Shown one piece after another: positions 1 to 64,000 of a stretch of 64,000 bases of DNA; positions within the stretch are counted from its first letter, which is position 1, and the number at the start of each line of letters is the position of its first letter. A program made the translations under genes and the position numbers. The stretch is taken from the NCBI GenBank assembly GCA_026981825.1, contig JALSID010000115.1:4198-68197 (forward strand), written 5' to 3'. This DNA comes from Planctomycetota bacterium. Lineage in GTDB: Bacteria; Planctomycetota; Planctomycetia; JALXBF01. The notes under the pieces are model-generated. The model was not told where the DNA came from, searched no databases, and worked only from the letters and a program-made list of their open reading frames with translations.

Positions 1-3000
1 CCGTGAGCCGGAAGCGGCGCCATTTTCCGGTCTCCGGGTCCGGACCAGTCAGGCTTACGTTCTGTACCTTAGTTCCCAAGCTCGCTTGGGCGGTGTCGTC
101 GCTGTCCAGCGTGAGTAAGTATGAAAATGCCAGTTCAAGGGGCACACCGCTATCGCTTGGAATGCCCGTTAATGAAGCGGTCGCCGAATCACTCGACCGG
201 TTGACTCCGGATTCGGCCCGGAACTGTAGGTGGTGCGGGAGGGAGTGTCCCGGCCTGGGTACCCCGTCGTCGTCTTTCGGTACTTGATCACTCACCGTCC
301 ACAACGGGCTGTTGGTTGAAAACACGAAGCCATCCCGCGACCCCCGTCCATCCCCGTCGGCGACGTCGGCGGTGAAGTATACGTTCCAGTTCTTCTTCCC
401 GGAGAACAAGTGGACCGTGCCATTCCCGTCGCCTCCCGCGCTGTCGCCGACCAGCAGGTCGCCGATCGAGTCGCCGTCGACGTCGCCGGCAGGAGCGGCC
501 ATGATGGTACCGAGAAAGCCACGGATCTGAACGTCGCGATCTTCGAGTACATTGATGATACCATTGTCGATAACACCGCCCCAGTGTTGTGGATCGGAAC
601 TCCCAAAGAGCACGTAGACCCCCGACTTGCTGAACGGGAGCACCTTGCCATCCGAGTCCTTGAAGGTGGTGAAGGTCGCCTCATCGCCACGCGTGACCGT
701 CACCACGATGTCATCGATGCCGTCGCCGTTGTAGTCGCCCGGGCGTGCGATGAAGCTTTGCGAACCAAAGATCGACGGAGCGGTCAGTGGAGCCGGGAGC
801 AACAACTGGACCGGCCGTCGGCCAAGCCTCTCGTCCTCCGTCCCGTCGCGGCCGAACCGGATCGACGCGACCGTCGGTCGGCTCAGCCGGTCTGCCGGAT
901 GCTCGCTTGTGGACGGATCGGGGGCCGACAACTCTGCCGGGTTGCCGAAGTACTCGCGCACCGCCACGATGAAGTCGCCGTAGCCATCCCCGTCAATATC
1001 GCCTAGTGGAACCGAAACAGGCTTGTCCAGATCGAACTGAGGTGTCACCGTCAGCGAATCGTTGCCAGCAGCCACGTGAAGCACTTGCCCGACCTGACCA
1101 CCAAAGCGAATATGATACGCTCCCATGGGTTCCAAGTCGTTGTCTGACTTGCTGTCGATCTGGTTTATGTTGCGGACGTTTAAAAGGTAGAAGTTCGGCA
1201 CTCCAGAAAACTGCTCGACCGGTATGGCTGACACGATTCTTCCATGCTCGTCGGTTTCCACCTGTGCGGGAAACAGAAACACGTTCTTGCCCTTAAACTC
1301 GTCCGCGTTAAACCGATCATTCTGCGCGGAGTTGATCGAGCCATCTTCGTTGACGAATGTGACCGAGATCATTTCCGGAGTCAAGAGGGCGGTCTTAGAT
1401 CCTGCGAACTGGCGGCTCGATAGCGGAGCCGGGATGAGGTACCAGTCTTCCCGGTCACCAGGATGAATAGTCGCTTCGATCACATCACCGGGCCCTGGCC
1501 GCGGTACCAAGCTGGCGAAGCGTGGTTCGTCGTTGAAGCCGCGTTCGCTGCCCCGCGTGACCATCTCGTAGGGGTCGGGCGTAACTGCACGGCCCCCTGC
1601 GAGCAGGTCATCGTCCGGGCCGCCGGTGATGGAGTCGCTACCCGGGCCACCCGCGATAAAGTCCACACCGGGGCCGCCGTCGATCGTGTCCGATTCCGCC
1701 CCACCGAAGAGCAGATCGTTGCCCGGACCGCCAAGAATCACGAGCGACCCAATGGCCGAGCCCTGGGGCCGATCCTGGGGATCGATCCCCCACTCCCTCT
1801 CCGCGCCCGGGAACCTGTATCCGGGATCGGCATGCACAACGTCGTCGCCTGAACGGACGTCGATCACCGTGCGCTCGATCTCGAACGGCTGGTAGAAGGC
1901 GTAGTGCTCCAGGAATTCCCCCGGGCCGGTAAAGCCCGCAGCCCGGGCGGTGGGCGAGTCCGCAGCGACAAACTGTTCGTTGGCCACGTCCCACACAAGG
2001 CTGGCGAACTCGTAACGCTGCAGCGTCGTGTTGTAGCGGATGGCCACGTGATCAGGTACAGGGCGGCCCAGCCGATCCCGATCGCCGCCCAAGAAGATCA
2101 CCTCGTCCCTGCCCGGCCCCCCATCAAACCGGTCGCTCAGTGTGGGGACGAACGACCGCTTCGGCCCCGAGCCGAGGCTACGCTGCGGCGGAGTCAACAG
2201 CGGGAGGCGGTCGGGAATGATCTGGAAGCGGTCATCCCCCTCGCCACCAAAGAGCAGATCACTGGCCTGCCGGTCCGCTCCACCCGTTAGAACGTCGTTC
2301 CCCGGTCCGCCGAAGATCCATTCTTCGCCCGAGCCGCCCGCGAGGACGTCGGCGCCTTCGCCGCCCAAGAGCACATCGCGACGCGGCTCCGCGATGAACG
2401 TAGCGACATCGACAGATCGCCCGGCGGACAGGTCGAGCGTCGCGAAGTTCTGCCCTTCGATCACCGGCTGCAGTTCGTAACGGGCAGGTTGCGGAGACGT
2501 TCCTCCAGGCGCGGCATGCGTGATACGCACGGTTCCGCTGTGAGCCAGCCCGAGGGGGAGGGTGGCCCAGGTCCCCGCCCCAGCCGTCTCGGCTGCTACC
2601 GTCACGCGCTGCGGCCTCGTGGTATCTCCCCCACCGCCAAGTCTGCCGTGGTGGCCGCGGCCAGTCTGATCGCGCACGGTGTCGCCAGTGCCATCGAAGG
2701 TCCAGTAAGCGACTAACCCCGGTTCCGTGCCGATCAGCCTCCGCCCCAGATCCCGCTCAATTTCCTCGGCCGTCCGAGCACGGTCCCAGAATCGAACCTC
2801 GGCTATGTTGCCGACGAAAAAGTCGTTACCGCTCTTTCCAATAAACAACAGCTCATCAGGGTTCGGTGCAAAGCTGTCAACAGTTGCGGTGCCAACCTCG
2901 CTGCCATCCACGTAAAGCTTCATGGTCTTCGTGGCATCGTCGAACGTGGCGGCGATGTGGGCCCATTTCCCGAGCAGAACGCGGGGCCCTCCAAGGGCAG

Positions 3001-6000
3001 TCCACGCCGTCTGCCCCTTCCCCTTGCCAACGGAAAACTCCCAGGTGTTGTCGGACCGGACCTTCAGGCTATACCCGAAGGTTCCCGCCTCGGAGCCCGT
3101 GATAGACTTGCGGCTCTCCACAATACCCCGAACTCGGTTCTCCCCGCCGGTCACCTGCACCCAGGCTTCGATCGTGAAGCTGCCGGGATTCAATTCAGCC
3201 GCGTGGGGCACACTTACGAAATCGTCAGTACCGTCAAAGGCCAACATCCACTGGTCGAGGTACTCGATCCTCACCGGCGTCGAGCCCCCGGTTTGAACGA
3301 GGCGCAATTGATCCGTGCCGCTCGGTAACAGCGGCTGGTCTTCTACGTCTTCGTTGCCTGCATCCTTCGGTAGGATAAGTTGGAACCGGAACTCGTCCTC
3401 GTCCGAAGTACCGTGGAGCGTTAGGCCGGTAACACGGTGCAGATCGACGAGGTTGCCCAGATCAGCCGTGGTACCGGCACCGCTCGATTCGGTCCGGTCC
3501 TGGGCCGCGACCAGACCGAACGTCAACTGGTACACCGTGGGCGTCCGGTCGGTGGTCACGCGGATCAGGTATTCGGTGTTTGCGGCGAGCTTCGCGGCGG
3601 ACTGGCCGTTCTTCTCGAAACCGAGGGCTTCGGCGCCGGTGATCGTCAGGGCCGCCATCTTCCGTTCCAGAGGCACCAGGACCAACCGATCGCCCTCCAC
3701 CCGGAACCGGACCGCACCACCGAACCCGGTCCCGGCCAGCGCCTTGCCCAGCGCGCCGTTGAGGTCGTCGGCCAGGTCTTGCAGCTTCGCATTATTGACC
3801 GTCGAAGCTGCCGCGAGGGTGACCGCAACCGCGCTGGCGGTATCGTCGTTAAACCGGAGCGTGAAGGTCACATCCTCGCTGAGTCTTCCGGCTGGGGGGC
3901 CGAGGTTGGCTGCGGTGATAGCGCCAAGGCGGTCGAGCTCGATCCGCTGGAAATCGTCGGCCGGTATCAGCAGCCGCGTACCGGCCAACACGCCGCTGGC
4001 ATCGTGTACCGGTTCGCGCAGTTCCCATCGCATACGGTCGCCAAGCGATAGACTATCGAGTGTCAACACGTCCCCTGGCTGGGGGGCCGAAGCCAATCGA
4101 AACCGGTACCAATCCTCGTCGTCCGGGTTATCGATCGAGAGCCCGGTGACGGCAACGTCACTGCCGATGGGTGTGAGCGGGTCGTTATCGCGAGTCCGTT
4201 CGCCCGCATCGCCGTCCAGTGCGTAAGCGAACTGGGGCAGGTCATTGCGGTGCGCCACCCCGTCGCCGCCCCGCAGGCGCGCGATCGGATCGTCGGTCTG
4301 GTCGATCAGAATCGGCGCACCCGGTTGCACTTCGATCCGATCGTCGCCCCGGCCGCCATCCACCCAGACGCTCTTGGTTACCGTGGGACCGATCTCCACC
4401 CGATCATTGCCGTCCAGGGCATCGATGAGGATTGCCAGGAAATCGTCTTCGGGCGGCAGCGCCCTCTGGAGCAACTCCGTTTGGACCGCGGCCGTGTTTG
4501 TCATCGGTTCGGTGAATCCAAGCGCATCGAGAGCCGCCTCGCGCGCTTCGGGATCCGCTGTTTGCAGCGCGTCGAACGGAACGACCGCATCACGGCGATC
4601 CCAGATGCGGCGGCCGTCTGCATCGGTAGCGTCGAAATCGAGCCGTACCTGGGCATCGAATGTGAAGTTGCCCCCGTTGTCCGTCAGCCGTGTGATCAGG
4701 TGATGCCCTGAAAGCAGCCCCGGCTCGGTGACGAAATCGACCGTGATCACATCGTCCAGGTTTGACCCGGCATAATACCAGACGCGGTTGGTCGACCGAG
4801 CGTACTGTTTCCATTCGTCTCCGGCCAATTGGCTGTCGAGCGCTTCGAAGGGTTGGCCCGTCCGGGTGAAAAGTTGATCGTCGCCACTGCGGCCGTACAT
4901 AAAGTCCAGGCCGGTGCCAGCATAAAGCGAATCGTTGTTCTCGCCGCCGAGCATACGGTTGAGTCCGGTGTCCTCTAGCGGGTAGGGCCTGCGCCGCTGC
5001 TCCTCGGGCAAGCCGGCGTCTTCGTCCAGGAATCCGTCGCCGTCCAGGTCGCCGTTGCTGTCGGTGAGGGTTCCGTCCGGTTTGACAAAGACGCCGAACT
5101 GGGGCGATGCGCCACCCTGCTGCGGCAGCGCGCCATCGCCGGCGACAACGCCTTCTGGATGGAACGACCACGCGTACAGCTCATTCGTCCCCGGCCCGCC
5201 CAGCAGGTCGTCGAATCCCTGGCCGGCAAAGAGCACGTCGTGCTGGGCCGTGTCCGGCGCCACCGCATCGCTGCTCGTACTGTCGCCCCACAGGCGATCG
5301 TCGCCGGCGAGGCCGAACAGGACGTCGCTACCTGGCCCCCCGTCCAGCCGGTCGCGGCCGCCGGTACCCACCAGCCGGTCGTCGCCCGGCCCGCCGTCGA
5401 GCACGCCGATCCAGTCCTGCACTTCGGCTTGCGCGTTGCGATCCAGCAGTGCCGAGATGTCCAGCGCGTCCGGTCCGGCCACGAACTCCAGCACGTCGTC
5501 GCCACCCAGTCCAGCCACACGGAACTGTTCAACGAGCGGCTCGCCCTTGGCGTCGGTCCAGACCGCCTCGAACTTGGCCGTGGCGGGTAACGTCGAGGTG
5601 GTGTACTCGACCAGCAACTGCCCTCCCTGCGCCGCGCCCACGTCGTTCCCCCGGAAGTTGTAAAGTCTCTCCCCCGGCTTCGATTGTCGCAACCGGATTG
5701 TGTCGTCGGCATTCGTGCCATTGATCAGCAGAATATCGGTGGCGTTATCATCCGGCACGTCGGCTGCTGAAGCATTGCCGAAATGGCCGTCGATCACGTC
5801 ACCGAGCTCGGTATAGTTGGCTCGGGCGTCGAGCACGATCATGTCGATCCAGCCACCACCGTACACAGTGTCCCGGCCGTCCTGGCCTTCCAGCCAATCG
5901 CTGTCAGCTCCACCCCAAAGCTCATCACGCCCACCGCCGCCGAAGAGTTGATCTTCGCCCGAATCGCCGAACAACCGATCGGGCGCACCCAGCGTGTCCC

Positions 6001-9000
6001 CCTGACGGTTGCGGCTGTAACCCGGTCCGTGCAGCTCTTCGCCGTGCAGGTAGTCGTTGCCCGCCTCGCCGACCAGGATCTCCTGGCGAAGATTGCCGTA
6101 CAGCCAATCGCCGCCGGGGCCACCGTGCAACTCGTCGCCACGCAAGCCCGTTTCCTGGGCGGCGTCGGTTGTCGGAGCGTAAGCGAACAGCGTATCGATC
6201 CCGCCGCCCCCCCAAAGGCGCTGGCCGGCGAGAGTCTCGATGGTGGCCGTCGCCCCGCTGTACTCGGGCAAGTCCTCACCGTCGCTGTTCTTGGCCTCGA
6301 AATTGGACAGCGTGACGCTCTGTGTCTGATAGCCCGAGCCGACAAAGATGCCGATCTTGGTCTTGCCCACGCGACGGGCTTCGAGCGCGAGGTCCAAGTT
6401 CGCCGCGATCAGAGCTGCTTGAATCGCTGCGTTGATGTCGGCCACCAGGTCGTCGATGCTCTGGTTGTCGGTCAACCTCGCACTCTTCCCCACGTCCACG
6501 GACAAACTCGTCGAACCGACCATCACATCGAACTTGAGTGTGCCCGGCGCAAAGTTGGTAGTTGAAGTGGTGATCGCCGCTACGGTCTGACGTACCCCGC
6601 CGTCTCCGAAGAGCAAGTCATCGCCGGCATCGCCGTAGAGCTGATCAATACCGCCGTCGCCACGTAACACATCGTTGTTAGCACCACCGCGCAGAACGTC
6701 GTTTCCGTCCCCCCCTTCGATCCGGTCGTGGCCGATGCCGGCGTCGAGGTAGTCGTGCCCCCCATCGCCGAAGAGCCGGTCGTCATCGCCCCCGCCGAAC
6801 AGCCAATCGCCGTCATTGCCGCCATGGATGGTGTCGGCGCCGTCGGCGGAATCGCCCGGTACCGAGGCGCCGAAGACAAACCTCGGCGTGATCTGCGGCG
6901 GTGTGAATCCGGTCCGAAACCGCGCTTCGGTCGCCATCCAATCGTCCGGTGCCGCGAAGTTCTCCTGCTGCACCGCCGAATGCCGTGCGTCGGTCCAGAA
7001 ATCGGTTTCGGCGAATTCGGCAAAACCGCCCCAGATCACGTCGCGTCCGGCTCCGGCGTCGACATAATCATCGCCTAAGCCGCCCACAATCCAGTCGTCG
7101 CCCCCTAGACCGAAGACCTGGTCATCGCCGTCGCCCGCATCGATCACGTCGGCACCCCCACCGGCGTTAATGAAATCGTCGCCGGTTTGGCCGAGGATCC
7201 AGTCATGGCCCCCGCCAGTGACGATGCGGTCATCCCCTGGGCCACCTTCGACTGTATTCTCTCCGCCCGCGATGCGGATCTCATCGTCCCCCTCCTGCCC
7301 GAAGACTCGATCGTTCCCGAGGTTCAGCCGTATGACGTCGTTGCCGGCGCCCGCATACACCGTATGATCGCCCAGCGAACCGAAGATCCGGTCAGCGTGG
7401 TCCTCGCTGGACGTGCCCCTGGGAATGGGTTCCGTGGGATCGGTCCGGTCGCCGTAGATGGTCTCCACGTCACCGCCGCTGTTTTCGTCCGATAGCCCCA
7501 CACCAGGGAAGACGCCGGCGTAGATTCGATCGGCGCCCCATCCCCCGATAAGCGTGTCACTCCCCGGGCCGCCGGCCAGTTCGTCGCTTCCGGCCCCCCC
7601 GTCGATCTGGTCATCGCCTCTGCCTCCGTCGATCCGGTCGTCGCCCCCGCCGCCGAAGAGCAGATCGCTGAACGCCCCCCCGTCGATCCGGTCGTCCCCG
7701 TCGCCGCCGCGGATGTTATCGCCCCCTCGGCCGCCGAGGAGTTCGTCGTCCCCTGCGCCGCCGTCGATTACATCGTCATCCAGTCCACCATCGACGAAGT
7801 CATTGCCCGCTCCCGCGACGATCACGTCCTTTCCCGTCTGGCCCAGGATCCGGTCGTCACCGTCTTCGCCAAAGACCTGATCGTTGCCCCATCCGCCCTG
7901 GATCTGGTCACCGTCGGCGCCGCCGCGGATCACGTCATCGCCACGGCCACCGTCGATGATGTCGGCTCCGGAACCGCCATCGATCGTATCGTTCCCGCCT
8001 CCGGCGGTGATCATGTCGGCCCCGTCGCCGCCGGAGATCAGATCGGAGGATGGCCCGCCGGCGAGCTGATCGTTGCCCGCGCCCCCATTCAGCGTGGCCG
8101 GGCCGCCCCCAGCAACCAACACGTCGTCGCCCGGCCCCCCCACCAGCTCCACAGGCACGCTCACCCCCTCGTGAATGATGATCTGGTCGTTCCCAGCGCC
8201 GCCGTCCGCATAGATCCGATTGACGCCCGAAAAGGTCTGCCGGAGCCCGAAGGCCTCGACCACCACCTCATTAGGCGTGCTGCCGGGTAGTACGCGAAAC
8301 ACCTCGTCCCCGTCGCTGGTATCGCCATGGCTGCGCGCCACGGCGTTCGGGCCCATGTTCAGCGTCAAAAGGTCGCCGTTTTGGGACGCTAAAACTGGCG
8401 GCTCCACGTCGCAGAACGAGTGAGCCAAGTCGAAAATCGTAATCGAGGCCAACTCCTTGTGCGCATCGATGATGGTTAATTTAAAGAAGCCCAGCTTGAT
8501 TTGGATCTTCACAAAGGCGGCCAGGCTCGCCCGCAAACTTCCCGTCACGTCGAAGACGCACTGCACTCCCTGGCGCAGTCGATGGCCCAGCTCGTCCAGA
8601 TGGACTCTGCCACCGTCACTCGGGTCTGGGTCTACCAGGTCGAACCCCGCGTTGCCGAACAAACCACCGCCGGCACCCGCAAGAACCGTGGCAATCCCCA
8701 GATCCACGCCCAGGGCAGCATAGGCCGCAAAGCTGGCGAAAAAGTCGAGCTCGTTAATGTCGCGACCATCCACCGTATCGCGGATGTAGAAGCCATTGAG
8801 GAGGTTCCCCGCGTCGCCCGTTTCCACGGCCTGCCTTAATCCACGGGTGTCGAATCCAAACCGGAAACTCGCCGCTAATCCTGCCCGCGCATCGAAGTAG
8901 ATCGTCAAGAAGGGGGGAAACACGGGTATCGAGGGAATCGGAATCGACGTCGTTACGTTAAACGTGGGCAGGTTCAGCTTGATCAGATCAATGTCTTGGC

Positions 9001-12000
9001 CCAAGAGCAGCCGAAAAACGGACGTGGGTTTGTCAATGAACGGGAACGTTAAACCGCTCCCGTGCTGACTGGGAATGTTCCCCGCCTCGTCGAAGAACTC
9101 CCTGGCTGCCTCCTGCCCCGCCTTGTTCAGTTCCTCCTGCACCTGCCTCTTCAAATCCTCGTCTCTAATCTCGTTGCCACTAGCGTCCCTGGGCGTGAGT
9201 CCGCTCAGCGTTTCGTTGTTCAGGTCGTCGGTGGAAATCGTGAAACCGCCGATTGGAATGTCGCCAGTCGCGAGGTTTCGGGAAGCGTCCGCCAGCCGCG
9301 AGATGGAATGTAAGGCGCTAACAAATTGCGCCGAGGTCTCAACCGATCGCCGCACGGATTCGTTCGGCGCGAACTGCTTCGCCAGGGTCAGCACCGTCAC
9401 AGGGCTTTTGCTCAGATCCGAAATGATCGGGATCGGCGTCGTTAGGAAATCCACCACGGGCTTGATCGGGGCGAGAACCGAAGCGATCTTCTCAACGACC
9501 GGCCGCCCGAAGTTTGTGATGAGCTGCCCCGGATTGATCCGCACATTCTCGAAGGTCACGGAGGGCGTTCCGAGGAACTGCCCCGTCTTGGCCGCTGTAT
9601 CCACCTGGTCGAAGGTCCAATCGATGCCGAAGTCGGCCTTGATTTCCGGGAAGTTCGCATTAGCGCCAAAGCCAGCGACCAGGTCGAGGTTGACGTCAGC
9701 GTTGCCATCGAGCGTCGCCTTGATGCCAAGCCCTGCGAACTCGGATGTTGTCAGCCGCCCATCACCGCTCGGATCAACGAGGTCGATGGTGAATTCCCCC
9801 GTGAACGCGCTCGGATCGCCCGAATCATCGGACGCATCGATTCGGAGGAACCCCAACCTGCCGGTGGCCTTGAAGTCCGGGATGCGAGCGTCCAGCGTGA
9901 TCGACAGCTCTGGGATCTCGTTACCTTCTTTGTCTTTGTTCGATGTTCGGAAGTAGACACCCTGCGTCTTGCTGATCCCGACGCCCACGGTGAACGTGAA
10001 GCCGAGCTCGGTGGCCACCTTGCCGTCGAGTTCCAGGCCGAGGTTGTCCAAACCGATGTCGAAGCCGATCGGCACATCAAGCAGTGTGGCGTCGCGGCCA
10101 AGTTGCATGACGAACTGGACGTCCTCCGGTCTATTGGTGTCGGGCAGCCTGATGTCGTCCACGGTGATAACGCCGTCGCTGTTCATGTCTTTCAGCCAGC
10201 CCAGGTTGCCCGGGCCGAGGGCGTCGAACAAAGCCCGACGAACGGTGTCCTTGTCCCGCCGCACGTTGCGGGCAGCTAACGCTTCAAACTCGTCTCGGAC
10301 GGCATCGCGGATGTCCGCCAGGAAGCGCGCTGCATCGCGGAGACCTGTGCCGATCAAGGGCAGCTTGACCGCGGCGAATACCCCCTTGTCCAAGCCTGCC
10401 TCCAGAGCACGGAAGAATCCCTCCCAACCGTCACCGATCGCCCCCATGTCGGAGGCCACGTCGCCGATCTGTTCGATGATGCCACTGAAATCGGGCACGT
10501 CGATGGTCGCACGCGACGGGTCGGCAAGATCCACTGTGAGTTGAAAGACGTGGTCCAAGACGCCATCACCGTCGGTATCGCGGCGCGTCCTGGTGATGGG
10601 CGTGTCCTTGTTGGGTCCGAACACCGGCAGCGTTGCCTTCGCCGTTCCTGAGACGACCACATCGAGGATCTGCGGCGTGTTGCCAACGAACTCGTCGAGA
10701 TAGTACCGACGGTCCGCGGGGTCGTTGGCCAGATCGATCGTGAATGTCGCCGGATTCTCTCCGTTAGCGATGGTCACAGAACTGGCGATGTCATCCTTCG
10801 TACCCACCGTCCCATCGGCCCCGCTGTCAGGATGCACAAAGATTCCCAGCGGACCGACGGCCGCGCTGAACTCCACATCGCCGGCGGCCGCCCGAAGCCG
10901 CAGTTCGACGTTCGTCGTGTCCTTGATAAATGGCCGCAGTCGGCGATCCGCAAGGTCGATACCGAAGTCGAGATGTAACGTGGACCCGATGTCCAGTTGT
11001 AAGGGAGTCTCCCCCCGTACGTCGACGAAGCCTTTTACGAAGGGGTCGAAGTTGAGTTGCGCCTCGACACGCTCTTGGCTTTCCAGCGTTAAGTCAATTC
11101 CCAGGGCCGGACCGGTGGTGAGCTCCAACGTTAACTGACTGTCGGTGAGCCCGAAGGCCGACTCGATACGATCTTCGAGTTCCTGGAGCGTGCCGGCTGG
11201 GTTGTCGCGCAGGTTCGATAACAGCTCGATGAACTGCCCGTCAATGCCGACCAGTTGTGGGACCGACCGGTTGAGGATCGGCAGCTTGCGACCAAGCAGG
11301 CGGGTACTGTCGAGGTTCTCCAGGTCGGCTAAGAACCGGTCCGCCACCCCCTGGAGGCCGTCAACGATGGTTTGAAAATCCAGATCCGGCAAAGTGCCCA
11401 GGTTCTCAAACCCGGTGGTTGTGACATGCACCGTCCCCGGGAACTGCCAACTCGCCACCACCTTTGCGTCCTCATCCACCCTGAGGCCACCGATGTTGCC
11501 TGCCACCGAAACCGGCAACACCAGGTTGGCTGAACCGGTAACGTTCACGGAGTTGCCTGAGAGCGTATGGTCGGCAAGCTCGCGCAGCCCGATGCGTCCG
11601 TCTCCATCGCGGTCTTCCAGCGTCAGGCTGGCGCTGAGCCCCCCTTGCAGGGATCCCCCGGTGACGGTGACGCCGAGGCCGAAGTCCTGGGGGCCGAAGC
11701 GGGCCGAGCCATCGATGTCCTCGGCCGTTAGCGTGACCGTCCCCTCCAACAAGGCACTCCGGAAGAACAATCGGTCCGAAAGAGCGCCCACCCGGAGCGG
11801 CGGGCTGGTCAGTTTGGGCTCGCTATCGCCGTCTTCATCGCCACCAACCAGTCCCAGAGCAAACCCGGCTAGTGAACCATTGGTCGCGCTCACGGCAAAC
11901 GTGTGGTCTCCCGTCGTCTTGTCTTCCAGTTCAATGAGCGTGCGATGGATCTCGTTCGAATCGGTCGTTTCGCTCCCCTTGCGATCCTGGAACACGAGCC

Positions 12001-15000
12001 GAGCACTGAACTTGGCATTGCCGTCACGATCGCTCGGAGCAGCCGCGTTCAGGTCCACAATCAGGTCAGACAGGGTGGTCACGTCTTTCGTCGGGTCGCT
12101 CGGATCGGAGCGCCGCTGGAAATCGACGTTGAACGTCGTCCCATCTCGGAGCGTGATCGTCAGGTCGTCTCCATCGGCTATCGGAATACCGCGTCCGTCG
12201 TTCAATTCGCGTAGGAAGGTCCTCTCGGTGACGGCCGGCGGCTTACTCAGGTCTAATGCAACGGTCAACGAGCCGCCCACTTCGGCCTGCGTGGTTAGCG
12301 TGCTGTCGGTCTGGAAGTCAGAGATCTTGCCCAAATCGACGTCCTCTCCGATTGGGATCGCAACACCGAACAGCACCGTGTTGAAGTCAATGGTGTAGGT
12401 GAGCGCCGGATCGTCTCTGGTGCCGTCACCGTTCAGGTCATCGGTGTAGCTCAGGTCGGTTATGACCCCCGGTAGCAGATCAGCCAGTTCCTGGGCGGTG
12501 GCGAAGCTCAAACCGGAGGCCTCCTGACCGGGGTCGAACCCGAGCGGTTCACCTCCGCTGATCGTGAGCGACCTGACCGTGTCGCTGCCGCCGATGAAGA
12601 CGATCCGGCCGCCATGTAATCCCGCCTTCAGAGCATGTGTGTCGATTCCAACCGCATCGAGCGCCGGACCTAGTGACGCGTTCAGATCATTCACCAGGGC
12701 CCGCGCGTCCTCGTTGTCGGCTAGTTGATCAGGGGTAAGCGTGACATTCACGCTGGTCTGGCCGTTGAGTGTCAGCGTCAGGCCCACGCCCTGGCCTTGG
12801 CCTGGGACACCGTTGGCCGGGACCAACCCGCGCGCCACCAAACGCACGCTGGAAATCGGGTCGAGGAGCGTTTCTTTTAGCGCCTGTTGAAAGTCGAGCA
12901 GATCGCCCAGATCACCAGAGTCGGCAAAGGGCAAATCGACGTTGAGCCAACCGCTGGCACGCAGCGTGTCAAGGGCCAGCCCGGCCTGCCCGAACAACCC
13001 CACCACTGTCTGCGCATCCAGGGTGCGGAATGGCTCGAACCGATGGAAGTTCCGCGCCGTGTAGCGAGCTGTCGTCGTGCTGTCAAAATCCGAAGGCTGC
13101 ACGAACACAGGAAGCTGATCGTCGAAGACGTTGGGATCGACCATCTCGAACGTCCCACCGGTGATGCTCGCTTCCCCCATGAATGCGCTGATGTCGAAGC
13201 CCACCTCTAGCGAACCCTTCGTCGCTACCGTTAAGCTCGACACGGGCAGTTCTTGCAATTCGCCCGCCGTGATCCGCGTTGTCTCCGTGTCCGGATTAGC
13301 CACATTCACGTCCACTTGCGCGTTAAACTTGACGCTCGAATCGCCGGTAAGTGGCGTCACGGAGACCTCAAGGAATCCCAAGCGTCCATCAAAACCGACC
13401 GAACTATTGACATTCAAACCGGTACTCAATGACACGTTGTCGAGGAAAAATGCGTCCGCGCCGGTCCGGTTCCCGTCTAGGCCAAAATCGAACTTGAGCG
13501 AAAAACTCGGCGCCACGTCGATCGTTACGTCCCCTACCGGGGCGATACCAAAGTCGAATAGTTGTTGGAAAGGCAACGGGATGCGGACATCTGGAAGGGT
13601 AGCGGACCATGTGACCTTGAATACGTCGTCTTCGAACTTCACGGCCTGGTCGGAGTCGCCCAGAGCGTCGTTGAGCCTGCTGGCCAGTTCCCTGGCGGTC
13701 GCGGGCTGACCCGGTTGCAGACCAGCGAAGTATGTTTGCGCCGAGGCGAGTAGTTTCTGGCGCAACAATTTGGGCAGGTCGACCAGATCGGCGATCGATG
13801 GGTTCAAAACCGAGGTGCTGAACTCTTCTGTTTCGAACAAACCGGTGAGCCATTCAGCGAGCGACGTAAGCCCCTGTAGAATCGCCGACTGATCCTCGGT
13901 GCCGAGTACATCGGGTGCGGGCGCGGTGATACCGTTCAGCTTCTCGACCAGGTCGGCGTCGATCGGACTGGCGGGATCACCGGCAGGCAACCCTTTTGCA
14001 CTGCGAAAGGCTTCGATCGCGTGCTGCGTGTTCGGGCCTAGGATGCCGTCCGGATCGAGAGGCTTCCCGCCAAGGCCCCTATAGCCGAGTTGCCGCAGCC
14101 GCTGCTGGGTCGCGAGGATCGAACGCGGACCCGTCCCTGCCGTGACCGCGCCGGGACCTTGTGCGCTAAAACCCCGACGCACGTCGATGCGCAGCCGCTC
14201 GGTTCTCCTCCGCCCGTTGTGTTCAAATCCGACGGTCACAAAAATTACTCCCTGGAATCCCGCTGCCGCCGGGTCGGCGTCCAGTCGGGCAGTGGGGTTC
14301 CCCGCATCCGGATCGATGGCTTCGGGAACGAAGTAGAAGCGGCCCGTTTCAGCGAACGATTGGCCCTCGATGCGGTCCGAAAGGATGATCTTGCCGAGCG
14401 TCTTCTTCGTACCGCCGGGGAGGACACGCACCACGCGGAACTCACCCGGCCGCCGCGTGCTTTCGACCAGATCGGCCCCCTCAACGCCAAGCAATTGGAA
14501 ATTCTGACGACCAGGGTTGGCCCCTGACGTGTTGACGGCGATCACGTCTCCGGTGCGTCCGCGCGCTCTGGCGGCTAGTTCCAACCGCACATTGTCGATC
14601 GCGATCTCGGAGGTAACCTCGCCGGAGCCGCTGATGACCTCAAACGTCACCGTGTGGACCTGACCGCGCAGCGACTCGGGGATCTCCAGCCGGTACCCCT
14701 GGAAGTCAGCATCCGTGGCGTCCAACCGCAGCCCGCCGCCGTCGATGGCCGCATCGCCTATCCGAACTTGGAGCCTGTCCGCATCGCTCGCCTGCAGGCG
14801 GCGCATCTCGAACCGCACGGCCACTGCATCAGGGGGCACATAGAGCTGGCTGTGGGTGAGCTTGGTGTGGCGGGCACTCAGGACCGCAAATCGATCGGCG
14901 TCGGGCGGCGCCGTAAATCGCGTGGCGTTGCCGGACCCTGTGGAGCGGGCAGGATCAAAACCGACCTGCGCGCCGAATGCACCGGTCCCGTGATCCGACC

Positions 15001-16357
15001 ACCCCGGATAGATCGTCGGGCTCAATCGGTTGGAGAGTTCTCCGATGAGGTTCGGCCCCGTCTGAAAATCGCCGTTCACAATCATCCCCGGATCGAACGC
15101 CGGTTCCCACCCGCCCTGGGTGACGAGTTCCGCCGTGAGGCCCAACGACTGAAGACCCGAACGATTTGGGCTGCCGGTTGAGCGGTCGACGAGCGATTCC
15201 GGCGTGTTCCGATGGTCCTGTTGGCTGAGATCGAGCTGCCCGTTGCCGTTCAGGTCCTCCCCTTCGTCCAGCACCCCGTTGCCGTTCAGATCTTCTGTCG
15301 CGTAGAAGACCGCCGCCGGCCGGGCAATCGGCGAAGTACTGGGATCGCTGTCATCCCGAGTCTGACCCCCCGCAATCCGGCTGAAGGCATAGCCTGTGGA
15401 TGACACGTGATCGGTAACGGTCTTCAGATAAAAATCCTTCCAGACAGCCGAATGGGCGTTTCCGGATACGTTAGAGAGTTGCTCGTTGATCCATACGTTG
15501 TACGCGCCTGGGATCGGACGGCCTTGTGGGGTGTCCTTCGTCTGGTAATAGACGTCAACGAATTGCACATTGCTCCAGACCGCTGCTCCGTAGCCGGGCG
15601 GTTCACCGAGCACCGACTGGCGTTGGTCTCCGTCCACAGGCAGCCCCGGCTCGTCGAAGTCGTGGGGATCGAGATAGGTGACCTGATCCACCGGAACACC
15701 GTAGGCGGCCAGTCTCTCGACGGCTTCGCTGGTCACCGCGGCGCCGGAGCTGTGCCCGATGAAATGCAGTGGGACGTTCGCTGCGCCGGTCGAAGGGTCG
15801 ACCAGACCCAGACCGACGAGCATCGCGAAGAGGGCCTCTCCGGCTGCCTCTGACCAGCCATCGGACAGTTCGTTCGATTCTGGCGCCCAGTCGAACAGGA
15901 GTACCACCTCGCCGGACAGATTGGGTGGATTGCCATCTGGCAGGAGGGATCCGTTGTTTAAACCGTCGTCCTCTCCGCTCAGGTCGGCGTCGAAGAACCC
16001 GGCGTCTCCTTCTTTCCGCACGTCGTAATCGAGCAACCACGCCGTGCCCGCATCGGCGTTGGCTTCATCAGCCCGGTTGCGTATTGCCTGGGCAAGCGGC
16101 ATGAGCGAATCGCCCCCCTCGTCCCTGAACTGATACCCGTGCGTGATCACCGTCGCGCCCGTAACGTCGACTTTGGTAAGCAACCCCCTAACGTCCTGTA
16201 TTGAAAGCGTGGACAGCAACACCCGCTGTTCTAACCGCTCGAGCGCTAGCGTCGTTTTCCGCGCCCGCGGGCGATTAGGCCTTCCCCCCTTCCGCCTCGT
16301 TCCGGCTAGGCCAAGCAATCCCCCTGGTGCCTGTGAATTCGAATGGGGATCGAACAT
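1..16357 (-). CDS. Giant secreted multidomain protein, partial (3' end lies beyond the window start; at least 5,452 aa). Domains: N-terminal LEPR-XLL-type motif, lipase-like alpha/beta hydrolase (GHSSG), very long RTX/hemolysin-type Ca-binding repeat region, LamG/ConA-like domain, FG-GAP/VCBS-like repeats
   Basis: I translated the minus strand by hand, in frame with the ATG at 16355-16357; the nearest in-frame stop upstream is at 16535-16537. The translation gives MFDPHSNSQAPGGLLGLAGTRRKGGRPNRPRARKTTLALERLEQRVLLS, which fits a basic stretch plus LExRxLLS. It continues through HFIGHSSGAAV (lipase GxSxG, around 15743-15763). Dozens of GGxGxDxUx nonapeptides (e.g. GGGGDDRIDGGRGDDQIDGGAGSDELAGG) lie around 8200-4900. 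A LamG-like block (FTIEAWVQV...KWAHIAATFD...LYVDG...EVRFWDRARTAEEI) lies around 3230-2730. DxDGDGxxD FG-GAP-like repeats lie around 1200-300. No frame-0 minus-strand ORF appears in the track. That is expected if this ORF is unbroken and runs off the window, because the track lists only closed ORFs. All plus-strand ORFs in 1-16000 are low-complexity S/P/R-rich antisense artefacts. Confidence 0.8.
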   Translation of the reverse strand, partial: MFDPHSNSQAPGGLLGLAGTRRKGGRPNRPRARKTTLALERLEQRVLLSTLSIQDVRGLLTKVDVTGATVITHGYQFRDEGGDSLMPLAQAIRNRADEANADAGTAWLLDYDVRKEGDAGFFDADLSGEDDGLNNGSLLPDGNPPNLSGEVVLLFDWAPESNELSDGWSEAAGEALFAMLVGLGLVDPSTGAANVPLHFIGHSSGAAVTSEAVERLAAYGVPVDQVTYLDPHDFDEPGLPVDGDQRQSVLGEPPGYGAAVWSNVQFVDVYYQTKDTPQGRPIPGAYNVWINEQLSNVSGNAHSAVWKDFYLKTVTDHVSSTGYAFSRIAGGQTRDDSDPSTSPIARPAAVFYATEDLNGNGVLDEGEDLNGNGQLDLSQQDHRNTPESLVDRSTGSPNRSGLQSLGLTAELVTQGGWEPAFDPGMIVNGDFQTGPNLIGELSNRLSPTIYPGWSDHGTGAFGAQVGFDPARSTGSGNATRFTAPPDADRFAVLSARHTKLTHSQLYVPPDAVAVRFEMRRLQASDADRLQVRIGDAAIDGGGLRLDATDADFQGYRLEIPESLRGQVHTVTFEVISGSGEVTSEIAIDNVRLELAARARGRTGDVIAVNTSGANPGRQNFQLLGVEGADLVESTRRPGEFRVVRVLPGGTKKTLGKIILSDRIEGQSFAETGRFYFVPEAIDPDAGNPTARLDADPAAAGFQGVIFVTVGFEHNGRRRTERLRIDVRRGFSAQGPGAVTAGTGPRSILATQQRLRQLGYRGLGGKPLDPDGILGPNTQHAIEAFRSAKGLPAGDPASPIDADLVEKLNGITAPAPDVLGTEDQSAILQGLTSLAEWLTGLFETEEFSTSVLNPSIADLVDLPKLLRQKLLASAQTYFAGLQPGQPATARELASRLNDALGDSDQAVKFEDDVFKVTWSATLPDVRIPLPFQQLFDFGIAPVGDVTIDVAPSFSLKFDFGLDGNRTGADAFFLDNVSLSTGLNVNSSVGFDGRLGFLEVSVTPLTGDSSVKFNAQVDVNVANPDTETTRITAGELQELPVSSLTVATKGSLEVGFDISAFMGEASITGGTFEMVDPNVFDDQLPVFVQPSDFDSTTTARYTARNFHRFEPFRTLDAQTVVGLFGQAGLALDTLRASGWLNVDLPFADSGDLGDLLDFQQALKETLLDPISSVRLVARGLVPANGVPGQGQGVGLTLTLNGQTSVNVTLTPDQLADNEDARALVNDLNASLGPALDAVGIDTHALKAGLHGGRIVFIGGSDTVRSLTISGGEPLGFDPGQEASGLSFATAQELADLLPGVITDLSYTDDLNGDGTRDDPALTYTIDFNTVLFGVAIPIGEDVDLGKISDFQTDSTLTTQAEVGGSLTVALDLSKPPAVTERTFLRELNDGRGIPIADGDDLTITLRDGTTFNVDFQRRSDPSDPTKDVTTLSDLIVDLNAAAPSDRDGNAKFSARLVFQDRKGSETTDSNEIHRTLIELEDKTTGDHTFAVSATNGSLAGFALGLVGGDEDGDSEPKLTSPPLRVGALSDRLFFRSALLEGTVTLTAEDIDGSARFGPQDFGLGVTVTGGSLQGGLSASLTLEDRDGDGRIGLRELADHTLSGNSVNVTGSANLVLPVSVAGNIGGLRVDEDAKVVASWQFPGTVHVTTTGFENLGTLPDLDFQTIVDGLQGVADRFLADLENLDSTRLLGRKLPILNRSVPQLVGIDGQFIELLSNLRDNPAGTLQELEDRIESAFGLTDSQLTLELTTGPALGIDLTLESQERVEAQLNFDPFVKGFVDVRGETPLQLDIGSTLHLDFGIDLADRRLRPFIKDTTNVELRLRAAAGDVEFSAAVGPLGIFVHPDSGADGTVGTKDDIASSVTIANGENPATFTIDLANDPADRRYYLDEFVGNTPQILDVVVSGTAKATLPVFGPNKDTPITRTRRDTDGDGVLDHVFQLTVDLADPSRATIDVPDFSGIIEQIGDVASDMGAIGDGWEGFFRALEAGLDKGVFAAVKLPLIGTGLRDAARFLADIRDAVRDEFEALAARNVRRDKDTVRRALFDALGPGNLGWLKDMNSDGVITVDDIRLPDTNRPEDVQFVMQLGRDATLLDVPIGFDIGLDNLGLELDGKVATELGFTFTVGVGISKTQGVYFRTSNKDKEGNEIPELSITLDARIPDFKATGRLGFLRIDASDDSGDPSAFTGEFTIDLVDPSGDGRLTTSEFAGLGIKATLDGNADVNLDLVAGFGANANFPEIKADFGIDWTFDQVDTAAKTGQFLGTPSVTFENVRINPGQLITNFGRPVVEKIASVLAPIKPVVDFLTTPIPIISDLSKSPVTVLTLAKQFAPNESVRRSVETSAQFVSALHSISRLADASRNLATGDIPIGGFTISTDDLNNETLSGLTPRDASGNEIRDEDLKRQVQEELNKAGQEAAREFFDEAGNIPSQHGSGLTFPFIDKPTSVFRLLLGQDIDLIKLNLPTFNVTTSIPIPSIPVFPPFLTIYFDARAGLAASFRFGFDTRGLRQAVETGDAGNLLNGFYIRDTVDGRDINELDFFASFAAYAALGVDLGIATVLAGAGGGLFGNAGFDLVDPDPSDGGRVHLDELGHRLRQGVQCVFDVTGSLRASLAAFVKIQIKLGFFKLTIIDAHKELASITIFDLAHSFCDVEPPVLASQNGDLLTLNMGPNAVARSHGDTSDGDEVFRVLPGSTPNEVVVEAFGLRQTFSGVNRIYADGGAGNDQIIIHEGVSVPVELVGGPGDDVLVAGGGPATLNGGAGNDQLAGGPSSDLISGGDGADMITAGGGNDTIDGGSGADIIDGGRGDDVIRGGADGDQIQGGWGNDQVFGEDGDDRILGQTGKDVIVAGAGNDFVDGGLDDDVIDGGAGDDELLGGRGGDNIRGGDGDDRIDGGAFSDLLFGGGGDDRIDGGRGDDQIDGGAGSDELAGGPGSDTLIGGWGADRIYAGVFPGVGLSDENSGGDVETIYGDRTDPTEPIPRGTSSEDHADRIFGSLGDHTVYAGAGNDVIRLNLGNDRVFGQEGDDEIRIAGGENTVEGGPGDDRIVTGGGHDWILGQTGDDFINAGGGADVIDAGDGDDQVFGLGGDDWIVGGLGDDYVDAGAGRDVIWGGFAEFAETDFWTDARHSAVQQENFAAPDDWMATEARFRTGFTPPQITPRFVFGASVPGDSADGADTIHGGNDGDWLFGGGDDDRLFGDGGHDYLDAGIGHDRIEGGDGNDVLRGGANNDVLRGDGGIDQLYGDAGDDLLFGDGGVRQTVAAITTSTTNFAPGTLKFDVMVGSTSLSVDVGKSARLTDNQSIDDLVADINAAIQAALIAANLDLALEARRVGKTKIGIFVGSGYQTQSVTLSNFEAKNSDGEDLPEYSGATATIETLAGQRLWGGGGIDTLFAYAPTTDAAQETGLRGDELHGGPGGDWLYGNLRQEILVGEAGNDYLHGEELHGPGYSRNRQGDTLGAPDRLFGDSGEDQLFGGGGRDELWGGADSDWLEGQDGRDTVYGGGWIDMIVLDARANYTELGDVIDGHFGNASAADVPDDNATDILLINGTNADDTIRLRQSKPGERLYNFRGNDVGAAQGGQLLVEYTTSTLPATAKFEAVWTDAKGEPLVEQFRVAGLGGDDVLEFVAGPDALDISALLDRNAQAEVQDWIGVLDGGPGDDRLVGTGGRDRLDGGPGSDVLFGLAGDDRLWGDSTSSDAVAPDTAQHDVLFAGQGFDDLLGGPGTNELYAWSFHPEGVVAGDGALPQQGGASPQFGVFVKPDGTLTDSNGDLDGDGFLDEDAGLPEEQRRRPYPLEDTGLNRMLGGENNDSLYAGTGLDFMYGRSGDDQLFTRTGQPFEALDSQLAGDEWKQYARSTNRVWYYAGSNLDDVITVDFVTEPGLLSGHHLITRLTDNGGNFTFDAQVRLDFDATDADGRRIWDRRDAVVPFDALQTADPEAREAALDALGFTEPMTNTAAVQTELLQRALPPEDDFLAILIDALDGNDRVEIGPTVTKSVWVDGGRGDDRIEVQPGAPILIDQTDDPIARLRGGDGVAHRNDLPQFAYALDGDAGERTRDNDPLTPIGSDVAVTGLSIDNPDDEDWYRFRLASAPQPGDVLTLDSLSLGDRMRWELREPVHDASGVLAGTRLLIPADDFQRIELDRLGAITAANLGPPAGRLSEDVTFTLRFNDDTASAVAVTLAAASTVNNAKLQDLADDLNGALGKALAGTGFGGAVRFRVEGDRLVLVPLERKMAALTITGAEALGFEKNGQSAAKLAANTEYLIRVTTDRTPTVYQLTFGLVAAQDRTESSGAGTTADLGNLVDLHRVTGLTLHGTSDEDEFRFQLILPKDAGNEDVEDQPLLPSGTDQLRLVQTGGSTPVRIEYLDQWMLAFDGTDDFVSVPHAAELNPGSFTIEAWVQVTGGENRVRGIVESRKSITGSEAGTFGYSLKVRSDNTWEFSVGKGKGQTAWTALGGPRVLLGKWAHIAATFDDATKTMKLYVDGSEVGTATVDSFAPNPDELLFIGKSGNDFFVGNIAEVRFWDRARTAEEIERDLGRRLIGTEPGLVAYWTFDGTGDTVRDQTGRGHHGRLGGGGDTTRPQRVTVAAETAGAGTWATLPLGLAHSGTVRITHAAPGGTSPQPARYELQPVIEGQNFATLDLSAGRSVDVATFIAEPRRDVLLGGEGADVLAGGSGEEWIFGGPGNDVLTGGADRQASDLLFGGEGDDRFQIIPDRLPLLTPPQRSLGSGPKRSFVPTLSDRFDGGPGRDEVIFLGGDRDRLGRPVPDHVAIRYNTTLQRYEFASLVWDVANEQFVAADSPTARAAGFTGPGEFLEHYAFYQPFEIERTVIDVRSGDDVVHADPGYRFPGAEREWGIDPQDRPQGSAIGSLVILGGPGNDLLFGGAESDTIDGGPGVDFIAGGPGSDSITGGPDDDLLAGGRAVTPDPYEMVTRGSERGFNDEPRFASLVPRPGPGDVIEATIHPGDREDWYLIPAPLSSRQFAGSKTALLTPEMISVTFVNEDGSINSAQNDRFNADEFKGKNVFLFPAQVETDEHGRIVSAIPVEQFSGVPNFYLLNVRNINQIDSKSDNDLEPMGAYHIRFGGQVGQVLHVAAGNDSLTVTPQFDLDKPVSVPLGDIDGDGYGDFIVAVREYFGNPAELSAPDPSTSEHPADRLSRPTVASIRFGRDGTEDERLGRRPVQLLLPAPLTAPSIFGSQSFIARPGDYNGDGIDDIVVTVTRGDEATFTTFKDSDGKVLPFSKSGVYVLFGSSDPQHWGGVIDNGIINVLEDRDVQIRGFLGTIMAAPAGDVDGDSIGDLLVGDSAGGDGNGTVHLFSGKKNWNVYFTADVADGDGRGSRDGFVFSTNSPLWTVSDQVPKDDDGVPRPGHSLPHHLQFRAESGVNRSSDSATASLTGIPSDSGVPLELAFSYLLTLDSDDTAQASLGTKVQNVSLTGPDPETGKWRRFRLT

Positions 16358-17652
16358 CGTCTTCCACTCCACAGGTGCTGTCTCGAGAATCGCGTCCGGA
16401 AAACATCTCGCCCAAGCTACTGGCAGAGGACGACGGCGTGGTACATCCAGGGCTGGGAGGCGACCTGTGACGAGGAGCAAGGAGGCTTGGCGGGTGTGCG
16501 CGCGGTATAGCGAGGCCGGACTGGAAACGCCCGCTCAGTTGGTGCAGATGGATGGCCAGCGAGGGGCGCAACAGCGAGGACCTCGGTCGCGTTAGGCATG
16601 GGACGCAAACGGCTTCACGCGCTTTCCCCTCCAGATGGGCCTCCAACCAAGGGCCCCCCCGCACCGGGAGCATGGTTCGAACGGTACCGCTGCACACCGC
16701 TGGCTCGCCCCGACCGCGGTAGCATGAAGCTTCGCGCCGCTGCACGGTACCCCCGTCGCCCCCCACCGTCACCATGGCGTCGATAAACGCCGGGCTTTGG
16801 GCATGGACGACAGGATCCGCCGTGCCCTGCTGAACAGCGAGCAAACAGGCCCAGGGGCTGCTGGCTGCGGAACGTGGCAAGCGAAGAGCGTCATCCTCAT
16901 GATTGCCTAGCCTCGCTCCCTGGCGATCCCTCCGACCACGGTCGAGCGACCTCGCAATTGGACCGGCTCTCGTTCCGCTGAAGCTCGACCGCTTTTCATC
17001 GACCTGGCGCGCCTCAACGCGGCGCCCATGGTATCCCGGGGGCTCCGCGCGGCTTGGGGCGTCTTCCGGGTAACCGAGGGCCCACCGCGGAGTCGCATGT
17101 TCTCGGCCCAGTCGCGCACCGTCGGTGAAAACTGGTTCAGGCGCGAGCCTTGGTCTGCTGGACCGAGAGCCCATCACGCCGGGACGCCGTAGCAAGCTCG
17201 GTGTATCGCCACCCAGGGCGGGCAATTTCGTCAGCCTGTACGCGTATCCAACGATCGACCTTGGCGAAACCTTCATGGCGCGCAGTCCAACTAACCGAAC
17301 ACACTCTGTGCGCCATTCATTCCCCGCGCGCCTCACAGAATCTCGCGACCTGTTGCCCGCGCTGAGCCATCAGCCAGGGCCAGCCCGCCTGACGCGGAAG
17401 GCTTTGGGCGAGGCACCGAGACGTTCGCTGCCAGCACGCAGCTTGCTCTCCTGTGGCTTGGCAGAGCCGAACGATAGCTGCCGCGTTCCCACGCGTCCGC
17501 TCTCGCGCGGCCCGGCTCGGCCATCCGGCTCTGGTCTTGTGCCTGCCCGCTTTGGGGCGCAGCCCGGGGCCGCAGGAGGTGCTGCCAAAATCATCCCCCG
17601 GCAAAGCTAGAAACGCCCTCCCATCGCGGGATTGGCAATCGCGCCCGGTCTG

Positions 17653-17933
17653 TCTCGCCGCTTCGGCCGCAAGCCGAAGCGGCCCCGAGCCCGCCGCCTG
17701 GCGGGACGAAGGGAGCGGCGGACCGCCGTCGCGCCGGCGACGGCGCATTGGTTGCGCGACCCGGCCCCGGGTCCGCCCCAAGGCGGTGGCGCCAAGGAAG
17801 CGCCGGCGCTAATGGCCCCCGCCGAGCAAAAGAAAAGCCCACCCGTCGCGGGAAGGACAAAGGGGGGGGCGCTCGCTCTCGCCGCTTCAGCCCGCCCGGC
17901 CGAAGCGGCCCCGAGCCCGTCGCCTGGCGGGAC
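17653..17933. repeat. Two copies of a roughly 55-nt imperfect direct repeat (17653-17706 and 17877-17933; the core ccgaagcggccccgagccc[g/t][c/t]cgcctggcgggac is 34 nt with 2 mismatches), 224 bp apart, in GC-rich non-coding DNA
   Basis: Direct reading of the sequence; both copies begin ctcgccgcttc[g/a]gcc and end ctggcgggac. Confidence 0.7.
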
Positions 17934-18032
17934 CGGAGCTCCGCCGCTGCGAAGGCGGAGCAGTGGTAGCCGGACCCGGCCCAGCGGAGGAGCAAGTGAA
18001 AGCGGCAGAGGACTACCGCACTCCAAAGCGGC

Positions 18033-18061
18033 AAAAAAGCCGCTCGACCGCACGGTCGAAC
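18033..18061 (-). terminator. Putative Rho-independent terminator downstream of tRNA-Pro
   Basis: On the minus strand, 19 nt after the tRNA 3' end, there is an 8-bp stem GUUCGACC/GGUCGAGC (one G-U pair) with loop GUGC. A UUUUUU run follows 5 nt later (plus strand aaaaaa at 18033-18038). Confidence 0.4.
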
Positions 18062-18080
18062 GGCGCCGGCTTCTTCCAAG

Positions 18081-18155
18081 TCGGGGCGCCGGGATTCGAA
18101 CCCGGGACCTCTAGAACCCCATTCTAGCGCGCTAGCCAGGCTGCGCTACGCCCCG
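18081..18155 (-). tRNA. tRNA-Pro (anticodon GGG), 75 nt, no encoded CCA
   Basis: The reverse complement reads CGGGGCG-TA-GCGC-AGCCTGGCTA-GCGC-G-CTAGA-ATGGGGT-TCTAG-AGGTC-CCGGG-TTCGAAT-CCCGG-CGCCCCG-A. It has a 7-bp acceptor stem, D arm, a 5-bp anticodon stem with a 7-nt loop (U33, anticodon GGG, G37), a GGTTCGAATCC T-loop, and discriminator A. Confidence 0.85.
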
Positions 18156-18380
18156 AATCCGCCTTATTCTACAGCCCACCACCGGAACCGGCAAACGCGG
18201 TCGCCGTCTCAGCGGTCGGCCTCGGCTGCCGGAAACAGATGCGCGCGCTGAGCCGACGGGCATCGGTGGCGGTGCCGTCAAGCCACCAGGGCGGCAAGCC
18301 AAATGAAGAAGCAGCTCGCATCCCGCCAAACGCTTACCCGAAACCAAATCGCTCTACCCCCCACTGGCAACCTCCGAGCG

Positions 18381-18485
18381 CGCCGAACTGTCGCGACGAA
18401 GAGCGCATGCGCCTGCTTGTATACCGGTACGGCCCTTCTGGCCCGGTGAACGCGCCGACCTGTCGCAACGGAGAGCGCATGCGCC
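18381..18485. promoter_or_regulatory. Two 33-bp direct repeats (18381-18413 cgccgaactgtcgcgacgaagagcgcatgcgcc; 18453-18485 cgccgacctgtcgcaacggagagcgcatgcgcc), each ending in the 10-bp palindrome GCGCATGCGC. They sit in the divergent intergenic region between tRNA-Pro and the first vWA gene
   Basis: Direct reading: 29/33 identical, 72 bp spacing, palindromic core; about 170-270 bp upstream of the vWA gene start. Confidence 0.5.
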
Positions 18486-18654
18486 GCCGCTGCCACCAGA
18501 AGGGTCACGCGGTGCGGGTCAGGCCGACTATGACGGTGGCCATGTTCTCTCGTATGCTGATATCCAAAACCGATTAGAATGACAGTGGTTGAGGTCGGGC
18601 CCATGGTGGCTCCCGGCTTCGTCGTTGGGCGATTCGGTCCTTCCTGACCAGCGA

Positions 18655-20625
18655 ATGGGAGCAAATATGGAACGGAAGCGTCGGCGTGGGGCCGCAGGCT
18701 ATGGGCTGACCCGGGTCGAGAGGGCTCTGCAGAAGTCAGCACACAGGCGGACCAGAACAGCCGCGCCGGAAGAGATCCGCCACCGCTGGTATCTCTCATC
18801 CGCCCTGGCGAGCTTACTCTTCCATGTCTTGATTACCGTCGTCCTCTTCCTCGTTCCCGGCCTCGTCCAGCATCGCAGTCAGGCGGTGGTCGTGGACACC
18901 CGTTTGACCGACCTGAAGGAGAACCTCCAGTTCACCCAGGTGCTCGATCTGGACACGATCGAGGTAGGCGACACAGCGCGGGCGCTGAGCCCGTTGAGTT
19001 CGGCTGCGCCCTCCGCCATGATCGAAGAACAAGACCCCGCCGATGAGCTGCCCGAAGAAGTGCTCCCCGATCCAGAGTTGCCCGCCGTTGCCAAAATCGA
19101 CCTCCCCCGCTCCGATCAGCTCACCACCTCCGTCAGCGTACAGGGGGCAACCGGAGAATTCGTAGGCGGAGTCGAGGGGGCAGTCGACAGGCTCACGGTC
19201 GAGATCCTCCGTAGCCTCGAGCGAAACAAGACGCTGGTCGTTTGGATCTTCGATTCCACCGAAAGCCTCCGCGACGAGCGAGAAGCGATCGCCAAGCGGT
19301 TCGAACGGGTGTACCGCGAACTGGCAGCGTTCGGCAAAACCGAAGGCGATGAACTGCTCACCGCGGTGGTAAGCTTCGGCAAAAAGCCGCAGGTGCTCAC
19401 GAAGAAACCCCTCACCGACGTCAAGAAACTGCAAGAAACCGTACGCAACATTCCTCTCGACACGTCGGGAGAAGAGTACGTCTTCACCGCAATCCAAACG
19501 GCTGCAGAAGCGTTCGGAGCGTACCGTACCCGCGGCAGGCGTGACCTCATGTTCATCGTGCTCACCGACGAGGTCGGTGACGACGAAGGGCGGGTCGATG
19601 ACGTGTTGCCGATCCTGCAGAAGCTGAAGGTGCGCGTCTATGTCCTGGGGGCCGAAGCTCTGTGGGGTAAACGTACCACCACGATCCCGTATCGGGACGA
19701 GAACGGCCGCGTGCTCGGCTACCCGGAAGTCACGCGTGGACCGGAGTCGGCCATGATCGAAGTTGCCCACCTGCCGATCTGGCACGGTGGCAACCCAGGG
19801 CTACTTCGATCCGGCTTCGGTACGTGGGGGCTGACGCGGCTTTGTCGAGAGACCGGGGGCATCTATTTCATTGTCGACTTCGGCGACATGAACGGCCCCA
19901 GCTTCGATCGGATTGCCCTGCAAGCTCTGGAGCCGGATTATGTCTCAAGGCGCGAGTACACGGCGAGAGCGTCGCGGAGCCCGTTCCGCACCGCCTTGCT
20001 GCAGGTGGCGGCGAGCGTCAAGGTCCGGACCCGCCCCCCGCGTTTGCTCTTCCCGGCGTATGACAAGAACGTGATGAGCGAGGCGATGAAGCAAGCCCAG
20101 GGTGAGGCTGCCATTCTGAAGGCCCAGGTGGACCCGGCCGTGTCGATGCTCGCCAGAGTCGAGAAGCTCCGCGACAAGGAAAAGTCAACCCGCTGGCGTG
20201 CGCACTTCGACCTGATGTTCGGCCGACTGCTGGCCGCCAAGGTACGTGCTTACACCTACAACGCCATGCTGGCCCAGATGCGGGTGGCGCCCAAGGCATT
20301 TTCGAACAAGAAGAACAACGCCTGGCGTCTGGTGCCGGATGAGAACATCCCCGAGGACACGCCTGCCGGTTTCGCGCTGGTCGAGGCCGCCAGGAAAGCT
20401 CGGGAGTACCTGGAGCGATGTGCAACGGAGTATGCCGGCACGCCCTGGGGCTACCTGGCGGAAAAAGAGCTCGAGTACCCGCTCGGTTTCCGCTGGGAAG
20501 AAGCGTACGTCCCGCCGCCACCCCCTCGTAGGCAGGACAACAACAGAGCCAGACCCAGGCCGCGGCCGAATCGGCCCCGCCCACTGCCGGGCCCGCCAGC
20601 TCGGCCAGTACCCAAGAAGATCTAG
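18655..20625 (+). CDS. Membrane-anchored von Willebrand factor A (vWA) domain protein with a Pro/Arg-rich C-terminal tail (paralog 1)
   Basis: ORF 18589..20625. Likely start is ATG 18655 (MGANMERK) or 18667 (MERKRRR): a basic N-terminus is followed by a TM helix (LLFHVLITVVLFLVPGL). The vWA-like core is VVWIFDSTESL...LMFIVLTDEVGDD...VYVLG. The C-terminal tail is PPPPPRRQDNNRARPRPRPNRPRPLPGPPARP. It is about 40% identical to the downstream ORF across the central domain. Confidence 0.7.
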   Translation: MGANMERKRRRGAAGYGLTRVERALQKSAHRRTRTAAPEEIRHRWYLSSALASLLFHVLITVVLFLVPGLVQHRSQAVVVDTRLTDLKENLQFTQVLDLDTIEVGDTARALSPLSSAAPSAMIEEQDPADELPEEVLPDPELPAVAKIDLPRSDQLTTSVSVQGATGEFVGGVEGAVDRLTVEILRSLERNKTLVVWIFDSTESLRDEREAIAKRFERVYRELAAFGKTEGDELLTAVVSFGKKPQVLTKKPLTDVKKLQETVRNIPLDTSGEEYVFTAIQTAAEAFGAYRTRGRRDLMFIVLTDEVGDDEGRVDDVLPILQKLKVRVYVLGAEALWGKRTTTIPYRDENGRVLGYPEVTRGPESAMIEVAHLPIWHGGNPGLLRSGFGTWGLTRLCRETGGIYFIVDFGDMNGPSFDRIALQALEPDYVSRREYTARASRSPFRTALLQVAASVKVRTRPPRLLFPAYDKNVMSEAMKQAQGEAAILKAQVDPAVSMLARVEKLRDKEKSTRWRAHFDLMFGRLLAAKVRAYTYNAMLAQMRVAPKAFSNKKNNAWRLVPDENIPEDTPAGFALVEAARKAREYLERCATEYAGTPWGYLAEKELEYPLGFRWEEAYVPPPPPRRQDNNRARPRPRPNRPRPLPGPPARPVPKKI

Positions 20626-20942
20626 CCTCGCCGGAACTCCAGACGGCGTCGGCAGAGCCTCTGCTCAGTCGAACCGCAGCAGTAGCCGTTTGGCTCCCGG
20701 CCCACTGCTCTTAACGGATCCCGGGCGGTCGGCTGCCTGACGAAAGCCGGTGCTTCGGACGGAGGTACAATCTTTTGCGTACTCGGGAAAGCGGTCGCGA
20801 TACAGCAAACGCCAGTAGCCTATTTCTCGCGCGGGCAAGTCGCTCACTCGGCTCGCGCTGGAAAGCACAGTCGGAACAAACGCACTCATCGCATCGGTGA
20901 GGGGGGTGCATAGGAAACGGGTGGCCTTTTCGGGGCGAGGGT

Positions 20943-22871
20943 ATGTCGCGGCTCGCGAGACCAACAAACGGGCGCCGACAAGAGACCGCTGCGGCGAGAC
21001 CGAAGACCTGTGCCGCTACCGTCCTGATCGCCTATCTGAGGCGCTGGTACCGTACGTCCCCCGCGTGGCTCACCAGTTTCCTTCTCCACGTGGTGGCAGC
21101 TATTCTCCTTGTGCTCGTCCCCTACCGCCACAGGCTTCTGGCCACCCACGTCGTAATCGAAACACGGCTCGACGACTCTGAGCTCACCGTCGAGTTCGCT
21201 CGTCTGCTGGAGCCTGACTACGAACCGGGCGACAGCATGAGCGGTGGTTCGACCCCGGCGACGCCACACGGAACCGACCAGGGGTCCGTTCTGCCTGATA
21301 TCCCAACCACTTCGACTGAAGACCTTCCCCCCGCCCCTCCGATCGCCAAATTGCCGAACATCGGGCTTGGGGCATTACCCCAGGACTCGCAACTGACCAT
21401 GGACGTCTCCGTAAAAGGTGATCCGATCGCCGTGGTCGGTGGAGTAGGAGACGCGATCGATCAGATCACGCGCGAAATCCTCACTCGTCTGAGCAAAGGC
21501 CCGGTGTTGGTGATCTGGATGTTCGACGAATCCCGGAGCATGCAGGACGAACAGCAGGACATCAAGGGGCGATTCCATCGGGTCTATCAGGAACTCGCCG
21601 AGAGACCAGAGACCCGCAACGACGCGTTGCTCACCGCCGTCGTCGCGTTTGGTAAGGACCTGCACTTCGTCCTCGAGAAGCCCACCGCTGACGTGCCACG
21701 GATCCGGGAGGCCATCGACCAGATACCCGTTGATCCCTCTGGCCAGGAATGGCCGTGCAAGTACTTGATCCAGGTGGCCCGTAAGTACGAGCCTTTCGGA
21801 AGACGGGGGCGCCGCCAGCTCATGTTGATCCTCGTCACGGACGAATCCGGTGAGCGGTCTCCGGATGGGCTTACCCCGCTGGACGGTGCGTTCCTTGAAG
21901 ATGCGATCGCTGCGGCGGTGAAGGCCAGGATGGCGGTATACGTGATCGGCCGTGAGGCGGTTTTTGGGTATCCCTTCGCTCAGGTGCCGTACCGGGCGAA
22001 CGGCCGGAGCTACCACCTGCGCGTCACACGAGGGCCCGAAGCACCCGACGTGGAATGCCTCCAAACCATCGGGCTGCGGCCTACCCGGCCGTTCCTGCTG
22101 TCCGGCTTCGGCCCCTGGGAACTCGTCCGGCTCGTGCGAGAAACCGGTGGCATCTACTTCCTCAGTCCTGCGGATGAACCAGGCCGACCCGTAACTTATG
22201 CTTTCGACCCCCTGGTGATGCGAAACTACTTGCCCTACTACGGCCCCCGGACCCTGTATGTCAGCACTCGTGACCGCAGCAAACTGCGCGCAGCCATGTA
22301 CGACGTTATCAAGCGGACCGCTCGCGTGGGTGTGCCGCTGGTATTCCCTTCAGCTCCTGCCGCGTTCACCCAACAGGCTGCCCGAGCGATCCAGCAGTCT
22401 CGCCAACAACGAGCAGTACTTGCTGAGGCCTATCGGGTTCTCCAGCAGGTAGCCCCCCTGTACGACAGCGAGGACTCGCCCCGTTGGAGGGCGGCGTTCG
22501 ATCTGATGGCCGCTGAGCTGGCCGCGTTCCAGGTCCGGCTCTATTCGTACGAATCGATGCTTGCCAAGCTCATGAAGGACCCTCCGAAGCCGTCGCGCCA
22601 GCCCCCTCCGGGCCACGTCCTGCGCTGGGAAGTGTTGCTCTGCCCGCACACGAAGCATGACTGGATTGGTGATGACGAGGGGGCTGTGGAGGCGCGCAAG
22701 CGAGCGATCGAACTGCTGCAGCAGGTGATCGACACGCACCCCCGTACCCCTTGGGCTCGACTGGCACGTATCCACCTCGACGTAGGACTAAGCGTCCGCC
22801 TTGTCGAGGTCTTCGTCGGTGTCCCTCCTCCCGGTGTCCCTCGCCCCACCCCCCGCCCGCCTTCCCTTTGA
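20943..22871 (+). CDS. Membrane-anchored vWA domain protein with Pro-rich C-terminal tail (paralog 2)
   Basis: Same architecture: a basic N-terminus plus TM (FLLHVVAAILLVLVP), then LVIWMFDESRSMQDEQQDIKGRFHRVYQELAE...LMLILVTDESGE...AVYVIG, ending in the tail VGVPPPGVPRPTPRPPSL. Strings such as LLTAVVAFGK, VTRGPEAP and LVRETGGIYF are collinear with paralog 1. Confidence 0.7.
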   Translation: MSRLARPTNGRRQETAAARPKTCAATVLIAYLRRWYRTSPAWLTSFLLHVVAAILLVLVPYRHRLLATHVVIETRLDDSELTVEFARLLEPDYEPGDSMSGGSTPATPHGTDQGSVLPDIPTTSTEDLPPAPPIAKLPNIGLGALPQDSQLTMDVSVKGDPIAVVGGVGDAIDQITREILTRLSKGPVLVIWMFDESRSMQDEQQDIKGRFHRVYQELAERPETRNDALLTAVVAFGKDLHFVLEKPTADVPRIREAIDQIPVDPSGQEWPCKYLIQVARKYEPFGRRGRRQLMLILVTDESGERSPDGLTPLDGAFLEDAIAAAVKARMAVYVIGREAVFGYPFAQVPYRANGRSYHLRVTRGPEAPDVECLQTIGLRPTRPFLLSGFGPWELVRLVRETGGIYFLSPADEPGRPVTYAFDPLVMRNYLPYYGPRTLYVSTRDRSKLRAAMYDVIKRTARVGVPLVFPSAPAAFTQQAARAIQQSRQQRAVLAEAYRVLQQVAPLYDSEDSPRWRAAFDLMAAELAAFQVRLYSYESMLAKLMKDPPKPSRQPPPGHVLRWEVLLCPHTKHDWIGDDEGAVEARKRAIELLQQVIDTHPRTPWARLARIHLDVGLSVRLVEVFVGVPPPGVPRPTPRPPSL

Positions 22872-23025
22872 CAGGATCCCAGTAGCCCAGTCTGGCGGGC
22901 CTGATTCCCCGGAAGCGATCACGCCGTGGACCGACTCAAATGCACCGGCCCACCCAGGTGCGGGCCGCCCGAACGCCGACGAACGCAATCGCCCCAACTT
23001 CTTATTACCCGTGCCCGTGTCACAC

Positions 23026-24384
23026 TCAGCGCCCCTGGAAGGGCAAGGGAACGTTTTGGAACTCCAACCGTGCGCGAACCCACTCCGGGCGACGAGGCAA
23101 CTCGTACACAAAGTCGTAATCGCTCAGCTTTCCCGGCAGGTCGACGAAGAAGTACTCCACCGCAAAAGAACGGTCTCCCGTGCTAACCAGGTTGAAGCCT
23201 CCGTTGCAAGGCTGAGCTTTTCCCGTTGTCCGATGCACTAGGCGTACAGGATTGCGCAGAAACCAGCTCTCAAAACTCTCCGTCGCCGGTTCCGCATCAT
23301 CACGCTCGTACTCCACCTGCACTTGAATTCGCCAGATGCCCTCCTCATCGACCGCACGGACCACCGAAATCGTCGCGTCCTCGACCCGAGCCTGGAGCGG
23401 TGCTTTGCCCCTAAGGGGGCCCAGTTCGACCTTCTGCAACATGCCCGCCACGAACAACTCTAGTGGCACCGCAACGCGCGTCAACCTGGTGGCTCCTGGC
23501 GGCGGCAGAGCGGGCAGGATCACGGGAAGCTCCACGAAACACTTGGCACCATCTGGATGGGCCTCAACCACCGGTCTCGGTAACGGGACCGCAACCGGCT
23601 GCGGCTGCTCGACCGCGCTTACCAGGCCCCCTGCGTCTGTTTCCACCTCGAGTGCCGCCACCCGCACCCTCGCGCGAACCACCGTCAGCCGCGGCTCCCA
23701 ACCGATTACCAGCGACAGCTCCGTGGCGGTGCTCCGGATTTCGAGCTGCCGGCGGAGCACCACCTCACGCACGTAACCGATCACGGCCCCCCTAATCGCC
23801 ATCGGTACTGGGGGGATGCTACCGCTAGCGACCGCAATCGACTCCCGCGACTCGTAAGGGGCGATCCGCAACCCCGCCTTCCGGGCAAGCTCCAAGAAGG
23901 CGGTCCAGAACGGGGTGTTCTTCCAGGAGACATCGATCGTTGGATTCTGCACGGGCTGACCAAGTTCCGCACGAAGGTCGTGGATGCGGTTCCCCGTCGC
24001 CTTCTCCAAACGTTCGAGCAGCTCGCTCAACGTGTACTGCCCCGGCCCGAGAGTGACCCGGGATGGCGCGATGATTGCGGCTCGACGTTTCGCTTCAAGC
24101 GCCGCGATTACCCGGCGCAGCCGGTCCTGCTGCTCTGCCGACAGGCTCGGATCGTCCGGATCAGGGAGCAAAGGCAGGATGGATGGACCGAGCTCGATCA
24201 GCGACGCCTGAGCTGCCTCACGCGTTTCGCGATCGGCAGCGTCCAACTGCGCCACCAGCTCGGCTATCTGCTCGCGGCCAGCTTTACGCTGCTCCTCCTG
24301 ACCGCGCCCCGACTGCGCGAACCCTGCGTGGTAGAGACCTGCGATGACGCCAACCAGGATGAGACGAATCGCCAGGGTTTTCAT
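23026..24384 (-). CDS. Secreted hypothetical protein with N-terminal signal peptide and coiled-coil region
   Basis: MKTLAIRLILVGVIAGLYHAGFAQS signal-like N-terminus; ordinary amino-acid composition (not an antisense artefact). The start ATG overlaps the stop of the upstream cytochrome c peroxidase gene (ATGA at 24381-24384), implying co-transcription. Confidence 0.55.
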   Translation of the reverse strand: MKTLAIRLILVGVIAGLYHAGFAQSGRGQEEQRKAGREQIAELVAQLDAADRETREAAQASLIELGPSILPLLPDPDDPSLSAEQQDRLRRVIAALEAKRRAAIIAPSRVTLGPGQYTLSELLERLEKATGNRIHDLRAELGQPVQNPTIDVSWKNTPFWTAFLELARKAGLRIAPYESRESIAVASGSIPPVPMAIRGAVIGYVREVVLRRQLEIRSTATELSLVIGWEPRLTVVRARVRVAALEVETDAGGLVSAVEQPQPVAVPLPRPVVEAHPDGAKCFVELPVILPALPPPGATRLTRVAVPLELFVAGMLQKVELGPLRGKAPLQARVEDATISVVRAVDEEGIWRIQVQVEYERDDAEPATESFESWFLRNPVRLVHRTTGKAQPCNGGFNLVSTGDRSFAVEYFFVDLPGKLSDYDFVYELPRRPEWVRARLEFQNVPLPFQGR

Positions 24385-26267
24385 CGACGGCTCCTGATTG
24401 CTTGCGGCTCAGTCCCCCTAGCCTCGTCCGGTGTGTACGGAGCGGGCCTGGTCCGATCCCCCTCAAGCTCCGGCGGCAACTCGTACGGCAGAGACTTCAA
24501 AAACTCCACGAGGGCGTCGATTTCGTCGTCCGATAGATGGCTGGTTCGCCCATGGCGATCTTCCCTGTTGTATGTGGTGAGGACATCTCGCAGAGTGCGA
24601 GCTTTGCCGTGATGAAGATAGGGGGCCGTACGGTATACGCCCAGCAAGGTCGGTGTGTCAAACGCGGGTCCCAGCTTCTCCGACGGATCATCCCGCCCCG
24701 TCCCAACATCGTGCATCTTCTGGTCCGTGTAGTACGGGCCACTGTGGCAGGTGGCACAGCCCACATCGGCACGGTAGAACAGCTCCCGGCCCTTTACGGC
24801 TTTTTCGCTCAATTTCCCCCCGCGAGCGTAGGGACTCAGCGTAAAGCCGATCGAATTGCAGTATTCTGCCAAAGCATCTAGAGCCTCGGAGCGGCCCGCA
24901 TTCGGAGCGCCAAGAGGAGGATTGGGCTTCCCCTGAATCAGACCACACCCCCGCATCAACGGACCGCGAATCGTGTGCTCAAAGTCCTGGACCTCGTCCC
25001 GGTCGGCGGACCAGTGCAGCGGATGGGTGTACCACAGCCCGGCAAGAGAGGGCGTATTGCGCGGCCCCTCGGGCATGTGCCAGGTACGCCCGTCCGGCTG
25101 ACCGTCCGGATGGCAGCTCGCGCAGCTTATCCATCGGCGCGCGACCATCGGCTGCAAAGCGGAATTGAACAGGATCTTTCCCAGGAGATGACGTCGAGAA
25201 TAGGGGGCAGTCGTCACGGTAACGCGGTCCACGATCTCCATGCTGTGCGTGTCAAAGACTGCCACACAGAAATCCAGGGCCGCGTAGACATAGGCGTACC
25301 TTCCGGTGGGGTCCACAACAACAGCCCGTGGATTGCGGCCGACGCGCACCAGCGGCCTGGCCATTTCGATCTCGTAGTAGTTGTCGTCCAGGACCCGATT
25401 CACGTGCATATCGTCCGTTCCTGCGTAGACGATGTACAGCATGCGGCCGTCCGGACTCACCGCCGCCTCCCACGGGTTCGCCACCGCAAAGAAACCGTTG
25501 TAGGTATCAAGCGAAATGGGCTTGCGCCGCTTACCCTTCACTCGGTCCAGGTCGACGACGGACAGGATCGGCGCGATCGAGCGATCCGCGTCGATGATGT
25601 CCACGTCAGAGCGAACGTGGGGAATGTAGGCCTTGGCTCGGACCGGGTTCAGGACCACGTTCCTCGCCAGGTTGTACTTCGGGACGGCTGTCCAGCGGTC
25701 CACAACACTACCGGAGGCCGTGTCGATCTTCAGCAGCTCAGCGGTATAGAACTCGGTGGCGTACAGCCATCGATCGTCGGGGGAAATCGCCACACCGCGC
25801 ACGAACCGGCCCACTTTCCAGGTTTTCACCAGTGTGCGGCGGTTGAGATCCACCACAGAAACGGCACCTGGGTAATCGTGAGACACATAGGCGAGCTTGC
25901 CATCCCGGCTGACGACCACGCCGTAGGGCTCGTCAGGCACACGGATCCGCGCCTCCACGCGACCGGCCACCCAGTCCAGCACGACCAGGACGTCCTCGTC
26001 GTAGACCGTGGCAACAGCAAAGCGGCTGTTCGGGACGACCGCCACCCCCTGTGGATTCCTGCCCACGGGCAGCTCAAAGAGCGCCTGCCGGGCCCCGGTA
26101 TCCACCACCGTAACGCTACCGCTGTCCGGATTGGCGCAGAGCAGCCGCTTACCGTCGGCCGTAACAGCGATCAGGCTGTTGTTTCGCGGTAGCGGATGCG
26201 CATCGCACCATGCCCACCCACGCAGGATCGTCACGAGCAACGCTGTTGCTAGCAAGGACCTGAGCAC
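24381..26267 (-). CDS. Beta-propeller (YVTN/YncE-like repeats) fused to a di-heme cytochrome c peroxidase (CCP/MauG family) domain
   Basis: Signal peptide MLRSLLATALLVTIL. The N-terminal half has repeated ...DGKxxYV... propeller-like blocks. The C-terminal half has two CxxCH heme motifs (CASCHPDG and CATCHSGPYYTD) in a CCP-like context (FNSALQP...SCASCH; RELFYRADVGCATCH). Confidence 0.8.
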   Translation of the reverse strand: MLRSLLATALLVTILRGWAWCDAHPLPRNNSLIAVTADGKRLLCANPDSGSVTVVDTGARQALFELPVGRNPQGVAVVPNSRFAVATVYDEDVLVVLDWVAGRVEARIRVPDEPYGVVVSRDGKLAYVSHDYPGAVSVVDLNRRTLVKTWKVGRFVRGVAISPDDRWLYATEFYTAELLKIDTASGSVVDRWTAVPKYNLARNVVLNPVRAKAYIPHVRSDVDIIDADRSIAPILSVVDLDRVKGKRRKPISLDTYNGFFAVANPWEAAVSPDGRMLYIVYAGTDDMHVNRVLDDNYYEIEMARPLVRVGRNPRAVVVDPTGRYAYVYAALDFCVAVFDTHSMEIVDRVTVTTAPYSRRHLLGKILFNSALQPMVARRWISCASCHPDGQPDGRTWHMPEGPRNTPSLAGLWYTHPLHWSADRDEVQDFEHTIRGPLMRGCGLIQGKPNPPLGAPNAGRSEALDALAEYCNSIGFTLSPYARGGKLSEKAVKGRELFYRADVGCATCHSGPYYTDQKMHDVGTGRDDPSEKLGPAFDTPTLLGVYRTAPYLHHGKARTLRDVLTTYNREDRHGRTSHLSDDEIDALVEFLKSLPYELPPELEGDRTRPAPYTPDEARGTEPQAIRSRR

Positions 26268-26429
26268 GATCTCCTCCTGACGATGCTCTTGCAGGGATCC
26301 CTAGATGGTCAGGGCGTGTCGACTTAGCACAGCCGACGGCGAACCATTGCCTGTACGTCAAACCTCCCGCCAGGGATCCCAAACACCCACGAAGATCATC
26401 CCGCACCGGCCGGTTGCGAGGCGGCCCGT

Positions 26430-26921
26430 CTACTCGCCGCCGGAGTCCCCAGAGGGGTTTGTGGGGCGTTCGAACACAACGTAGATTTCTGTCCCGTGGT
26501 GGATAGCCTGGCGGAACCGCCACCCGTCAGCGGCGTACTTGTTCAGGGATTCCTCAATCGTAGCTTGAACCATCCTGCCCCCCAGATGGACTCGCGCGAC
26601 GCTGTACTCGTAGCCGTGCGCCGTCGCCGCCACCGGGCCGCTGGCTTCTTGCCGCTCGGCGGCAGGGGTGCTGGGCGGAGTAATCTGGCTGACTTCGTGG
26701 GAACTGGCTTCCTTCGCCTTCTTGAGCTCCTCCAATTCTTCGTCCACGATAGCTTCCTCGACATCCGCTAGCTGCGTACCCCCACCGGCGGTTGCCGGCT
26801 TGACCACGAAATGCGCGTCGCAGTTGTTGCAGGCGACCTTGAGCCCAAGGTACTTGGAGGGAATCTTCAGCGTCTTGCCGCAGTTCGGGCACTGGCGGAT
26901 CACCGTAGCTTCTGTGGACAT
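26430..26921 (-). CDS. Small protein with an N-terminal zinc ribbon and a C-terminal DUF4177-like domain
   Basis: CPNCGK...CNNCDAHF makes a CxxC...CxxC ribbon. The C-terminus YEYSVARVHLGG...DGWRFRQAIHHGTEIYVVFERP resembles DUF4177. Confidence 0.5.
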   Translation of the reverse strand: MSTEATVIRQCPNCGKTLKIPSKYLGLKVACNNCDAHFVVKPATAGGGTQLADVEEAIVDEELEELKKAKEASSHEVSQITPPSTPAAERQEASGPVAATAHGYEYSVARVHLGGRMVQATIEESLNKYAADGWRFRQAIHHGTEIYVVFERPTNPSGDSGGE

Positions 26922-27054
26922 GCTGCACCTCCGCCGTCACGCTTTACGCGGCTTTACCATAACTCTATGATACGAAACCGCTCACGACATGCAACTGCAC
27001 GGATGCCGTACCATACGTCAGGATGAGGCCCGAAATCTCGCTCGATGAAGGACC

Positions 27055-28797
27055 ATGGCAGCAAACCGAACAAATCGGCCATCTTCGAAACAACCTCACC
27101 GGATTGGTCCCTTCATCCTGGAGAAGCGTCTGGGTGCCGGCGCGATGGGGGTGGTTTTCCGCGCGCGGCACGAACCGACCGGCAAGATCGTCGCCGTCAA
27201 GCTCTTCCCACCCGCCCTGCTGGACAACGAGTCGCTGGTCAAGCGGTTCGAGCGGGAGATGCGCGTGCTGCGCAACTTGCGGCACCCGAACATCGTCCGC
27301 TGTTACGGTGGCAGCCCGCGCCCACCGCAGCCGTTTTTCGCCATGGAGTACGTGAAAGGCGGCTCGCTGGCCGAGCTGATTAAACGCAAAGGCCACCTGA
27401 CGTGGGAAGAGACGATCGACTTCGGCGTTCAGATCTGTCGCGCCTTGAGCTGCGCTCACGAACACGGCATCATCCATCGGGACCTGAAGCCAAGCAATCT
27501 ACTGCTTACCGAACGGGGCGTGATTAAGCTCAGTGATTTCGGCCTGGCGCGGGGCCAGGACACCACCGCCCTGACGGCTCCGGGTAAGACGGTCGGCACC
27601 TACGCGTACATGGCACCGGAGCAGATCACCGGCAAGCCTGGGCTGTCCCCGAAGACCGATCTCTACGCCCTGGGATGCGTGCTGTACGAAATGCTCGTAG
27701 GTGAGCCGCCCTTCCAAGCGGAATCGCCTGCCGAGGTGCTCTACAAGCACATCCAGGAAAAACCGCCCGAACCGATCGAACGAGCGCTCGACTGTCCGGT
27801 CTGGCTCAACGCCATCGTGCTCCAACTGCTTCAGAAGGATCCCCAGAAACGTCCTCCGGACGCCAACTTCGTCGAGCAGCAGCTTTTGGAAGCGCGTGAG
27901 CGAACGATCGAACAGACGGCCGCTACGGTACGCATCTCGCGAGGGGGGCCGGACCCCCTGGCAGATACCGCTCGGAGCGACAACATTCCGGTCGAGGTCC
28001 GCCGAGAGCTTGCCGGCAGACCTACCAAAAAGACGCGGAAGAAGAAACAGCACCGCCCGTTCTACGAGCATCCCGCCGCGCTCGTCGGTGCCCTCGCTGC
28101 TCTCATCCTGTTCATCGTCTGGATGATGCTACCCCCCAGCGAAGCTGAGCTGTACGCCCGAGCCCGGGAAGCTATGCAGTCCAACAGCGAGGCGACCAAG
28201 TACGAAGCGTACGAACGCTACCTTATCCCCTACCGCGAGCGGTTTCCCGAAGGGGAGCACATCGACGAGATCAATGCCTGGATCGATGAAGTCGAGATGA
28301 TCAAAGCGGAAAACCGCTTCCTGGCGAACGTCCGGCTCGGTCGCGATCCGCGATCCGAATACGAACGGAAGTACCGAGAAGCCTGGCAGATCGAGCAGTT
28401 CGGGGATCCGGTTACGGCGCTCCAAAAGTACCAGGCACTGGTGGAGCTTTTCAAGGACGATCCCGACGCACGCCCTTACGTGAACTTGGCCCGCAAACAG
28501 ATCCGCCGCCTCCAGAACACGGCAAAAAACGTAGATCGCATCGCGCTGGTACGACGTAAGCTCGAACTCGCCGACGAACTCTACGCCAAGGGCCAGCGGA
28601 TCGAGGCACGCCGGATCTGGATCTCCATTGTGGACCTCTACCGGCAAGATCCCGAAATGCAGGAACTGGTCGACGAAGCGCTCGATCGTCTGGCCGGCGG
28701 CTCCACTAAACGGTCAAAGAGCCAGCGTAGCGACGAAGCATCGGACCAGGAGACACGGGGGCAAGGGAATGACGATGCCCGCGAGCGACAGCCCTAA
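27055..28797 (+). CDS. Serine/threonine protein kinase with a single TM segment and a C-terminal helical (TPR-like) region
   Basis: Hanks-type kinase motifs: GAGAMGVVFRAR...VAVK, HRDLKPSNLL, DFGLAR, YMAPE. A TM helix (ALVGALAALILFIVWMML) lies after a Lys/Arg-rich linker. An alpha-helical C-terminal domain follows. Confidence 0.9.
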   Translation: MAANRTNRPSSKQPHRIGPFILEKRLGAGAMGVVFRARHEPTGKIVAVKLFPPALLDNESLVKRFEREMRVLRNLRHPNIVRCYGGSPRPPQPFFAMEYVKGGSLAELIKRKGHLTWEETIDFGVQICRALSCAHEHGIIHRDLKPSNLLLTERGVIKLSDFGLARGQDTTALTAPGKTVGTYAYMAPEQITGKPGLSPKTDLYALGCVLYEMLVGEPPFQAESPAEVLYKHIQEKPPEPIERALDCPVWLNAIVLQLLQKDPQKRPPDANFVEQQLLEARERTIEQTAATVRISRGGPDPLADTARSDNIPVEVRRELAGRPTKKTRKKKQHRPFYEHPAALVGALAALILFIVWMMLPPSEAELYARAREAMQSNSEATKYEAYERYLIPYRERFPEGEHIDEINAWIDEVEMIKAENRFLANVRLGRDPRSEYERKYREAWQIEQFGDPVTALQKYQALVELFKDDPDARPYVNLARKQIRRLQNTAKNVDRIALVRRKLELADELYAKGQRIEARRIWISIVDLYRQDPEMQELVDEALDRLAGGSTKRSKSQRSDEASDQETRGQGNDDARERQP

Positions 28798-29098
28798 TCA
28801 GGCTTCGCCACAAGAGCCAGCCGTGCTGTCCGCTGTACTTCAGCGATACCTGGGCAAAGTCGTGGTGGTCGATGTAGAGGCTCCCTACGTGTACATCGGT
28901 ACGCTGGTCCGCTACGATGGCCACTTCCTTGAGCTACGCGACGCGGACGTCCACGACCTGCGCGACTCAACTTCGACCCGGGAACTGTACGTCTTGGAAA
29001 GCAGCCAGTACGGCGTGCGCCGCAACCGCCGCGCCGTCCAGATACGCACCGAGAAGATCGTAAGCATCTCGCTCCTCTCAGACGTCACGGACCGCTAA
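28769..29098 (+). CDS. Small hypothetical protein (about 109 aa) overlapping the 3' end of the kinase gene
   Basis: ATG at 28769 inside ORF 28628..29098. The sequence AVLQRYLGKVVVVDVEAPYVYIGTLVRYDGHFLELRDADVHDL could form a small beta-barrel. There is a 29-nt overlap with the kinase stop. Confidence 0.4.
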   Translation: MTMPASDSPNQASPQEPAVLSAVLQRYLGKVVVVDVEAPYVYIGTLVRYDGHFLELRDADVHDLRDSTSTRELYVLESSQYGVRRNRRAVQIRTEKIVSISLLSDVTDR

Positions 29099-29457
29099 AC
29101 CAACGCTCCTGCATCGTGCCAGGTCCCACGGCAACCCGCTTCGCCGACAGCCTCTTGGACAGCTTCGGGCATCCCATCGACCGTTGGGATCGTCTTGCAC
29201 CCGCACCTGGGCGTAACCGCGTTCGCGCAAAGTCACTCAGCTTGCTCCGCGCAGACCGGCCGCTGTGTGGTGTGCGCGCCCCAGGGACCCCTGTGCCGCT
29301 CAGATTTCGGCCAGATCGGGCCGATCGATCCGATCAGTCCGATGCATCCCCAATTCCTACCGTTAGAATGGCAGACCAACGGGGCTGCCGTTCTGCTCCT
29401 AGTCACAGGCGAATTGGCAGCTTCCCACAGGACCGGACCGTCGAGGAGGCGATTCCG

Positions 29458-31839
29458 ATGGGCCCTAGTCGGCGCAGCTTCTTCCGCAGACTGGCGGGAC
29501 TGCTCACGCTCGGTCTCTATCGGCCGCAAGCTGATGCCTCTACTCCCAGCGACTTGACTCTACCGCCGGGCCAGGACGTGGTGCGCCCTCCGAGGACGGG
29601 CGAAACGCATATCAGAGCGCACTATGACGTGGTGGTCGTCGGTGGCGGCATCGCGGGGACCTGCTGTGCGATCGCAGCGGCGCGAAACGGAGCCCGCGTC
29701 GCTCTGGTCCACAACCGCCCCATGCTCGGGGGAAACTCCTCCAGCGAAGTCAAACTCTATCCGGAAAACAACAGTGCCCACCAGCCCTGGATCAAGGAAG
29801 GGGGTATCCATGAAGAGTTCCACACCGAAGAACGCGTCCGGAATCACCAGCCCTACGTGGAGGGGCTGATGAACTGCCACTGGGACCTGGTGCTGTACGA
29901 ATGGGCGATTCGCGAGCGATCACTTACCCTCCTGCTCAACACCCACATGCACCGGGTCCATATGGCTTCCAGGCACCGTATCCGCTCCATCGAAGCAATC
30001 CAGCTCGGAACCGAGAAAACGTACGAACTGTCCGCCGAAATCTTCGTGGACTGCACAGGTGACGGCTACCTCGGCTATCTTGCCGGAGCCGAGTTTCGCT
30101 GGGGTCGAGAGGGACGAGGCGAATTCAACGAACCGCTCGCTCCCGAGCAGCCAGACGACAAGGTAATGGGCAACACGATCTTCTTCCGCGCCTGGGATAT
30201 TGGCCGGCCCGTTCCCTTCAAACGCCCCGACTGGGCCGCCGAGTTTCCCACCGAAAGGGACCTCACCGCGCGCGGGCATTCCTTCATCGAAGGTGGTTAT
30301 TGGTGGATTGAGGTGGGCGCCCCATACCATCCCATTCACGACAACGACAAGATTACCCACGAGCTGCTTCGCCAGGCCCTCGGCGTTTGGGATCACATCA
30401 AGAACAAGGGAGACCATGGTGCCGAGAACTACGGCCTGGAGTTCGTCGGCTTCTGGCCGTACAAGCGCGAGGCCCGCCGCCTACGCGGTGACTACATCCT
30501 CACCCAACAACACGTCCAGGACCCGCCCGAATTGCCCGACAGCGTGGCATACGGCTGTTGGGGAATCGACATCCACGTTCAGGGTGGAATTTTGAACCGC
30601 CATGAGCCCCCCTACCCCCCACCACGCACCAATGACAACTGGGACCAGCTTGGTACGCTCGTCTACCCGATTCCCCTGCGCGCGCTGTATTCGCGCAACG
30701 TCCAGAACCTGATGATGGCCGGCCGGCCAATCAGTTGCACCTACATCGCGTTCGCCTCCAGCCGAGTCCTCTCTACCGGAGCGATCGTCGGACAAGCCGT
30801 GGGTACTGCCGCCGCACTCGCCGTGAGGCATCGGGTCCCGCCCCGCACCGTTGCTCAGCGGCACATCAAGGAATGCCAGCAATTGCTGTTGAGACAGGAC
30901 TGCCACATACCCGGAGTGGAGAACGAAGATCCCCAAGATCTGGCCCGCCAGGCCACCGTCACGGCAAGCAGCTCAGCTCGGCTGGTGTTTCCCCCCAAAC
31001 CGCTAGGGAGCTGGTCGCTAGGCAGACCTCTCGCCCAGGTGTTCCCCGTAAGCGGAGATCGAATCCAAGCCGTGAAGCTATGGCTGCGCTCTGTTGCCGA
31101 TCGGCCGGTACCCATCACCGTTGGGCTGCGACAGGCGCCCCATGTGTGGGATTTCCGCTCTACCAGTGATATCGCCAAGGCCGACGCGGTGGTCCCCCCC
31201 AGACATAACGGCCCGGTCGAGGTCGTATTCGACGCTCGGGTCAAGCCTCGCAAGCTGTACTACGTCTACGTGGACCGGGCGCCCGGCATCTTTTGGCAAG
31301 CCCATCGTGACGAGCCCGGTAAACCCAGCCTGGTCCCCCCTGGCGTGACTCCTGCCGACCTGCCCGGCTCGAAGATGTGGCGACCGGCCACGGGCGGCCG
31401 AGCTTTTCTCATGGAGCTGGATCCGCCCTCCTACCCCTTTGGTCCAGAGAACGTCAACCGAGGTACGAATCGGCCGGACCGGTGGACGAATATCTGGATC
31501 TCCGACCCCCAGGCAGGCCTGCCCGCCTGGATCGAACTCCGTTGGGATCGTCCGATCCAGTTCAACCTCGTCCAGATCACCTTCGATACCGACGCCCTCA
31601 AACGTGTGACCCTGCCCCTATTCCGCTACCCTGAATGCGTTCGTGACTACAGCATCCTGGTCTGGAAAAAGGGGAGGTGGGAGGAGCTTTGCACCGTCAC
31701 GGGCAACTACGTCCGCCGTCGGGCACATCGGTTTGACCCTATCACCGCGGATCGGCTCCGGGTACTCGTTCACGCGACAAACGGTGCGCCCTCGGCCCGA
31801 ATCTACGAGATCCGTGTGTACAACGAGCCGGTCTCCTGA
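29458..31839 (+). CDS. Tat-secreted FAD-dependent oxidoreductase (pfam12831-like) with a C-terminal beta-sandwich (discoidin-like) domain
   Basis: Start at MGPSRRSFFRRLAGLLTLGL (twin-arginine motif SRRSFF). A Rossmann dinucleotide motif YDVVVVGGGIAGTCCAIAAARNGARVALV follows. The C-terminus DRLRVLVHATNGAPSARIYEIRVYN is discoidin-like. The listed ORF begins earlier at 29116, but there is no signal for that. Confidence 0.7.
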   Translation: MGPSRRSFFRRLAGLLTLGLYRPQADASTPSDLTLPPGQDVVRPPRTGETHIRAHYDVVVVGGGIAGTCCAIAAARNGARVALVHNRPMLGGNSSSEVKLYPENNSAHQPWIKEGGIHEEFHTEERVRNHQPYVEGLMNCHWDLVLYEWAIRERSLTLLLNTHMHRVHMASRHRIRSIEAIQLGTEKTYELSAEIFVDCTGDGYLGYLAGAEFRWGREGRGEFNEPLAPEQPDDKVMGNTIFFRAWDIGRPVPFKRPDWAAEFPTERDLTARGHSFIEGGYWWIEVGAPYHPIHDNDKITHELLRQALGVWDHIKNKGDHGAENYGLEFVGFWPYKREARRLRGDYILTQQHVQDPPELPDSVAYGCWGIDIHVQGGILNRHEPPYPPPRTNDNWDQLGTLVYPIPLRALYSRNVQNLMMAGRPISCTYIAFASSRVLSTGAIVGQAVGTAAALAVRHRVPPRTVAQRHIKECQQLLLRQDCHIPGVENEDPQDLARQATVTASSSARLVFPPKPLGSWSLGRPLAQVFPVSGDRIQAVKLWLRSVADRPVPITVGLRQAPHVWDFRSTSDIAKADAVVPPRHNGPVEVVFDARVKPRKLYYVYVDRAPGIFWQAHRDEPGKPSLVPPGVTPADLPGSKMWRPATGGRAFLMELDPPSYPFGPENVNRGTNRPDRWTNIWISDPQAGLPAWIELRWDRPIQFNLVQITFDTDALKRVTLPLFRYPECVRDYSILVWKKGRWEELCTVTGNYVRRRAHRFDPITADRLRVLVHATNGAPSARIYEIRVYNEPVS

Positions 31840-32199
31840 GATAGAGTGTCGCAATGCAGAACCGTGAACGCCGCAGCAGGGGCGATCGCCCGCATTACGC
31901 TCCGGCTCGCGGTAGGGAAACCGGTGGCGTGAGAATAACGTGAGCGTGCAAACACGGGGGTCCCAGGGAGCCCACGCCGGTAAGCGGTTGCGAGCGTGCC
32001 TCCGGTCCGGCGTTCGGAAGCGTCATCCCGTAAAAAAGGATCAGGGCCGTCTCCGAGCTGAAGGGGTAGAAGGGGAGAGGTGGGCCCGTGGCAGTATCGC
32101 TGCCGTGCTCAACCGGTCCCGATGAGGATCGGAGCGTCCCCCGAGCTGTGGCACTGGTCCCGATCTGAATGGGACAAGTACCTCGAGCAGGTGCCGGCT

Positions 32200-33783
32200 A
32201 TGACATCGACAGAACGCGAAGCGATGCCCTGTACGCCAAAACCCGTGGCGGACTCCGCCAGGCGTAACTCGTTCACCGTGTTGCCGGAGCCCACGGTCTT
32301 TGTGGTCTTCGGGGCCACGGGGGATCTCATGCGGCGCAAGCTCATGCCGGCCCTCTACAACCTGCATCTGGACGGTCTGCTCCCCGAACAGACCGTAATC
32401 GTGGGCGTGGGACGGCGAGAACTCAGCGACGACCAGTTCCGCAACATGATGCGCGAAGCTGTCCGGGACCACTCCCGGAGGGGAATCGGTGATGAACAAC
32501 GCTGGGAGTCGCTCAGTCAGCGCACCTTCTACGTGCGGTGTGCTTTCACAACCACCGAAGGCCTGCAAGAGCTCAAAGGGAAGCTCGATCAACTGGACGA
32601 GCAGTACGGCACGGGTCGCCGAAGATTGTTCTATCTGGCGGTTCCCCCCCACCTGTTCGAGCCTATTGTCAAGGCATTGCGCGAAACCGGCCAGGGAGAC
32701 CTGCGCGCCGATGTGGCCGATGACTGGAGACGGCTTGTGGTCGAGAAGCCCGTGGGGACAGATTTCCGGTCAGCTTGCCGCCTAAATCACGAAATCAGTC
32801 TCACGTTCCACGAGCGGCATGTCTTTCGTATCGACCATTACCTGGGCAAGTTCACCGTCCAGAATCTGTTGGTGTTCCGGTTTGCGAACGCACTTTGGGA
32901 GCCCGTCTGGAACCGGAACCACATCGACCACGTGCAGATCACCGTGGCAGAAGACATCGGTGTGGCAGACCGCGGTGAGTATTACGACGCCACAGGAGCG
33001 CTTCGGGACATGGTGCAGAACCACCTCCTCCAGTTGCTTTGCCTCACCGCGATGGAACCGCCGGCATCCCTCGAGGCAGACGCGATACGCGACGAAAAGG
33101 TCAAGGTTCTTCGCGCCATCCAAACGACGGCACCGGCTCAACCGGGTCCGGTCGTCGTTCGTGGGCAGTACACGCGCGGCTACGTGGACGGCAAGGAGGT
33201 GCCCGGATATCGGGAGGAGCCCGAGGTGGCGCCGGATTCGACGACCGAGACGTTCGTGGCGTTGAAGCTGTTCGTGGACAACTGGCGGTGGGCGGGCGTG
33301 CCGTTCTACCTGCGTACCGGTAAACGGCTCGCTCGGCGCGTGACCCAGATCGTCATCGAGTTCCTCCGGCCCCCATCCGTACTGTTTTCGAAGCAGTTCC
33401 CCCAGAGTATCCAGAGCAACGCTCTCGTGATCGAGATCCAGCCCGACGAGGGGATCTCACTTGAATTCAACGCGAAAGTGCCCGGTACGCTCACGCAGAT
33501 CCGAACCGTGGACATGGAATTTAGCTTCGGGGACGATTTCGGCTCGTATTCTCCCGAAGCGTATGAGCGGCTCCTGCTGGATGCCATGCTTGGCGATGCC
33601 ACTCTGTTCACACGCCGGGACGAGGTCGAGCTTGCCTGGGCGATCGTGGACCCGATCCGCGCATGGTTCGACCAACTGCCTCCCCCCGAGCCGTATCGCG
33701 CCGGTACCTGGGGACCTCCGGGCGCCGACCGGATGATCGCCGCCGACGGACGGTTCTGGCGGAACCCGGACCAAGGGAATTAG
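32200..33783 (+). CDS. zwf: Glucose-6-phosphate 1-dehydrogenase
   Basis: NADP-binding [21 protein letters not shown] and active-site RIDHYLGK motifs; length about 527 aa from ATG 32200 (MTSTEREA) within ORF 32080..33783. Confidence 0.9.
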
Positions 33784-33953
33784 GCCGCCATCACCCAGGC
33801 GTTACACGCCCCTAGCCCGTTAGCAAGCCCGCCCGCGGCTCTTACGCGAAGTCCGCCCCCACGCACCCGTAAAATGCCACAATCACGAACAGGGAGCCGC
33901 TTCAGACGGCCCCCTTCTCTGGACTTACTCCATGTGCTTATCGAAAAGCAACT

Positions 33954-36900
33954 ATGACGACGCGAACGATGTTTCGAGGCAAAGCACTCTGCACGATTAT
34001 CACCGTCGGCTTGTTCTGCACGATCCTGTGCCCGCAAACCGCCCACGCTGCCGACCGGGTACTGGTGCTGGGCAAGAGCCTGAGCGAACTTTTGCCGGAT
34101 GCATACAGGGCCACCGAGCAAGGCTTGCCTTCCTCGGCCGTCCCCCCTGAGCTGATCGAACAGCACCGCGCTGTGATTGTCGATCTCACTGGTGTTACCC
34201 CCGACCGACTCGACGCGGTCGTTACCCTGGCCCGCCAGTTCGTGCAGGCCGGGAAGGGCTGTGTGTTTGTGGGCGTCGCTCGGGAGCTGTCTCCCCTGTC
34301 CGCCCTCGTCGGCGCTCAGGTCAGCGGCCCGACGGGGGCCTTCAAGGCACGTCTCTGGTTCATCGACACCGGTCACCCTGTCAGCAAGGGGCTGCGTGGA
34401 ACAATATGCCCCCTAAAGAGGATCGAAACAGGGGAGCTCTCCAACGATTGTCGTGCCCTTGTTGCTGCCTACCAGGATGGCGGTCTCCAACCCTACGTCT
34501 GGCTGCGCAGGTTTCCCTCTCGTGGCCGTCTGTTCATCAGCCTTCTGCCGAAAGAGACCTACACGACGCCCGTCTTCCGCGAACTGGTAGCTCGCGCCGT
34601 GCGGTGGGCGACCGGTGATCTCAACCTCGATCGTTCGGTCTTCCGCTACAAGGAGGTCGAAAACATCCCTGTGTACCGACCCGACCGCCGGGTAGAGCGT
34701 CAGACGAAGATGCAACTGCCCCTTCCCGCAGAGCTCTCCATGCAGAGATATGCCCTTCCGGAAGGCCTCCGGCTGCAACTGTTCGCAAGCGAACCCCTCG
34801 TCGTCAAACCGATTTGCATGACCTTCGGTCCACGCGGCCGCCTCTGGGTGGTGGAGTCGGTAGACTATCCGAACAACGTCCTCCCCAACCCCGAACGAAA
34901 CGGTAACGATCGGATCAAGATTCTGGAAGACACGGACGGAGACGGTCGAGCGGACAAAGCCACCATCTTCGCGGACAAGCTCAATATCCCGACCAGCCTT
35001 CTCCACGTCAGAGGTGGTCTGCTCGTTGCCTGCGCCCCCCACATCCTCTTTCTCAAGGACACCGACGGCGACAGGCGTGCCGACGTGCGCCGCATCGTTT
35101 TCACCGGCTTCGGTCGTGCCGACACCCATGCCGTCCACGCCAACTTCCACTACGGGTTCGACAACTGGATCTGGGCCACGGTCGGGTACAGCGGCGGAGA
35201 AATCAAGCTCCACGGCAAGCGGATCAGCTTTCGCCAGGGCGTGTTCCGATTCAAACCGGACGGCAGCGCTTTCGAGTTCGTAGCCCCCACAACAAACAAC
35301 ACGTGGGGACTGGGCTTCAGTCCCGACGGAGATGTGTTCGTCTCCACGGCCAATAACCAACACAGTTTTTACCTGGCCATACCCAACCGCTACTTCGAAC
35401 GGGTGCGGGGCTGGTACGCCACGGGAATCGCCAGAATCGAAGACCACAAGAGATACCACCCAATAGGACCGTACCGTCAGGTGGATTTCCACGGGGGGTT
35501 CACCGCCGCCAGCGGTCACAACTTCTACGGCGATACCCGCCTCTTGCCCATCTACAACAACCGGGCCGCCCTGGTGACAGAGCCGACGGGGCACCTGGTG
35601 CACGTCTGTCTACCGGTTCAGCGGGGCAGCGGTTTCGTTACTCGCGACGGCTACAACCTGGTAGCGAGCGATGACGAATGGGCAGCCCCCATTGCGGCTG
35701 CACCTGGTCCGGACGGTGCCGTCTGGTTCCTGGACTGGTACAACTTCATCGTGCAACACAATCCGACTCCCCCCGGTTTCCGAACCGGCCTCGGAAACGC
35801 CTATGAAACCCCCCTGCGCGACAAAACGCACGGACGCGTGTACCGGGTGGTGGCCGAAGGTGAAGCCCGGCAAGAGCAGCCGAATTTCCCGGATGCCTCC
35901 GATGACGAACTCGTTGCTTTGCTCGGCCACGAAAGCATGTGGTGGAGGCTGCACGCCCAGCAAGAGCTCGTCGAACGAGGCGACCTGTCCGTTGCGCCCA
36001 AGCTGGAATCGTTCGCCCGTGCAAACCGCGACTCGCGCGCGGCGATTCATGTCCTCTGGACTCTACACGGTCTGGGGGTAACCGACGAGCTCGTTCGCGC
36101 GGCCCGGGTGTGTCTGGGCAGCAAGCATCCGGCGGTCCGACGAGCCGCGGTCCAGACGTTGCCGCCTACTCGTGAAACCGTCGGCATCCTGCTCGAAGCC
36201 GGCGCCCTCAGTGATGACGACTTTCGAGTGCGGCTTGCGGTGCTCCTAAAGTTCGCCGATTGCCCCCCGGACGATCGTATCGCCGCCAAACTCGTCGGAG
36301 TTTTCCTTGACGAAAGCGTGGCTCGTGACCGCTGGCTCCCCCTGGCCGCCATCTGCGCGGCTGCCACGAATGACGTCGCTTTCCTGAAAGCCGCATGTAC
36401 GGTGGCTAGAGCGTCGGAACTGCTGGCACGGGCGGTAGAGGTGGTGGCGGAACATTGGAGTCGCGGAGCGCCCGCACCGGAACAATTCCGACAACTCGTT
36501 CGAACGTTGCAGAACGCGTCGGAGCCTGTCTTAAATGCCTTCTGTCAGGGGGTCATCCGTGGCTGGCCAAAAGGTCATGACGCGGGTAACCTCGATGAGT
36601 CGGACCGCCGGCTTGTCCTTCACCTGGTACGCTCCACTCCCCCTGCTGTGCGCCCTGGCCTTGTCCTGCTATTCCGCAGAGTGGGCTGGTCGGCACCCAT
36701 CGGCGAATTCGTCGCCAAGGTGCGGGAAGAATTGCTCCACAGGCTGGACAATCGTAGTCTGCCAACACGTGACCGACTTGAGGCGGCAGAGCGTCTCCTG
36801 AGACTCGATCCCTCCGACGAAACCGTCCGCGCGCTGGTGAGCCGTATCGCGGTTGCCGAACCGCCGGAGTTCAACAAGAGCCTGATCGATTTCCTGGCTC

Positions 36901-38204
36901 GCACGGATAGCCCAGCAGTGGCAAGCGAGCTTCTGCAGCGGTGGCGAACTTACTCGCCCGAACTGCGCCGCCTCGTCGTTCGAACCCTGTTGCAGCGTCC
37001 CGTTTGGGCGAGTCAACTGGTAGCCGCGCTGCGCGCCGGTGTCCTAAACCGCGCCGACCTCACCCTGGACCAACGTCAGCTTCTGCTCGCTCATCCGGAT
37101 CGACACATCCGCGAACAAGCGCAGGCCCTGTTTCAGGGGGCCGTTGTGTCTGCAGGTCGAGAGGACGTCCTGAAGCGGTACCTTCCGCTCGCCGACCGGA
37201 AAGGCAATCCAACGGCAGGTCGGAAAGTGTTCGAGGAGAACTGTGCGAAGTGCCACCGGTTCGAGGAGATCGGTGAGGCGGTGGGCCCGGATCTGACCGG
37301 AGTAGCTGTTCGCGGTCGTCGCGCGATCTTGACGGACATTCTCGACCCAAACCGCTCGGTCGAGGGCAACTTTACCCAGTATCTCGTGCTCACCCGGGAC
37401 GGAAGGGTCTTGACCGGCCTACTTGCTGCCGAGACCCGCACCGCCATCGAGCTTATCGACACAGAAGGAAACCGCGTGATCGTCTTAAGAGAAAACATTG
37501 AAGAGATCACGAATTCCGGCAAGTCGCTCATGCCGGAGGGGTTTGAGCAGCAGCTTAAGCCCGAGCAGATCGTTGATCTGCTCGCCTTCCTGACTCAGCA
37601 ACGACGGTTCGTCCCGATCCCTATCCGGCGTGCTGCCACGATCGTGACGACCCAGGGCATGTTCTACCGCAAGGAGTCCCCCACCGAGCGATTGGTCTTC
37701 AGCGATTGGGGGCCGAAAACGTTTAAGGGAGTCCCGTTCCACCTCGTGGATCCCAAAAGCACGCTTCAGCCGAACGCGATCATGCTGTACAGCCCGAATG
37801 GTGCCGTCAGCCGAGAGATGCCGCGGCGTGCAGAGGTGGAGTGCAATCTGCCTGCCCGGGTTGTCCACATCCTGGGCGGCGTAGCCGGTTGGGGCTACCC
37901 GGCCTCACCCGCGGGTACGACCTCCATGGTCGTCCGGTTTCATTACGCCGACGGTTCCTCCGAGGACCACCGGCTGATCAACGGCGTACACGTCGCCGAC
38001 TACATTCGCGTGGTTGACGTACCCGGATCGGAGCTTGCCTTCGTCCTGCGGGGCAGACAGCTTCGCTACCTCGCGATCGAACCAAAGAAACGGGAAGTTA
38101 TCCGGAAGATCGAGTTTCTGAAAGGCGACGATAATACGGCCCCCATCGTAATGGCGATTACGGTCGAACTGCCCGGCGAAGGACGTGCCAGCTCGGGTAG
38201 CTAG
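33954..38204 (+). CDS. 1416-aa secreted multidomain protein. Domains: ThuA-like N-terminal domain, glucose/sorbosone-dehydrogenase-like beta-propeller ('membrane-bound dehydrogenase domain'), HEAT repeats, c-type heme CxxCH domain, C-terminal domain of unknown function (PVC-type heme-binding protein family)
   Basis: Signal peptide MTTRTMFRGKALCTIITVGLFCTILCPQTAHAA. Propeller-like blocks (DGDGRADK, DGDRRADV, FSPDGDVFVS). HEAT-like repeats (AVRRAAVQTLPP...). A single CAKCHRFEEIGEAVGPDLTG heme-binding motif is followed by LMPEGFEQQLKPEQIVDLLAFL. It is collinear with ORF 57821..61915 through the propeller, HEAT and heme regions. Confidence 0.8.
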   Translation: MTTRTMFRGKALCTIITVGLFCTILCPQTAHAADRVLVLGKSLSELLPDAYRATEQGLPSSAVPPELIEQHRAVIVDLTGVTPDRLDAVVTLARQFVQAGKGCVFVGVARELSPLSALVGAQVSGPTGAFKARLWFIDTGHPVSKGLRGTICPLKRIETGELSNDCRALVAAYQDGGLQPYVWLRRFPSRGRLFISLLPKETYTTPVFRELVARAVRWATGDLNLDRSVFRYKEVENIPVYRPDRRVERQTKMQLPLPAELSMQRYALPEGLRLQLFASEPLVVKPICMTFGPRGRLWVVESVDYPNNVLPNPERNGNDRIKILEDTDGDGRADKATIFADKLNIPTSLLHVRGGLLVACAPHILFLKDTDGDRRADVRRIVFTGFGRADTHAVHANFHYGFDNWIWATVGYSGGEIKLHGKRISFRQGVFRFKPDGSAFEFVAPTTNNTWGLGFSPDGDVFVSTANNQHSFYLAIPNRYFERVRGWYATGIARIEDHKRYHPIGPYRQVDFHGGFTAASGHNFYGDTRLLPIYNNRAALVTEPTGHLVHVCLPVQRGSGFVTRDGYNLVASDDEWAAPIAAAPGPDGAVWFLDWYNFIVQHNPTPPGFRTGLGNAYETPLRDKTHGRVYRVVAEGEARQEQPNFPDASDDELVALLGHESMWWRLHAQQELVERGDLSVAPKLESFARANRDSRAAIHVLWTLHGLGVTDELVRAARVCLGSKHPAVRRAAVQTLPPTRETVGILLEAGALSDDDFRVRLAVLLKFADCPPDDRIAAKLVGVFLDESVARDRWLPLAAICAAATNDVAFLKAACTVARASELLARAVEVVAEHWSRGAPAPEQFRQLVRTLQNASEPVLNAFCQGVIRGWPKGHDAGNLDESDRRLVLHLVRSTPPAVRPGLVLLFRRVGWSAPIGEFVAKVREELLHRLDNRSLPTRDRLEAAERLLRLDPSDETVRALVSRIAVAEPPEFNKSLIDFLARTDSPAVASELLQRWRTYSPELRRLVVRTLLQRPVWASQLVAALRAGVLNRADLTLDQRQLLLAHPDRHIREQAQALFQGAVVSAGREDVLKRYLPLADRKGNPTAGRKVFEENCAKCHRFEEIGEAVGPDLTGVAVRGRRAILTDILDPNRSVEGNFTQYLVLTRDGRVLTGLLAAETRTAIELIDTEGNRVIVLRENIEEITNSGKSLMPEGFEQQLKPEQIVDLLAFLTQQRRFVPIPIRRAATIVTTQGMFYRKESPTERLVFSDWGPKTFKGVPFHLVDPKSTLQPNAIMLYSPNGAVSREMPRRAEVECNLPARVVHILGGVAGWGYPASPAGTTSMVVRFHYADGSSEDHRLINGVHVADYIRVVDVPGSELAFVLRGRQLRYLAIEPKKREVIRKIEFLKGDDNTAPIVMAITVELPGEGRASSGS

Positions 38205-38461
38205 CGGGCCAGTGAATGACACCGCGATGCTCCAGTCGAAGCCCCACGGCTTCCATAGTCGCGGCTTTCCCGTCGACGACGTCGGGTTCGCGCGATCTCG
38301 TTCCACAGCCCCTCTCCCGCTACCGTGCCCTTCCGACAGGCGCACCGATTGGCTTCCGGGTTGCCCACGTGAGCCAGTCTTAAAACTGTTGGTCCGCCTC
38401 GCCCAACGGTTCTGGATGCGCTGAGGCATCGCTGCCGCGTACCCCTGGAAGCTGGACCGGT

Positions 38462-39853
38462 TTAGCGCCTCTCTCTCGAAGGCCAGGGCACCTCTGGGCT
38501 GTCCGTCGCTCGCGCCCGGAAAAAGGCTGGACACGGACGCGTTGACCGGATCTGTTCGATCCAGATCACCCCGTCGAACGCGCCGCTGTTGCCCCGGGTC
38601 GTGAGGAAGTCTACCAGTCCGTCCTCATTGAGATCGGTTGGAATGAACATGTCGTACATTGCCCGACGGCGGCGCGATATCGGATAGCGGATCCACAGCT
38701 CCGTCGGTCGCTCGGGCTGCTTAAACCAGACCAGGCAGCCGCACCTGTCCGACGGACGGATTACGGCCGGTTCGTGTAGGCGGGGGCCGGCACTGTAGCC
38801 CCCCACGATTAGATCCTTTTGACCATCGCCGTCGATGTCCGCTAGCCCGAGCCCTGTCGCCCAGTCGGGAGAGACATCGCCGATAAGGTGGAGCTGCCAC
38901 CGGCCTCCGTCCATCCGCGCCGGCTGCTGCAGCCAGAATACCCGCCCGCCGTGGTCCTCTTCCGTAATGATGTCCAGCCGACCGTCCCTATCGAGATCAA
39001 TGAACTGCATCATGAAGCCCTCGCTCGGAGGATTTGAACCCGAGTAGATGGGGATCGTTCGCCAGGTGTCCCGCTCGCGGTCCAGACAGACGATCCGCTT
39101 CTCGCCTCTGCTAGCGGCGACGAGCTCCAACGTGCCATCCCCGTCTAAATCGACGGGGCGCACGTTGATGGGGGTCCTGCACCGCCAGACCACTTTCTCC
39201 GTCCATTCGCGACCGTTGCGGGGTTGAGCCCCAGGGTAGAGAATAGACACGCTTGTCCCCCCTTTGTTCGCCGCCACCAGCTCGTTGTGCCCGTCTCCGT
39301 CGAGGTCCACCACTGCCAGGCGGATCCAGCTCCCACGCCCACGCGTGGCTTGCACGATCACGGGTAGCCAACCGCTGTGCTCGCGCGGCCGCCCCAGGTT
39401 GAAGAAGACGACAACATGGCCGCGTTCGCACGCCACGGCCACGTCATCCCAGCCGTTGCCGTCCAGATCACCGATGGAAACGTCTTCGCAATCCCCGACA
39501 AGCGGCCCCTTACCAAGCGTGAGGCTCCCCGACCATCCCGGCTGACGACGGACCTCGATTGGCCCCCCGAATACAGCGCGAACATGGGAACTGTCCTCAT
39601 GCACGGCAATCACGTCGATAAAGCCGTCCCGATCAAGGTCCCCCACTGCCAGCCCGTCGGCCCCCAGAATGCGCTCGCCGGCGACGCCCCCATCATCGAC
39701 GATGTGCTCGCGCCAGGCGATGTAGGCGCCTCGCGATATACGAGCCGCAGGGAAGGGATGATCGGAACCGACTGGGCCGGACGCCAGGGAGAACCACACG
39801 GCCAGCACTAGCTGCAGAAATACGCCGCACATGGCTGTCTGCACCTTTTCCAT
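38462..39853 (-). CDS. Secreted FG-GAP repeat (integrin-alpha-like beta-propeller) protein
   Basis: Signal-like N-terminus. Multiple DLDGDGxxD / DLDRDGxxD / DIDGDGxKD Ca-binding FG-GAP motifs spaced about 50-60 aa apart. Confidence 0.75.
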   Translation of the reverse strand: MEKVQTAMCGVFLQLVLAVWFSLASGPVGSDHPFPAARISRGAYIAWREHIVDDGGVAGERILGADGLAVGDLDRDGFIDVIAVHEDSSHVRAVFGGPIEVRRQPGWSGSLTLGKGPLVGDCEDVSIGDLDGNGWDDVAVACERGHVVVFFNLGRPREHSGWLPVIVQATRGRGSWIRLAVVDLDGDGHNELVAANKGGTSVSILYPGAQPRNGREWTEKVVWRCRTPINVRPVDLDGDGTLELVAASRGEKRIVCLDRERDTWRTIPIYSGSNPPSEGFMMQFIDLDRDGRLDIITEEDHGGRVFWLQQPARMDGGRWQLHLIGDVSPDWATGLGLADIDGDGQKDLIVGGYSAGPRLHEPAVIRPSDRCGCLVWFKQPERPTELWIRYPISRRRRAMYDMFIPTDLNEDGLVDFLTTRGNSGAFDGVIWIEQIRSTRPCPAFFRARATDSPEVPWPSRERR

Positions 39854-39989
39854 CGTCCCACCGCCACAGAGGAAAGCACGGCCGCGCTCGACAGAGCCGA
39901 CGCTAGTACCGATCGTACCAAGGCCTCAGACAGAAATGGCCCCTTGCGTAGTTCGCAAAGGGGCCAGGTTTCCGATGGCACGCGTAGCG

Positions 39990-40928
39990 CTATTCCTCAA
40001 AGCTGCTAAAGCCGACGAGGTCGTCCAGCCGAACGTGCTCCGGATCGAACTTGTGTGCCGCCTCGAGCATACGGTCCATCGTGGCATCGTAATCGGCGGC
40101 CGACCTTTTTCGCGGCTCCAGGGGGCTCAGCCGACTTACCACATAGGTCTTCAGGTACGGGCTCTCCACGCCCTGAGCTCTCAGGGCGTCGACAATTGCG
40201 GTGATCCGCTCGTCGAGCTGCAGCAGCTTCTGCGCGCGGGCCTTGCGGACCTCCAGCGCTTCCGGCAACGGCACCTCAAGGAACTGATCGATCCGCTTCA
40301 GAAGGCTTTGGTAGGCACCGCCCGAGAACCTGGCGTGATCGAGGTAGCAGAAGCCAAGGGTGAGGAAGTAGGGTTCTTCGAACTGGACGGCAAACTCCAC
40401 CTCGGGCCGCGGGTCGAACGCCGCAAGGTCCTGCGCCATACGCACTGCTTCGAGCGACTTCTCCTTGAGGTTGTGTGCCTTCTCGGTATTGAGAGCAAGG
40501 ATCTGGTAGGCGATCTCACGTTCGGGGAGAACGATCGCCAGGATGCTTGTCGCCCCAAGCTGCTTCATGGCGGCCGTTCGGTGATAGCCGTTCGGCGTCC
40601 AGTACCGCCCATCCTCGGTACGGACCGCGATGATGGGATCGAGATAGCGGTCGAGCTTCTCGATCACGACAGCCAGCCGGTTCACGTGGCTGGTGGAGAG
40701 GTCTCGCTGGAATGGAGTCGGATCGACCCGCTCCAGGGGCAAGGCGACAAGCAGTTGCCAGTGCCCTCCCCAGGGATCACGAAAGGTGCATAGCACTTTG
40801 CCGCCATCCTGTTCGATGAGGTCGGCAAACTCTTTCAGCTCGGCCGGCACGACAGGCTCGGCCACCTCGGCAGGCTTCAACCCCCGGACGCCGATCCCGG
40901 CCACTGCCGCCTTTCTTTTCCTCCCCAT
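39990..40928 (-). CDS. ParB/sulfiredoxin-like (ParB N-terminal nuclease-like) domain protein
   Basis: Likely start MGRKRKAAVAG (ATG 40926-40928) within ORF 39990..41321. ParB/Srx-fold signature ...PIIAVRTEDGRYWTPNGYHRTAAMKQLG (DGxHR..A). The upstream part of the listed ORF is Arg/Gly-rich junk. Confidence 0.55.
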   Translation of the reverse strand: MGRKRKAAVAGIGVRGLKPAEVAEPVVPAELKEFADLIEQDGGKVLCTFRDPWGGHWQLLVALPLERVDPTPFQRDLSTSHVNRLAVVIEKLDRYLDPIIAVRTEDGRYWTPNGYHRTAAMKQLGATSILAIVLPEREIAYQILALNTEKAHNLKEKSLEAVRMAQDLAAFDPRPEVEFAVQFEEPYFLTLGFCYLDHARFSGGAYQSLLKRIDQFLEVPLPEALEVRKARAQKLLQLDERITAIVDALRAQGVESPYLKTYVVSRLSPLEPRKRSAADYDATMDRMLEAAHKFDPEHVRLDDLVGFSSFEE

Positions 40929-41344
40929 CGCGCACCTCCCGCCAGTGCTCTTTCGGAAAGCACGGTTCCGCCTGGCCATCCGATCGGTTTGCAATCTGCG
41001 TTCCGAAAGTACACGCGACAACGGCCGGTCCTGGCGTGAGGCGCCGGACTCCGAAAAACCGACCAACGCACGACCGGCGTTGAGGGCAACCGTGCCTTCA
41101 GCCGTCGGCGGCCGGCCAGCCGAGCCGGCTAGGTAGCGACAAGCTGACCGGGCGCCGCGCACAGTTGCCGCCCACGCTCGCCCACTCCTCCGCCGCTTAG
41201 CGGACCGACCAAACCGAGGCAGGCGGCCTGGTCGGCCCCCCGGAGCGGTCGTGGTCGCAGGGTGTTCTGGTCGCCAGTCGCATGGGCAATCCGATGCTGG
41301 ACGGAGTATACTCGGGAGCATGGATGTGCGTGCTGGAGGCGAAC

Positions 41345-44300
41345 ATGGGAAAGCTCACGCAGAAGGTTTGGCCCGCGGCCCTGGTTGGAGTTCTTCTCGT
41401 TTCCGTGGCCGGGGCGGCTCGCGAGGCTGTGGCCCAGAGCTATCCGGCCAATCCTGAGGCGGTGGTCCGGCAGCAGCGCGGGCCTGATTGGCGACGTCGC
41501 CCGGTCGCCCCGGAGATCCGCCTTCGGGAAGCCGAACTTCCGGTAGGTTCGGTGACCACAGTTTTCGTGCAGTTCGGCTTAAGGGACACGGGCCCGCGGG
41601 ACTGGTCGGGATCCGTCACGACCGAGGGAGCGCGCCTCGTACGCGTTCGTGGCTGGCGGTTCGCACCCGGAATGAGCGTGAGCGGGGCCTCCTGGACATG
41701 CGGCTCCTGGTGGGGGCCGCGTCCGGTGCAGCGCGTCTTTGACGTCCACCTGCCCGGCCGCTTATGGCCCTTCCTTCGGCCCGGACTGCTGATCGACCTC
41801 GAACACGTCTCCACTGCCGCCCGATTGCGTTTCAAAACCGCTCAGGGGGACTTCGATATCCCCCTTCGCGACATCCTCCGCATGGGGCAGCTCAGGCGGT
41901 TGCGCGGGGCGGTCCGGGCAACACTGGCCGTGTATGGACAGCCGGCCGGCGTCGAGCCGCTGCCAGACCATCCGGAGGAGCACACGTGGCACGACTGGCC
42001 TTCGGTGCTCGCCGATAACGGCGGGGCGTGGATCGCCTACCAGAGCTACCGACGGGGCCGCGGTGACGTCCTGGTCGTACGCCGCTTCGAAGCGAACAGC
42101 TTGACCCCCGTGCAAATCATTCAGCCCCCTGCCAACGACGTCTACCGTACGGCATTAGGTCGGGATCGAACGGGCCGGATCTGGCTGGTGGCCAGCGTCC
42201 AGGTGGAGGGCAACTGGGATCTCTACGGTTGGGTACGAACCAAGGGGGGCTGGCAAGGTCCTGAGCGCCTCACGCACGCTCCCTACTCAGATATCCATCA
42301 CGCGCTTGTTCGAGATGCTGACGGTTTGCTTTGGCTGGTGTGGCAGGGCTTTCGGGATGGCCAGAGCGATATCCTGGCCAGGGTGTTCGACGGCGAGCGT
42401 TGGTCGGAAACGGCGCGTATCAGCGAATCGCCCCGCAACGACTGGGAACCGAGTGCTTGCCCCTATCCCGGAGGGGGCATAGCTATCGTCTGGGACAGCT
42501 ACGACCAGGGCAACTACGACGTTTTCGCTCGGCTGGCACGGGCCGAGTCCGCGAGCCACGTTCAGGTGAGCCGGGTTTACCAGGTAACCAGTGGTTCCTG
42601 GCGCGATTGCCGGGCGAGCGTGGCGGCCGACCGCAAAGGGCGGCTCTGGATCGCCTTCGATCGCGGTGGCAAACACTGGGGCAAGGACACCGGCTATTGG
42701 CTTGAGCTGAAACGGATGCCCCAGGGCAGTCGCCTGTACGAGCACCGCTGGATCGAACTGCGCGTCCTCGACCCGAAGACCGGAGCGATCGATCTACCCC
42801 CGTCGTACCGGCACCCGGATAACTTCGATCCCTCGTTGATCGAATCGGCCGAGAGGCCGCAACTCATCGTGGACGACCAGGGCCGCCTGTGGCTGCTCTA
42901 TCGGCGTTACAGCACGAGCGACCGAAGCCGGCGGGGCGTCGGCTGGCGGTTCTACTGGGAGGCGTACATCACCGGGTACAACGCGACCGAAGGCCGGTGG
43001 GGGCCGGAGTTGCTCCTGGCGGACTCAACGGGACGACTCGATGCAGTACCCGGCCTGTCGCTCCACGAGGGGACATTGTGGATCGCGTGGCCGACGGATC
43101 ACCGCACGATCCTGGGCGCCCGCCCGGACGCAATGAGCGTGTTCGCGGGCATGCTGGACGTCTCCTTGGCGCCTCTCTCCGGGGAGCTGGCTGCGGTCAC
43201 GGGGAAACCGGCCCCCTTCGATGCGCCGGAGCCCGATCCGGTGCATCCTCACGAGGCCCTGGACCTGGCTCGGATCAGAAGCTACCGGGTCCAAACCGCC
43301 GAGGGGGAACTCCGCATCCTGCGCGGAGATATGCACCGCCATACGGAGAACTCGCAGGACGGGGGCAACGAAGGCTCGCTGATCGACGTCTATCGCTACG
43401 CCCTTGATGCCGCCTCGCTCGATTACCTCCTCGTTACAGACCACAATGACGGCTACGCACACTACCAGTGGTGGATCCGCGAGAAATCCAACGACCTGTT
43501 CCACATGCCGCCTTACTTCGTCACACTCTATGGCTACGAGCGAAGCGTGGGCTATCCGAACGGGCATCGCAACGTGTTTCTCCTGAACCGCGGCGTCGAG
43601 CCCTTGCCGATCCGACCGGACGAGCAGCCGCGGCGGGGACGTGTCCGTGCGGGCTCAGGCAAGTTCCTCTACCCATATCTGCGCGAAAACCAGGGCATTT
43701 GCTTTTCCCACACGAGCGCCACTGGCATGGGCACGGACTGGCGAGATAATGATCCCGAGCTGGAGCCGCTGGTTGAAATCTTCCAGGGCGACCGAACCAA
43801 CTATGAGATGATCGGTGCCCCCTGGGCAGCCGATCCCGACGACCCCAGCACTCAGGAAGGAGGCTTCCGACCGGCCGGCTTCGTCGTAAACGCCCTGCGG
43901 AAGGGATATCGGTTAGGCTTCCAGGCATCCAGCGATCATTTGAGTACCCACCTGAGCTACGCGTGCGTTCTCGCCCCCCGAAACCGGAGACGGGCGCTGT
44001 TCGAAGCCATGAAGAAGCGTCACACCTACGCAGCAACTGACAATATCATCGTCGATGTTAGGCTCGCTGCCGGTGACAGGGTTGCCATTATGGGGGACGT
44101 GACGAGCTGCACGTCGTACCCGAAGCTGAACATCTACGTCCGAGGCACGCGCCCAATCGAGAATCTGGTAGTTGTCCGATCGGGCGAAGTCGTGTTCTCC
44201 TGTGCTCCACGCGACACCATCGTTCACCTTACTTTCGAGGACACCCGTCCCGAACCGGAGGGGCCGCTGTACTACTACGTACGCGTGCAACAAACCGATG

Positions 44301-44350
44301 AGCGAATCGCGTGGAGCTCGCCGATCTGGGTCAAGCTTCAAATGAAGTAA
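41345..44350 (+). CDS. Secreted DUF3604-like protein: N-terminal BNR/sialidase-like repeat region plus C-terminal PHP-like metal-dependent phosphoesterase-like domain
   Basis: Start MGKLTQKVWPAALVGVLLVSVAGAA (signal peptide) at 41345. Repeated ..GR(I/L)W(L/I).. Asp-box-like blocks (DRTGRIWLVAS, DADGLLWLVWQ, DRKGRLWIAFDRGG, DDQGRLWLLY). PHP-like motif RGDMHRHTENS...LLVTDHND...GYERS...FSHTSATG. It is collinear with the partial ORF at 62319..64000. Confidence 0.65.
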   Translation: MGKLTQKVWPAALVGVLLVSVAGAAREAVAQSYPANPEAVVRQQRGPDWRRRPVAPEIRLREAELPVGSVTTVFVQFGLRDTGPRDWSGSVTTEGARLVRVRGWRFAPGMSVSGASWTCGSWWGPRPVQRVFDVHLPGRLWPFLRPGLLIDLEHVSTAARLRFKTAQGDFDIPLRDILRMGQLRRLRGAVRATLAVYGQPAGVEPLPDHPEEHTWHDWPSVLADNGGAWIAYQSYRRGRGDVLVVRRFEANSLTPVQIIQPPANDVYRTALGRDRTGRIWLVASVQVEGNWDLYGWVRTKGGWQGPERLTHAPYSDIHHALVRDADGLLWLVWQGFRDGQSDILARVFDGERWSETARISESPRNDWEPSACPYPGGGIAIVWDSYDQGNYDVFARLARAESASHVQVSRVYQVTSGSWRDCRASVAADRKGRLWIAFDRGGKHWGKDTGYWLELKRMPQGSRLYEHRWIELRVLDPKTGAIDLPPSYRHPDNFDPSLIESAERPQLIVDDQGRLWLLYRRYSTSDRSRRGVGWRFYWEAYITGYNATEGRWGPELLLADSTGRLDAVPGLSLHEGTLWIAWPTDHRTILGARPDAMSVFAGMLDVSLAPLSGELAAVTGKPAPFDAPEPDPVHPHEALDLARIRSYRVQTAEGELRILRGDMHRHTENSQDGGNEGSLIDVYRYALDAASLDYLLVTDHNDGYAHYQWWIREKSNDLFHMPPYFVTLYGYERSVGYPNGHRNVFLLNRGVEPLPIRPDEQPRRGRVRAGSGKFLYPYLRENQGICFSHTSATGMGTDWRDNDPELEPLVEIFQGDRTNYEMIGAPWAADPDDPSTQEGGFRPAGFVVNALRKGYRLGFQASSDHLSTHLSYACVLAPRNRRRALFEAMKKRHTYAATDNIIVDVRLAAGDRVAIMGDVTSCTSYPKLNIYVRGTRPIENLVVVRSGEVVFSCAPRDTIVHLTFEDTRPEPEGPLYYYVRVQQTDERIAWSSPIWVKLQMK

Positions 44351-44356
44351 GGCAGC

Positions 44357-45922
44357 CTACGGCTCCGGTGTCCGCGCCGCTCGATTTCCACTCACCCGCG
44401 TCGCCTCCTCCGCCGTCTCCGACGGGTGCAGGAAATAGTCGTCCCAGCGATCGTTCAAGATCCGTAACGCCTCGTCCAACGGCACAACATGCCAGAGGGC
44501 GTCTTCGTCCTGGCGTGCCAAACCAAGGTCAACAAGCTTCCGCAAGGCGTCGTCGGACTCAAAGTCCACTCTCACCCCGAAGCGGTCGTAAAGCAGACGC
44601 TCGGCACGAGCATCCAGCTCGGACTCGCGCAACGGCCCCTCGGTAAGGAGTAATGCGTATGCGAGCAGAGCTTCCTTGCACTCCTGTTCGGCCACCGAAT
44701 CCAGTAGATAGAGGATGACACCCAGATCGTTGTCGCGGTGCTTCGAGTACAGCGCATCCGTGACCAGAAGCAGGTAGCGATCCCGGGATACCTTGAACTG
44801 GAAGAACACTTTCGATCCGTAGCCGGCAAGGGAAATCAGCGTGCCGAAAAACACGGCCGGATTTAGAACGGCGGTGAGTAGCCTCATTATCAGGATGCCC
44901 GCCCCGACCAAGGCGGTGACCGCAAGCTTCACCACGTCGAGCGGCTTCATAGACATCTTCTTGGCCGGGAAGATCACCTCGAGGTCTGAAATCGGAATGT
45001 CGCGGTAGGCGCGGATTTGCAGCGGCGTACAGGAACACTCTTCGTCCCCCTGCTTCTTCCGATGCTCCGGAGGGCACAGGCGGTAGAGGAGCACTACCTC
45101 TTTGAAGGTCGGTTCCGTGATCTGCGTCACCCGAAACAGGTTCCTCAACCCATACCCGGCCTGGCGCAGGGTGACACGTCGTTGTCGTACCTGACTGTGA
45201 ATCGTCCGGTACTGCGACCAGGCGTGCACCAACCCGTCGTCGCCCCCTTCGCTCTTTTCGCTGCCCGGCTCGCTTCGTCCGAGGAACCGGCGGCACAATG
45301 CGGCAACCACACGAAAGGGGTCAAACACAACCAGGTCCAGCACGTCACCGACCAGTAGATCGATCTTCTGCAGCAGGAACCGGCCCTCGGCTGTCTCCTC
45401 GCCCAGGCCGCGCACGAAGATGAGCATGTGCTCGGTGTGTCTGCCAGGCGGAAGGACGTGCCGCCACTCAGGATGGCGCTCGTAGAATCGCCGCAAGTAG
45501 GAGTCGTCCAATTTGGACCAGTCGACGCGCAGGGGGAGCATGTACAGGAAGTCATCGCGCTCGGCTTGCTTGATCACGCTGTACGGGATTGGCCGGAAGT
45601 TCGCCCGCTTCAACGTTTGCAGAAAAATGTCCAGAAACGTATCCATCGCCTCGTCGCGCTGAGACCGGTCGCACCACCAGTGGTCATTGGAGGCGTGGAT
45701 GACCGACCAGGCGCCCTTAGCCCGCTCCGATTCCGACCATACCTCGTGCGCGTACACAGCCTTGAGGATGCGACAAAAACTGGTCCACTGGTGTGATTGG
45801 CCGGAACCGAGGGCCCCAGTACAGACAACGCGCGAAATACCCGTCAGAGGCACCGGGATGTAGTGCTCTGGCTCGAAGCATTCGAACGTGCCCGAATCAT
45901 TGGACGTCGTTTGCGCTTCCAT
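44357..45922 (-). CDS. Hypothetical protein (521 aa) with a central hydrophobic hairpin (possible membrane protein)
   Basis: Clean ORF with ordinary composition. Hydrophobic stretch VVKLAVTALVGAGILIMRLLTAVLNPAVFFGTLISLAGYG. Stop is 7 nt from the stop of the convergent DUF3604-like gene. No family recognised with confidence. Confidence 0.5.
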   Translation of the reverse strand: MEAQTTSNDSGTFECFEPEHYIPVPLTGISRVVCTGALGSGQSHQWTSFCRILKAVYAHEVWSESERAKGAWSVIHASNDHWWCDRSQRDEAMDTFLDIFLQTLKRANFRPIPYSVIKQAERDDFLYMLPLRVDWSKLDDSYLRRFYERHPEWRHVLPPGRHTEHMLIFVRGLGEETAEGRFLLQKIDLLVGDVLDLVVFDPFRVVAALCRRFLGRSEPGSEKSEGGDDGLVHAWSQYRTIHSQVRQRRVTLRQAGYGLRNLFRVTQITEPTFKEVVLLYRLCPPEHRKKQGDEECSCTPLQIRAYRDIPISDLEVIFPAKKMSMKPLDVVKLAVTALVGAGILIMRLLTAVLNPAVFFGTLISLAGYGSKVFFQFKVSRDRYLLLVTDALYSKHRDNDLGVILYLLDSVAEQECKEALLAYALLLTEGPLRESELDARAERLLYDRFGVRVDFESDDALRKLVDLGLARQDEDALWHVVPLDEALRILNDRWDDYFLHPSETAEEATRVSGNRAARTPEP

Positions 45923-46375
45923 CCCCTACGAACACACTCAGGCGGTGCTACGGCGGACCAACCAACGCATTCTAATGATCCCCGTCCCTGGCCCCACTCT
46001 ATGGTACACACATCCGCCGGCGGTTTCCGCCTCGAGCGAACCGCCGCTACACTCACGCTGCAAGGGCCCATCAGACAAGGGCGCTCGGCGCGACCTCCAC
46101 GCTCGACAGCTTGCGGATGACTCCCGACACCGCCTAAACCTGTTTTCATTCACGCGGACGGTCTGACGCCGGACTGCTCCGCGGGCGCATGCGGCACGCT
46201 CCCGTACAGAGCTCTTCGTACCGACCACCGTGGCCGGCCAGCCCGGCTGCTGATTCGGTCCGCCGGATCGCTGAAGAACCGATCCCACTCGCCGGTCCTG
46301 CCCCCTTACGATAGCAACACCTCGCACCACGATGGCCCCTACGGCCCCCTTTACAACCGCTGACGCAACCTCCCC

Positions 46376-46864
46376 CTATGGCTCATCTACCCCCTTTGCG
46401 TCCACCCGCTGCCAACGTTGTCTCAGGTCCGCAACGAAGTGGTCCGGGCTTTGCGGAGAAATCGCCAGCGGCATCATACGCCCCAACCCGAAGAGGCCGT
46501 CGTATTCGATGAGGACGTATCGGACAGAAAGGGCGAAGTTGATCGCTGCCCAGCACGGCCTGCCGTCGGCCCGAACCGCCCTGATCGAGCGGTATGGCAC
46601 GGTCAGGCGGAAGGGAAAAAGGAGAATGCGGAGCGAGTCATCCCGCAGCTCGTACCGCAGCAAGAACGGTATCGCGGGCACCCAGACGCCGACCACGAAC
46701 ATAGCGCCGACAGCGACGTACAGCCCCCAGGGATCATTAGCCCTGACCTGTGCCGCCACCAGCCCGAACGCCAGTGCGATCAACAAGATCCCCGACGTTG
46801 CCAGCAAGGCCAGAACCCACCAATCAGCGCGAGCCCTGTACACGCTGGTCGCGGTCTCGGGCAT
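46376..46864 (-). CDS. Small membrane protein, bacterial PH-domain (bPH_2/YdbS-like) candidate
   Basis: Start assumed at MPETATSVYRARADWW (ATG 46862-46864). Two TM helices (WWVLALLATSGILLIALAFGLVAA; LYVAVGAMFVVGVWVPAIPFLL) are followed by a roughly 90-aa soluble domain, the usual bPH_2 layout. Confidence 0.45.
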   Translation of the reverse strand: MPETATSVYRARADWWVLALLATSGILLIALAFGLVAAQVRANDPWGLYVAVGAMFVVGVWVPAIPFLLRYELRDDSLRILLFPFRLTVPYRSIRAVRADGRPCWAAINFALSVRYVLIEYDGLFGLGRMMPLAISPQSPDHFVADLRQRWQRVDAKGVDEP

Positions 46865-47302
46865 CTCTCCAGTCCCACAGCAGGAGATCATCGGTGGGGT
46901 ACCCAGGCAAATCAAGGCGGTCACTCTGCCATGCTGACGCGAGCGATCGCCACTTGAGAATTGTACTTCCCCCCTCTTCGTGCGCAACCTGACCGCGCCG
47001 CCGAAACCGGACGCCTGTCGCACCTCTGGCTCAGCCTGAATCTCTTCCCCAGCCCTTTTTGCATCCCTGTCGTAACCGCTCGGCCGTCGACATTTGGCTA
47101 CACCAAATTGACCGGCCCAGCAAGCGCGCAGGCACCGCCGACGTGATCTACCCCGGTGGGCGACACAACCGGGTTACACAGCCCTCGGCCCCCGGATCCA
47201 ACGTTGCTCGCCTTCGCGCCCTGCCAGCAAGGGTGCTCACCCGTCGGAACCCATCGGCCGAACCTCGTGTCGGACCGGGCAGCCACCGGTACGGGGACCG
47301 GT

Positions 47303-48736
47303 TCAGGTTGTAGCGCAGTGCCGAGCAGGTCGGGTTGCCGAGCCGCCCCCGCCGTTTCTGGACTTGTCGGGCAGCAGCCCGAGTCGACGCATCTTCTTGT
47401 ACAGCGTGGCGCGGTTGATCCCCAGGGCGCGCGCCGTGCGCTGCTTGTTCCAATTGTTCGCCTCCAGAGCCGCCAGGATCAGGCGGCGTTCCGGATCCTG
47501 AAGAGCCGCCTTCAGGTTGTTCGGAGCAGGCTCCGGAGCCTGGACGCTGATCCCTGGAACCGCGCCACGAACTGTCGGAGGCAGGTCTTCGGGCTCGATG
47601 TACTCGGATCGGGTCAGTACCACGGCGCGTTCAATCGCGTTTTCCAGCTCCCGAATGTTGCCCGGCCAACTGTAGCACTGCAACAGATCCATCGCCTGCG
47701 GCGTAAATCCTCGCACGACCTTGCCTGTTTCCTCCCTGTACTTCTTGAGAAAGTGCTCGGCCAGAAGCGGAATGTCGGCGCGTCGCTCGCGCAGGGGTGG
47801 CAATTGGATGTTGATTACATTGATCCTGTAGTACAGGTCCTGACGGAACTTGCCTTCGGCCACGAGCTCCTCCAGGTTCTGATTCGTGGCCAGGATCACG
47901 CGCGCGTCCACGCGGATCGTCTCTTGCCCCCCGAGCGGCTCGAACTCCATATCTTGCAACACGCGGAGCAATTTCACCTGCAGGGCCGGAGATGCCGTGG
48001 CAATCTCGTCGAGAAAAACCGTGCCACCGTCCGCAAGCTCGAACTTCCCCTTGCGATCGGTGACCGCACCAGTGAACGCCCCGGCCTTATGACCGAAGAG
48101 CTCGCTCTCCAGCAGGGTCTCCGGCAGGGCGCCGCAACAAACCTCAATGAATGGCCCGTCACGCCTCTGACTGAGCCGGTGAATCGCTCGCGCCGTGAGG
48201 CTCTTGCCCGTACCGCTCTCGCCCGTGATCAGCACCGTTGTCCGGGTGTCCGCCACTGCTTCGATAAGCTCGTACACCTGGAGCATGCGTGCGTCGCGGC
48301 CGATGATGGCATCGAGACTGTAGCGTTGCTCGAGTTGCTTCTTCAGCCGACGGTTCTCCTTTTTCAGCGAGCGACGGGCGAGCGCACGATCCAGAGCGAT
48401 CTTGAGCTCTTCCTCAAAGACCGGCTTCACCAGATAGTCCTCGGCGCCCCGTCGAATTGCCTCGACCGCGTTCTCGACGGTGCCGTAGCCCGTCACCAGG
48501 ATGACAGAAACATCAGAATAGTGTTCCCGCAGCCAGTCCAGGAGGTCAAAGCCGTCGCCGTCCGGCAATTCGGTCTCCACAAAAACGATATCGAAGTCGC
48601 CGTTGCAACATTTCTCCCTAGCTTCAGCGATCGAACCACTGCGGCTGACGTCGAAACCTTGCTCCTCCAGATAGCTCGCCAGAGGATTCACAAACGAAGC
48701 ATCACTGTCGACGATCAGGACGGAGTGATTTGCCAT
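47303..48736 (-). CDS. Sigma-54-dependent response regulator (NtrC family): receiver, AAA+ sigma-54 activator and Fis-type HTH domains
   Basis: Receiver domain (VLIVDSD...DIVFVETELPDGDG...K). Sigma-54 interaction domain (GESGTGKSLTARAIH, ESELFGHKAGAFTGA, GNIRELEN). C-terminal HTH (QRTARALGINRATLYKKMRRLG). Confidence 0.9.
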   Translation of the reverse strand: MANHSVLIVDSDASFVNPLASYLEEQGFDVSRSGSIAEAREKCCNGDFDIVFVETELPDGDGFDLLDWLREHYSDVSVILVTGYGTVENAVEAIRRGAEDYLVKPVFEEELKIALDRALARRSLKKENRRLKKQLEQRYSLDAIIGRDARMLQVYELIEAVADTRTTVLITGESGTGKSLTARAIHRLSQRRDGPFIEVCCGALPETLLESELFGHKAGAFTGAVTDRKGKFELADGGTVFLDEIATASPALQVKLLRVLQDMEFEPLGGQETIRVDARVILATNQNLEELVAEGKFRQDLYYRINVINIQLPPLRERRADIPLLAEHFLKKYREETGKVVRGFTPQAMDLLQCYSWPGNIRELENAIERAVVLTRSEYIEPEDLPPTVRGAVPGISVQAPEPAPNNLKAALQDPERRLILAALEANNWNKQRTARALGINRATLYKKMRRLGLLPDKSRNGGGGSATRPARHCATT

Positions 48737-49228
48737 TGCTCCCCCTGTGACGTGTTCCGTTGACGGTGGTCAACATCGCGACGAACTGGCCGGATACATG
48801 TCACTTGAAATATACACCGCTGAATTGAGAGAAACTGGAGAAGCTGCGCACAAAGATACAACCTGTGCCGATTTTAACGACCGTACGCAGCGTACCAATA
48901 GAGCCACCGTAGCCGGGCAACTGCGTGGAACCTGGACCGGGCTCAGTGGACCTGCCGCTTCAGCCGCCACGCACCCTCGAGGTCCCGGTTCGTACCGCAA
49001 CCTCAGGCCCGGATAACGCGTGTTCCTCGTGGTGCACCCTTACCCCAGACCGCCATGCCTGGCCGCCCAGCCGGGCGCACCAGCGGCCGAGCGAGGTTTC
49101 GGATCGCCTGCCGTGGTTCTGCAGCACGCTAAGCCCTGATCAGGAACCACGGACCGATCGCACTCTCGGACCGCGAACCCGCCCAAGCGGCAACCTTCGC
49201 CCGCTTTCGCAGGTGCAAAGGCCAGGGT

Positions 49229-50641
49229 TTAACGCTCGAGCTGGTTAGGTACCGGCTTGATCGAGGCCTTGTGCTCCTCTGCGACCCGGGTCAGGCGACG
49301 GACGATATCGGGATGCCTCGGGGCCACGTCGAAGTTCTCGCCCGGGTCCACTTCGACGTTGTAGAGCTCCGGTATCTCGTGCACCTCTCTTCGGGGCCCG
49401 ATGCCGTACGATCCCTGCGTTATGAAGTGTGCTTTCCAGGCACCGACCCGCACGGCGTACAGCTCCTCTTGTCGCCAATAGAACACCCGGTCGCGGGGAC
49501 TCTTGTCCATTTTTCCGAGCAGGACCGGGGATAAATCGTAGCCATCCAGCACCCGATCTTTGGGGAGAGGCACGCCGGCCAGGGAGCAGAACGTGGGCAG
49601 TAAGTCCAGCACCGAGCCCATCCCCGTCTGGATCCCGGGGCGGACATGCCCGGGCCACCAGAAGATGCCCGGCACCCGCATCCCGCCTTCGTATGTTGTC
49701 CCCTTACCGTTGCGAAGTAATCCTGCGGATCCGCCGTGCGTGCCGAAGGGAAGCCAGGGACCGTTGTCGGAGGTGAACACCACGAGTGTTTGCTCAGCCA
49801 GGCCCAGCTCTTGAAGCGTCTGCAGGATTGCCCCCACTCCGGCGTCGATCTCTTCGACGGCGTCTCCATACAGGCCTCGTTTACTTCGGCCGAAGAACTG
49901 CTTGCTTGCGAACAGGGGAATATGTGGCATGTTGTGAGCGAGGTACACAAAAAATGGCTGGTGCCGGTGCTTTCGGATGAAGTCGATGGCTCGTGCCACG
50001 TAGCGTCTCGTAATCGTTCGCTGATCGACGGGACGTTCGATGATGCTCGTTCCGTCCAGCAGCGGCACGTTGAACTGTTGGAATGGGGCCATGTAGTGCG
50101 GATCCATGAGCGCCCGCTGACGGTAGTTCGGAAAACCTTTCCTGGCGTCCATGTCGTTCGAGTATGGGATCCCGTAGTAGTAGTCGAAACCATGCGCTGT
50201 GGGGAGGTACGGGGGCAAGTGTCCGAGATGCCATTTGCCAATCGCAGCCGTCGCGTATCCTGCCCCCTTTAGAAGCTCTGCAATTGTCACCTCTTCGGCG
50301 GGCAGTCCCCCTTTAGAGTCCGGGAACAAGACGCGACGACGGTCGGACATCATACCGCTACGGACCGGCACTCGCCCGGTAAGTAATGCCGCCCGACTGG
50401 GCGTGCAGACGGGGGCACCACAGTAGAAGCTCGTCCACTTTTGCCCTTCCGCGGCCATCTGGTCCAGATGAGGTGTACGGATGGTGGGGTGACCATAACA
50501 GCCAAGGTCGCCATAGCCCAGGTCGTCGCAGAAGATGACCACGAAGTTCGGTCTTTCCGCTGCCGGCGAGCGGTTCGGTGCACCAATTGCCAGCACTAGC
50601 CCGGCTACAGCCAACCATACGCGACCAGTTGTTCGCTTCAT
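49229..50641 (-). CDS. Secreted arylsulfatase (formylglycine-dependent sulfatase family)
   Basis: Signal peptide MKRTTGRVWLAVAGLVLAIGA. PNFVVIFCDDLGYGDLGCYG. CTPSRAALLTGR (the C-x-P-x-R formylglycine motif). Downstream GKWHLG. Confidence 0.9.
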   Translation of the reverse strand: MKRTTGRVWLAVAGLVLAIGAPNRSPAAERPNFVVIFCDDLGYGDLGCYGHPTIRTPHLDQMAAEGQKWTSFYCGAPVCTPSRAALLTGRVPVRSGMMSDRRRVLFPDSKGGLPAEEVTIAELLKGAGYATAAIGKWHLGHLPPYLPTAHGFDYYYGIPYSNDMDARKGFPNYRQRALMDPHYMAPFQQFNVPLLDGTSIIERPVDQRTITRRYVARAIDFIRKHRHQPFFVYLAHNMPHIPLFASKQFFGRSKRGLYGDAVEEIDAGVGAILQTLQELGLAEQTLVVFTSDNGPWLPFGTHGGSAGLLRNGKGTTYEGGMRVPGIFWWPGHVRPGIQTGMGSVLDLLPTFCSLAGVPLPKDRVLDGYDLSPVLLGKMDKSPRDRVFYWRQEELYAVRVGAWKAHFITQGSYGIGPRREVHEIPELYNVEVDPGENFDVAPRHPDIVRRLTRVAEEHKASIKPVPNQLER

Positions 50642-51305
50642 GGGTGCTTCCTTCCCAAGCTCCGTCATAACTGGGAGTAGCCGCCGCCCGAAACCGCGCC
50701 TTAGCTATGACGGCTCCTCCCTCACGCGGTGGCCGCACCGCGGTGTCTCGCAAACCAAGCCTCGCCGCCCGTGTCCCCACCGGACGGCGCTTCCACTGGT
50801 CTATCGCCAGACCAATGGTAGCACGGCCTGGCCAGGGCACGGTCCCCGAGCGCAAACGAAACCGACCCCGCGCGGCCGCACGGCGGCCGGGACCGTCAAG
50901 GAAGATCGGACTTCCCGTCACGCCGCGCATAGACCTGCAGCGCTCCCCTATTGCTGGCTGCGCAGCAGATGGCCGCTGCGAGCTCGGCGAGTCAAACTGA
51001 TCGGGCCGATGATGGTTTGCCGCTATCCGGAAGGTGGTTTCGGTCGATCACCGCGACGTCCCCGCGGCGGTTCCGGTCCGCCACCACCCACGCCGGCCAA
51101 GCCCTGCGGCGAACCCGCGGGCGGATCACACTACCGATGTTCCGCCGCCGGAGCAGAAGACTTCGCCGCCCACCCCGAGCCGTCCCCGCTCGCTTTTGCA
51201 AGCGTTTGCGGATCGCGGAAGCGCCGGGAGATGGAGAGCGCCCGTCCGCAGGACACCATCGCCGCTGGCAACCGCACCGCGACGTCGCCTACGCCGACAC
51301 TCAGC

Positions 51306-51737
51306 CTACCAGCGCCAGATGTCGACCCCTCCGAAGACGTTGGGGCGTGTGCTGAACAGCGGCCGCGCGCCGCGATAGGCATCCTGCCCACCGAAGATGT
51401 TCCTGCGCGTGCTGAATAGCGGACTGCTTCCCCGGTACACGTCGTATCCACGGAAGATGTTCGGCCTGGTGCTGAACAGCGGCCGCACACCCCGGTAGGC
51501 GTCCTGGCCACCAAAAATGTTCCGCCGCGTGCTGTAAAGCAGTCGCCCGCCACGATAAACATCGAAGCCACCAAAGATGTTGGGCCGGGTGCTGTAGAGG
51601 AGACGGCTTCCCTGGTAGACGTCCACCCCGCCGAACACGTTCGGTCGCGAAGATGTGAACTGGGCAAACGACTGTTCCGAGGAGGCAACAAAGAACGCCA
51701 CCGTCAACGCTGCAGGTGCTACCCATCTGGCGAGCAT
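51306..51737 (-). CDS. Small secreted protein (about 143 aa) made of six tandem 18-aa repeats (consensus STRPNIFGGxDVYRGxRLLY)
   Basis: Signal peptide MLARWVAPAALTVAFFVASSEQSFAQ. Then repeats ...SSRPNVFGGVDVYQGSRLLY/STRPNIFGGFDVYRGGRLLY/STRRNIFGGQDAYRGVRPLF/STRPNIFRGYDVYRGSSPLF/STRRNIFGGQDAYRGARPLF/STRPNVFGGVDIWRW. 54-nt periodicity is visible in the DNA at 51320-51660. Confidence 0.6.
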   Translation of the reverse strand: MLARWVAPAALTVAFFVASSEQSFAQFTSSRPNVFGGVDVYQGSRLLYSTRPNIFGGFDVYRGGRLLYSTRRNIFGGQDAYRGVRPLFSTRPNIFRGYDVYRGSSPLFSTRRNIFGGQDAYRGARPLFSTRPNVFGGVDIWRW

Positions 51738-52230
51738 GACTTGCCCTCCACTCTCGCGTGAACCTCGCTTCAAACCGCGCCCAAGACGGGCCCTCTCATT
51801 AGAGCTATACCGGTGACCGGTTGGATTTCGGACACCCGAAACGACCTGGCCTTTCTCAGGAAAAGCCGGCTTGCAACCTCCGCCGAATGCGTTACATTCC
51901 CCACGGCCAGCTCGCGCGCCGTCAGCGTGTGTGCGCGATTATAGCCGAATCCTCAACGGCAGCGCAGACCATCGCACCGCTTCGCCGCAACGGTCCGGTC
52001 CCTCTGGGCGCGGCCAGCCGCGGTCCGGCTACGAGGGTTCTCGCTCTGATGCCCGGCGTGGTCCGGAGCCGGTCTCGACCTACTATCCCGATCTCGCGAC
52101 GAGGACCTTTTCGGCTCGCTGCGGTGCCGTTGACCGATCCGGTCATGGCCAGTAGCCTGGCAGCAACGCAGCTCACGGCAGATCGCCGCTGCAGGAATTC
52201 CCGTTAGGTGAGCGACGAGCAGGAAGCAGT

Positions 52231-53286
52231 ATGGAGACAGGACGACCACGCCGGTTGCATGTGCGGCACGAGGGAAACCGCGAGCACCTTGAGTACGCAC
52301 GGCAGGTGCTCGAAACCGAAGCCGCCGCTCTGCGAACCGTCCGGGATCGGCTGGACGAATCGTTCGCAGCGGCGGTGAATCTTTTGCTCACTTGCAAGGG
52401 ATCGGTCATTGTGACCGGCATGGGGAAAGCCGGCATTGTGGGCCAGAAGCTAGCCGCGACCCTTGCTTCCACCGGTACACGGGCGCATCCGTTGCATCCG
52501 GCCGAAGCGGTGCACGGTGACCTGGGCCGGATCGGTGCCGAGGACATCGTGCTTGCCCTGTCGTACAGTGGCGAAACCGAGGAGGTGGTGCGTCTTGTGG
52601 ATCCTGTGCGGCAGATCGGGGCGAAGCTGATCGCGATCACGGGCCGGGGCCAGTCCACCCTGGCGTGCGCCGCCGACGTAGCGATCGTGCTCGGCCCGCT
52701 CAACGAAGCCTGCCCCCTTGGGCTGGCGCCGAGCACATCCACCACCGCGATGATGGCTGTAGGCGATGCCCTTGCCTTCGCCGTTAGCAAGGCGCGGCGG
52801 TTTGAACCAGAACAGTTCGCCGCGTTTCACCCTGCGGGCAGCCTCGGGAAACTATCCCAGTCGGTTCGAAACCTGATGCGGGTTGGAACTGAGGTGCGGT
52901 TGGCCCACACGGGACGAACCGTGCGCGAGGCGCTGATCGAAGCCCACCGGCCCGGCCGCCGTACCGGCGCAATGCTGATTGTCGACGAACGCGGCGTGCT
53001 GCAGGGCATCTTCACCGATGGCGACCTGGTTCGGCTGCTCGGACGAACCGACCTGGACGATCCGCTTGAGCTTCCGATCGAGCACGTGATGACCAGGAAT
53101 CCGGCGACGATCGGGGAATCGGCCACCGTGCGCGAGGCGGTGGAACGGCTGTCACGGGGGAAGTTCAGCCAGTTGCCCGTTCTCGATGAACACGGCCGCC
53201 CGATAGGCATTCTTGACATCACCGACGTGATCACGCTCATCCCAGACCTGGACCGTGAGCAAGACTCGACGGCCAAAGCTGCCTGA
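52231..53286 (+). CDS. kdsD: Arabinose-5-phosphate isomerase (SIS domain plus tandem CBS domains), KdsD/KpsF/GutQ family
   Basis: SIS motif VIVTGMGKAGIVGQKLAATLASTGT and C-terminal CBS pair; followed 15 nt later by kdsC. Confidence 0.85.
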   Translation: METGRPRRLHVRHEGNREHLEYARQVLETEAAALRTVRDRLDESFAAAVNLLLTCKGSVIVTGMGKAGIVGQKLAATLASTGTRAHPLHPAEAVHGDLGRIGAEDIVLALSYSGETEEVVRLVDPVRQIGAKLIAITGRGQSTLACAADVAIVLGPLNEACPLGLAPSTSTTAMMAVGDALAFAVSKARRFEPEQFAAFHPAGSLGKLSQSVRNLMRVGTEVRLAHTGRTVREALIEAHRPGRRTGAMLIVDERGVLQGIFTDGDLVRLLGRTDLDDPLELPIEHVMTRNPATIGESATVREAVERLSRGKFSQLPVLDEHGRPIGILDITDVITLIPDLDREQDSTAKAA

Positions 53287-53300
53287 ACGGGGACCGACTC

Positions 53301-53834
53301 ATGGCGGCGGACGAGAAGGAACTGCTCGAAAAAGCGCGGGCAATCGAGCTGCTGGTCCTCGACGTGGACGGGGTCTTGACCACAGGCGACATTCTCGTAG
53401 GCGACGACGGCCGCGAGTGGAAACAGTTCTACGTGCGTGACGGGGCCGCTCTGGCCTACTGGCACCGTATGGGCAAGAAGTCCGCGATTCTGAGCGGACG
53501 GATCAGCGAGGCCGTGTACCACCGGGCAGCCGAGCTAGGCGTCCACGAAGTGGTGCAAGGTCGGCTTGACAAGGGACGGGCAGTCGAAGAACTTGCCACA
53601 AGGATGGGCGTACCGCTGGAGCGGGTCTGCTTCATCGGGGATGACCTGGCCGACCTGAGCGCGCTGGCCCGAGTGGGCCTGGCCGCGGCCGTGGCCGATG
53701 CGGTAGCGGAGGTGAAAAGCAAAGCAGATTATGTCACAGAACTGCCGGGAGGGAAAGGAGCAGTCCGGGAACTGGTCGAGTTCCTGCTTCGTACCCAGGG
53801 GGTCTGGGAACAGGTGCTTGAGATCTACGACTAG
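53301..53834 (+). CDS. kdsC: 3-deoxy-D-manno-octulosonate 8-phosphate phosphatase (HAD superfamily, KdsC)
   Basis: HAD motif I LVLDVDGVLTTGD, about 177 aa, typical KdsC size and synteny after kdsD. Confidence 0.8.
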   Translation: MAADEKELLEKARAIELLVLDVDGVLTTGDILVGDDGREWKQFYVRDGAALAYWHRMGKKSAILSGRISEAVYHRAAELGVHEVVQGRLDKGRAVEELATRMGVPLERVCFIGDDLADLSALARVGLAAAVADAVAEVKSKADYVTELPGGKGAVRELVEFLLRTQGVWEQVLEIYD

Positions 53835-53890
53835 GTCACGAGGCCCCACGTACCGCACGTAGGGAAACCATCGAAGGAGTTGCAACTGTC

Positions 53891-56800
53891 GTGGTCCGTC
53901 GCGTCGTCACGGCAGCCATTGCATTCACCGCCCTGATGTTTTTGTACGCCCTCTACCTCGCGGCGTTCCGCCGCTTCTGGGCGCTGCAAAAACTGCCCAC
54001 CGACCTTCTGCCCCCTACGAGCGCACCTCGGTACACGGATCTGGTCAACACCAAGGAAGACATCGCCACCGAGGTGGCCGCAGAGGTCTTCGGTGGTGAC
54101 GCCTGGCAAACGCGGGCAGTGATTAGCCTGTACTGGGCCGAACAGGGGTTCTTTCTGTATGCGAACGAGTACGCGTTCCCGACCAAACAGAGCATGACCC
54201 TGGCACCGGTCAGTGTCGTGCGGAAACGCACGCTCGAGGGGGGTCACGTGGAGTATCTTGTGCTGCAGGCGGAAAAGGCATCGATTACGTTTGATCGGCC
54301 CATCAGCCTAACCGACTTTTCAGCCGCTCGCCCGGTCCGGGCGCAGGCGTCCGGTAACGTGGTCGTCGGCTGGAACCGCGGCACGCCGGACGAAAACGAC
54401 GACGTGACTGCTTATCTGACCGACCTGGTCTTCGACCGCAATCGCAAGCTTGTCTGGACATCGGGCGAGCTCAGGGTGACGAGCGACACGATGTCGCTCA
54501 ACGGCCACGGGGGGCGGATCACGCTCCGCGGCGGGCAAGACGGCCGGCTGGAAGTGGAATCCCTGCAGGTAAGCCGACAAGTACGCGTGGAAGGGCTTCT
54601 CAGCGATCGAAACCGCAGCCTGCTCGTAGCCACCGAAAGAGGTGGCTCGCGTTCCAAACCCAGCAAGGGGGGCAGAGAACAGTATCTGGCGATCGAGTGT
54701 CGTGGGCCACTTGTTCTCGATGCCGCTGGTCTGCAGGCGATCTTCCACAGGGACGTGGTCGTCACGGTTCAAACTCCTGGGCTATCACCTGACGTAGTGC
54801 GAGCCGATGAGCTCCGGCTAGCATTTGCGCGCGTGACCGAACCATCGGAAGGTTCGGCTGCGGCGGTCTCGAACCGGCTTACGTTGAAGCTTGCTGAGGC
54901 GGTCGGTCAGCCGGTGGTGGTCAGTTCCCCCACACGTCGTCTGACGGCCAGCGCGACCAACATGGCCTACGACATGACCACGCGGGTGCTCAGCCTTGAG
55001 TCGCCTTCGGGAGTGCAGGCGTCCTATGGGGCGCTGGACATTCGCGTTGCTCGGCTCAGACTGCAGATTGGCAGCCCAGGCGCGTTGCAGGGGGAAGCCC
55101 CGGGTCCTGGAGAACTGGTGGGAAAAGGGAAAGCGGGCGCGGATTCAGAGGGAATCCGCGCCTCCTGGCAAGAAAGCGCCCGCCTTGAGCTTGTGGACGG
55201 ACGACATGTCGTCACGCTCACGGGCAATGTGCGGGTCGAGCAGCCCGGGCGTGGCGAGATGGTGGCCCAGCGATCGGTCCGGCTCTGGTTCAACGGTTCG
55301 GCGAAGCCTACCGCGGAGAAGAGTTTTTCCCTTCCTGAGCGGATCGAAGCGACCGGCGGTGTGGTTCTCACCTCCGACGATTTGGTCTTGCGCACGGAAC
55401 TCCTGATCGCTCGTTTTACACCGGCCAAACGAAGGGACTCAGACGCCCCCGAAAAAAATTCCCATGAGGACGCGCGTGCCAGCCCCGAGTCTGCGAGTCC
55501 GAGCTTCGTCTTCTGCCAGGACGTGGAACGGGGGCCGGTGATCAGGATCCGGGCCGTTACGCCGGCTGTTTCACCGGCAGATTCCGAAGTACCCCCCGGA
55601 CCGGCCGACGGTACACCGCCTGATGGAGGCGAAGAGCACCACCGGCCCGGCCGCCGGATCGAGATCACAGCGGGCCGCATCCGCGCCGATATCGAGGCCG
55701 GCCCTGAGAAATTCGTAGCTCGCGAAATGTGGGCAGACGAGGCCGTATCAATCGTGGAGCGGCTCTCCGAAGAACAGTCCGGCCTCACCATACACGGCGA
55801 CAATGTACACGCCCGCGGGCTCGACGGTAGCTACTTCTTCGAAATCACCGGCCAGCCTGCCCTGGTGAGCACCGACACCCTGACGCTCCACGGCAAGCTC
55901 ATCGGCCTCGATCAGGCAACGCAGGTCGCCTGGGTACGGGGGGAAGGCAACGCTGTCTTCCGCACCGATGTTGCCCTTTCCCTGGACGAACAGGCCGGCG
56001 GGAACGTGCAGATCGTCTGGTCCCGCGACATGTTCTTCGATGGCCTGGTGGCGGAGTTCACGGGCGCGGTCCGGGTGGAACAGGGTCAGACGGTGCTCAC
56101 CTGCGAGCGGCTCGAGGCGCACTTGAGCGAACGGATCCAGCTCGCACGCCGGCCCCAGCAGGCTGCCCCCCCAATCCTCGCCCGGCTCATCGCCACAGGA
56201 GCAGTAGAACTACGTCGCCAGAGCGATCAGGGCATTACGAGGATCGAAGGCCCCCGCGTCGTCTATTCACGTCAGGACAATAAGATCGTCGTGGCCGGCC
56301 CAGGCCGGTTCTGGTCCAGCGGCAGGGGGTCGCCGGCAGTCCTTCGTCCCGCCGCTCCGCCCCCCCAGGATCCGCGCTGGAAGGGTACTCTGGTGCTGTT
56401 CGATCGGCTCATGGACGTCGACCAGGACAAAGGCCTGGTCCGCTTCGTCGGCCGCGTGCGTGTGTGGCACGCGCCGATCGATGGTCCGGATCGCGAGTTC
56501 TCCCATGCGGCACCACCGTCCGAGGCCATGTTCGTCGGCTGTGACCAACTCGAGCTGCTCACGACCAAAACCACCGGAGTGGCGTCCGTAGGCGAGACGG
56601 GCTCGATCCAGAAGCTCATCGCGCGTGGCAATGCCAAGATCCATGGCCAGGGCTTCTACGCTTACGCCGATGTCCTCAAATACGACACCACGGGCGGCGA
56701 AGAAAAGATCATCGCCGAGGCGAGCGAAACCGGTTTTGCTACCTTCTACCGCCAAACCGTCCCCGGACGCCGCCCCGACGTGCTACGCGCCCGAAAGATC

Positions 56801-56896
56801 ACCTACTGGCCCGTCACGGGGGAGTTCCGCCAGGAAGGTGGCATCATGCTAAATGTCCGGGAAAACGGCCCCCTCCGCCAACGAACCCGCCGCTGA
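53891..56896 (+). CDS. 1001-aa membrane-anchored protein, candidate expanded LptC/LptA (OstA-N-like) lipopolysaccharide transport protein
   Basis: N-terminal TM anchor (VVTAAIAFTALMFLYALYLAAF). Recurrent LptA-like '(T)GNV/GNA...' beta-jellyroll blocks (LTGNVRVEQPG, GEGNAVFRTD, ARGNAKIHGQGFYAYAD). Position immediately after kdsD-kdsC matches the conserved kdsD-kdsC-lptC-lptA order. The family assignment is an inference. Confidence 0.4.
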   Translation: MVRRVVTAAIAFTALMFLYALYLAAFRRFWALQKLPTDLLPPTSAPRYTDLVNTKEDIATEVAAEVFGGDAWQTRAVISLYWAEQGFFLYANEYAFPTKQSMTLAPVSVVRKRTLEGGHVEYLVLQAEKASITFDRPISLTDFSAARPVRAQASGNVVVGWNRGTPDENDDVTAYLTDLVFDRNRKLVWTSGELRVTSDTMSLNGHGGRITLRGGQDGRLEVESLQVSRQVRVEGLLSDRNRSLLVATERGGSRSKPSKGGREQYLAIECRGPLVLDAAGLQAIFHRDVVVTVQTPGLSPDVVRADELRLAFARVTEPSEGSAAAVSNRLTLKLAEAVGQPVVVSSPTRRLTASATNMAYDMTTRVLSLESPSGVQASYGALDIRVARLRLQIGSPGALQGEAPGPGELVGKGKAGADSEGIRASWQESARLELVDGRHVVTLTGNVRVEQPGRGEMVAQRSVRLWFNGSAKPTAEKSFSLPERIEATGGVVLTSDDLVLRTELLIARFTPAKRRDSDAPEKNSHEDARASPESASPSFVFCQDVERGPVIRIRAVTPAVSPADSEVPPGPADGTPPDGGEEHHRPGRRIEITAGRIRADIEAGPEKFVAREMWADEAVSIVERLSEEQSGLTIHGDNVHARGLDGSYFFEITGQPALVSTDTLTLHGKLIGLDQATQVAWVRGEGNAVFRTDVALSLDEQAGGNVQIVWSRDMFFDGLVAEFTGAVRVEQGQTVLTCERLEAHLSERIQLARRPQQAAPPILARLIATGAVELRRQSDQGITRIEGPRVVYSRQDNKIVVAGPGRFWSSGRGSPAVLRPAAPPPQDPRWKGTLVLFDRLMDVDQDKGLVRFVGRVRVWHAPIDGPDREFSHAAPPSEAMFVGCDQLELLTTKTTGVASVGETGSIQKLIARGNAKIHGQGFYAYADVLKYDTTGGEEKIIAEASETGFATFYRQTVPGRRPDVLRARKITYWPVTGEFRQEGGIMLNVRENGPLRQRTRR

Positions 56897-57059
56897 TTCT
56901 GCAAGAGCGTGCTCCATCCGCACAACCCGGTCCCCTGCTTATCAAGTGCCCGTCATCGTCAGCCCAGTACCACTGCGGTGCACGCGCTTTTCGGATAGCC
57001 TCCAACCAGCAGCCCCGGTGAACACCAGATCACCTGGTCGAACCGTTCCGTGGTCGAGG

Positions 57060-57815
57060 TTACTCTGCCTCTCCACCCGGCAGCGGCCGCAGCTCGTTAC
57101 TCCGCAGAGCGAGCACCGTGCTCCTCAGCAAGGCCGCCAATTTCGCGCGCGCCAGGCCGAACAGGTCTTCCACAGGCGCCGAGACTACCTCCCACTGATG
57201 GGGGACACCGATCGCGACCAGCTTGTCATGCAACCGCTCGATCCCCCGGAACCAGGTCGCATCGTCCCGGTTGGCCAGCAGGCTGATCGCAAGAGGCCGG
57301 TTTAGGGGGTTAATCCAGAGCGTTGCGGTCAACTGCCGCGCGCTCTCGACATCCGGAAACACCCGCTGGAGCAGTTCATCCTCCCAATAGCGCTGGTGAA
57401 AATCGATCCAGGGCTGCACGGCAGCAACCCCGGCGAACCGCCGGGGATGGCGGAAGGCGATTCGCAAGGCACCCTGACCGCCCGTGCCAACCCCGCTCAG
57501 CACGACCTGAGCGGGCCGATACCGCTCGTGCAGCCAATCAAAGACGGCTTCGGCCACCCACGCGTCCGGCGTGAGCTGCGCGTCGAATTCTTCCACCTGC
57601 CGGTGGAGCCACCACGTACCCCGGGCCTCCAGCAGAACCACGGGACAGCGCAGTTGCTCAGCTTCCTCCTCGATCAGCTCTGCGCACGCAAACGGCTCGA
57701 ACAAATCGTGCCCCAAACACACAATCGCGGTGTCCCCCACCGCCTGCGGCTTATACACCAGCGTTTGATGGCCGACAACGCGATGCTCCTGCCAGCGATC
57801 GGACGGCACGTGCAC
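57060..57815 (-). CDS. Esterase D / 'putative esterase' family alpha/beta-hydrolase homolog with the nucleophile Ser replaced by Gly (GVGTGG in place of GHSMGG)
   Basis: LSGVGTGGQGALRIAFRHPRRFAGVAAVQP aligns to the esterase-D consensus ..AGHSMGGHGAL.IAL.NP..F..V.A..P with a Ser-to-Gly change. It starts 5 nt after the stop of the upstream giant gene, on the same strand. Confidence 0.55.
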   Translation of the reverse strand: MHVPSDRWQEHRVVGHQTLVYKPQAVGDTAIVCLGHDLFEPFACAELIEEEAEQLRCPVVLLEARGTWWLHRQVEEFDAQLTPDAWVAEAVFDWLHERYRPAQVVLSGVGTGGQGALRIAFRHPRRFAGVAAVQPWIDFHQRYWEDELLQRVFPDVESARQLTATLWINPLNRPLAISLLANRDDATWFRGIERLHDKLVAIGVPHQWEVVSAPVEDLFGLARAKLAALLRSTVLALRSNELRPLPGGEAE

Positions 57816-57820
57816 CTCCT

Positions 57821-60800
57821 TTACTGACCACCAGCAGTCTGGGCCGCAGAATCGCCCAGCAAACGAACCTTGAGGTTACGTATTCGCACCGCAAATCCGT
57901 CGTCGCTCCTGATCTCGAATCCGACGGCGCCGCGCAACCGAGCCGCGGGATCGTCATGCTCACGCAGCACTTTCCCATCCCGGTACAGCGTTAGCCGCGA
58001 ACCCTGAGCAACGAGCCGCACGGCCCCGGACCTCGCCCCCGTCAGCCCGGCGGATGGCAGGAGAATGCCGCGCCCCCCACGCTCCAGGACCGCTCCAGAG
58101 CGCGGCCCTGTCAGAGGAATCTGGTAGCCAACGAGTTTGCCGTCGGTTCCAAACCCACACCGGAACAGAACCGAGAACTCTCCCGCTCCATCGACCTCAT
58201 AATCGAAGGAAAGCTCGAAATCCTCAAACTCGAATTCCGAAAGGATGACCGTACTGCCCCCGTTGAGCCGCCCCTCCAGCGTTCCGTTCTCGGCGCGCCA
58301 GGTCGGGCCGGTCACGAGCCAGTAGGTAAGATCGGTTCCCGAGAAGAACAGCGAGATGTTGCCCGGTCGGGCGAGGATCGGGGTCTGCCGGGGACTGGCG
58401 AGATACGCGAAGAGGGAACGCACCTCATGGGGCGTGAGTTGTTCCAGCAGGTTGTCGGGCATCATCGACTGCTCCGATTGCCGCATCGCCTCGATCTCGT
58501 CCCTGGCCAACGTCAGTTGCTCGTCGGCAGTCTGGACCACCAGGTACCGGTCCGTTTGCTGACGTACGATACCGGTAATGACTCGACCGTCGGCGGTCGC
58601 AATGATGTGCGGGATGTAGTCATTGGCCATGACCGCAGAGGGGTCGAGCACGTTGGAAAGAGCGTAGTCGAGGTCGGCCCGGTTGGAACCGGTCAAATCT
58701 GGCCCCACGTGCCCGCCCTTACCGAACAACGTGTGACATTGGGCACAGATCTTTTGGAACACAGCGCGTCCCAGGGCCACATCTGGGGCGGGAAGGTCGG
58801 TCCTTTCGATCAGCTTGCGGTAGCGTTCGATCAGCGCCTGCTTCTCTGCGTCGCTTCGCCGCACATGCCCCCAAACTTTTTCGATGCGTTTTCGAAGGTT
58901 GTCGTCGGACACATTGACAAGCTGCCGAATGAGATCAGCAGTGAGGTCGGTTCGGGGCACCGTTCCATGAGCCACCGCGTCGAGCAACTTCGCCGCCCAC
59001 TCGCGTCTGGTACTGAGCACCGCCAGTGTCGCTCGCTTTTCGAGGGGGCGAAGCTTGGGATAGCGATCCAGTAGGATCTTCGGCAAGACGGGATCCGCCA
59101 CGGCAGCGGCCCCCCGAATCGCCCGGCTCGTCAGAGCTTCGCTGTCCCGACCATCGGTCAGGACGCGCACGATCTCGACCAGAGCCGGATCGTGCACCTG
59201 GATGAGCGCATCGAGGGCTCGCATTCGGCTCGGTTGAGGGGCTGAACGATCCAGGACGACGTCACGCAGGGAACGCAAGGCCGCTTTATCGCCAAAGCGA
59301 ACGCTTAAGCCGACCACCGCATCACGCACCCGGGCATCGGGGCTGCGCATCAGCCGAACCGCAACCTGGGCCCATCCTGCCGGCGGAGCGATTTTCCTTT
59401 TCCCTTTCAACGCCGTTTCGAAGGCCGCCAGGATCTCGAGTTGTTCTTCCACCGACTTCGAACTGCCCAATGTGTTCGTGAGCAGCTCCAGAGCCTCAGC
59501 CGTACCCAGATCGCCAACCCGACGGAACGTGAAGCGTCGCACCAACCGAATGGCGCCTTTCCGCGCCACCTGGATCGCCCGGGGGGGATCGGACGCCACC
59601 AGGGGTTCAAAAGCGTACCAGTACATGTACGGCAGGTTGTGATCGGTGTTGTCCTCCGCATGAGCCAGCAGCCTTCGCAGAACTTCCCACCGCTGCGACA
59701 GGTCGGTCCGCTGCATGGCGGAGGCCAGGTAGAGCCGCACAATGGGTGAGGGGTCATGGGCAGCAAGATCGGGCAGCCGCTGGACCAGCTCCGAAGGGGG
59801 GGAATCCTCAAAACCGAGCTGAATGGCCCAGGCGCGGACGTACTCGTTCTTGTCTTCCAACATGCGGGTGAGGTCGCTAGGACGGAGCGCGTTGCAGACG
59901 TGCAGGGCCCACGCCGCACGCAGCCGGTGCCGTGGATCCGGAGCCGTCGCCAGGCTCTTCCGCAACAGCTCGATCGCGTCGGCGCTCACCCCGCCGGAGG
60001 CTGCCCGCTCCTGAAGGAGCCGCCTGGCCACGCGCACGTACCAGTCGTTCGGATGATGTTGCAGCCTGGCAAGCTCAACATCGCTCAGTCTGGCCAGGTC
60101 CAGCTTGCCCGACCGATACTGCTGCAGCAACCGCGCGTACAAGGAATCGGTTGGACGGGCCTGCCGATCTTGACCGCTGTCCCGATACACGATCTTGTAC
60201 ACCCGCCCGTTCGATCGGTCGTGCACTCGGGGGTCGGTCCGGTGGCACTGGTTACGGTCGTACCAGTCGATGACAAAGACCTGTCCGTCTGGTCCGTACC
60301 GCAGGTAGAGCATTTGCGACCAGTAATCGCCCGTGATCAGGAAATCCGGCCCGTGATGGCCGACGAACCCGGAGCCGCGGCGTTCGAGGATGTCCATATT
60401 GGTTCGTGCTCCGTGGATGTTGTTCATGAACAGCTTGCCGCGGTACTGCGCGGGCCAGGCGTCGCCCAGGTAGACCATGGCGCCGGCATGAGCGTGGCCA
60501 CCCCCGGCTGCTACAGTGTCTGCCGGAGTGATCGGGGTGTGGCCCCAGTGAGCGTGTTCCTGTATGGCCCCCTTGTAGTGGAGATGGTCGGCGATGGTCT
60601 TGATGTCGTCGTAGACGTAGGGATTGAAATGCTGCCCCGCCTGTCTCTGGTACCTGCCCCCTTGGATTACATGGTACAAGTGGGGGATCACGCATGCGGT
60701 GATGAATGCCTGGCCGAAGTCGTCGAAGTCCACACCCCAGGGGTTACTCGTCCCGTAGGCAAACACTTCGAAACGCTTCTTGACCGGATGGTACCGCCAG

Positions 60801-61915
60801 ACGCCCGCATTAATCCGCACACGCTGCTCATCCGGTGTGCCCGGTTTTCCCACCCGCGAATGGGTGAAGACGCCGTGACATCCGTACAGCCAACCGTCCG
60901 GGCCCCAAATGAACGAGTTCAGTGTCTCGTGTGTGTCCTGATAGCCCCAGCCGTCCAAGACAACCTCCGGTGGCCCATCCGGACGGTCGTCTCGGTCTCG
61001 ATCGGGGATGAACAACAGATAGGGTGCGGCGCCCACCCATACCCCACCGAAGCCGACCTCGATACCGCTAACCAGGTTGAGCCCGGTGCAGAAGATTTTG
61101 CGGCGGTCCATCCTCCCATCGCCGTCCGTGTCCTCGAAAATCAGGATCCGGTCCTTCCCCTTACCCTCCGGCTGGCGAACGGGGTAGGTGTACGCCTCCA
61201 CCACCCACAGGCGGCCGCGTTCGTCGATGGTCATGGCGATCGGTTGGCGCACATCCGGTTCGGCGGCAAAGACGCGCACCTCGAACCCAGGGGGAAGCTG
61301 CATGACCCGGGCTGCCTCTTCTGCTTTCAGGCCCTGGTACGGGAACGGGTTGTCGGCACGGGCTTGGATTTTTGGGGGGGCATCGTGGAGACGGAAGTCA
61401 TCGAAGTTGATGTGGCCCCAATGGCCCGAGTGTTGATCGATTACGCGGACAAACGCCACTTTGCCCAGGTGCTTGCGCAGATCGACGACAACCCGGCGCA
61501 TGTCCTCGCGGTCCTGACCGGACGCCTGGAACAAGACCGTTCCATCAGCGAGAACCACTTCCACGCGGGTCTCCTTGTGATGGCCGCCCCCCACCAGAAA
61601 GCTCGCCCAGGGTTTCGTAATCCGAAACGGGCTGGAGACGAGTACGCCAGTGGGGGCGTCACCCCCCACCTCGTACGTCCCGATCCAGTACTGGCCCTGA
61701 TGTCTGCTGTGCATATCCTGCCGCCTACGGTGGACGGTGTCCCCCCGAACAGGCTGACCACGAAACGCTTCTCCTTCGGCGCGCCAGTCACGAAGGTCAC
61801 CGGTCTCGAAATCCAGGTTCAGTGGCCGACCGTCCAGACCGACCGGCAGATCACCATCGGAACCGGACCGAGCGGCCAGACCGGCGAGAAGAAGAGCAGC
61901 TACCAGGCGGAGCAT
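57821..61915 (-). CDS. 1364-aa secreted multidomain protein (paralog of 33954..38204). Domains: N-terminal ConA-like/DUF1080-like jelly roll, glucose/sorbosone-dehydrogenase-like beta-propeller, HEAT repeats, c-type heme CxxCH domain, C-terminal DUF1080 (3-keto-disaccharide-hydrolase-like) domain
   Basis: Start MLRLVAALLLAGLAARSG (ATG 61913-61915; the listed ORF begins 36 codons earlier with no signal peptide). Heme motif CAQCHTLFGKGGHVGPDLTG...LMPDNLLEQLTPHEVRSLFAYL is collinear with CAKCHRFEEIGEAVGPDLTG...LMPEGFEQQLKPEQIVDLLAFL in the other copy. Propeller blocks (FEDTDGDGRMD, PDRDRDDRPD) and HEAT repeats are present. C-terminus WRAENGTLEG...DFELSFDYEV...VLFR is DUF1080-like. Confidence 0.8.
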   Translation of the reverse strand: MLRLVAALLLAGLAARSGSDGDLPVGLDGRPLNLDFETGDLRDWRAEGEAFRGQPVRGDTVHRRRQDMHSRHQGQYWIGTYEVGGDAPTGVLVSSPFRITKPWASFLVGGGHHKETRVEVVLADGTVLFQASGQDREDMRRVVVDLRKHLGKVAFVRVIDQHSGHWGHINFDDFRLHDAPPKIQARADNPFPYQGLKAEEAARVMQLPPGFEVRVFAAEPDVRQPIAMTIDERGRLWVVEAYTYPVRQPEGKGKDRILIFEDTDGDGRMDRRKIFCTGLNLVSGIEVGFGGVWVGAAPYLLFIPDRDRDDRPDGPPEVVLDGWGYQDTHETLNSFIWGPDGWLYGCHGVFTHSRVGKPGTPDEQRVRINAGVWRYHPVKKRFEVFAYGTSNPWGVDFDDFGQAFITACVIPHLYHVIQGGRYQRQAGQHFNPYVYDDIKTIADHLHYKGAIQEHAHWGHTPITPADTVAAGGGHAHAGAMVYLGDAWPAQYRGKLFMNNIHGARTNMDILERRGSGFVGHHGPDFLITGDYWSQMLYLRYGPDGQVFVIDWYDRNQCHRTDPRVHDRSNGRVYKIVYRDSGQDRQARPTDSLYARLLQQYRSGKLDLARLSDVELARLQHHPNDWYVRVARRLLQERAASGGVSADAIELLRKSLATAPDPRHRLRAAWALHVCNALRPSDLTRMLEDKNEYVRAWAIQLGFEDSPPSELVQRLPDLAAHDPSPIVRLYLASAMQRTDLSQRWEVLRRLLAHAEDNTDHNLPYMYWYAFEPLVASDPPRAIQVARKGAIRLVRRFTFRRVGDLGTAEALELLTNTLGSSKSVEEQLEILAAFETALKGKRKIAPPAGWAQVAVRLMRSPDARVRDAVVGLSVRFGDKAALRSLRDVVLDRSAPQPSRMRALDALIQVHDPALVEIVRVLTDGRDSEALTSRAIRGAAAVADPVLPKILLDRYPKLRPLEKRATLAVLSTRREWAAKLLDAVAHGTVPRTDLTADLIRQLVNVSDDNLRKRIEKVWGHVRRSDAEKQALIERYRKLIERTDLPAPDVALGRAVFQKICAQCHTLFGKGGHVGPDLTGSNRADLDYALSNVLDPSAVMANDYIPHIIATADGRVITGIVRQQTDRYLVVQTADEQLTLARDEIEAMRQSEQSMMPDNLLEQLTPHEVRSLFAYLASPRQTPILARPGNISLFFSGTDLTYWLVTGPTWRAENGTLEGRLNGGSTVILSEFEFEDFELSFDYEVDGAGEFSVLFRCGFGTDGKLVGYQIPLTGPRSGAVLERGGRGILLPSAGLTGARSGAVRLVAQGSRLTLYRDGKVLREHDDPAARLRGAVGFEIRSDDGFAVRIRNLKVRLLGDSAAQTAGGQ

Positions 61916-62318
61916 CGACTTACCCCCGCATGCGTTGTTCGCGAAACACAGGATGTTCGAACTTAATTCTAAACTCGGCTCGGGGCTGTGCCCCCGAATA
62001 ACCTGCAAGACCCCTGGCATCACGACGCTTCCTTACAGCTCCATGCCGATCGGCTCACGCGGTACGGTCAGCGCCGCCGGCCGGTGACATGTTTGCCCGC
62101 ACCGCGGAGCCCGGTGCACATCGAGGCGTGCCACCCTTTGGGTTGGCGGGCCCCCCATGCCCAGACGTCTGGCCTGAGCTGGTTCGTGTTGGAACCACAT
62201 ATCTTCCGTGCCCGCGCCCGGCACTTCCTCTCCCACCAAGAGGCGTCACTGAAGAGATGCCGGTCGGTGCACGATTAGGTATCCTTTGAATCGGACCCAC
62301 CCGCCGGAGGAGAAGGAG

Positions 62319-64000
62319 ATGGTACGCACCGTGCGATTCACGCAAGCGCTCGCGGTCCTGACTGCCCTGGGCATGCTGTTCGCCAGTGTGCTGCTTGGAA
62401 CAGTCCGCGGGACGTCACATCAACAGCGGAAGAAGACAGCTCATGTGCCGTCCGACGAGCTCCTTGCGGCTCCGCTGACCAGGCAGGTGCGTCGTGCGAA
62501 CGCGCCGGTGTCGGAGTATGTGCAGGACATGATCGAGCGTGCTGAAGCAGGAGGGGCATCGGTCCTTTCCGTGGGCGATTCGTATGACGACTTCGCATCG
62601 GTAGCGGTGACCTCGGATGGCGCGGTCTACGTAGCGTACGCGTCCTACTACAACGGGCACGACCAGATCCGGCTGCATCGTTTGCTCGAGAACGGTACCT
62701 GGTCCACGCACACGTACGTTCCCCTTGCCACCCCACGCCCGGACATCTGGATGCCACAGATAGCCGCGGACAGTCGTGGCCGCCTTTGGGTGATTTGGTC
62801 TGAGCAAGTGGGTATCGGATCGGGCAACTTTGAGTTGTTTGCCCGCTCGTTCGACGGCACCCAGTGGGGGCCGCTCGTGCAACTCAGCGACAATCCCGGC
62901 CCGGACATCAACCCCCATGTTCACGTGGCACCCGACCGCACCATCCATGTGGTTTGGCAAGCTCATCCGCACCAAAATGGAGACATCTACTACACGGTCT
63001 TCGACGGTCACGAGTGGGCTCCGCCGCGGGCCATCACCTCCGATGCCGCCAGCGACTGGTATCCCCATGTTGCAGTGGACCGGGCAGGGATTCCCTGGGT
63101 GGTTTTCGATAGCTACCGCAATGGGGACTACGACGTGTTCTTGACCGCTGCCGGCGGCGAGTATGCGGGCAAGCTGATCCCGATCGCAACGTCCGGCTAC
63201 TACGAGGCGCACGCCAGTCTGGCCATTGGCTCGGATGGACGGATCTGGATCGCTTGGGAGCAAGGCGGCTGGAACTGGGGTAAGGATCAGGGTTACTGGC
63301 TGCGTCGCGAGAACCGCAACGTGGGCTCTCCGCTGGGCAGCACACGACGGGTCGTCGTGGCAGCGTGGAAGGGGGGCACACTGCAGGCTGCGCCATCGGT
63401 GAGCAGCAGCCTCTCCGGCGGTGGGGCCCGTCACAACACCGCTTTGCCTGAACTTGCGTCGGACCGGCATGGTCGCATCTGGCTTCGGTTCCGCCGCCAG
63501 GTCCGGCGCCCGGTGGCCAATCGAGCGCGTCGGCTGTGGATCGAGCAGATCACTTACTTGACCCCCAACGGCTGGGCGCCCGCGGTGGCGTTGCCGGCAA
63601 GCGCCGGACGGATCAGCGTGTTTTCGCGGCTTGCACCGGCGTCCGATGGGGGCCTGTGGGTGGCTTACTCTGCCGATGGCCGCGCGCTGCCAAACCCGCA
63701 CCGTCCACTCCATGACCTTGCGCTGGTGAAGAAAATCACCCCGCCCGATACTCCGCCTGCCGTTCCCAGTGAGCTTCCTCCGTACGATCCGCCGGTGCCC
63801 CCCGAGCAAGCGCGGCAGTGGGATCGGGAACGCGAGGCGAAGCAGGTGGCGGCGATACGCAAGCACCGCGCCAGGATCGGCGCTCACGAGGCACGCATCT
63901 TCCGGGGCGATTTACACCGGCACACGGAACTGAGCTGGGACGTTGGCCCGGGCAACGACGGTTCCTTCCTCGACTTCTACCGGTACATGATCGACGTTGC
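62319..64000 (+). CDS. DUF3604-like protein, second paralog (BNR-like repeats plus start of PHP-like domain), partial; continues past window end
   Basis: GGAGG precedes the ATG at 62319 by 7 nt. MVRTVRFTQALAVLTALGMLFASVLLG is a signal/TM N-terminus. The frame stays open to 64000. It is collinear with 41345..44350: DSRGRLWVIW vs DRTGRIWLVA; FDSYRNGDYDVFL vs WDSYDQGNYDVFA; GRIWIAWEQGGWNWGKDQGYWL vs GRLWIAFDRGGKHWGKDTGYWL; ends IFRGDLHRHTELSWDVGPGNDGSFLDFYRYMID vs ILRGDMHRHTENSQDGGNEGSLIDVYRYALD. It is absent from the ORF track because it is unterminated. Confidence 0.7.
   Translation, partial: MVRTVRFTQALAVLTALGMLFASVLLGTVRGTSHQQRKKTAHVPSDELLAAPLTRQVRRANAPVSEYVQDMIERAEAGGASVLSVGDSYDDFASVAVTSDGAVYVAYASYYNGHDQIRLHRLLENGTWSTHTYVPLATPRPDIWMPQIAADSRGRLWVIWSEQVGIGSGNFELFARSFDGTQWGPLVQLSDNPGPDINPHVHVAPDRTIHVVWQAHPHQNGDIYYTVFDGHEWAPPRAITSDAASDWYPHVAVDRAGIPWVVFDSYRNGDYDVFLTAAGGEYAGKLIPIATSGYYEAHASLAIGSDGRIWIAWEQGGWNWGKDQGYWLRRENRNVGSPLGSTRRVVVAAWKGGTLQAAPSVSSSLSGGGARHNTALPELASDRHGRIWLRFRRQVRRPVANRARRLWIEQITYLTPNGWAPAVALPASAGRISVFSRLAPASDGGLWVAYSADGRALPNPHRPLHDLALVKKITPPDTPPAVPSELPPYDPPVPPEQARQWDREREAKQVAAIRKHRARIGAHEARIFRGDLHRHTELSWDVGPGNDGSFLDFYRYMIDV

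Follow-up and report, generated by a model that had tools for sequence, protein, structure and literature searches.

A tandem pair of membrane-anchored vWA proteins

The window analysed here, a whole stretch of 64,000 nt (64 kb) of planctomycete DNA, contains two consecutive plus-strand open reading frames, A and B, each encoding a membrane-anchored protein with a vWA domain. An earlier note, made from the sequence alone, had described this tandem, and both ORFs were confirmed at its coordinates; it had begun gene A at an in-frame ATG slightly upstream of the one used here, and with either ATG (18655 or 18667) the gene stops at 20625.

18667..20625, + strand: gene A, from ATG 18667, 652 aa; A-type subfamily; ORF identical to P0001
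18655, + strand: alternative in-frame ATG of gene A (the earlier start), giving 656 aa; Logan P0339
20943..22871, + strand: gene B, 642 aa; B-type subfamily; ORF identical to P0119
18376..18485, + strand: 38-nt direct repeat present twice, at 18376-18413 and at 18448-18485, with the palindrome GCGCATGCGC in each copy

Both ORFs are intact and carry all of the residues that are invariant in the family. The proteins share a common architecture and are paralogs, as had been claimed, with an identity of 35% over approximately the full length (BLASTP, E 1e-88) rather than the previously estimated 40%. Their description as membrane-anchored vWA proteins was borne out by a single transmembrane (TM) helix and, in A, by a Pfam VWA match of 31.4 bits; the AF2 model of A has a pLDDT of 83.6. 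A profile search against PDB sequences yielded no significant match, and in ten family members extended at the N-terminus by 150-400 aa, Pfam revealed no extra domain. Neither NCBIfam nor PADLOC returned anything usable for A or B, so that no link to a defence system can be drawn.

The 38-nt repeats, 89% identical and spaced 72 nt start to start, lie 180-290 nt upstream of A. They had been put forward as a feature to be sought beside the gene pair in related genomes; the repeats are real, and the syntenic locus L004 lacks them ahead of its A orthologue. We rejected them as a conserved regulatory element, and the GCGCATGCGC repeats are lineage-specific and probably outside the conserved system. 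The region at 12.4-18 kb of the window is not gene-free; it belongs to a giant gene on the minus strand, which extends past the window.

The vWA head, C-terminal domain and tail

19132..19875, + strand: vWA domain of A
19252-19269, + strand: MIDAS loop 1 of A, D196-S-T198-E-S200 (DxTxS)
Within A: the other MIDAS loops, D265-T-S267-G-E-E270 and T300-D301-E302
21525..21542, + strand: MIDAS loop 1 of B, D195-E-S197-R-S199-M (canonical, exact DxSxS)
21732-21749, + strand: MIDAS loop 2 of B, D264-P-S266-G-Q-E269
21837-21851, + strand: MIDAS loop 3 of B, T299-D300-E301
19909..20505, + strand: C-terminal domain of A, helical (TPR-like hairpins) with a three-stranded sheet
20506..20622, + strand: Pro/Arg-rich low-complexity tail of A, ending VPKKI-COOH, a variant of the family P-K-L-COOH
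22809..22868, + strand: short Pro-rich tail of B, ending PPSL-COOH

The first MIDAS loops, DSTESL in A and DESRSM in B, had been taken for altered metal sites, a reading that the family alignment overturns: DESRS is an exact DxSxS, and DSTES is DxTxS, a conservative Ser-to-Thr change found otherwise only in the four closest relatives of A, with DxSxS present in 301 of 322 family members and Dx[ST]xS in 312. The family consensus comprises DxSxS, [ST]-G-x-E and T-D-E, with the [ST] 71 residues and the invariant T-D-E 105 residues past the first Asp, and an invariant Glu three residues after the [ST]. The corresponding spacings in the integrin I domain MIDAS are 69 and 102, which those of the A/B family match. 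From these motifs, we consider the MIDAS complete in both proteins, exact in B and conservatively changed in A, and predict a metal site in each. The vWA domain of A also bears a beta insertion with the invariant motifs GPE....E and SGFG. At the extreme C-terminus, 291 of the 322 members end in [KRN][LIMFYV], including 157 that end in PKL.

Two subfamilies maintained as an ordered pair

The family encompasses 1098 clusters at 50% identity (E <= 1e-30), and all named matches in the homology searches belong to Planctomycetota; a search with the alignment as the query returned family members already seen and did not reach motor-linked relatives. Gene A sorts with one planctomycete-wide subfamily and gene B with a second, each with its own signature after the MIDAS, S-L-x3-R in the A-type and S-M-K-D-D-Q in the B-type. 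A-then-B order on a single strand is seen for the two types in 38 of the 70 loci that are informative, drawn from Isosphaeraceae, Tundrisphaera, Singulisphaera, Gimesia and Schlesneria; the Pirellulales carry them unlinked. In L004, for example, the orthologue of B (P0120, 51%) follows that of A. Across the neighbourhoods of related loci, the A/B paralog is the sole conserved neighbour. The downstream convergent genes, encoding a 452-aa protein, a 628-aa beta-propeller/cytochrome c protein and a DUF4177 protein, were rejected as partners, being syntenic in close relatives only.

This distribution bears directly on the proposal that the tandem arose by local duplication. Two adjacent genes of the same architecture could be a recent duplication with one copy redundant or decaying, but the copies are only 35% identical, each has its own orthologues across orders as well as a subfamily signature, the tandem recurs in 38 loci, and neither ORF is disrupted. 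The phylogenetic distribution refutes a recent duplication, to which we assign next to no probability. The A-type and B-type are old subfamilies, the product of an ancient duplication, kept as a conserved ordered pair. Because this order is retained in several taxonomic orders, A and B probably act together, forming a heteromer or serving as two arms of a single machine. Even without motor coupling, as discussed below, they belong to a well-defined conserved family that is currently annotated merely as 'vWA domain-containing protein'.

Membrane helix, candidate motor box and spacer

18769-18864, + strand: TM helix of A, approximately residues 35-66
18811..18846, + strand: S49-x3-H53-x6-L60 of A, within the single TM helix
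18886..18900, + strand: VVVDT strand of A, a candidate 'motor box' just after the TM helix
From after VVVDT to approximately 19131, + strand: acidic disordered spacer of A
21075..21110, + strand: S45-x3-H49-x6-L56 of B, in the TM helix
21150-21164, + strand: VVIET, candidate strand of B

The TonB/TolA-type S-x3-H-x6-L in the membrane helix, which had been overlooked, is the most informative feature of the pair. Among the aligned sequences, Ser and His are present in 83 of 83 and Leu in 75 of 84, in the correct register of the TonB/TolA SHLS motif, and S-x3-H falls within a hydrophobic stretch in 298 of 322 family members; conservation in the family does not extend to the fourth SHLS position (Ser), and the TM columns of the alignment contain no conserved Asp. 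Using hhalign, the family Ser and His were placed in register with S18/H22 of TolA and S16/H20 of TonB, and the strand after the helix was aligned on 'AVMVDS' of TolA and 'ISVTMV' of TonB, in both cases with weak statistics (P 0.02-0.03), and BLASTP of the N-termini of A and B against E. coli TolA and TonB produced no alignment. At the sequence level, what A and B share with the N-terminus of TolA/TonB is a short motif, and the similarity is not statistically significant.

In the AF2 model, a strand is assigned with low confidence (pLDDT ~50) to residues 75-77 (653-aa numbering) on VVVDT, seven residues past the helix, and the alignment shows a conserved hydrophobic-alternating block at this position. 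The spacer that follows is unconserved in sequence and constrained in length (84-113 aa, median 94, in 83 sequences); it is acidic rather than proline-rich (17% Asp+Glu, 8% Pro), with pLDDT < 50.

The segment N-terminal to the helix is short, with a median of 35 aa, shows no conservation, is basic in A and B, and is predicted to be cytoplasmic; a positive-inside bias is clear in A and B and is seen in 55 of 83 family members (20-residue count). A basic tail of this kind might relay ligand binding by a periplasmic vWA domain to the cytoplasm, for instance with Ser/Thr kinases exerting control as in archaeal ArnA/ArnB, making A and B a sensor or signalling pair. We consider this quite improbable, given that the cytoplasmic segment is so short and variable and that the longer N-terminal extensions of some members have no recognisable domain; moreover, the kinase encoded in the window is absent from L004, and kinases are very abundant in planctomycetes.

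Motor genes and Bat/MoxR partners in the neighbourhood

Motor genes were sought by tblastn, using E. coli queries, and in Pfam gene lists and ORF scans. No tolQ/exbB-like or tolR/exbD-like genes were found in the 64-kb window or within ~8-10 kb around 86 related loci, and MotA_ExbB and ExbD were absent from the Pfam gene lists of the window and related loci as well as from the ORF scans; likewise, neither tolB/pal neighbours nor a TolA_C/TonB_C domain were found for A and B. With no tolQ/tolR-like genes nearby, the synteny that motivated the published class of vWA transducers, described below, is missing here. This absence is weak evidence, since tonB is commonly unlinked to exbBD.

The earlier note was right to set the pair apart from the BatA-D and vWA-MoxR systems. 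Neither the window nor the gene lists of seven related loci, annotated with Pfam, include a MoxR/AAA, DUF58 or Bat partner, and none of MoxR, DUF58 or BatC-E is conserved as a neighbour in 82 loci. A reading in which the MIDAS domain is remodelled, as in Bat operons, by a MoxR AAA+ ATPase partnered by DUF58 is largely refuted by these gene contents, by the lack of a BatA_N Pfam match in A or B, and by a BatB match no better than those to dozens of unrelated vWA domains; we deem it highly improbable. Matches to bpMoxR/AAA_5 near the window were confined to a sigma-54 activator ~27 kb away.

Putative motor-coupled force transducers

A recent computational study, 'Origin and Evolution of Bacterial Periplasmic Force Transducers' (Mol Biol Evol 2025, PMC12204202), proposed SHLS-type vWA force transducers, which consist of an SHLS TM helix, a motor box, a domain II of ~100 aa and a C-terminal vWA domain, and which include Planctomycetes among their carriers. 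In the PVC group, these are often syntenic with a tolQ-like gene, two tolR-like genes and a TPR gene, and the prototype locus, in Tichowtungia aerotolerans, has two vWA transducers side by side along with a co-occurring TPR gene (PMC12204202). The S-x3-H-x6-L motif in the TM helix places A and B with these proposed transducers.

We therefore advance, at roughly even probability, the reading that A and B are single-pass inner-membrane paralogs built on the TolA/TonB plan, that is, putative periplasmic force transducers that dock on a proton-driven motor. From N- to C-terminus, the predicted plan comprises a short basic cytoplasmic N-terminus, a TM helix with Ser-x3-His-x6-Leu on one face, the motor-box strand, the acidic spacer of ~90 residues, a putatively periplasmic head combining vWA/MIDAS with a family-specific TPR-like domain, and a flexible tail with the P-K-L end. 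The docking site of the TM helix would be the rim of a proton-driven 5:2 motor of the TolQR/ExbBD type, its genes presumably located elsewhere in the genome, and the spacer would be pulled by motor action, while the head might grip a periplasmic or outer-membrane partner through the cation at the MIDAS, the surface of the TPR-like domain, the C-terminal peptide, or more than one of these.

The same proteins could instead be passive periplasmic tethers or scaffolds, in which the MIDAS binds a periplasmic, cell-wall or outer-membrane ligand without any motor and the TM Ser and His serve helix packing between A and B or in homo-oligomers, or contact another membrane protein. An intact MIDAS and a TPR-like domain that could bind proteins, a conserved pair that fits a heteromer, the lack of motor genes nearby, and a TolA/TonB link consisting of a short motif with weak statistics are all consistent with such a tether. 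On the other hand, the i, i+4, i+11 register, the predicted post-helix strand and the constrained spacer of ~90-100 aa together reproduce the domain I-II plan of TolA/TonB, and simple packing would not usually call for a near-invariant TM His. On this balance, we regard passive tethering as possible but somewhat unlikely.

A more specific version of the motor-coupled reading, which we consider speculative and rather doubtful, is that A and B are what planctomycetes have in place of TolA: a heteromer, driven by the PMF, that spans the envelope as a tether and serves outer-membrane tethering or constriction. The MIDAS-vWA/TPR head and the P-K-L-COOH peptide would then replace the C-terminal domain of TolA and grip an outer-membrane or cell-wall partner, with the stators that drive A and B encoded elsewhere in the genome. 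Planctomycetes were reported to lack Pal (supplement of PMC12204202), and the survey in that study found neither pal nor a clear tol-pal locus in this group.

If motor coupling is correct, A and B represent a phylum-wide group of motor-coupled envelope proteins, with ~1100 clusters at 50% identity and often arranged as an ordered A/B pair, in which a metal-dependent adhesion domain, not one of the TonB or TolA kind, forms the working end. Planctomycetes are known for unusual division and envelope biology, and these proteins would be concrete candidates for energy delivery to their outer envelope.

Comparison with known systems

With BatA/BatB of the Bacteroides/Leptospira aerotolerance operon and with vWA-MoxR systems, A and B share an N-terminal anchor and a vWA domain with a MIDAS, and Bat operons also include a TPR partner, BatC; unlike those systems, the pair has no MoxR ATPase, DUF58, BatC, BatD or BatE neighbours and no BatA_N, and its C-terminal domain differs. 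The TPH-vWA proteins that pair with TolQ-like pentamers are likewise membrane-tethered vWA proteins in heterologous pairs (PMC12204202). In these, a trans-pore helix like that of TolR carries a conserved Asp, SHLS is absent, and tolQ co-occurs tightly (PMC12204202), whereas A and B have Ser and His but no Asp in the TM helix and lack a tolQ neighbour.

Compared with TolA/TonB of E. coli, the head is vWA plus TPR-like without TolA_C/TonB_C, conservation is missing at the fourth SHLS Ser, the spacer is acidic where that of TolA/TonB is Pro-rich or helical, and there are no tolQR/exbBD or tolB/pal neighbours, but the domain I TM helix with S-x3-H-x6-L, the candidate motor-box strand and the long, presumably periplasm-spanning spacer are alike. 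From the SHLS-type vWA transducers, the pair differs in lacking nearby tolQ/tolR-like genes (86 loci, ~8-10 kb; 64-kb window), in having the TPR-like module fused C-terminal to the vWA domain instead of encoded by a separate gene, and in a low-complexity tail with a conserved P-K-L-COOH. Nevertheless, judged on architecture alone, the resemblance to this class (PMC12204202) extends from the N-terminal TM helix with S/H/L, the candidate post-helix strand, the disordered domain II of ~100 aa and the vWA head to the TPR module and the arrangement of two heterologous proteins side by side.

Two intact tandem genes and their surroundings

A tandem pair of open reading frames had been placed at 18655-22871 in an earlier note, and the pair is real, with both plus-strand frames intact at these coordinates. 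The two genes encode paralogous membrane-anchored vWA proteins, here A and B, which are 35% identical over their whole length (BLASTP, E 1e-88). All named relatives come from Planctomycetota, and the G+C content of the window is about 63%. The third of the start candidates for A, ATG 18667, is that of the public gene call P0001 (652 aa), and residues of A are numbered from it.

Features of the window
1..16180, minus strand: part of a giant gene, with its start at 16180, running off the window start; 7912 aa in the source contig
18080-18155, minus strand: tRNA-Pro(GGG), just upstream of A and on the opposite strand
18376-18413 and 18448-18485: two copies of a 38-nt direct repeat, 72 nt apart, with the palindrome GCGCATGCGC in each
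18589 (TTG), 18655 (ATG, chosen in the earlier note) or 18667 (ATG) to stop 20625, plus strand: gene A, intact
20943..22871, plus strand: gene B, intact, 642 aa
27055-28797, plus strand: Ser/Thr protein kinase with a C-terminal TM and helical region, between DUF4177 and FAD oxidoreductase genes
33954-38204, plus strand, and 57821-62023, minus strand: two proteins of ~1400 aa with DUF7133, HEAT repeats and cytochrome c domains
52231-56896, plus strand: KdsD-like SIS+CBS protein, KdsC-like HAD phosphatase and 1001-aa LptA/LptD_N-domain protein

Downstream of A, the window is syntenic with L004, a locus from a related genome, through B, a 452-aa protein, a 628-aa beta-propeller/di-haem cytochrome c protein, DUF4177, FAD oxidoreductase and G6PD; the Ser/Thr kinase gene is absent at the corresponding place in L004. 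The synteny ends exactly upstream of A, at tRNA-Pro. Between this tRNA gene and A, the 38-nt repeats fall within a called 112-aa ORF (18239-18577), which has no Pfam match.

Further out, the region 1..16180 seems gene-free in the ORF listing because the giant gene runs off the window edge; in 5000 scanned residues of its product we found 24 RTX calcium-binding stretches, Laminin_G_3 and PG_binding_1. Of the two ~1400-aa DUF7133 proteins, one has ThuA in addition and the other has 3keto-disac_hyd; both are large haem proteins of planctomycete type. The genes at 52231-56896 look like an LPS synthesis/transport cluster whose Lpt-domain protein is unusually long.

A-type and B-type genes as a conserved pair

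The earlier note had explained the pair by local duplication, which the relatives of the two proteins show to be wrong. Of the 117 other matches to A, 116 are closer by score to A than to B. B has orthologues of its own: the nearest relative has one at 51% identity, the next ones fall at 40-44%, and those of Pirellulaceae and Anammoximicrobium at 33-38%. Each subfamily also has a fixed signature directly past the MIDAS, S-L-x3-R in A-types and S-M-K-D-D-Q in B-types. Scanning one genome per species gave at least 388 loci, 80 of which were retrieved; pair order was scored by searching every locus with A and B in tblastn, and 70 had enough downstream sequence. An A-type gene followed by a B-type gene on the same strand was present at 38 of these 70, in the order A then B without exception (Isosphaeraceae, Tundrisphaera, Singulisphaera, Gimesia, Schlesneria, Planctomicrobium and further MAGs). 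Complete genomes with the pair include those of Tundrisphaera lichenicola P12 (NZ_CP195106), Tundrisphaera sp. TA3 (NZ_CP195100) and Singulisphaera sp. Ch08 (NZ_CP155447). At Pirellulales-type loci (Rhodopirellula, Lacipirellula, Pirellulaceae), the A-type gene is solitary, as are the B-types. These sequence comparisons show an ancient duplication and a conserved pair. The earlier note had also proposed looking in related genomes for the pair together with its upstream repeats; the pair does recur, and the repeats are not present upstream of the L004 orthologue of A.

When all ORFs of 82 loci were clustered, no other family proved to be conserved beyond 22 of these loci, once antisense shadows of the genes were set aside. 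The family as a whole comprises 1098 clusters at E <= 1e-30 (full HMMER pass, 1.84 billion representatives).

At L006, a locus from another relative, an IS605 OrfB fragment (12011-12502) lies downstream of the A-type gene in place of the B-type, which points to loss or relocation of the partner via a mobile element. At L001, from a long-read MAG, the B-type gene (12074-14211) occupies two overlapping frames, 12074-12781 and 12376-14211, called as 235 and 477 aa; the split is probably an assembly indel and not biology.

Metal site and domain architecture

The first MIDAS loop of the family reads F-D-x-S-x-S-[LM]. The metal site had been described as apparently altered in both proteins, a view that involved a misreading of DESRSM: the loop of B, D195-E-S197-R-S199, is an exact DxSxS. 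In A and its four closest relatives the loop reads D196-S-T198-E-S200, in which the middle Ser is replaced by Thr. DxSxS is found in 301 of the 322 full-length members collected, and Dx[ST]xS in 312. Approximately 70 residues past this loop comes D-x-[ST]-G-x-E, with a Glu invariant across the family, and at ~105 residues an invariant T-D-E-x-G, spacings that match the positions of the MIDAS Thr and Asp in integrin I domains. Judged by these residues, the MIDAS of the family is intact, and an altered metal site is not supported.

The architecture of A was modelled with AF2 from an 84-sequence alignment (pLDDT 83.6, pTM 0.76).

Predicted segments of A (AF2)
before residue ~35: basic, disordered N-terminus
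~35-66: single, long TM helix
~74-76: short strand
up to ~155: disordered stretch
~156-404: vWA domain
~329-386: beta insertion within the vWA domain
~415-613: helical domain
C-terminal of the helical domain: disordered Pro/Arg tail

Family tails keep a carboxy-terminal motif, PKL in 157 of 322 members and [KRN][LIMFYV] in 291 of 322. The final residues are modelled with higher confidence than the remaining tail, which suggests that they dock on something. Separately, some members (P0251, P0250, P0237, P0130 and others; 820-1046 aa) carry an extra 150-400 residues N-terminal to the TM helix; a Pfam scan of ten such members found no domain in these extensions, which may be wrong start calls or a cytoplasmic module.

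A membrane anchor resembling TolA and TonB in plan

A Ser and a His, four apart, are present in the TM helix of all 83 aligned sequences, with a Leu at His+7 in 75 of 84 (S49, H53 and L60 in A; S45, H49 and L56 in B). This register matches the first three positions of the SHLS motif (S-x3-H-x6-L-x3-S), S16, H20 and L27 in TonB and S18, H22 and L29 in TolA. A few residues past the helix, A has VVVDT and B has VVIET, a conserved block of strand-like character that AF2 predicts as a strand at low confidence (pLDDT about 50); it is a candidate 'motor box', resembling that of TolA (AVMVDS) and TonB (ISVTMV). The spacer that follows is unconserved in sequence but keeps to a narrow range of lengths (84-113 aa, median 94; 17% acidic, 8% Pro). 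hhalign placed motif, strand and spacer in register with E. coli TolA and TonB, weakly (P 0.02-0.03), and BLASTP against the two proteins gave no match; the likeness is one of motif and plan, short of demonstrated homology.

The SHLS motif mediates binding of TonB to ExbB and of TolA to TolQ (PMC12204202). Searches of the 64-kb window and of the surroundings (about 8-10 kb) of 86 loci, by tblastn with E. coli queries and in Pfam gene lists and ORF scans, revealed no gene for a stator, that is, a TolQR/ExbBD-type proton-driven motor. With moderate confidence, we favor reading A and B as a conserved pair of heterologous vWA-TPR proteins on TolA/TonB-like anchors, which probably draw their energy from stators whose genes lie elsewhere. 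The main rival, which we regard as possible but less probable, is that they form a passive tether and that the same TM residues serve another contact.

Comparison with known systems

The Bat/MoxR system was rejected as an identity for A and B: the annotated loci show no MoxR, DUF58 or BatC-E neighbour, and Pfam gave no BatA_N match. Proposed vWA force transducers are tethered to the inner membrane by an SHLS TM helix, followed by a motor box, a domain II of ~100 residues and a vWA head. They are found in Proteobacteria, Planctomycetes, Verrucomicrobia, Bacteroidetes and Rhodothermaeota, and the prototype locus, in Tichowtungia, encodes two of them (PMC12204202). A second family in that work, with a TolR-like helix carrying an Asp, does not fit A and B either. 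Compared with the SHLS-type transducers, A and B differ in having no stator gene found nearby, in the fusion of the TPR-like module to the protein itself, and in the family tail with its conserved carboxy-terminal motif, but share the same plan, pairing and TPR association. Since their kind has already been proposed in the literature, A and B are a version of a recently described, putative class and not a new category.

Follow-up and report, generated by a model that had tools for sequence, protein, structure and literature searches.

A 64,000-nucleotide stretch of a Planctomycetota contig, referred to here as the window, encodes two large multidomain proteins on opposite strands, designated A and B. 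Both open reading frames are real, and their extents and lengths agree with those given in a preliminary description of this DNA. For B, an upstream GTG at 62023 would yield a protein of 1400 aa, but the ATG is preferred on the basis of homologue N-termini. The features are as follows.

33954..38204, plus strand: protein A, ORF of 1416 aa (signal peptide, degenerate ThuA-like domain, DUF7133 propeller, HEAT solenoid, cytochrome c, unassigned C-terminal beta domain)
33954..34049, plus strand: probable Sec signal peptide of A, aa 1-32 (...TAHA/AD), read by eye
34053..34628, plus strand: degenerate ThuA-like domain of A, aa 34-225 (PF06283 sub-threshold; structure matches)
34731..35858, plus strand: six-bladed propeller of A, DUF7133/TIGR02604, aa 260-635
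35901..37193, plus strand: HEAT/alpha-solenoid of A, about aa 650-1080 (HEAT_2; model helical)
37203..37598, plus strand: class I cytochrome c domain of A with inserted beta "nose", TIGR02603 (119 bits), aa 1084-1215
37242-37256, plus strand: CxxCH of A
37530-37532, plus strand: distal Met1193 of A
37614..38201, plus strand: C-terminal all-beta domain of A, about 190 aa, aa 1221-1416, without a Pfam family
57060..57815, minus strand: esterase-like gene (PF00756 Esterase, 24.8 bits vs GA 22), 5 nt downstream of B
57821..61915, minus strand: protein B, ORF from ATG, 1364 aa (signal peptide, unassigned N-terminal beta domain, DUF7133 propeller, HEAT solenoid, cytochrome c, DUF1080)
61331..61858, minus strand: N-terminal beta-sandwich-like domain of B, aa 20-195 (DUF1080 assignment fails)
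60182..61324, minus strand: six-bladed propeller of B, DUF7133/TIGR02604, aa 198-578 (TIGR02604 410 bits; Foldseek)
58796..60145, minus strand: HEAT/alpha-solenoid of B, about aa 591-1040 (HEAT_2 and HEAT; model helical)
58394..58786, minus strand: cytochrome c domain of B with nose insertion, TIGR02603 (106 bits), aa 1044-1174
58733-58747, minus strand: CxxCH of B
58460-58462, minus strand: distal Met1152 of B
57863..58351, minus strand: C-terminal DUF1080 / 3-keto-disaccharide hydrolase domain of B, aa 1189-1351 (PF06439)

BLASTP of A against B returns a single collinear alignment (A257-1225 / B196-1183; 28% identity over 1044 columns, E 9e-79), confirming the collinear core that had been proposed for the pair, while tblastn finds no third copy of the family in the 64-kb window. 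Each protein matches PF23500 (DUF7133), HEAT_2 and Cytochrom_C. Both exceed the curated cut-offs of TIGR02604 (238 bits for A and 410 for B, cut-off 122) and TIGR02603 (119 and 106 bits, cut-off 68), so that on sequence criteria they are "PVC-type heme-binding CxxCH proteins", the family originally named for them. Like other members of that family (TIGR02604 plus TIGR02603; DUF7133), they combine its domain order with a single CxxCH motif and the conserved Met segment; no defining difference sets them apart, and each stands for one particular architecture within it. Profile scores, the A/B alignment and the orthologue sets all uphold the view of a common redox scaffold with differing end modules.

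One CxxCH motif occurs per protein (A 1097-1101, B 1057-1061). Across 89 sequences of A type and 76 of B type, there is no variation in its two Cys and its His or in the Met and Pro of the LMPE/MMPD segment. The haem domains of A and B match Kustd1711 from Kuenenia stuttgartiensis (7zs0) at E 4e-11 and 7e-16, respectively; Foldseek gives 27% identity for the A domain, and phmmer gives E 4.5e-18 for B, with Met1152 aligned to Met292, the distal haem ligand of Kustd1711 (PMC11791136). The C-terminal, nose-bearing cytochrome domain of Kustd1711 aligns along the full length of the TIGR02603 domain, with CxxCH and Met292 among the aligned positions. The haem of Kustd1711 is His/Met ligated, with a potential of about +350 mV (PMC11791136). 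The domain in A and B is thus identified as a class I cytochrome c of the Kustd1711 type, with one covalent haem and invariant His/Met ligands. Kustd1711 itself carries electrons in the anammoxosome as a separate dihaem protein, in which a Ca site tunes the potential, whereas in A and B a single domain of this kind is joined to an enzyme-like body.

Between propeller and cytochrome domain lies a HEAT solenoid of ~430 residues. In model numbering, helices run from residue 411 to 857 in A and from 572 to 1038 in B. The A solenoid matches alphaRep and YibA in PDB, as well as PP2A-A and importins by Foldseek, and the B solenoid matches PP2A-A and karyopherins by Foldseek.

The end modules distinguish the two proteins. 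Read by eye, the N-terminus of A has a basic N-region, a hydrophobic core and an A-H-A site, a probable signal peptide of the Sec type, and that of B is likewise signal-peptide-like. The ThuA-like assignment for A stands at the level of profile and structure, since the A orthologue profile matches ThuA-like structures 1t0b and 4e5v, but PF06283 scores 31-33 bits, under its GA of 33.4, and the family motifs HHRP, HCASHCF, WDETYVH and GHD are lost. The domain keeps only 35 of 82 positions that are conserved among its orthologues and appears to be catalytically degenerate. The C-terminal domain of A draws nothing from Pfam at E 10 and nothing from PDB by profile. Its model has about 12 strands at pLDDT 85-97, and it matches 591 representative clusters, occurring also in Ser/Thr kinases and other architectures; it is a mobile module lacking any Pfam model, and resembles modules for binding or sensing. 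DUF1080 domains had been placed at both ends of B. The C-terminal one is secure (PF06439 at 35.6 bits vs GA 26.8; orthologue profile matching DUF1080 structures 4jqt, E 2e-28, and 3imm), but the N-terminal one is not supported, as aa 20-195 draw no hit from Pfam with the cut-off relaxed to E 10, no relative was found in PDB, and comparison by hhalign with the profile of the C-terminal DUF1080 yields a probability of 1%. This N-terminal domain is modelled with 9-10 strands at pLDDT about 90, and 48 columns are invariant across 13 sequences.

The esterase-like gene is probably co-transcribed with B. An esterase gene also occurs near a 63%-identical B orthologue (P0123), but is absent beside the Blastopirellula B-orthologue, which adjoins a GFO_IDH_MocA gene and a gene for an AUDH-like propeller. 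A ROK regulator adjoins one A-orthologue, and no conserved gene neighbourhood was found around A or B orthologues at the loci examined. DUF1080 is a 3-keto-disaccharide hydrolase domain, and the periplasmic 3-keto-glycoside dehydrogenases ThuAB and LacABC depend on cytochrome c (PMC8121099, PMC9007349). The resemblance to the 3-keto-glycoside pathway (ThuAB, LacABC, BT2157) lies in the DUF1080 of B, the ThuA of the A lineage, the periplasmic location and the cytochrome c dependence of ThuAB and LacABC. The differences are that the known 3-keto dehydrogenases are GFO/Idh/MocA or FAD enzymes while A and B are propellers, and that the ThuA domain of A is degenerate.

Profile-profile comparison of the propeller with soluble glucose dehydrogenase (sGDH) gives a probability of 98.7% and E 1.6e-16 over 311 columns, and Foldseek matches the B propeller to 3a9g at TM 0.67. 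By these comparisons the A and B propellers are identified as true homologues of soluble PQQ glucose/sorbosone dehydrogenases. The general base H144 of sGDH corresponds to an invariant His (A H392, B H329), and N229 to A N449 and B N391. At the R228 site A has N and B has S; at the sites of K377, R406 and R408, A carries T/A/I, B carries H/Q/L and the gp4978 orthologue described below carries G/V/T, and these last three replacements are conserved inside each family. The early label "SGDH-like" therefore holds as homology but not for the PQQ-carboxylate-binding positions, and because those are replaced in A and B a PQQ quinoprotein mechanism cannot be assumed. Relative to sGDH (1cru/1c9u), YliI (2g8s), 2ism, 3a9g and the fungal AA12 pyranose dehydrogenases (6jt5, 6i1t), A and B differ in these four positions, in the Ca-binding Q-G-P segment, which is replaced in both, in lacking a Pfam GSDH match, and in having a C-terminal c-type cytochrome with a long HEAT solenoid between it and the propeller. 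The B propeller contains 10 invariant His and 3 invariant Cys; C408 and H501 occupy the positions of PQQ ligands Q246 and K377, and the His-rich loops at aa 426-475 have low model confidence.

We tentatively favour, at somewhat short of an even chance, the reading that A and B are exported, periplasmic, substrate-specific oxidoreductases that feed electrons to the respiratory chain. The propeller pocket would be the catalytic site, with the general-base His and neighbouring Asn of sGDH kept and the PQQ-carboxylate holders replaced, and the dense set of invariant His and Cys in the pocket of B makes a different cofactor or metal probable there. Carbohydrate-derived substrates would be oxidised in the periplasm, a reading favoured by the known roles of DUF1080, ThuAB and LacABC, by the neighbouring esterase, GFO_IDH_MocA, AUDH-like and ROK genes, and by the family expansions in Limnoglobus given below. 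Electrons would exit singly via the His/Met haem of high potential, reaching cytochromes (soluble or membrane) and a terminal oxidase. The end modules may confer lineage specificity or follow-up chemistry: in B, DUF1080, the family of 3-keto-glycoside hydrolase BT2157, and the beta-sandwich; in A, the degenerate ThuA-like domain and a ligand-binding-type beta domain common to sensor kinases, a combination that makes the carbohydrate link of A indirect. Against the oxidoreductase reading, the single haem is the only assignable redox cofactor and canonical PQQ-binding residues are missing; a one-electron haem is by itself insufficient for two-electron sugar oxidation. The sole biochemical report on a family member describes hydrolytic rather than redox activity, and gene neighbourhoods are unconserved. 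By analogy, an electron relay in A and B would find a parallel in six-bladed PQQ propellers of bacteria that have a cytochrome fused or adjacent to them and whose electrons are predicted to reach terminal oxidases (bioRxiv 10.64898/2026.07.10.737718).

It is unlikely that A and B are instead canonical quinohaemoproteins, binding PQQ as sGDH, YliI and AA12 do, oxidising aldoses or pyranoses and reducing the fused cytochrome c. The homologous propeller with its catalytic His and Asn fits that scheme, as does a fused cytochrome like that of known quinohaemoproteins and PQQ-6-blade/cytochrome pairs, and the gp4978 subfamily has an "RN" motif and scores above the Pfam GSDH threshold; but the family-conserved replacements and the changes at R228 weigh against it, neither A nor B matches PF07995, and no pqq genes were seen among the subset of window ORFs scanned. 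At least in the B lineage the propeller could hold Cu, Fe or another metal, with the haem giving or taking electrons while the metal centre oxidises or oxygenates a glycan-derived substrate. This too is improbable: the invariant His and Cys of B, the placement of C408 and H501, and the failure of AF2 to place the His-rich loops, as expected of cofactor-dependent order, are in its favour, but no known metal-site motif is matched, most of these His and Cys are absent from the A lineage, and periplasmic Cys may merely form disulfides.

Contrary to the preliminary description, the family has been the subject of experiments: one member has been purified, one immunolocalised and one deleted. Lac161_ORF7 (propeller, HEAT and cytochrome) was purified and reported as a beta-galactosidase; with lactose as substrate it freed glucose at a kcat of 13 per s and a Km of 1.8 mM (PMC5342196). 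This activity, and the treatment of the family as putative hydrolases in the Limnoglobus genome paper, would suit non-redox glycoside hydrolases with an accessory haem domain, the "new beta-galactosidase family" proposed for TIGR02604. We consider that reading decidedly unlikely. The CxxCH and distal Met, invariant in 165 sequences, are hard to explain under it, and the nearest fold relatives are dehydrogenases. The protein was His-tagged and made in E. coli BL21(DE3)pLysS, with glucose release as the only readout, and three unrelated proteins gave Km values of 1.8-3.2 mM, near the 2.0 mM quoted for LacZ (PMC5342196), so carry-over of host LacZ may have occurred.

In 2010 immunolocalisation placed gp4978, a "membrane-coat-like" protein of Gemmata, near membranes (PMC2799638), and later deletion of its Planctopirus homologue Plim_1972 left dextran uptake unchanged (PMC5394234). 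The gp4978 fragment printed in the 2010 supplement scores 179 bits on TIGR02604, and its orthologue in Gemmata algarum contains TIGR02603, is collinear with B at E 1e-26, and has a signal-peptide-like N-terminus and a haem domain. These matches place the founding "membrane-coat-like" protein, gp4978, in one family with A and B, a family thus earlier described as bacterial "membrane-coat-like" proteins. Protein gp4978 has the same-family propeller and propeller-then-solenoid order, in a minimal version of 1144-1158 aa that consists of propeller, HEAT and cytochrome c and lacks end modules, and retains the sGDH "RN" motif, which is NN in A and SN in B. A structural role in shaping or coating internal membranes, as proposed for gp4978, is nevertheless very improbable for A and B: shared family, a propeller N-terminal to an alpha-solenoid, the localisation of gp4978, and Foldseek matches of whole models to IFT-A, clathrin, Elp1 and nucleoporins are outweighed by TM-scores of just 0.10-0.15 to coat proteins, an invariant enzyme-like pocket, fused accessory domains of catalytic type, the Plim_1972 result, and signal-peptide-like N-termini with a c-type haem domain, a domain matured outside the cytoplasm, in A, B and the gp4978 orthologue.

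Over 100 full-length orthologues match protein A in length and architecture, and an identical protein is encoded on a metagenome contig. For B, 8000 of 8000 candidates scored fall at E<=1e-10, and the matches listed share the B architecture, with examples from cultured Blastopirellula, Roseiconus and Stieleria. A- and B-type orthologues, at 42-71% identity, occur across Gemmataceae, Pirellulales and Isosphaeraceae. The supposed restriction to PVC phyla is broadly supported by the names of matched proteins, a survey by name only and not exhaustive. Each protein has hundreds of full-length orthologues at 45-70% identity, well above the 28% between A and B, so the duplication is ancient; on this evidence A and B are ancient paralogues rather than products of a recent duplication. 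Module swapping between these paralogues as a local event, suggested initially, is contradicted by that low identity and by the more than 100 orthologues of its own architecture that each has; the two architectures appear to be old, separate lineages that stand 20 kb apart by happenstance. Two copies in 64 kb are ordinary, no more than chance expectation, because Limnoglobus roseus holds 20 TIGR02604 genes in 9.4 Mb. Limnoglobus has expanded sets of the TIGR02604, DUF1080 and PF01408 families.

The window has a G+C content of 63% and contains two very long open reading frames, A and B. Their positions, with those of selected domains, are:

33954-38204, forward strand: A, 1416 aa
34053-34628, forward strand: ThuA-like N-terminal region of A
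37614-38201, forward strand: C-terminal domain of A (aa 1221-1416, about 190 aa)
57821-61915, reverse strand: B, 1364 aa counted from ATG
60182-61324, reverse strand: propeller of B
61331-61858, reverse strand: N-terminal domain of B (aa 20-195)

An alternative upstream GTG would extend B by 36 residues; the N-termini of homologs favor the ATG. BLASTP returns a single collinear alignment of A residues 257-1225 with B residues 196-1183 (28% identity, 1044 columns, E = 9e-79), and tblastn found no third copy in the window. Both proteins cover the full length of TIGR02604, the 'Piru_Ver_Nterm' propeller domain (237.9 bits for A and 409.6 for B, against a curated cutoff of 122.2). Both also match DUF7133 (PF23500; E = 4e-110 for A and 4e-70 for B), HEAT_2, Cytochrom_C, and TIGR02603, the C-terminal putative heme-binding domain (119.2 and 105.6 bits, cutoff 68.15). 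Each has one CxxCH motif, and both N-termini look like signal peptides. A preliminary description had proposed a paralogous pair with a collinear core and a single CxxCH in each; the alignment, the family matches and the lone motif per protein show that this core observation was correct. A and B are ordinary, ancient paralogs from a known, curated family, the PVC-type heme-binding CxxCH proteins.

Among solved structures, sequence searches relate the heme domains only to Kustd1711 from Kuenenia (7zs0; E = 4e-11 for A, 7e-16 for B), and Foldseek agrees with this match. In the C-terminal domain of Kustd1711, a beta 'nose' domain is inserted into a class I cytochrome c; the heme is ligated by His and Met, Met292 being the distal ligand, and has a potential of about +350 mV with Ca bound (PMC11791136). 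In a phmmer alignment, Met292 falls on Met1152 of B, within the sequence SMMPDN; the counterpart in A is Met1193, within SLMPEG. The two Cys and the His of the motif, the distal Met, and the Pro that follows it are invariant in 89 A-type and 76 B-type sequences. The conserved LMP(E/D) segment pointed out in the preliminary description is borne out by the invariant Met-Pro pair and, because Met292 aligns there and the Met is invariant, it contains the sixth heme ligand. The CxxCH motif does not lie in a disordered linker; the region matches a Kustd1711-type cytochrome domain. The heme predicted for A and B is of the solved His/Met, high-potential type, and six-coordinate ligation argues for electron relay rather than catalysis.

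AF2 models built from family alignments are confident (A residues 240-1416, pLDDT 89.6, pTM 0.80; B residues 20-1185, pLDDT 86.8, pTM 0.79), and Foldseek with the B model retrieves 3a9g. Both propellers have the six-bladed fold of, and homology to, the PQQ-dependent soluble glucose dehydrogenases (sGDH) and sorbosone dehydrogenases (PF07995, AA12). Neither A nor B matches PF07995 (GSDH) at E <= 0.01. Propeller profiles of A or B alone give no significant match to sGDH, and hhalign against YliI or five sGDH sequences yields probabilities of 0.1-11%. When the DUF7133 profile includes the subfamily of gp4978, the founding 'membrane-coat-like' protein, from Gemmata, its full length aligns to an sGDH profile built from six sequences (hhalign probability 98.7%, E = 1.6e-16, 311 columns), and on the strength of that alignment the relationship is one of homology. 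The sGDH profile drew on relatives in PDB and on the 1cru sequence from a paper supplement; a homolog search with E. coli YliI gave, among the matches listed, only enterobacterial proteins at 77% identity or higher.

Residues of sGDH were transferred to A and B through the profile alignment, with numbering verified against the printed 1cru sequence. We take H144 of sGDH to be the catalytic base, R228 and N229 to serve PQQ or substrate, K377, R406 and R408 to serve the PQQ carboxylate, and Q246 to lie beside the Ca ligands.

Residues of A and B at functional positions of sGDH (sGDH; A; B; status)
H144; H392; H329; invariant in both families
N229; N449; N391; retained
R228; N448; S390; substituted
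K377; T545; H501; substituted
R406; A578; Q534; substituted
R408; I580; L536; substituted
Q246; A466; C408; substituted

A and B thus resemble sGDH in the propeller, the catalytic His and the Asn, but differ from it in the basic residues that bind PQQ. The substitutions at R228, K377, R406, R408 and Q246 are each conserved within the A family and within the B family, and 63 positions are both at least 90% conserved and identical across the two families. The pocket is strongly constrained, yet it is not a canonical PQQ site. The B-family propeller has ten invariant His and three invariant Cys residues; C408 and H501 of B occupy former PQQ-ligand positions of sGDH, and His-rich loops at aa 426-475 form the sole low-confidence stretch of the modeled propeller. 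The invariant His and Cys, together with the unplaced loops, suggest that B may hold a metal or another cofactor.

The gp4978 subfamily connects A and B to a literature on a different subject. The defining feature of the PVC 'membrane-coat-like' proteins is a solenoid that follows a propeller, and 5-16 copies were reported for Blastopirellula, Planctomyces, Gemmata, Rhodopirellula, Verrucomicrobium, Chthoniobacter and Pedosphaera; Text S1 of that study models gp4978 residues 60-464 on sGDH 1cru and residues 682-958 on the HEAT protein YibA (PMC2799638). A and B are predicted by their models to place a beta-propeller N-terminal to an alpha-solenoid, and both are homologous to gp4978, as members of the coat-like group would be. 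Whole-model Foldseek gives weak matches to IFT-A, clathrin, Elp1 and nucleoporins, with TM scores of only 0.10-0.15. The gp4978 propeller fragment scores 179 bits to TIGR02604 (cutoff 122), 117 bits to DUF7133, and 28.9 bits to GSDH (PF07995; GA 25). Its ortholog in Gemmata algarum (positions 3866-7297 of comparison contig L010) shares 89% identity with it and spans 1144 aa, has a signal-peptide-like N-terminus, carries the TIGR02603 CxxCH domain at 95 bits, and is collinear with B (E = 1e-26). From the TIGR02604 score of the fragment, and from the TIGR02603 domain of the ortholog and its collinearity with B, gp4978 is a minimal member of the heme-binding family. Deletion of the Planctopirus homolog of gp4978 left dextran uptake unaffected (PMC5394234). 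The literature searched, with partial coverage, yielded no paper joining the 'membrane-coat-like' and heme-binding labels, a link that may have been drawn elsewhere. Close relatives of gp4978, at 62-65% identity, also occur on contigs (L064, L066, L072) of metagenome-assembled genomes labeled Bacteroidales or Alcaligenaceae; the likeliest explanation is mis-binning of planctomycete contigs, not occurrence of the family beyond PVC.

As described, the A and B genes add little by themselves, because they are ordinary members of a curated and very large family. It is the family that matters: it is expanded in planctomycetes and verrucomicrobia, whose genomes hold 5-20 copies, has no accepted function, and in the literature searched carries three unconnected labels, namely heme-binding dehydrogenase-like, new beta-galactosidase family, and membrane-coat-like. 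The best-supported reading, to which we give somewhat less than an even chance, is that A and B are periplasmic, substrate-specific oxidoreductases, each with its own His/Met heme leading to the respiratory chain and with a catalytic centre in a pocket that descends from sGDH but no longer appears to depend on PQQ. Both proteins would be periplasmic, a location read from sequence alone; substrate would be oxidized at the propeller pocket, and the electrons would leave through the protein's own heme toward the respiratory chain. The heme domain and signal-like N-terminus of the gp4978 ortholog, the remodeled sGDH-homologous pocket and the high-potential His/Met heme together amount to a specific enzymatic hypothesis that can be tested against the coat proposal. 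An extension, which we consider rather unlikely, is that the coat-like proteins as a family are periplasmic, cytochrome c-fused enzymes derived from PQQ sugar dehydrogenases, in which the canonical PQQ site is gone and another cofactor or metal serves instead, with A and B as two substrate-specific members passing glycan-derived electrons directly into respiration.

A beta-galactosidase function is given low weight. Lac161_ORF7, a propeller, HEAT and cytochrome c protein purified from E. coli BL21(DE3)pLysS, freed glucose from lactose with a Km of 1.8 mM in a study that did not examine heme; three unrelated proteins in the same study gave Km values of 1.8-3.2 mM, near the LacZ value cited by the authors (PMC5342196). 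In our reading, carry-over of host LacZ is possible in that assay, and the low weight follows from its not having been excluded.

The end modules proved to be partly as first described. DUF1080 had been placed at both ends of B, and this holds for the C-terminus, where PF06439 scores 35.6 bits (GA 26.8) over aa 1189-1351 and profile positions 5-187 of 187, and where a profile of the orthologs finds the DUF1080 structure 4jqt (E = 2e-28). It does not hold for the N-terminal domain, which has no Pfam match even at E = 10, alone or across 13 family members, and whose profile finds no PDB relative and no DUF1080 structure; in an hhalign comparison with the DUF1080 profile from the C-terminus, the probability is 1.1%. 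The N-terminal domain is well predicted as all-beta in the model and has 48 invariant columns. Its match to Stig-cyclase/HpiC1-like CBM-type sandwiches is non-significant (E = 0.05-0.5), and a suspected CBM66/levanase-like identity was dropped because PDB and Pfam gave no support.

The ThuA-like assignment for the N-terminus of A likewise stands for the family but only in part for A. Most A-orthologs carry a clear PF06283 domain, and their profile finds the ThuA-like structures 1t0b and 4e5v, but A itself scores 31.0-32.9 bits, below the GA of 33.4. A and its two nearest relatives keep 35 of the 82 family-conserved ThuA positions and have lost the motifs HHRP, HCASHCF, WDETYVH and GHD, which are conserved in about 85 A-orthologs. 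The domain in A looks catalytically degenerate, a pseudo-enzyme domain apparently retained as scaffold. BT2157, an enzyme that hydrolyzes 3-keto-trehalose, belongs to DUF1080, a family whose genes are found clustered with those of LacABC, the periplasmic lactose 3-dehydrogenase; LacABC, like ThuAB, is described as depending on cytochrome c (PMC8121099 and PMC9007349).

The C-terminal domain of A is all-beta and very well conserved, and has no Pfam match and no PDB relative. A full HMMER search found it in 591 representative clusters, in contexts that include a position following HEAT and cytochrome c, one to three copies in Ser/Thr protein kinases, combinations with FGE-sulfatase, LRR and kinase domains, and a combination with WD40 and AbfB domains. 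This spread fits a putative ligand-binding module. Propellers, HEAT proteins and cytochromes account for every match listed in three fold searches, with none for this domain or for the N-terminal domain of B, so both are placed only as all-beta.

More than 100 proteins share the full architecture of A; they are about 1420 aa long and 42-60% identical to it, and come from planctomycetes that include Gemmataceae and Pirellulales. In the search with B, all 8000 scored candidates had E <= 1e-10; the matches listed share the architecture of B at 50-71% identity, among them proteins of cultured Blastopirellula, Roseiconus and Stieleria, and some listed B-orthologs bear an additional N-terminal FG-GAP region. 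Because A and B are each far closer to their own orthologs than to one another, the split between them is ancient. With 20 TIGR02604 genes in Limnoglobus roseus, a pair of copies 20 kb apart is within expectation. The pair is therefore neither a local duplication nor unusual, and the module swapping described earlier reflects old lineages whose architecture is kept in their orthologs.

The source of the window is a metagenome contig. Genes near A and B include:

57060-57815, reverse strand: esterase-like gene (PF00756), beginning 5 nt past the stop codon of B on the same strand
38462-39853, reverse strand: FG-GAP propeller gene, immediately downstream of A
29116-33783, forward strand: a 907-aa FAD_oxidored (PF12831) protein and glucose-6-phosphate dehydrogenase, immediately upstream of A on the same strand
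24381-26267, reverse strand: lactonase/cytochrome d1-like beta-propeller fused with a di-heme CCP/MauG-like region and a cytochrome c domain, a periplasmic-type heme protein

No conserved operon was found across the neighborhoods of four orthologs compared. An esterase gene lies near a 63%-identical B-ortholog and is absent beside the Blastopirellula B-ortholog, which adjoins genes for a GFO_IDH_MocA oxidoreductase and an FG-GAP/AUDH-like propeller (the latter at positions 3568-4782 of comparison contig L006); a ROK-family regulator is upstream of one A-ortholog. The DUF1080, ThuAB and LacABC background and the GFO_IDH_MocA, AUDH-like, ROK and esterase neighbors are hints at carbohydrate chemistry. 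A match of the FG-GAP gene beside A with the FG-GAP extension fused to many B-orthologs was rejected; among these FG-GAP parts, the Blastopirellula gene included, similarity is at the level of repeats only. The arrangement of the FAD_oxidored and glucose-6-phosphate dehydrogenase genes upstream of A also occurs on source contigs. Long frames antisense to B (59756-61966, forward strand, 736 aa) and to A (34413-35603, reverse strand, 396 aa) are not genes but the usual stop-poor frames of DNA at this G+C content.

Follow-up and report, generated by a model that had tools for sequence, protein, structure and literature searches.

The repeat-protein gene

A complete gene for a small repeat protein lies on the minus strand of the window, by which we mean the whole 64-kb stretch of DNA that was analysed. 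It occupies exactly the interval that the initial annotation had given to an open reading frame (ORF). Its parts are as follows.

51306..51737, minus strand: complete repeat-protein gene, 143 codons and a TAG stop
51744..51749, minus strand: Shine-Dalgarno-like GGAGGG, 6 nt 5′ of the ATG, as read from the sequence
51735-51737, minus strand: ATG start
51660..51737, minus strand: putative signal-peptide-like segment, residues 1-26, MLARWVAPAALTVAFFVASSEQSFAQ
51600..51659, minus strand: repeat unit 1, residues 27-46, FTSSRPNVFGGVDVYQGSRL
51540..51599, minus strand: repeat unit 2, residues 47-66, LYSTRPNIFGGFDVYRGGRL
51480..51539, minus strand: repeat unit 3, residues 67-86, LYSTRRNIFGGQDAYRGVRP
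51420..51479, minus strand: repeat unit 4, residues 87-106, LFSTRPNIFRGYDVYRGSSP
51360..51419, minus strand: repeat unit 5, residues 107-126, LFSTRRNIFGGQDAYRGARP
51309..51359, minus strand: repeat unit 6, truncated, residues 127-143, LFSTRPNVFGGVDIWRW
51306-51308, minus strand: TAG stop

The public gene calls take the ATG as the start, and the 143-aa gene was called identically in two public assemblies. An alternative start, TTG at 51771-51773, would add 12 residues.

The N-terminal segment has a basic n-region, a 14-residue hydrophobic core and S-F-A preceding the likely cleavage site, and relatives of the protein carry equivalent N-terminal hydrophobic segments. Judged from these features, export through the Sec pathway is most likely. 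Tat export was rejected because the n-region is without a twin-Arg motif, and a lipoprotein was rejected because Cys is absent. The rest of the chain consists of tandem repeats alone, as had been proposed for a small, probably secreted protein. The mature protein would have about 117 residues (13.4 kDa, pI 11.4, net charge +12), with 18 Arg, no Lys and no Cys.

Six repeats are present, the number given before, but their period is 20 aa (60 nt) and not 18 aa (54 nt); the consensus offered with the shorter period itself had 20 letters. The array has 5.75 copies, that is, five full units and a last unit of 17 aa. It is the strongest tandem repeat of the 64-kb window (TRF scores 188 and 298, at periods of 60 and 120 nt), and no additional copies of the repeat were found elsewhere in the window. 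The only other tandem repeat there with a score of at least 80 was a 27-nt array of 3.2 copies at 7692-7777.

The consensus of the unit is [ST][ST]RP-N-[IV]-F-G-G-x-D, in which S, R, N, F, the second G and D are invariant in all six units. To call F-G-G and Y-R-G invariant, as the initial annotation did, was an overstatement: unit 4 has F-R-G, unit 1 has Y-Q-G, and unit 6 has W-R-W. Units 3 and 5 are the most alike (80% in nucleotides, 90% in amino acids). The C-terminus comes directly after the last predicted strand, and many relatives also stop a few residues past their last motif.

Evidence for a protein-coding repeat

The GC content of the gene at codon positions 1/2/3 was 0.57/0.54/0.75, which resembles that of the neighbouring genes, and the excess at position 3 (GC3) was absent from the alternative frames overlapping the gene. 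When the six repeat copies were compared, the inter-copy differences at codon positions 1/2/3 were 0.26/0.23/0.59. Differing codon pairs between copies were synonymous in 110 cases and non-synonymous in 100. The concentration of differences at position 3 indicates that the repeat frame is under protein-level selection. DNA identity between the units is just 52-80% with the motif still kept; the copies are therefore old and held by such selection.

Two other explanations, that the tandem repeat is non-coding DNA or that the gene lies on the opposite strand, are effectively refuted. In their favour, spurious ORFs are numerous in the GC-rich window (63%), and the caller of one assembly places a 279-aa ORF on the opposite strand at a contig end. 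But the codon-position asymmetry and GC3 support the minus-strand frame alone, and protein-level relatives occur in many phyla at a GC content of 36-71%. The 279-aa ORF (window 50535-51419, plus strand; L002:8319-9158) overlaps the repeat gene at its 3′ end. Two features suggest that this ORF is spurious: GC is flat across its codon positions (0.67/0.69/0.66), and the gene calls of the longer contig do not include it. It is highly likely that the gene encodes a real exported repeat protein of a new family.

Genomic context

The neighbours named in the initial annotation, a sulfatase gene, a kdsD/kdsC/Lpt-like cluster and an NtrC-type regulator, are real.

47303-48736: NtrC-type sigma-54 activator
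49229-50668: sulfatase
52231-53286: SIS+CBS KdsD-like protein
53301-53834: HAD KdsC-like protein
53891-56896, plus strand: 1001-aa protein with an LptD_N/LptA-type domain

The KdsD-like gene is divergent from the repeat gene and 493 nt apart from it (51738-52230). The sulfatase gene lies about 640 nt downstream, across a gene-free stretch (50669-51305). In these two intervals we found no promoter consensus, Rfam match or called gene, and no sigma-70-like promoter was found for the repeat gene. A weak terminator-like hairpin is present downstream at 50878-50863 (minus strand). The 1001-aa protein exceeds the usual size of an LptA/LptC-like component, and Pfam matched it just once, weakly, with an LptD_N/LptA-type domain at residues 721-809 (E = 4e-8). 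The window also has a single tRNA-Pro (GGG) gene at 18080-18155 on the minus strand.

The relevance of these neighbours, as opposed to their presence, was not upheld. For the NtrC-type regulator, the upstream region contains no sigma-54-type promoter: TGGCAC-N5-TTGC does not occur in 51738-52230, and its frequency over the window shows no above-chance excess. The sulfatase and Kds/Lpt-like neighbourhood is not conserved in relatives. All-against-all BLAST of naive ORFs, for 9 and then 89 loci, detected no conserved neighbour among the signal-peptide relatives; genes of one 70%-GC locus were not called correctly, and a dynamin link of leaderless relatives escaped this comparison. The matches returned were only near-identical genomes, Ser/Thr kinases, an AAA+ ATPase and pentapeptide proteins. 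Adjacency to a sulfatase was seen only for the present gene and for an Arg-rich relative (L017), in which the sulfatases are on opposite strands and 30-33% identical to that of the window. This shared adjacency could be due to chance if the genome is rich in sulfatases.

The PNIFGG repeat family

The repeat had been reported as belonging to no recognised family, and the searches bore this out. The protein matched no Pfam, NCBIfam or PADLOC model, and no PDB sequence in a profile search; about 40 relatives had no matches in Pfam and NCBIfam either. In a full-text literature search, no paper mentioning the PNIFGG motif was found, and the relatives are named just 'hypothetical protein' in their sources.

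Relatives were found in several collections. A word-indexed homology search, a method unsuited to short repeats, gave no match with the protein and one match with a 60-row repeat profile. An exhaustive search of 1.84 billion cluster representatives, with a profile built from the protein's own (double) repeats, returned 193 representatives at E <= 1e-3 and 62 at <= 1e-10, the best E being 5e-31. A scan of GTDB genomes gave 9 loci from several phyla: Thermoguttaceae (two), Caenimonas, Gemmatimonadetes, Thermodesulfobacteriota, Binatia, Holophagaceae, a Deltaproteobacteria MAG and a Clostridia MAG. A metagenome scan with a tighter alignment (A4) gave 142 relatives, and a scan of viral contigs gave 8 loci.

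The relatives are all small and carry [ST][ST]xP-N-[IV]-F-G-G-x-[DN] every 16-21 residues. The most frequent spacings are 20 residues (193 cases), 21 (94), 16 (43) and 19 (42). We defined a 'PNIFGG repeat' family on this basis, as a grouping of our own and not a curated one: small proteins with at least two copies of the motif 16-21 residues apart. The present protein belongs to it, with six copies at a spacing of exactly 20 residues. Copy number in the family ranges from 2 to a ceiling of 6, and two apparent exceptions with more than six copies look like assembly or counting artefacts.

Four architectures were distinguished among the relatives. Some have a Sec signal and end right after the last unit, like the present protein. 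Others have a signal and carry two Cys in the first and last units. A third set is leaderless and His/Asp-rich, with conserved C-terminal tails, and a fourth is fused to a multi-pass membrane domain.

The membrane-fused form includes some relatives of 330-412 aa (P0026, P0037, P0045, P0128), which have the multi-pass domain at the N-terminus and 3-5 PNIFGG repeats at the C-terminus. One member of this form (L108:1618-2856) adjoins a zinc-ribbon (DZR) protein, a PHP-domain protein and a hexapeptide transferase. The tail-bearing leaderless members are P0019, P0031, P0039, P0048, P0107 and P0109, together with P0017, P0029 and L007. The tail is '...DPLxHxxxYxMPxLxL' in one subgroup and '...DFHSKFFK' in another; other leaderless members finish with a run of acidic and aromatic residues, for example 'DFDFDIDF'. 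One signal-peptide member, with three repeats and 85 aa (P0006 cluster, L014:2085-2342), is common in marine metagenomes, and one sequence of its cluster was present on 149 contigs, Tara Oceans surface samples included. Eight IMG/VR contigs (L094-L101) have family members. Seven of these, of low GC (36-38%), are signal-peptide proteins with two repeats and about 75 aa. The eighth (L101) has at least six repeats with a Cys-paired first unit, in an ORF that reaches the end of the sequence.

The PNIFGG family is thus rare, spans phyla and is absent from the curated family databases checked; its predicted fold class is a familiar one. The conserved motif looks like a structural signature of the fold, with a variable surface that differs by lineage. 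To name the family would annotate a few hundred 'hypothetical' proteins from several phyla and from marine, freshwater and soil metagenomes.

Predicted fold

AlphaFold2 with a 30-sequence alignment gave a model with a mean pLDDT of 88.9 (95-97 in the repeats) and a pTM of 0.78, and all five alignment-based models scored 86-89. The single-sequence prediction was poor (pLDDT 66, with four of the five models near 40). Residues 3-17 formed a separate helix of low confidence (pLDDT ~60), and residues 27-143 were all-beta in the model. In each predicted unit, a strand of 8 residues (xLLYSTRP) leads through the 5-residue loop N-I/V-F-G-G to a second strand of 5 residues (xDxYx), which a tight G-x turn follows. 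The six hairpins are predicted to follow one another in an up-and-down order and to give a closed, 12-stranded antiparallel beta-barrel. A Foldseek search with the model against the PDB gave no significant match (best E 0.05, TM <= 0.3).

We regard a closed barrel of six hairpins as a reasonably probable reading of this model. AlphaFold2 may over-close repeat arrays, and relatives with 2-5 repeats cannot build the same monomeric 12-strand barrel. FG-nucleoporin-like disordered repeats were rejected: the protein is predicted to be folded and has a signal peptide, and the family is not planctomycete-specific.

All six PN(I/V)FGG loops are predicted to lie at one rim of the barrel. With positions numbered from the motif Asn, strand register places -7, -5, -3, -1, +5, +7 and +9 on one face. 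This face is the more hydrophobic one and also bears the Cys pairs of relatives; it is therefore probably the barrel interior. The polar face would point outward, with a conserved cross-strand pair of Arg(-2) and Asp(+6) and with Tyr(+8).

Cysteine pairs and the hairpin register

In the model, two position pairs span the NIFGG loop, -3/+7 and -5/+9. In 795 distinct units of relatives, Cys was found almost only at -3 (102), +7 (104), -5 (19) and +9 (17). Cys at -3 and at +7 occurred together in 97 of 109 units (Fisher p = 3e-109). Units with paired Cys were always the first (38) or the last (59) repeat and never an internal one.

The positions of the Cys residues are those of cross-strand partners in the model, which gives independent support for the hairpin register. 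Such a pattern would be expected of disulfide staples across a hydrogen-bonded hairpin. The pairs are hard to reconcile with a curli-type beta-arch, whose strands are about 10 Å apart. Their restriction to the terminal units fits stapling of the seam of a closed barrel, and would also fit the free edges of an open sheet. The Cys pairs thus establish a hairpin and not a ring; closure of the ring rests on the structure prediction and on the ceiling of six repeats.

Leaderless relatives and dynamin-like GTPases

Annotated contigs and tblastn revealed a link between leaderless members and dynamin-like GTPases. In one subgroup, the operon order is the repeat protein, an M48 peptidase and then at least two Dynamin_N proteins. 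This operon is kept at 45-74% identity in three taxa, its hosts being Holophagaceae, a Deltaproteobacteria MAG and another organism. In a second subgroup, the repeat gene lies 2 nt after three Dynamin_N genes. The dynamin-associated loci are L103:127-5710, L012:~7880-13424, L013:~7900-13457 and L105:482-6411.

The GTPases at the leaderless loci match the PADLOC models for LeoA/LeoBC (Eleos) at 1e-11 to 1e-22. The proteins LeoA, B and C belong to the bacterial dynamins (PMC4159319). We found no paper describing an operon association between PNIFGG proteins and dynamins. The link is a concrete handle on poorly understood membrane-remodelling or defence systems of bacteria.

The present protein is outside the dynamin-associated leaderless subgroup, having a signal-peptide-like N-terminus. 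By tblastn, no dynamin-like GTPase or M48 peptidase was detected in the 64-kb window or at any signal-peptide locus.

Interpretation and alternatives

In our preferred explanation, the small protein would leave the cytoplasm through the Sec pathway, and its mature chain would be six 20-residue beta-hairpin units closing into one solidly packed, 12-stranded antiparallel barrel. The conserved loop motif would have a structural role. The Arg/Tyr-rich exterior would serve, in the periplasm or outside the cell, as a multivalent binder of polyanions, with sulfated glycans, LPS and anionic membrane surfaces as the candidates. We assign a probability of about 0.5 to this joint reading, namely a Sec-exported, strongly cationic six-hairpin barrel that is a possible polyanion binder. 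The binding role taken by itself is a tentative and rather doubtful proposal.

A related possibility is a membrane- or lipid-binding barrel like Tubby, scramblase and LURP-one, in which a ring of Ile and Phe from the NIFGG loops would dock on the membrane and the Arg surface would bind anionic lipids or LPS in the periplasm. The strong positive charge and the many aromatic residues would suit such a role, as would the fusion of some relatives to a multi-pass membrane domain, the position of the gene divergent from a KdsD/KdsC/LptD_N-domain cluster, and the occurrence of leaderless relatives, in three taxa or more, in operons that also encode an M48 peptidase and membrane-remodelling GTPases of the dynamin-like kind. 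Relatives do not share the Kds/Lpt neighbourhood, however, and the dynamin and M48 genes are missing from the window and from every signal-peptide locus. The central helix that defines Tubby is also absent, and the protein matches none of the Tub, LOR and Scramblase families in sequence. We consider this reading unlikely.

We regard a broader proposal for the family as speculative and improbable: PNIFGG proteins would be a new, ancient family of soluble barrels, still visibly made of amplified beta-hairpins, that act as adaptors at membrane or lipid surfaces. The cytoplasmic members would act with dynamin-like GTPases, possibly in Eleos-like defence or membrane repair, and the exported ones on the envelope. 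If true, bacteria would have in these proteins a functional counterpart to barrels of the Tubby or scramblase type, and the family would show in nature how closed barrels arise from one hairpin.

The initial annotation had suggested a beta-solenoid or an amyloid-like structural protein. Strand-turn-strand rungs would then stack in parallel in a curli-like fibre or a surface layer. The protein is secreted and made of imperfect repeats of about 20 residues rich in Gly, Asn and aromatics, as in CsgA; family members have anything from 2 to 6 repeats, as expected of open-ended stacks; and the single-sequence model, a low-confidence one, gave weak Foldseek matches to beta-helices and a CsgA fibril (E >= 0.56). 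The alignment-based model, in contrast, is confident, antiparallel and closed, and the Cys pairs at -3/+7 and -5/+9 fit neighbours in a hydrogen-bonded hairpin, not strands of a beta-arch. No protein clearly exceeds six repeats, and a net charge of +12 disfavours self-stacking. There is no Pfam curli match, and the neighbourhood in the window has no csg-/fap-like genes (none of the csgB, csgEFG or fapF type at the locus). An amyloid or solenoid subunit is therefore improbable.

A polyprotein or multi-core precursor, cut into six peptides of about 20 residues that are RiPP-like or antimicrobial, is very unlikely. The six near-identical units have basic residues (STRR, STRP) at their borders and are cationic and aromatic like many membrane-active peptides, and in one leaderless subfamily the N-terminus resembles a leader and an M48 peptidase is encoded next to the repeat protein. 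But no maturation enzyme, dedicated protease or transporter is found beside the present gene or other signal-peptide members, and a Sec signal is atypical of RiPP leaders. The whole array is confidently predicted as one domain, and disulfide staples at the termini only would suit a folded domain and not released peptides.

An integral 12-stranded outer-membrane barrel that arose by recent amplification of a hairpin is highly improbable: a putative signal peptide and an aromatic C-terminus (W-R-W) loosely resembling the beta-signal of outer-membrane proteins (OMPs) speak for it, but the predicted strands, of 5 and 8 residues, are too short for a membrane, the probable outer face carries Arg, Asp, Ser and Tyr and is not lipid-facing, the mature protein has just 117 residues, and many relatives have no signal peptide or terminate in ...DCR instead of an aromatic residue.

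The six-hairpin barrel with a possible affinity for polyanions is thus the explanation we prefer. The practical value of the gene itself is modest at present; the findings hold more for specialists in protein evolution and bacterial dynamins than for an understanding of this locus.

Comparison with known systems

RTX, pentapeptide, YD/Rhs, MORN and choline-binding repeats were rejected, having no Pfam model match. RTX beta-rolls resemble the present protein in a recurrent Gly-Gly-x-Asp turn motif and in period (18 residues per beta-roll turn, against 20). They differ in that RTX proteins have GGxGxD nonapeptides, whereas our protein has just one GG per 20 residues without the second Gly of GGxGxD. 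It also has no type I secretion genes nearby and no C-terminal signal, its predicted strands are antiparallel, and it does not match Pfam HemolysinCabind. For the hairpin modules of the choline-binding/cell-wall, YD/Rhs and MORN types, no Pfam model matched at E <= 10. Such modules build large shells or superhelices that stay open, whereas a small closed barrel is predicted here.

Curli CsgA is Sec-exported, as the present protein probably is, and resembles it in a size of about 13 kDa and in five or six imperfect Gly/Asn/Ser/aromatic repeats of about 20 residues with two strands each (predicted here). CsgA has the motif S-x5-Q-x-G-x-G-N-x-A-x3-Q, forms a parallel beta-solenoid and needs csgB/E/F/G. 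Our protein differs in its motif, [ST][ST]RP-N-[IV]-F-G-G-x-D, and in its predicted antiparallel closed topology.

The Tubby-like barrels, that is, the Tubby C-terminal domain (1i7e), At5g01750 of the LURP-one-related DUF567 proteins (2q4m) and the phospholipid scramblases, are 12-stranded, closed and antiparallel, as is the model here. In those proteins a hydrophobic helix threads the barrel, whereas our mature protein is without such a helix; the one helix of the model falls in the signal-peptide-like segment, which leaderless relatives lack. Unlike the present protein, they are not built of near-identical 20-residue repeats. Identity to our protein is 10%, and the Pfam models Tub, LOR and Scramblase matched neither the protein (E <= 10) nor 30 family members (E <= 0.01). 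Foldseek, which gave no significant match, does not recover the Tubby-like structures; the resemblance is thus one of topology and not of family.

The architecture of a barrel of hairpin repeats is shared with 12-stranded OMPs (KdgM, NanC, NalP) and with de novo designed 12-strand barrels. Strands of integral OMPs are about 9-11 residues or longer and have an alternating hydrophobic face towards the lipid, whereas those predicted here have 5 and 8 residues and an outer face of R, S/T, R, D and Y. The C-terminus is ...VDIWRW in our protein and ...DCR or ...KKR in many relatives, where the OMP beta-signal ends in Phe or Trp. OMP barrels are proposed to have arisen by hairpin repetition (PMC6340704, PMC6193526). 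Their repeats are no longer obvious in sequence, whereas those of the present protein are. A correct prediction would mean that six recognisable copies of one beta-hairpin close as a barrel in a natural protein. Such a hairpin-repeat barrel is the intermediate that has been postulated in the origin of beta-barrels, and other examples come mainly from protein design.

Follow-up and report, generated by a model that had tools for sequence, protein, structure and literature searches.

In Escherichia coli the operon order is kdsD-kdsC-lptC-lptA-lptB, and the planctomycete locus described here shares with it a gene for an Lpt jellyroll protein directly after kdsD-kdsC. The periplasm of Planctomycetota is much enlarged. 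For the LPS bridge of E. coli it is still debated how many LptA units it contains and whether they are arrayed continuously head to tail; fusions with as many as four OstA domains have been predicted, and four domains of this type reach across the E. coli periplasm (PMC3944529). In Planctomycetes, the canonical Lpt set has been described as 'largely reduced' (PMC8871954). The locus was found in a stretch of 64 kb from a Planctomycetota bacterium, the whole of which was analysed and is called the window here. Its features are the following:

52231..53286, + strand: kdsD-like gene, KpsF/GutQ/KdsD-family arabinose-5-phosphate isomerase (351 aa, SIS and two CBS domains)
53301..53834, + strand: kdsC-like gene, Kdo-8-phosphate phosphatase (177 aa, HAD-IIIA)
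53874..53879, + strand: Shine-Dalgarno-like AAGGAG, 11 nt upstream of the GTG of the large gene, read off the sequence
53891..56896, + strand: membrane-anchored multi-module Lpt (OstA/LptA/LptC-superfamily) protein (1001 aa, GTG start)
57060..57815, - strand: esterase-like gene, convergent, not an Lpt component (PF00756, 24.8 bits)
57821..62023, - strand: DUF7133/HEAT/cytochrome c gene, the second gene 3' of the large ORF

An earlier note on this DNA had read it as kdsD-kdsC followed by a 1001-aa anchored protein, and this reading was borne out: the three forward ORFs lie at these coordinates with intergenic gaps of 14 and 56 nt, the HMM families match, and the large protein begins with an N-in helix. 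The kdsD-like protein matches PF01380 and PF00571 in HMM searches and scores 253.4 bits against the TIGR00393 KpsF/GutQ model (cut-off 203.7), which places it in this subfamily with the SIS/CBS architecture; it falls below the strict KdsD equivalog NF008141 (252.5 vs 505) and likewise misses the GutQ equivalog cut-off. The kdsC-like protein is a member of KdsC according to TIGR01670 (150.3 bits, cut-off 106.95). The homologues P0002 and P0003 begin with the same MVRR/MIRR as the large protein.

The same note had assigned the large gene to the lptC/lptA slot of the conserved Gram-negative order, and looked for lptB immediately beyond 56896. The slot itself agrees in position with both E. coli and the family, but lptB is absent directly downstream, where the next two genes, esterase-like and DUF7133/HEAT/cytochrome c, lie on the opposite strand. 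This sets the planctomycete locus apart from the E. coli-type operon, in which lptB follows immediately. It is no oddity of one genome, given that an LptB-like ATPase was found within 2.5 kb downstream in none of 79 related loci. Moreover, lptF, lptG, lptD, lptE and lptB are all missing from the 64-kb window, so that the locus is not physically linked to the remaining machinery.

The 1001-aa protein belongs to a large unnamed family of 990-1200-aa proteins, with about 1,600 clusters at 50% identity and named members from the Gemmatales and Pirellulales. The related loci used for the synteny counts represent 51 clusters at 50% identity. Of 56 independent metagenome loci, 54 carry a kdsD homologue upstream in the same orientation; a kdsC homologue immediately precedes the large gene in 52 of 70 loci, and in three more it is 420-500 bp away. 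An esterase-like homologue lies no more than 1.5 kb downstream, in convergent orientation, in 24 of 79 loci (31 loci by flank clustering), and the flank clustering revealed no conserved alternative partner gene. The arrangement is thus the norm for a large planctomycete family and not a peculiarity of one window. Members are currently annotated as 'hypothetical protein' or plain 'LptA', several having been called LptA by JGI, and we found no description in the literature of a planctomycete Lpt family of 990-1200 aa.

It could be proposed that the giant protein is a paralogue that serves a wide periplasm (at invaginations or under certain growth conditions) as an accessory or alternative bridge, beside a normal LptC and LptA. 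Canonical lptC and lptA could indeed sit outside the 64-90 kb of genome seen, and the spread in total length across the family (984-1209 aa) and in that of an internal linker (14-137 aa) suggests adaptation to geometry. However, the ancestral slot after kdsC is held family-wide by the giant gene and not by small lptC/lptA genes, no E. coli-like LptA or LptC occurs in the flanks of 119 loci, and the Lpt set that a published survey recovered from Planctomycetes was only a reduced one (PMC8871954). We therefore regard an accessory role as rather improbable.

The assignment of the large protein to the Lpt superfamily rests on sequence homology and on the predicted fold. PF03968 (LptD_N/OstA) gives one above-threshold match, on aa 721-809 (33.9 bits vs a gathering score of 20.4), and matches 44 of 45 family members at E<=0.01, with a best value of 6.8e-17. 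The TIGR03002 LptA equivalog is missed by the 1001-aa protein (25.3 bits vs a cut-off of 71.7). The LptC model PF06835 matches neither the whole protein (E<=1) nor any of its six segments (E<=10), and among the 45 members it matches one, at 2e-6. No unrelated domain assignment turned up. The OstA half of the domain call made in the earlier note is thus supported by HMM, in this protein and in its relatives, whereas the LptC half finds no Pfam counterpart in the 1001-aa protein.

The AlphaFold (AF2) model is all-beta over aa 87-982 and has the beta-jellyroll fold of the OstA/LptA/LptD_N superfamily; confidence in the AF2 models is moderate (pLDDT 71 with pTM 0.53, and pLDDT 60), and they were built on only 7-8 sequences. 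The best structural matches of the model are LptD, LptH/LptA and LptC, with Foldseek TM-scores of 0.73 to LptA and 0.67 to LptC. When the N-terminal 262 aa, comprising the helix and the first module, are taken, full-length LptC is the best structural match.

With its Lpt fold the protein might instead move another class of lipid, such as phospholipids, lipoproteins or planctomycete-specific lipids, with LPS travelling via a separate small LptC and LptA, and would then work like the AsmA-like/TamB/YhdP bridges or the Lpt homologues of Borrelia. Its layout, in which an N-terminal anchor leads into a beta groove of about 1000 aa, is generally known from AsmA-like proteins, and Foldseek also matches the bridge-like lipid transfer protein LPD-3 (9cap_A, E 4e-6). 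The Lpt homologues of Borrelia, which is free of LPS, reportedly move lipoproteins or link the membranes, and the constant separation from lptB points in the same direction. On the other side, kdsD and kdsC, both Kdo genes, are the sole conserved neighbours that point to a pathway, the flanks offer no other partner, and the sequence homology is to OstA/LptA: AsmA, AsmA_2, DUF490/TamB and DUF748 match none of the 45 members at E<=0.01, nor the window protein at E<=1. A cargo other than LPS appears unlikely to us.

The N-terminus has the layout of LptC, with a single N-in helix and then a jellyroll, the latter being a predicted fold. The 19-mer starting at aa 5 has a hydropathy of 2.14, and the remainder of the protein never exceeds 1.16; a hydrophobic N-terminal segment is present in 94% of family members. 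The segment is flanked by a net charge of +2.0 on its N side and of -1.2 on its C side, the N side being the positive one in 146 of 151 members, and AF2 places a helix at aa 2-30. Within the helix, Y19 and Y22 reach a conservation of at least 80% in the family alignment, which, as far as sequence can tell, fits a retained anchor rather than a cleaved signal peptide. Anchor and modules, all on the + strand, are arranged as follows:

53903..53968: transmembrane anchor at the N-terminus (about aa 5-26) with N-in/C-out topology (hydropathy, flanking charge, AF2 helix)
54140..54610: module S1, aa 84-240, the first of the beta-jellyrolls, resembling LptC in position and in predicted fold
54674..55135: module S2, aa 262-415, closed by an invariant GPG (405-407) (HHalign; pLDDT 80-94)
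55148..55429: module S3, of reduced length (aa 420-513), carrying LptA-type G-N/G-V motifs at 443 and 487 (HHalign)
55430..55648: Pro/Ala-rich disordered linker, aa 514-586, between the homologous halves (pLDDT 25-34)
55649..56002: module S4, aa 587-704 (HHalign; all-beta, pLDDT 72-91)
56003..56374: module S5, aa 705-828, the Pfam LptD_N segment, with invariant W710, G718 and GPG 803-805
56375..56845: module S6, aa 829-985, conserved C-terminal module (HHalign)

Because S3 and S4 are short, about six is only an approximate number of modules. The modules were compared by HHalign profile-profile alignment based on a 160-sequence family alignment. The probability is 96.6% for S2 vs S5 and 96.7% for S2 vs S6, 87% both for S2 vs S4 and for S5 vs S6, 71% for S3 vs S6 and 57% for S3 vs S5. 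The N-terminal half matches the C-terminal half over 297 columns (96.4%, E 1.2e-9). Towards known Lpt proteins, S5 matches the PDB LptA sequence at E 0.002 and is the module to which the sub-cut-off TIGR03002 score belongs, the S2 region has a faint LptA match at profile positions 354-412, and S3 reaches a sub-threshold 12.1 bits against PF03968; the S1 profile found no LptC among PDB sequences. In S6, aa 937-972 are highly conserved. The motif x-x-G-[NGQAR]-[VAP]-x-[VIL] occurs at aa 153, 337, 443, 487, 652, 702, 723, 768, 852 and 911, and there are about 11-12 LptA-type half-motifs, compared with two in E. coli LptA (FTGNVIV and LTGNAYL). The several OstA-N-like (GNV) blocks reported earlier are consequently real, both as motif positions and as internal homology (S2-S5, S2-S6 and half to half).

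The linker has a median length of 56 aa across the family, with 21% Pro, 19% Ala and low alignment occupancy. Being disordered, it breaks the chain mid-way along the supposed groove, which counts against a bridge. The form of the protein, a long rod of modules that is flexible at its Pro/Ala linker, would also suit a structural tether or spacer, in which repurposed jellyrolls fix or sense the distance from the inner membrane to the outer membrane or peptidoglycan and move no lipid. We find this very improbable: conservation spans the whole beta region, LptA-type motifs included, and the operon is linked to LPS precursor synthesis. The MORN matches of the model are of the unspecific kind that long sheets of antiparallel hairpins are expected to give; the top structural hits are all Lpt proteins.

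A different geometry could be imagined for LPS transport itself, with the linker running back and the two halves side by side, forming a double or closed conduit of three modules and of ordinary periplasmic length in place of a six-module rod. The homology of the halves over about 300 columns, and a linker that always separates them, would agree with it. Nevertheless, some linkers have only 14 aa, too short to return along three modules, and known Lpt modules associate head-to-tail (PMC3944529), so that such a fold-back has hardly any probability in our judgement.

The explanation that we favour, and hold to be reasonably probable, is that in the 1001-aa protein LptC and LptA units are covalently concatenated into a periplasmic LPS bridge of about six modules. 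From the evidence above we infer LPS as cargo, contacts with LptFG and LptD, a head-to-tail geometry and a relation to periplasm width. The large gene would be co-expressed with kdsD and kdsC from the slot of the E. coli lptC-lptA pair. Its product would be a bitopic inner-membrane protein with a short cytoplasmic N-terminus, one helix and a periplasmic part of about six jellyrolls, arranged as two homologous three-module halves around the variable Pro/Ala-rich linker. The helix and first module may stand in for LptC at an LptB2FG extractor encoded elsewhere, and the later modules would replace the non-covalent LptA oligomer, forming an unbroken hydrophobic groove along which LPS would be driven. 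S6 is a candidate docking end, which might bind edge-to-edge to the N-terminal jellyroll of LptD. The result would be a one-polypeptide bridge with a fixed number of modules. Given that four OstA domains span the E. coli periplasm, six modules would cover about 1.5 times that span, LptF/G and LptD uncounted. More tentatively, one anchored chain of about six jellyrolls may replace LptC and LptA as the whole bridge in the Planctomycetia, its fixed number of modules and its extensible Pro/Ala linker serving as a ruler, or slack, for a periplasm that varies and is unusually wide.

If true, a single-chain bridge is a natural answer to the question of Lpt module number and order: a widespread natural polypeptide that combines an LptC-like anchor with about five more Lpt modules has a defined stoichiometry and order, and can be expressed, imaged and mutated. 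It may also bear on the assembly of an LPS outer membrane across the enlarged periplasm of Planctomycetota. LptC and LptA, seemingly 'missing', may be concealed within this family of about 1000 aa, which may explain the 'largely reduced' Lpt set (PMC8871954). The family deserves an annotation model of its own.

Compared with known systems, the 1001-aa protein resembles E. coli LptC in having an N-in transmembrane helix followed by a periplasmic jellyroll, and in being encoded directly after kdsC. It differs in size (LptC has 191 aa and one module), in lacking a PF06835 match and in the absence of sequence-level similarity between the S1 profile and LptC. With LptA/LptH it shares the PF03968 superfamily by HMM, the G-N-V strand motifs and the genomic slot, but LptA is a secreted, soluble protein of about 185 aa that forms a non-covalent oligomer, whereas here the modules are covalently joined and membrane-anchored. 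LptD ends in a C-terminal 26-strand barrel in the outer membrane, whereas the window protein has no barrel and an inner-membrane anchor. AsmA-like proteins (TamB, YhdP, YdbH) and bridge-like lipid transfer proteins also consist of an N-anchored chain of about 1000 aa with a long beta groove across the intermembrane space. They belong to a different superfamily, and the repeats of the window protein are Lpt jellyrolls linked to Kdo genes. The multi-OstA fusions in the literature, of up to four domains, have been taken as support for a jellyroll-to-jellyroll bridge (PMC3944529). The window protein adds to those fusions an LptC-like anchor, about six modules, a two-half duplication and a central disordered linker, within a very large planctomycete family of fixed kdsD-kdsC linkage.

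Three ORFs on one strand occupy positions 52231-56896, separated by intergenic gaps of 14 nt and then 56 nt, and the next two genes downstream lie on the opposite strand. The third ORF encodes a 1001-aa membrane-anchored protein of the Lpt type, here called the giant protein.

Genes at 52231-56896 and a downstream neighbour
First of the three ORFs: kdsD-like gene, 351 aa, SIS and CBS domains; TIGR00393 (KpsF/GutQ subfamily) 253.4 bits, cut-off 203.7
Second of the three ORFs: kdsC-like gene, 177 aa; KdsC model TIGR01670 150.3 bits, cut-off 106.95
53891-56896 (+): giant gene, 1001 aa, start GTG at 53891, AAGGAG 11 nt before the start
55103-55111 and 56297-56305 (+): GPG codons within the giant gene
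57821-62023 (-): DUF7133/HEAT/cytochrome c protein, about 1400 aa

The 351-aa product passes the TIGR00393 model but remains below the strict KdsD and GutQ equivalog cut-offs, and is thus named a KdsD-family arabinose-5-phosphate isomerase. The GTG start of the giant gene is supported by close homologues, which share a MVRR/MIRR beginning. A search for promoters and terminators over 51700-57200 gave nothing beyond shuffled expectation. The window is matched by an 89.7-kb metagenome-assembled contig (ENA ERZ27262642).

Divergent from kdsD, a 155-aa ORF (51306-51773 (-)) starts with a signal-peptide-like stretch and contains about six 20-aa tandem repeats of the form STRPNIFGGxDVYRGxRxLY, encoded by a DNA array with a period of 60 nt in 3.8 copies, or of 120 nt in 2.2 copies. 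It has no Pfam family, and neither does the 143-aa gene call at this place in L001, one of the metagenome loci considered here. Two paralogous proteins of about 1400 aa are encoded within the window, at 33954-38204 (+) and 57821-62023 (-): one contains DUF7133, HEAT, cytochrome c and ThuA, and the other, by Pfam on the L001 gene call, DUF7133, 3keto-disac_hyd and faint HEAT_2 and cytochrome c matches. The pair is usual planctomycete content, with no relation to the Lpt gene. The first 18 kb of the window hold six ORFs of 248-353 aa without a Pfam family at E<=0.001 (3315-4226, 4975-5721, 5783-6565, 9075-9956, 11394-12398 and 16275-17336).

An earlier note on this DNA had described the giant protein as LptC/LptA-like, a claim that held at the sequence level for OstA/LptA and not for LptC. 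PF03968 (LptD_N/OstA) is the sole Pfam match over the gathering score (aa 721-809, 33.9 vs 20.4 bits) and is found in 44 of 45 diverse relatives, with a best E of 6.8e-17, whereas the LptC model PF06835 matches a single one of the 45. The LptA equivalog TIGR03002 gives 25.3 bits, below its cut-off of 71.7. The family profile of S1, the first of about six predicted beta-jellyroll modules (S1-S6), gave no LptC signal against PDB sequences, and segment profiles compared with one E. coli sequence each for LptC and LptA reached probabilities of at most 47%. Membership of AsmA/TamB was rejected on the Pfam families found among the relatives.

Since a Pfam scan of six separate pieces of the giant protein placed S5 (aa 705-828) alone over threshold, with S3 sub-threshold, the repeats were demonstrated instead by profile-profile comparison, using HHalign on sub-profiles from an alignment of 160 relatives. 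S2 (262-415) matched S5 with a probability of 96.6%, S6 (829-985) with 96.7% and S4 (587-704) with 87%; S5 matched S6 with 87%, and S3 (420-513) matched S6 with 71%, while S1 (84-240) reached at most 19% with any other module. The N-half (84-513, S1-S3) and the C-half (587-985, S4-S6), which are parted by a linker at aa 514-586, matched each other at 96.4% (E 1.2e-9, 297 columns), and out-of-register alternatives also scored high, which together are the signature of a tandem array with a duplicated three-module unit. The several OstA-like blocks proposed from the sequence are thereby borne out. An invariant GPG, at aa 405-407 and 803-805, occupies the equivalent place in each half in all aligned relatives, and may mark a conserved turn where modules meet. 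The LptA-type strand motif x-x-G-N/G/Q/A/R-V/A/P-x-V/I/L occurs 10 times in the giant protein, with two further variants, and twice in E. coli LptA; combined with the 826 residues that lie in beta structure, this count corresponds to about six LptA equivalents, a number that is approximate given that S3 and S4 are short.

Residues 5-23 form the sole strongly hydrophobic stretch (hydropathy 2.14, against a maximum of 1.16 elsewhere), and an N-terminal hydrophobic segment is present in 94% of relatives. Among 151 relatives, the flanks of this anchor carry a net charge of +2.0 on the N side and -1.2 on the C side, a bias shared by 146 of them, which indicates an N-in topology with most of the giant protein outside. 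Conservation of Tyr residues Y19 and Y22 within the helix is 80% or more, which appears to suit a helix that is kept and functional more than a signal peptide that is removed by cleavage.

A full-length AlphaFold2 model, built from an eight-sequence alignment (mean pLDDT 71, pTM 0.53), has a helix at 2-30, near-continuous beta strands from 87 to 982 and disorder at 514-586. In a Foldseek search of the PDB with this model, full-length LptD was the top match (E 1e-7), target TM-scores were 0.73 for LptA and 0.67 for LptC, and the bridge-like lipid-transfer protein LPD-3 was also matched. Matches to RHS, teneurin and TonB-receptor structures were set aside for low probability or TM-score.

Structure matches (figures as reported, without column titles)
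LptD: 14.3; 176; 3.0 A
LptH: 13.7; 125/143; 2.3 A
LptC: 12.4; 155/174; 4.4 A
LptA: 11.8; 119/135; 2.1 A
LptF/LptG: 7-7.8; 100-108; 23-42 A

A separate model of aa 1-262 was weaker (pLDDT 60); after its best matches came LptH, LptD, LptC and LptA. The prediction for S1, for which no sequence similarity to LptC was detectable, is therefore an Lpt jellyroll preceded by a membrane helix, as in LptC. Taken together, these analyses show a protein in which a predicted LptC-like anchor and first module, the latter recognised by its predicted fold, are joined in one chain with some five more LptA-like modules.

A word-indexed homologue search recovered only 8 relatives, and the family came into view when 1.84 billion cluster representatives were searched exhaustively with HMMER, which gave 4,016 matches at E<=1e-3; at E<=1e-30 there were 1,605. 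The best 150 matches are nearly all full-length (990-1200 aa). Named members come from Gemmatales, Aeoliella (Pirellulales) and 'Planctomycetota bacterium', the closest being a 'Planctomycetota bacterium' MAG with 45% identity; a profile search of genome contigs returned a single MAG locus. Some members are labelled 'LptA' by JGI and others 'hypothetical'. Median identity to the giant protein is 24%; conservation nonetheless extends along the entire beta region, with the exception of the central linker, which varies from 14 to 137 aa (median 56) and consists of 21% Pro and 19% Ala.

The kdsD-kdsC-giant order was present in every first-examined related locus with a visible upstream region. A larger sample was obtained with a degenerate DNA pattern, run against metagenome contigs, that represents the conserved motif W..M.FDG..A.F...V of the giant gene; all 119 loci recovered carry a family member, and clustering gives 103 groups at 90% identity and 51 groups at 50%. 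In 54 of 56 loci, a KdsD homologue lies upstream at no more than 1.5 kb and on the same strand. KdsC is directly upstream in 52 of 70, with 3 more at 420-500 bp, and kdsD abuts the giant gene without kdsC in about a dozen loci, so the link to kdsC is looser than that to kdsD. The loci with kdsD next to the giant gene and no kdsC between are L012, L021, L022, L023, L033, L039, L046, L051, L056, L088, L103, L110 and L117; in L037 and L095 both genes are missing upstream.

The E. coli MG1655 order was confirmed as yrbG-kdsD-kdsC-lptC-lptA-lptB-rpoN. In agreement with the earlier note, the lptC/lptA slot after the Kdo genes is taken by a single large Lpt-type protein, in the window and beyond it; lptB, expected directly downstream, is absent there in the window, and no LptB-like ATPase was found within 2.5 kb in any of 79 related loci. 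Pfam scans of 19 other large ORFs detected no Lpt component elsewhere in the 64-kb window, and the flanks of the 119 loci contain no E. coli-like LptA or LptC. These results show that the giant gene holds the ancestral lptC/lptA position beside Kdo genes throughout a large planctomycete family. Clustering of flanking ORFs gave as recurrent neighbours a convergent esterase, a phosphoribosyltransferase and a class II aldolase, with no envelope gene among these. For the esterase-like gene (57060-57815 (-) in the window), homology gives 24 of 79 loci and clustering 31 loci; the downstream phosphoribosyltransferase-like gene occurs in 38 loci, and the upstream class II fructose-bisphosphate aldolase-like gene in 17. 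At L007 13617-14492, next to the more distant relative P0008, the gene after the giant gene has a prepilin-type N_methyl motif by a weak Pfam match, a feature that none of the other examined loci showed.

The most economical reading is that the giant protein is a single-chain periplasmic LPS bridge. Its helix and S1 would engage an LptB2FG encoded elsewhere, the module array would supply the groove, and the well-conserved S6 would meet LptD's N-terminal domain. The giant protein could instead be a conduit of Lpt fold that carries a different lipid, in the manner of AsmA-like proteins or the Borrelia Lpt homologues, or it could be a tether that transports nothing, but its linkage to Kdo genes and its homology to OstA speak against both. 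It is also possible that the protein is an accessory bridge in a cell that has ordinary LptC and LptA as well; however, the ancestral slot is occupied by the giant gene itself, and the canonical Lpt set has been described as 'largely reduced' in Planctomycetes (PMC8871954).

A review (PMC3944529) gives four OstA domains as the presumed span of the E. coli periplasm and notes that fusions of up to four have been predicted in many genomes. A single-chain bridge of six modules, with LptF/G and LptD uncounted, would reach about 1.5 times that four-domain span. The periplasm of Planctomycetota is wide, and such a reach fits it, a putative link. We speculate that the Pro/Ala linker gives slack, and that it might bulge out as a loop, with the halves docked head-to-tail in the way that separate LptA molecules are. 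A folded-back, three-module geometry is a possible alternative to this extended bridge, but linkers as short as 14 aa speak against it.

Speth et al. (2012) examined LptD alone in Planctomycetota, and no description of the giant-family architecture was found in the non-subscription literature, including papers mentioning both Planctomycet* and LptA. That Lpt jellyroll bridges and multi-OstA fusions exist is already known; what is distinctive here is the combination of an anchor with about six modules, in two duplicated halves around a central disordered linker, and the fact that it is ubiquitous in Planctomycetia, with a fixed linkage to Kdo genes.
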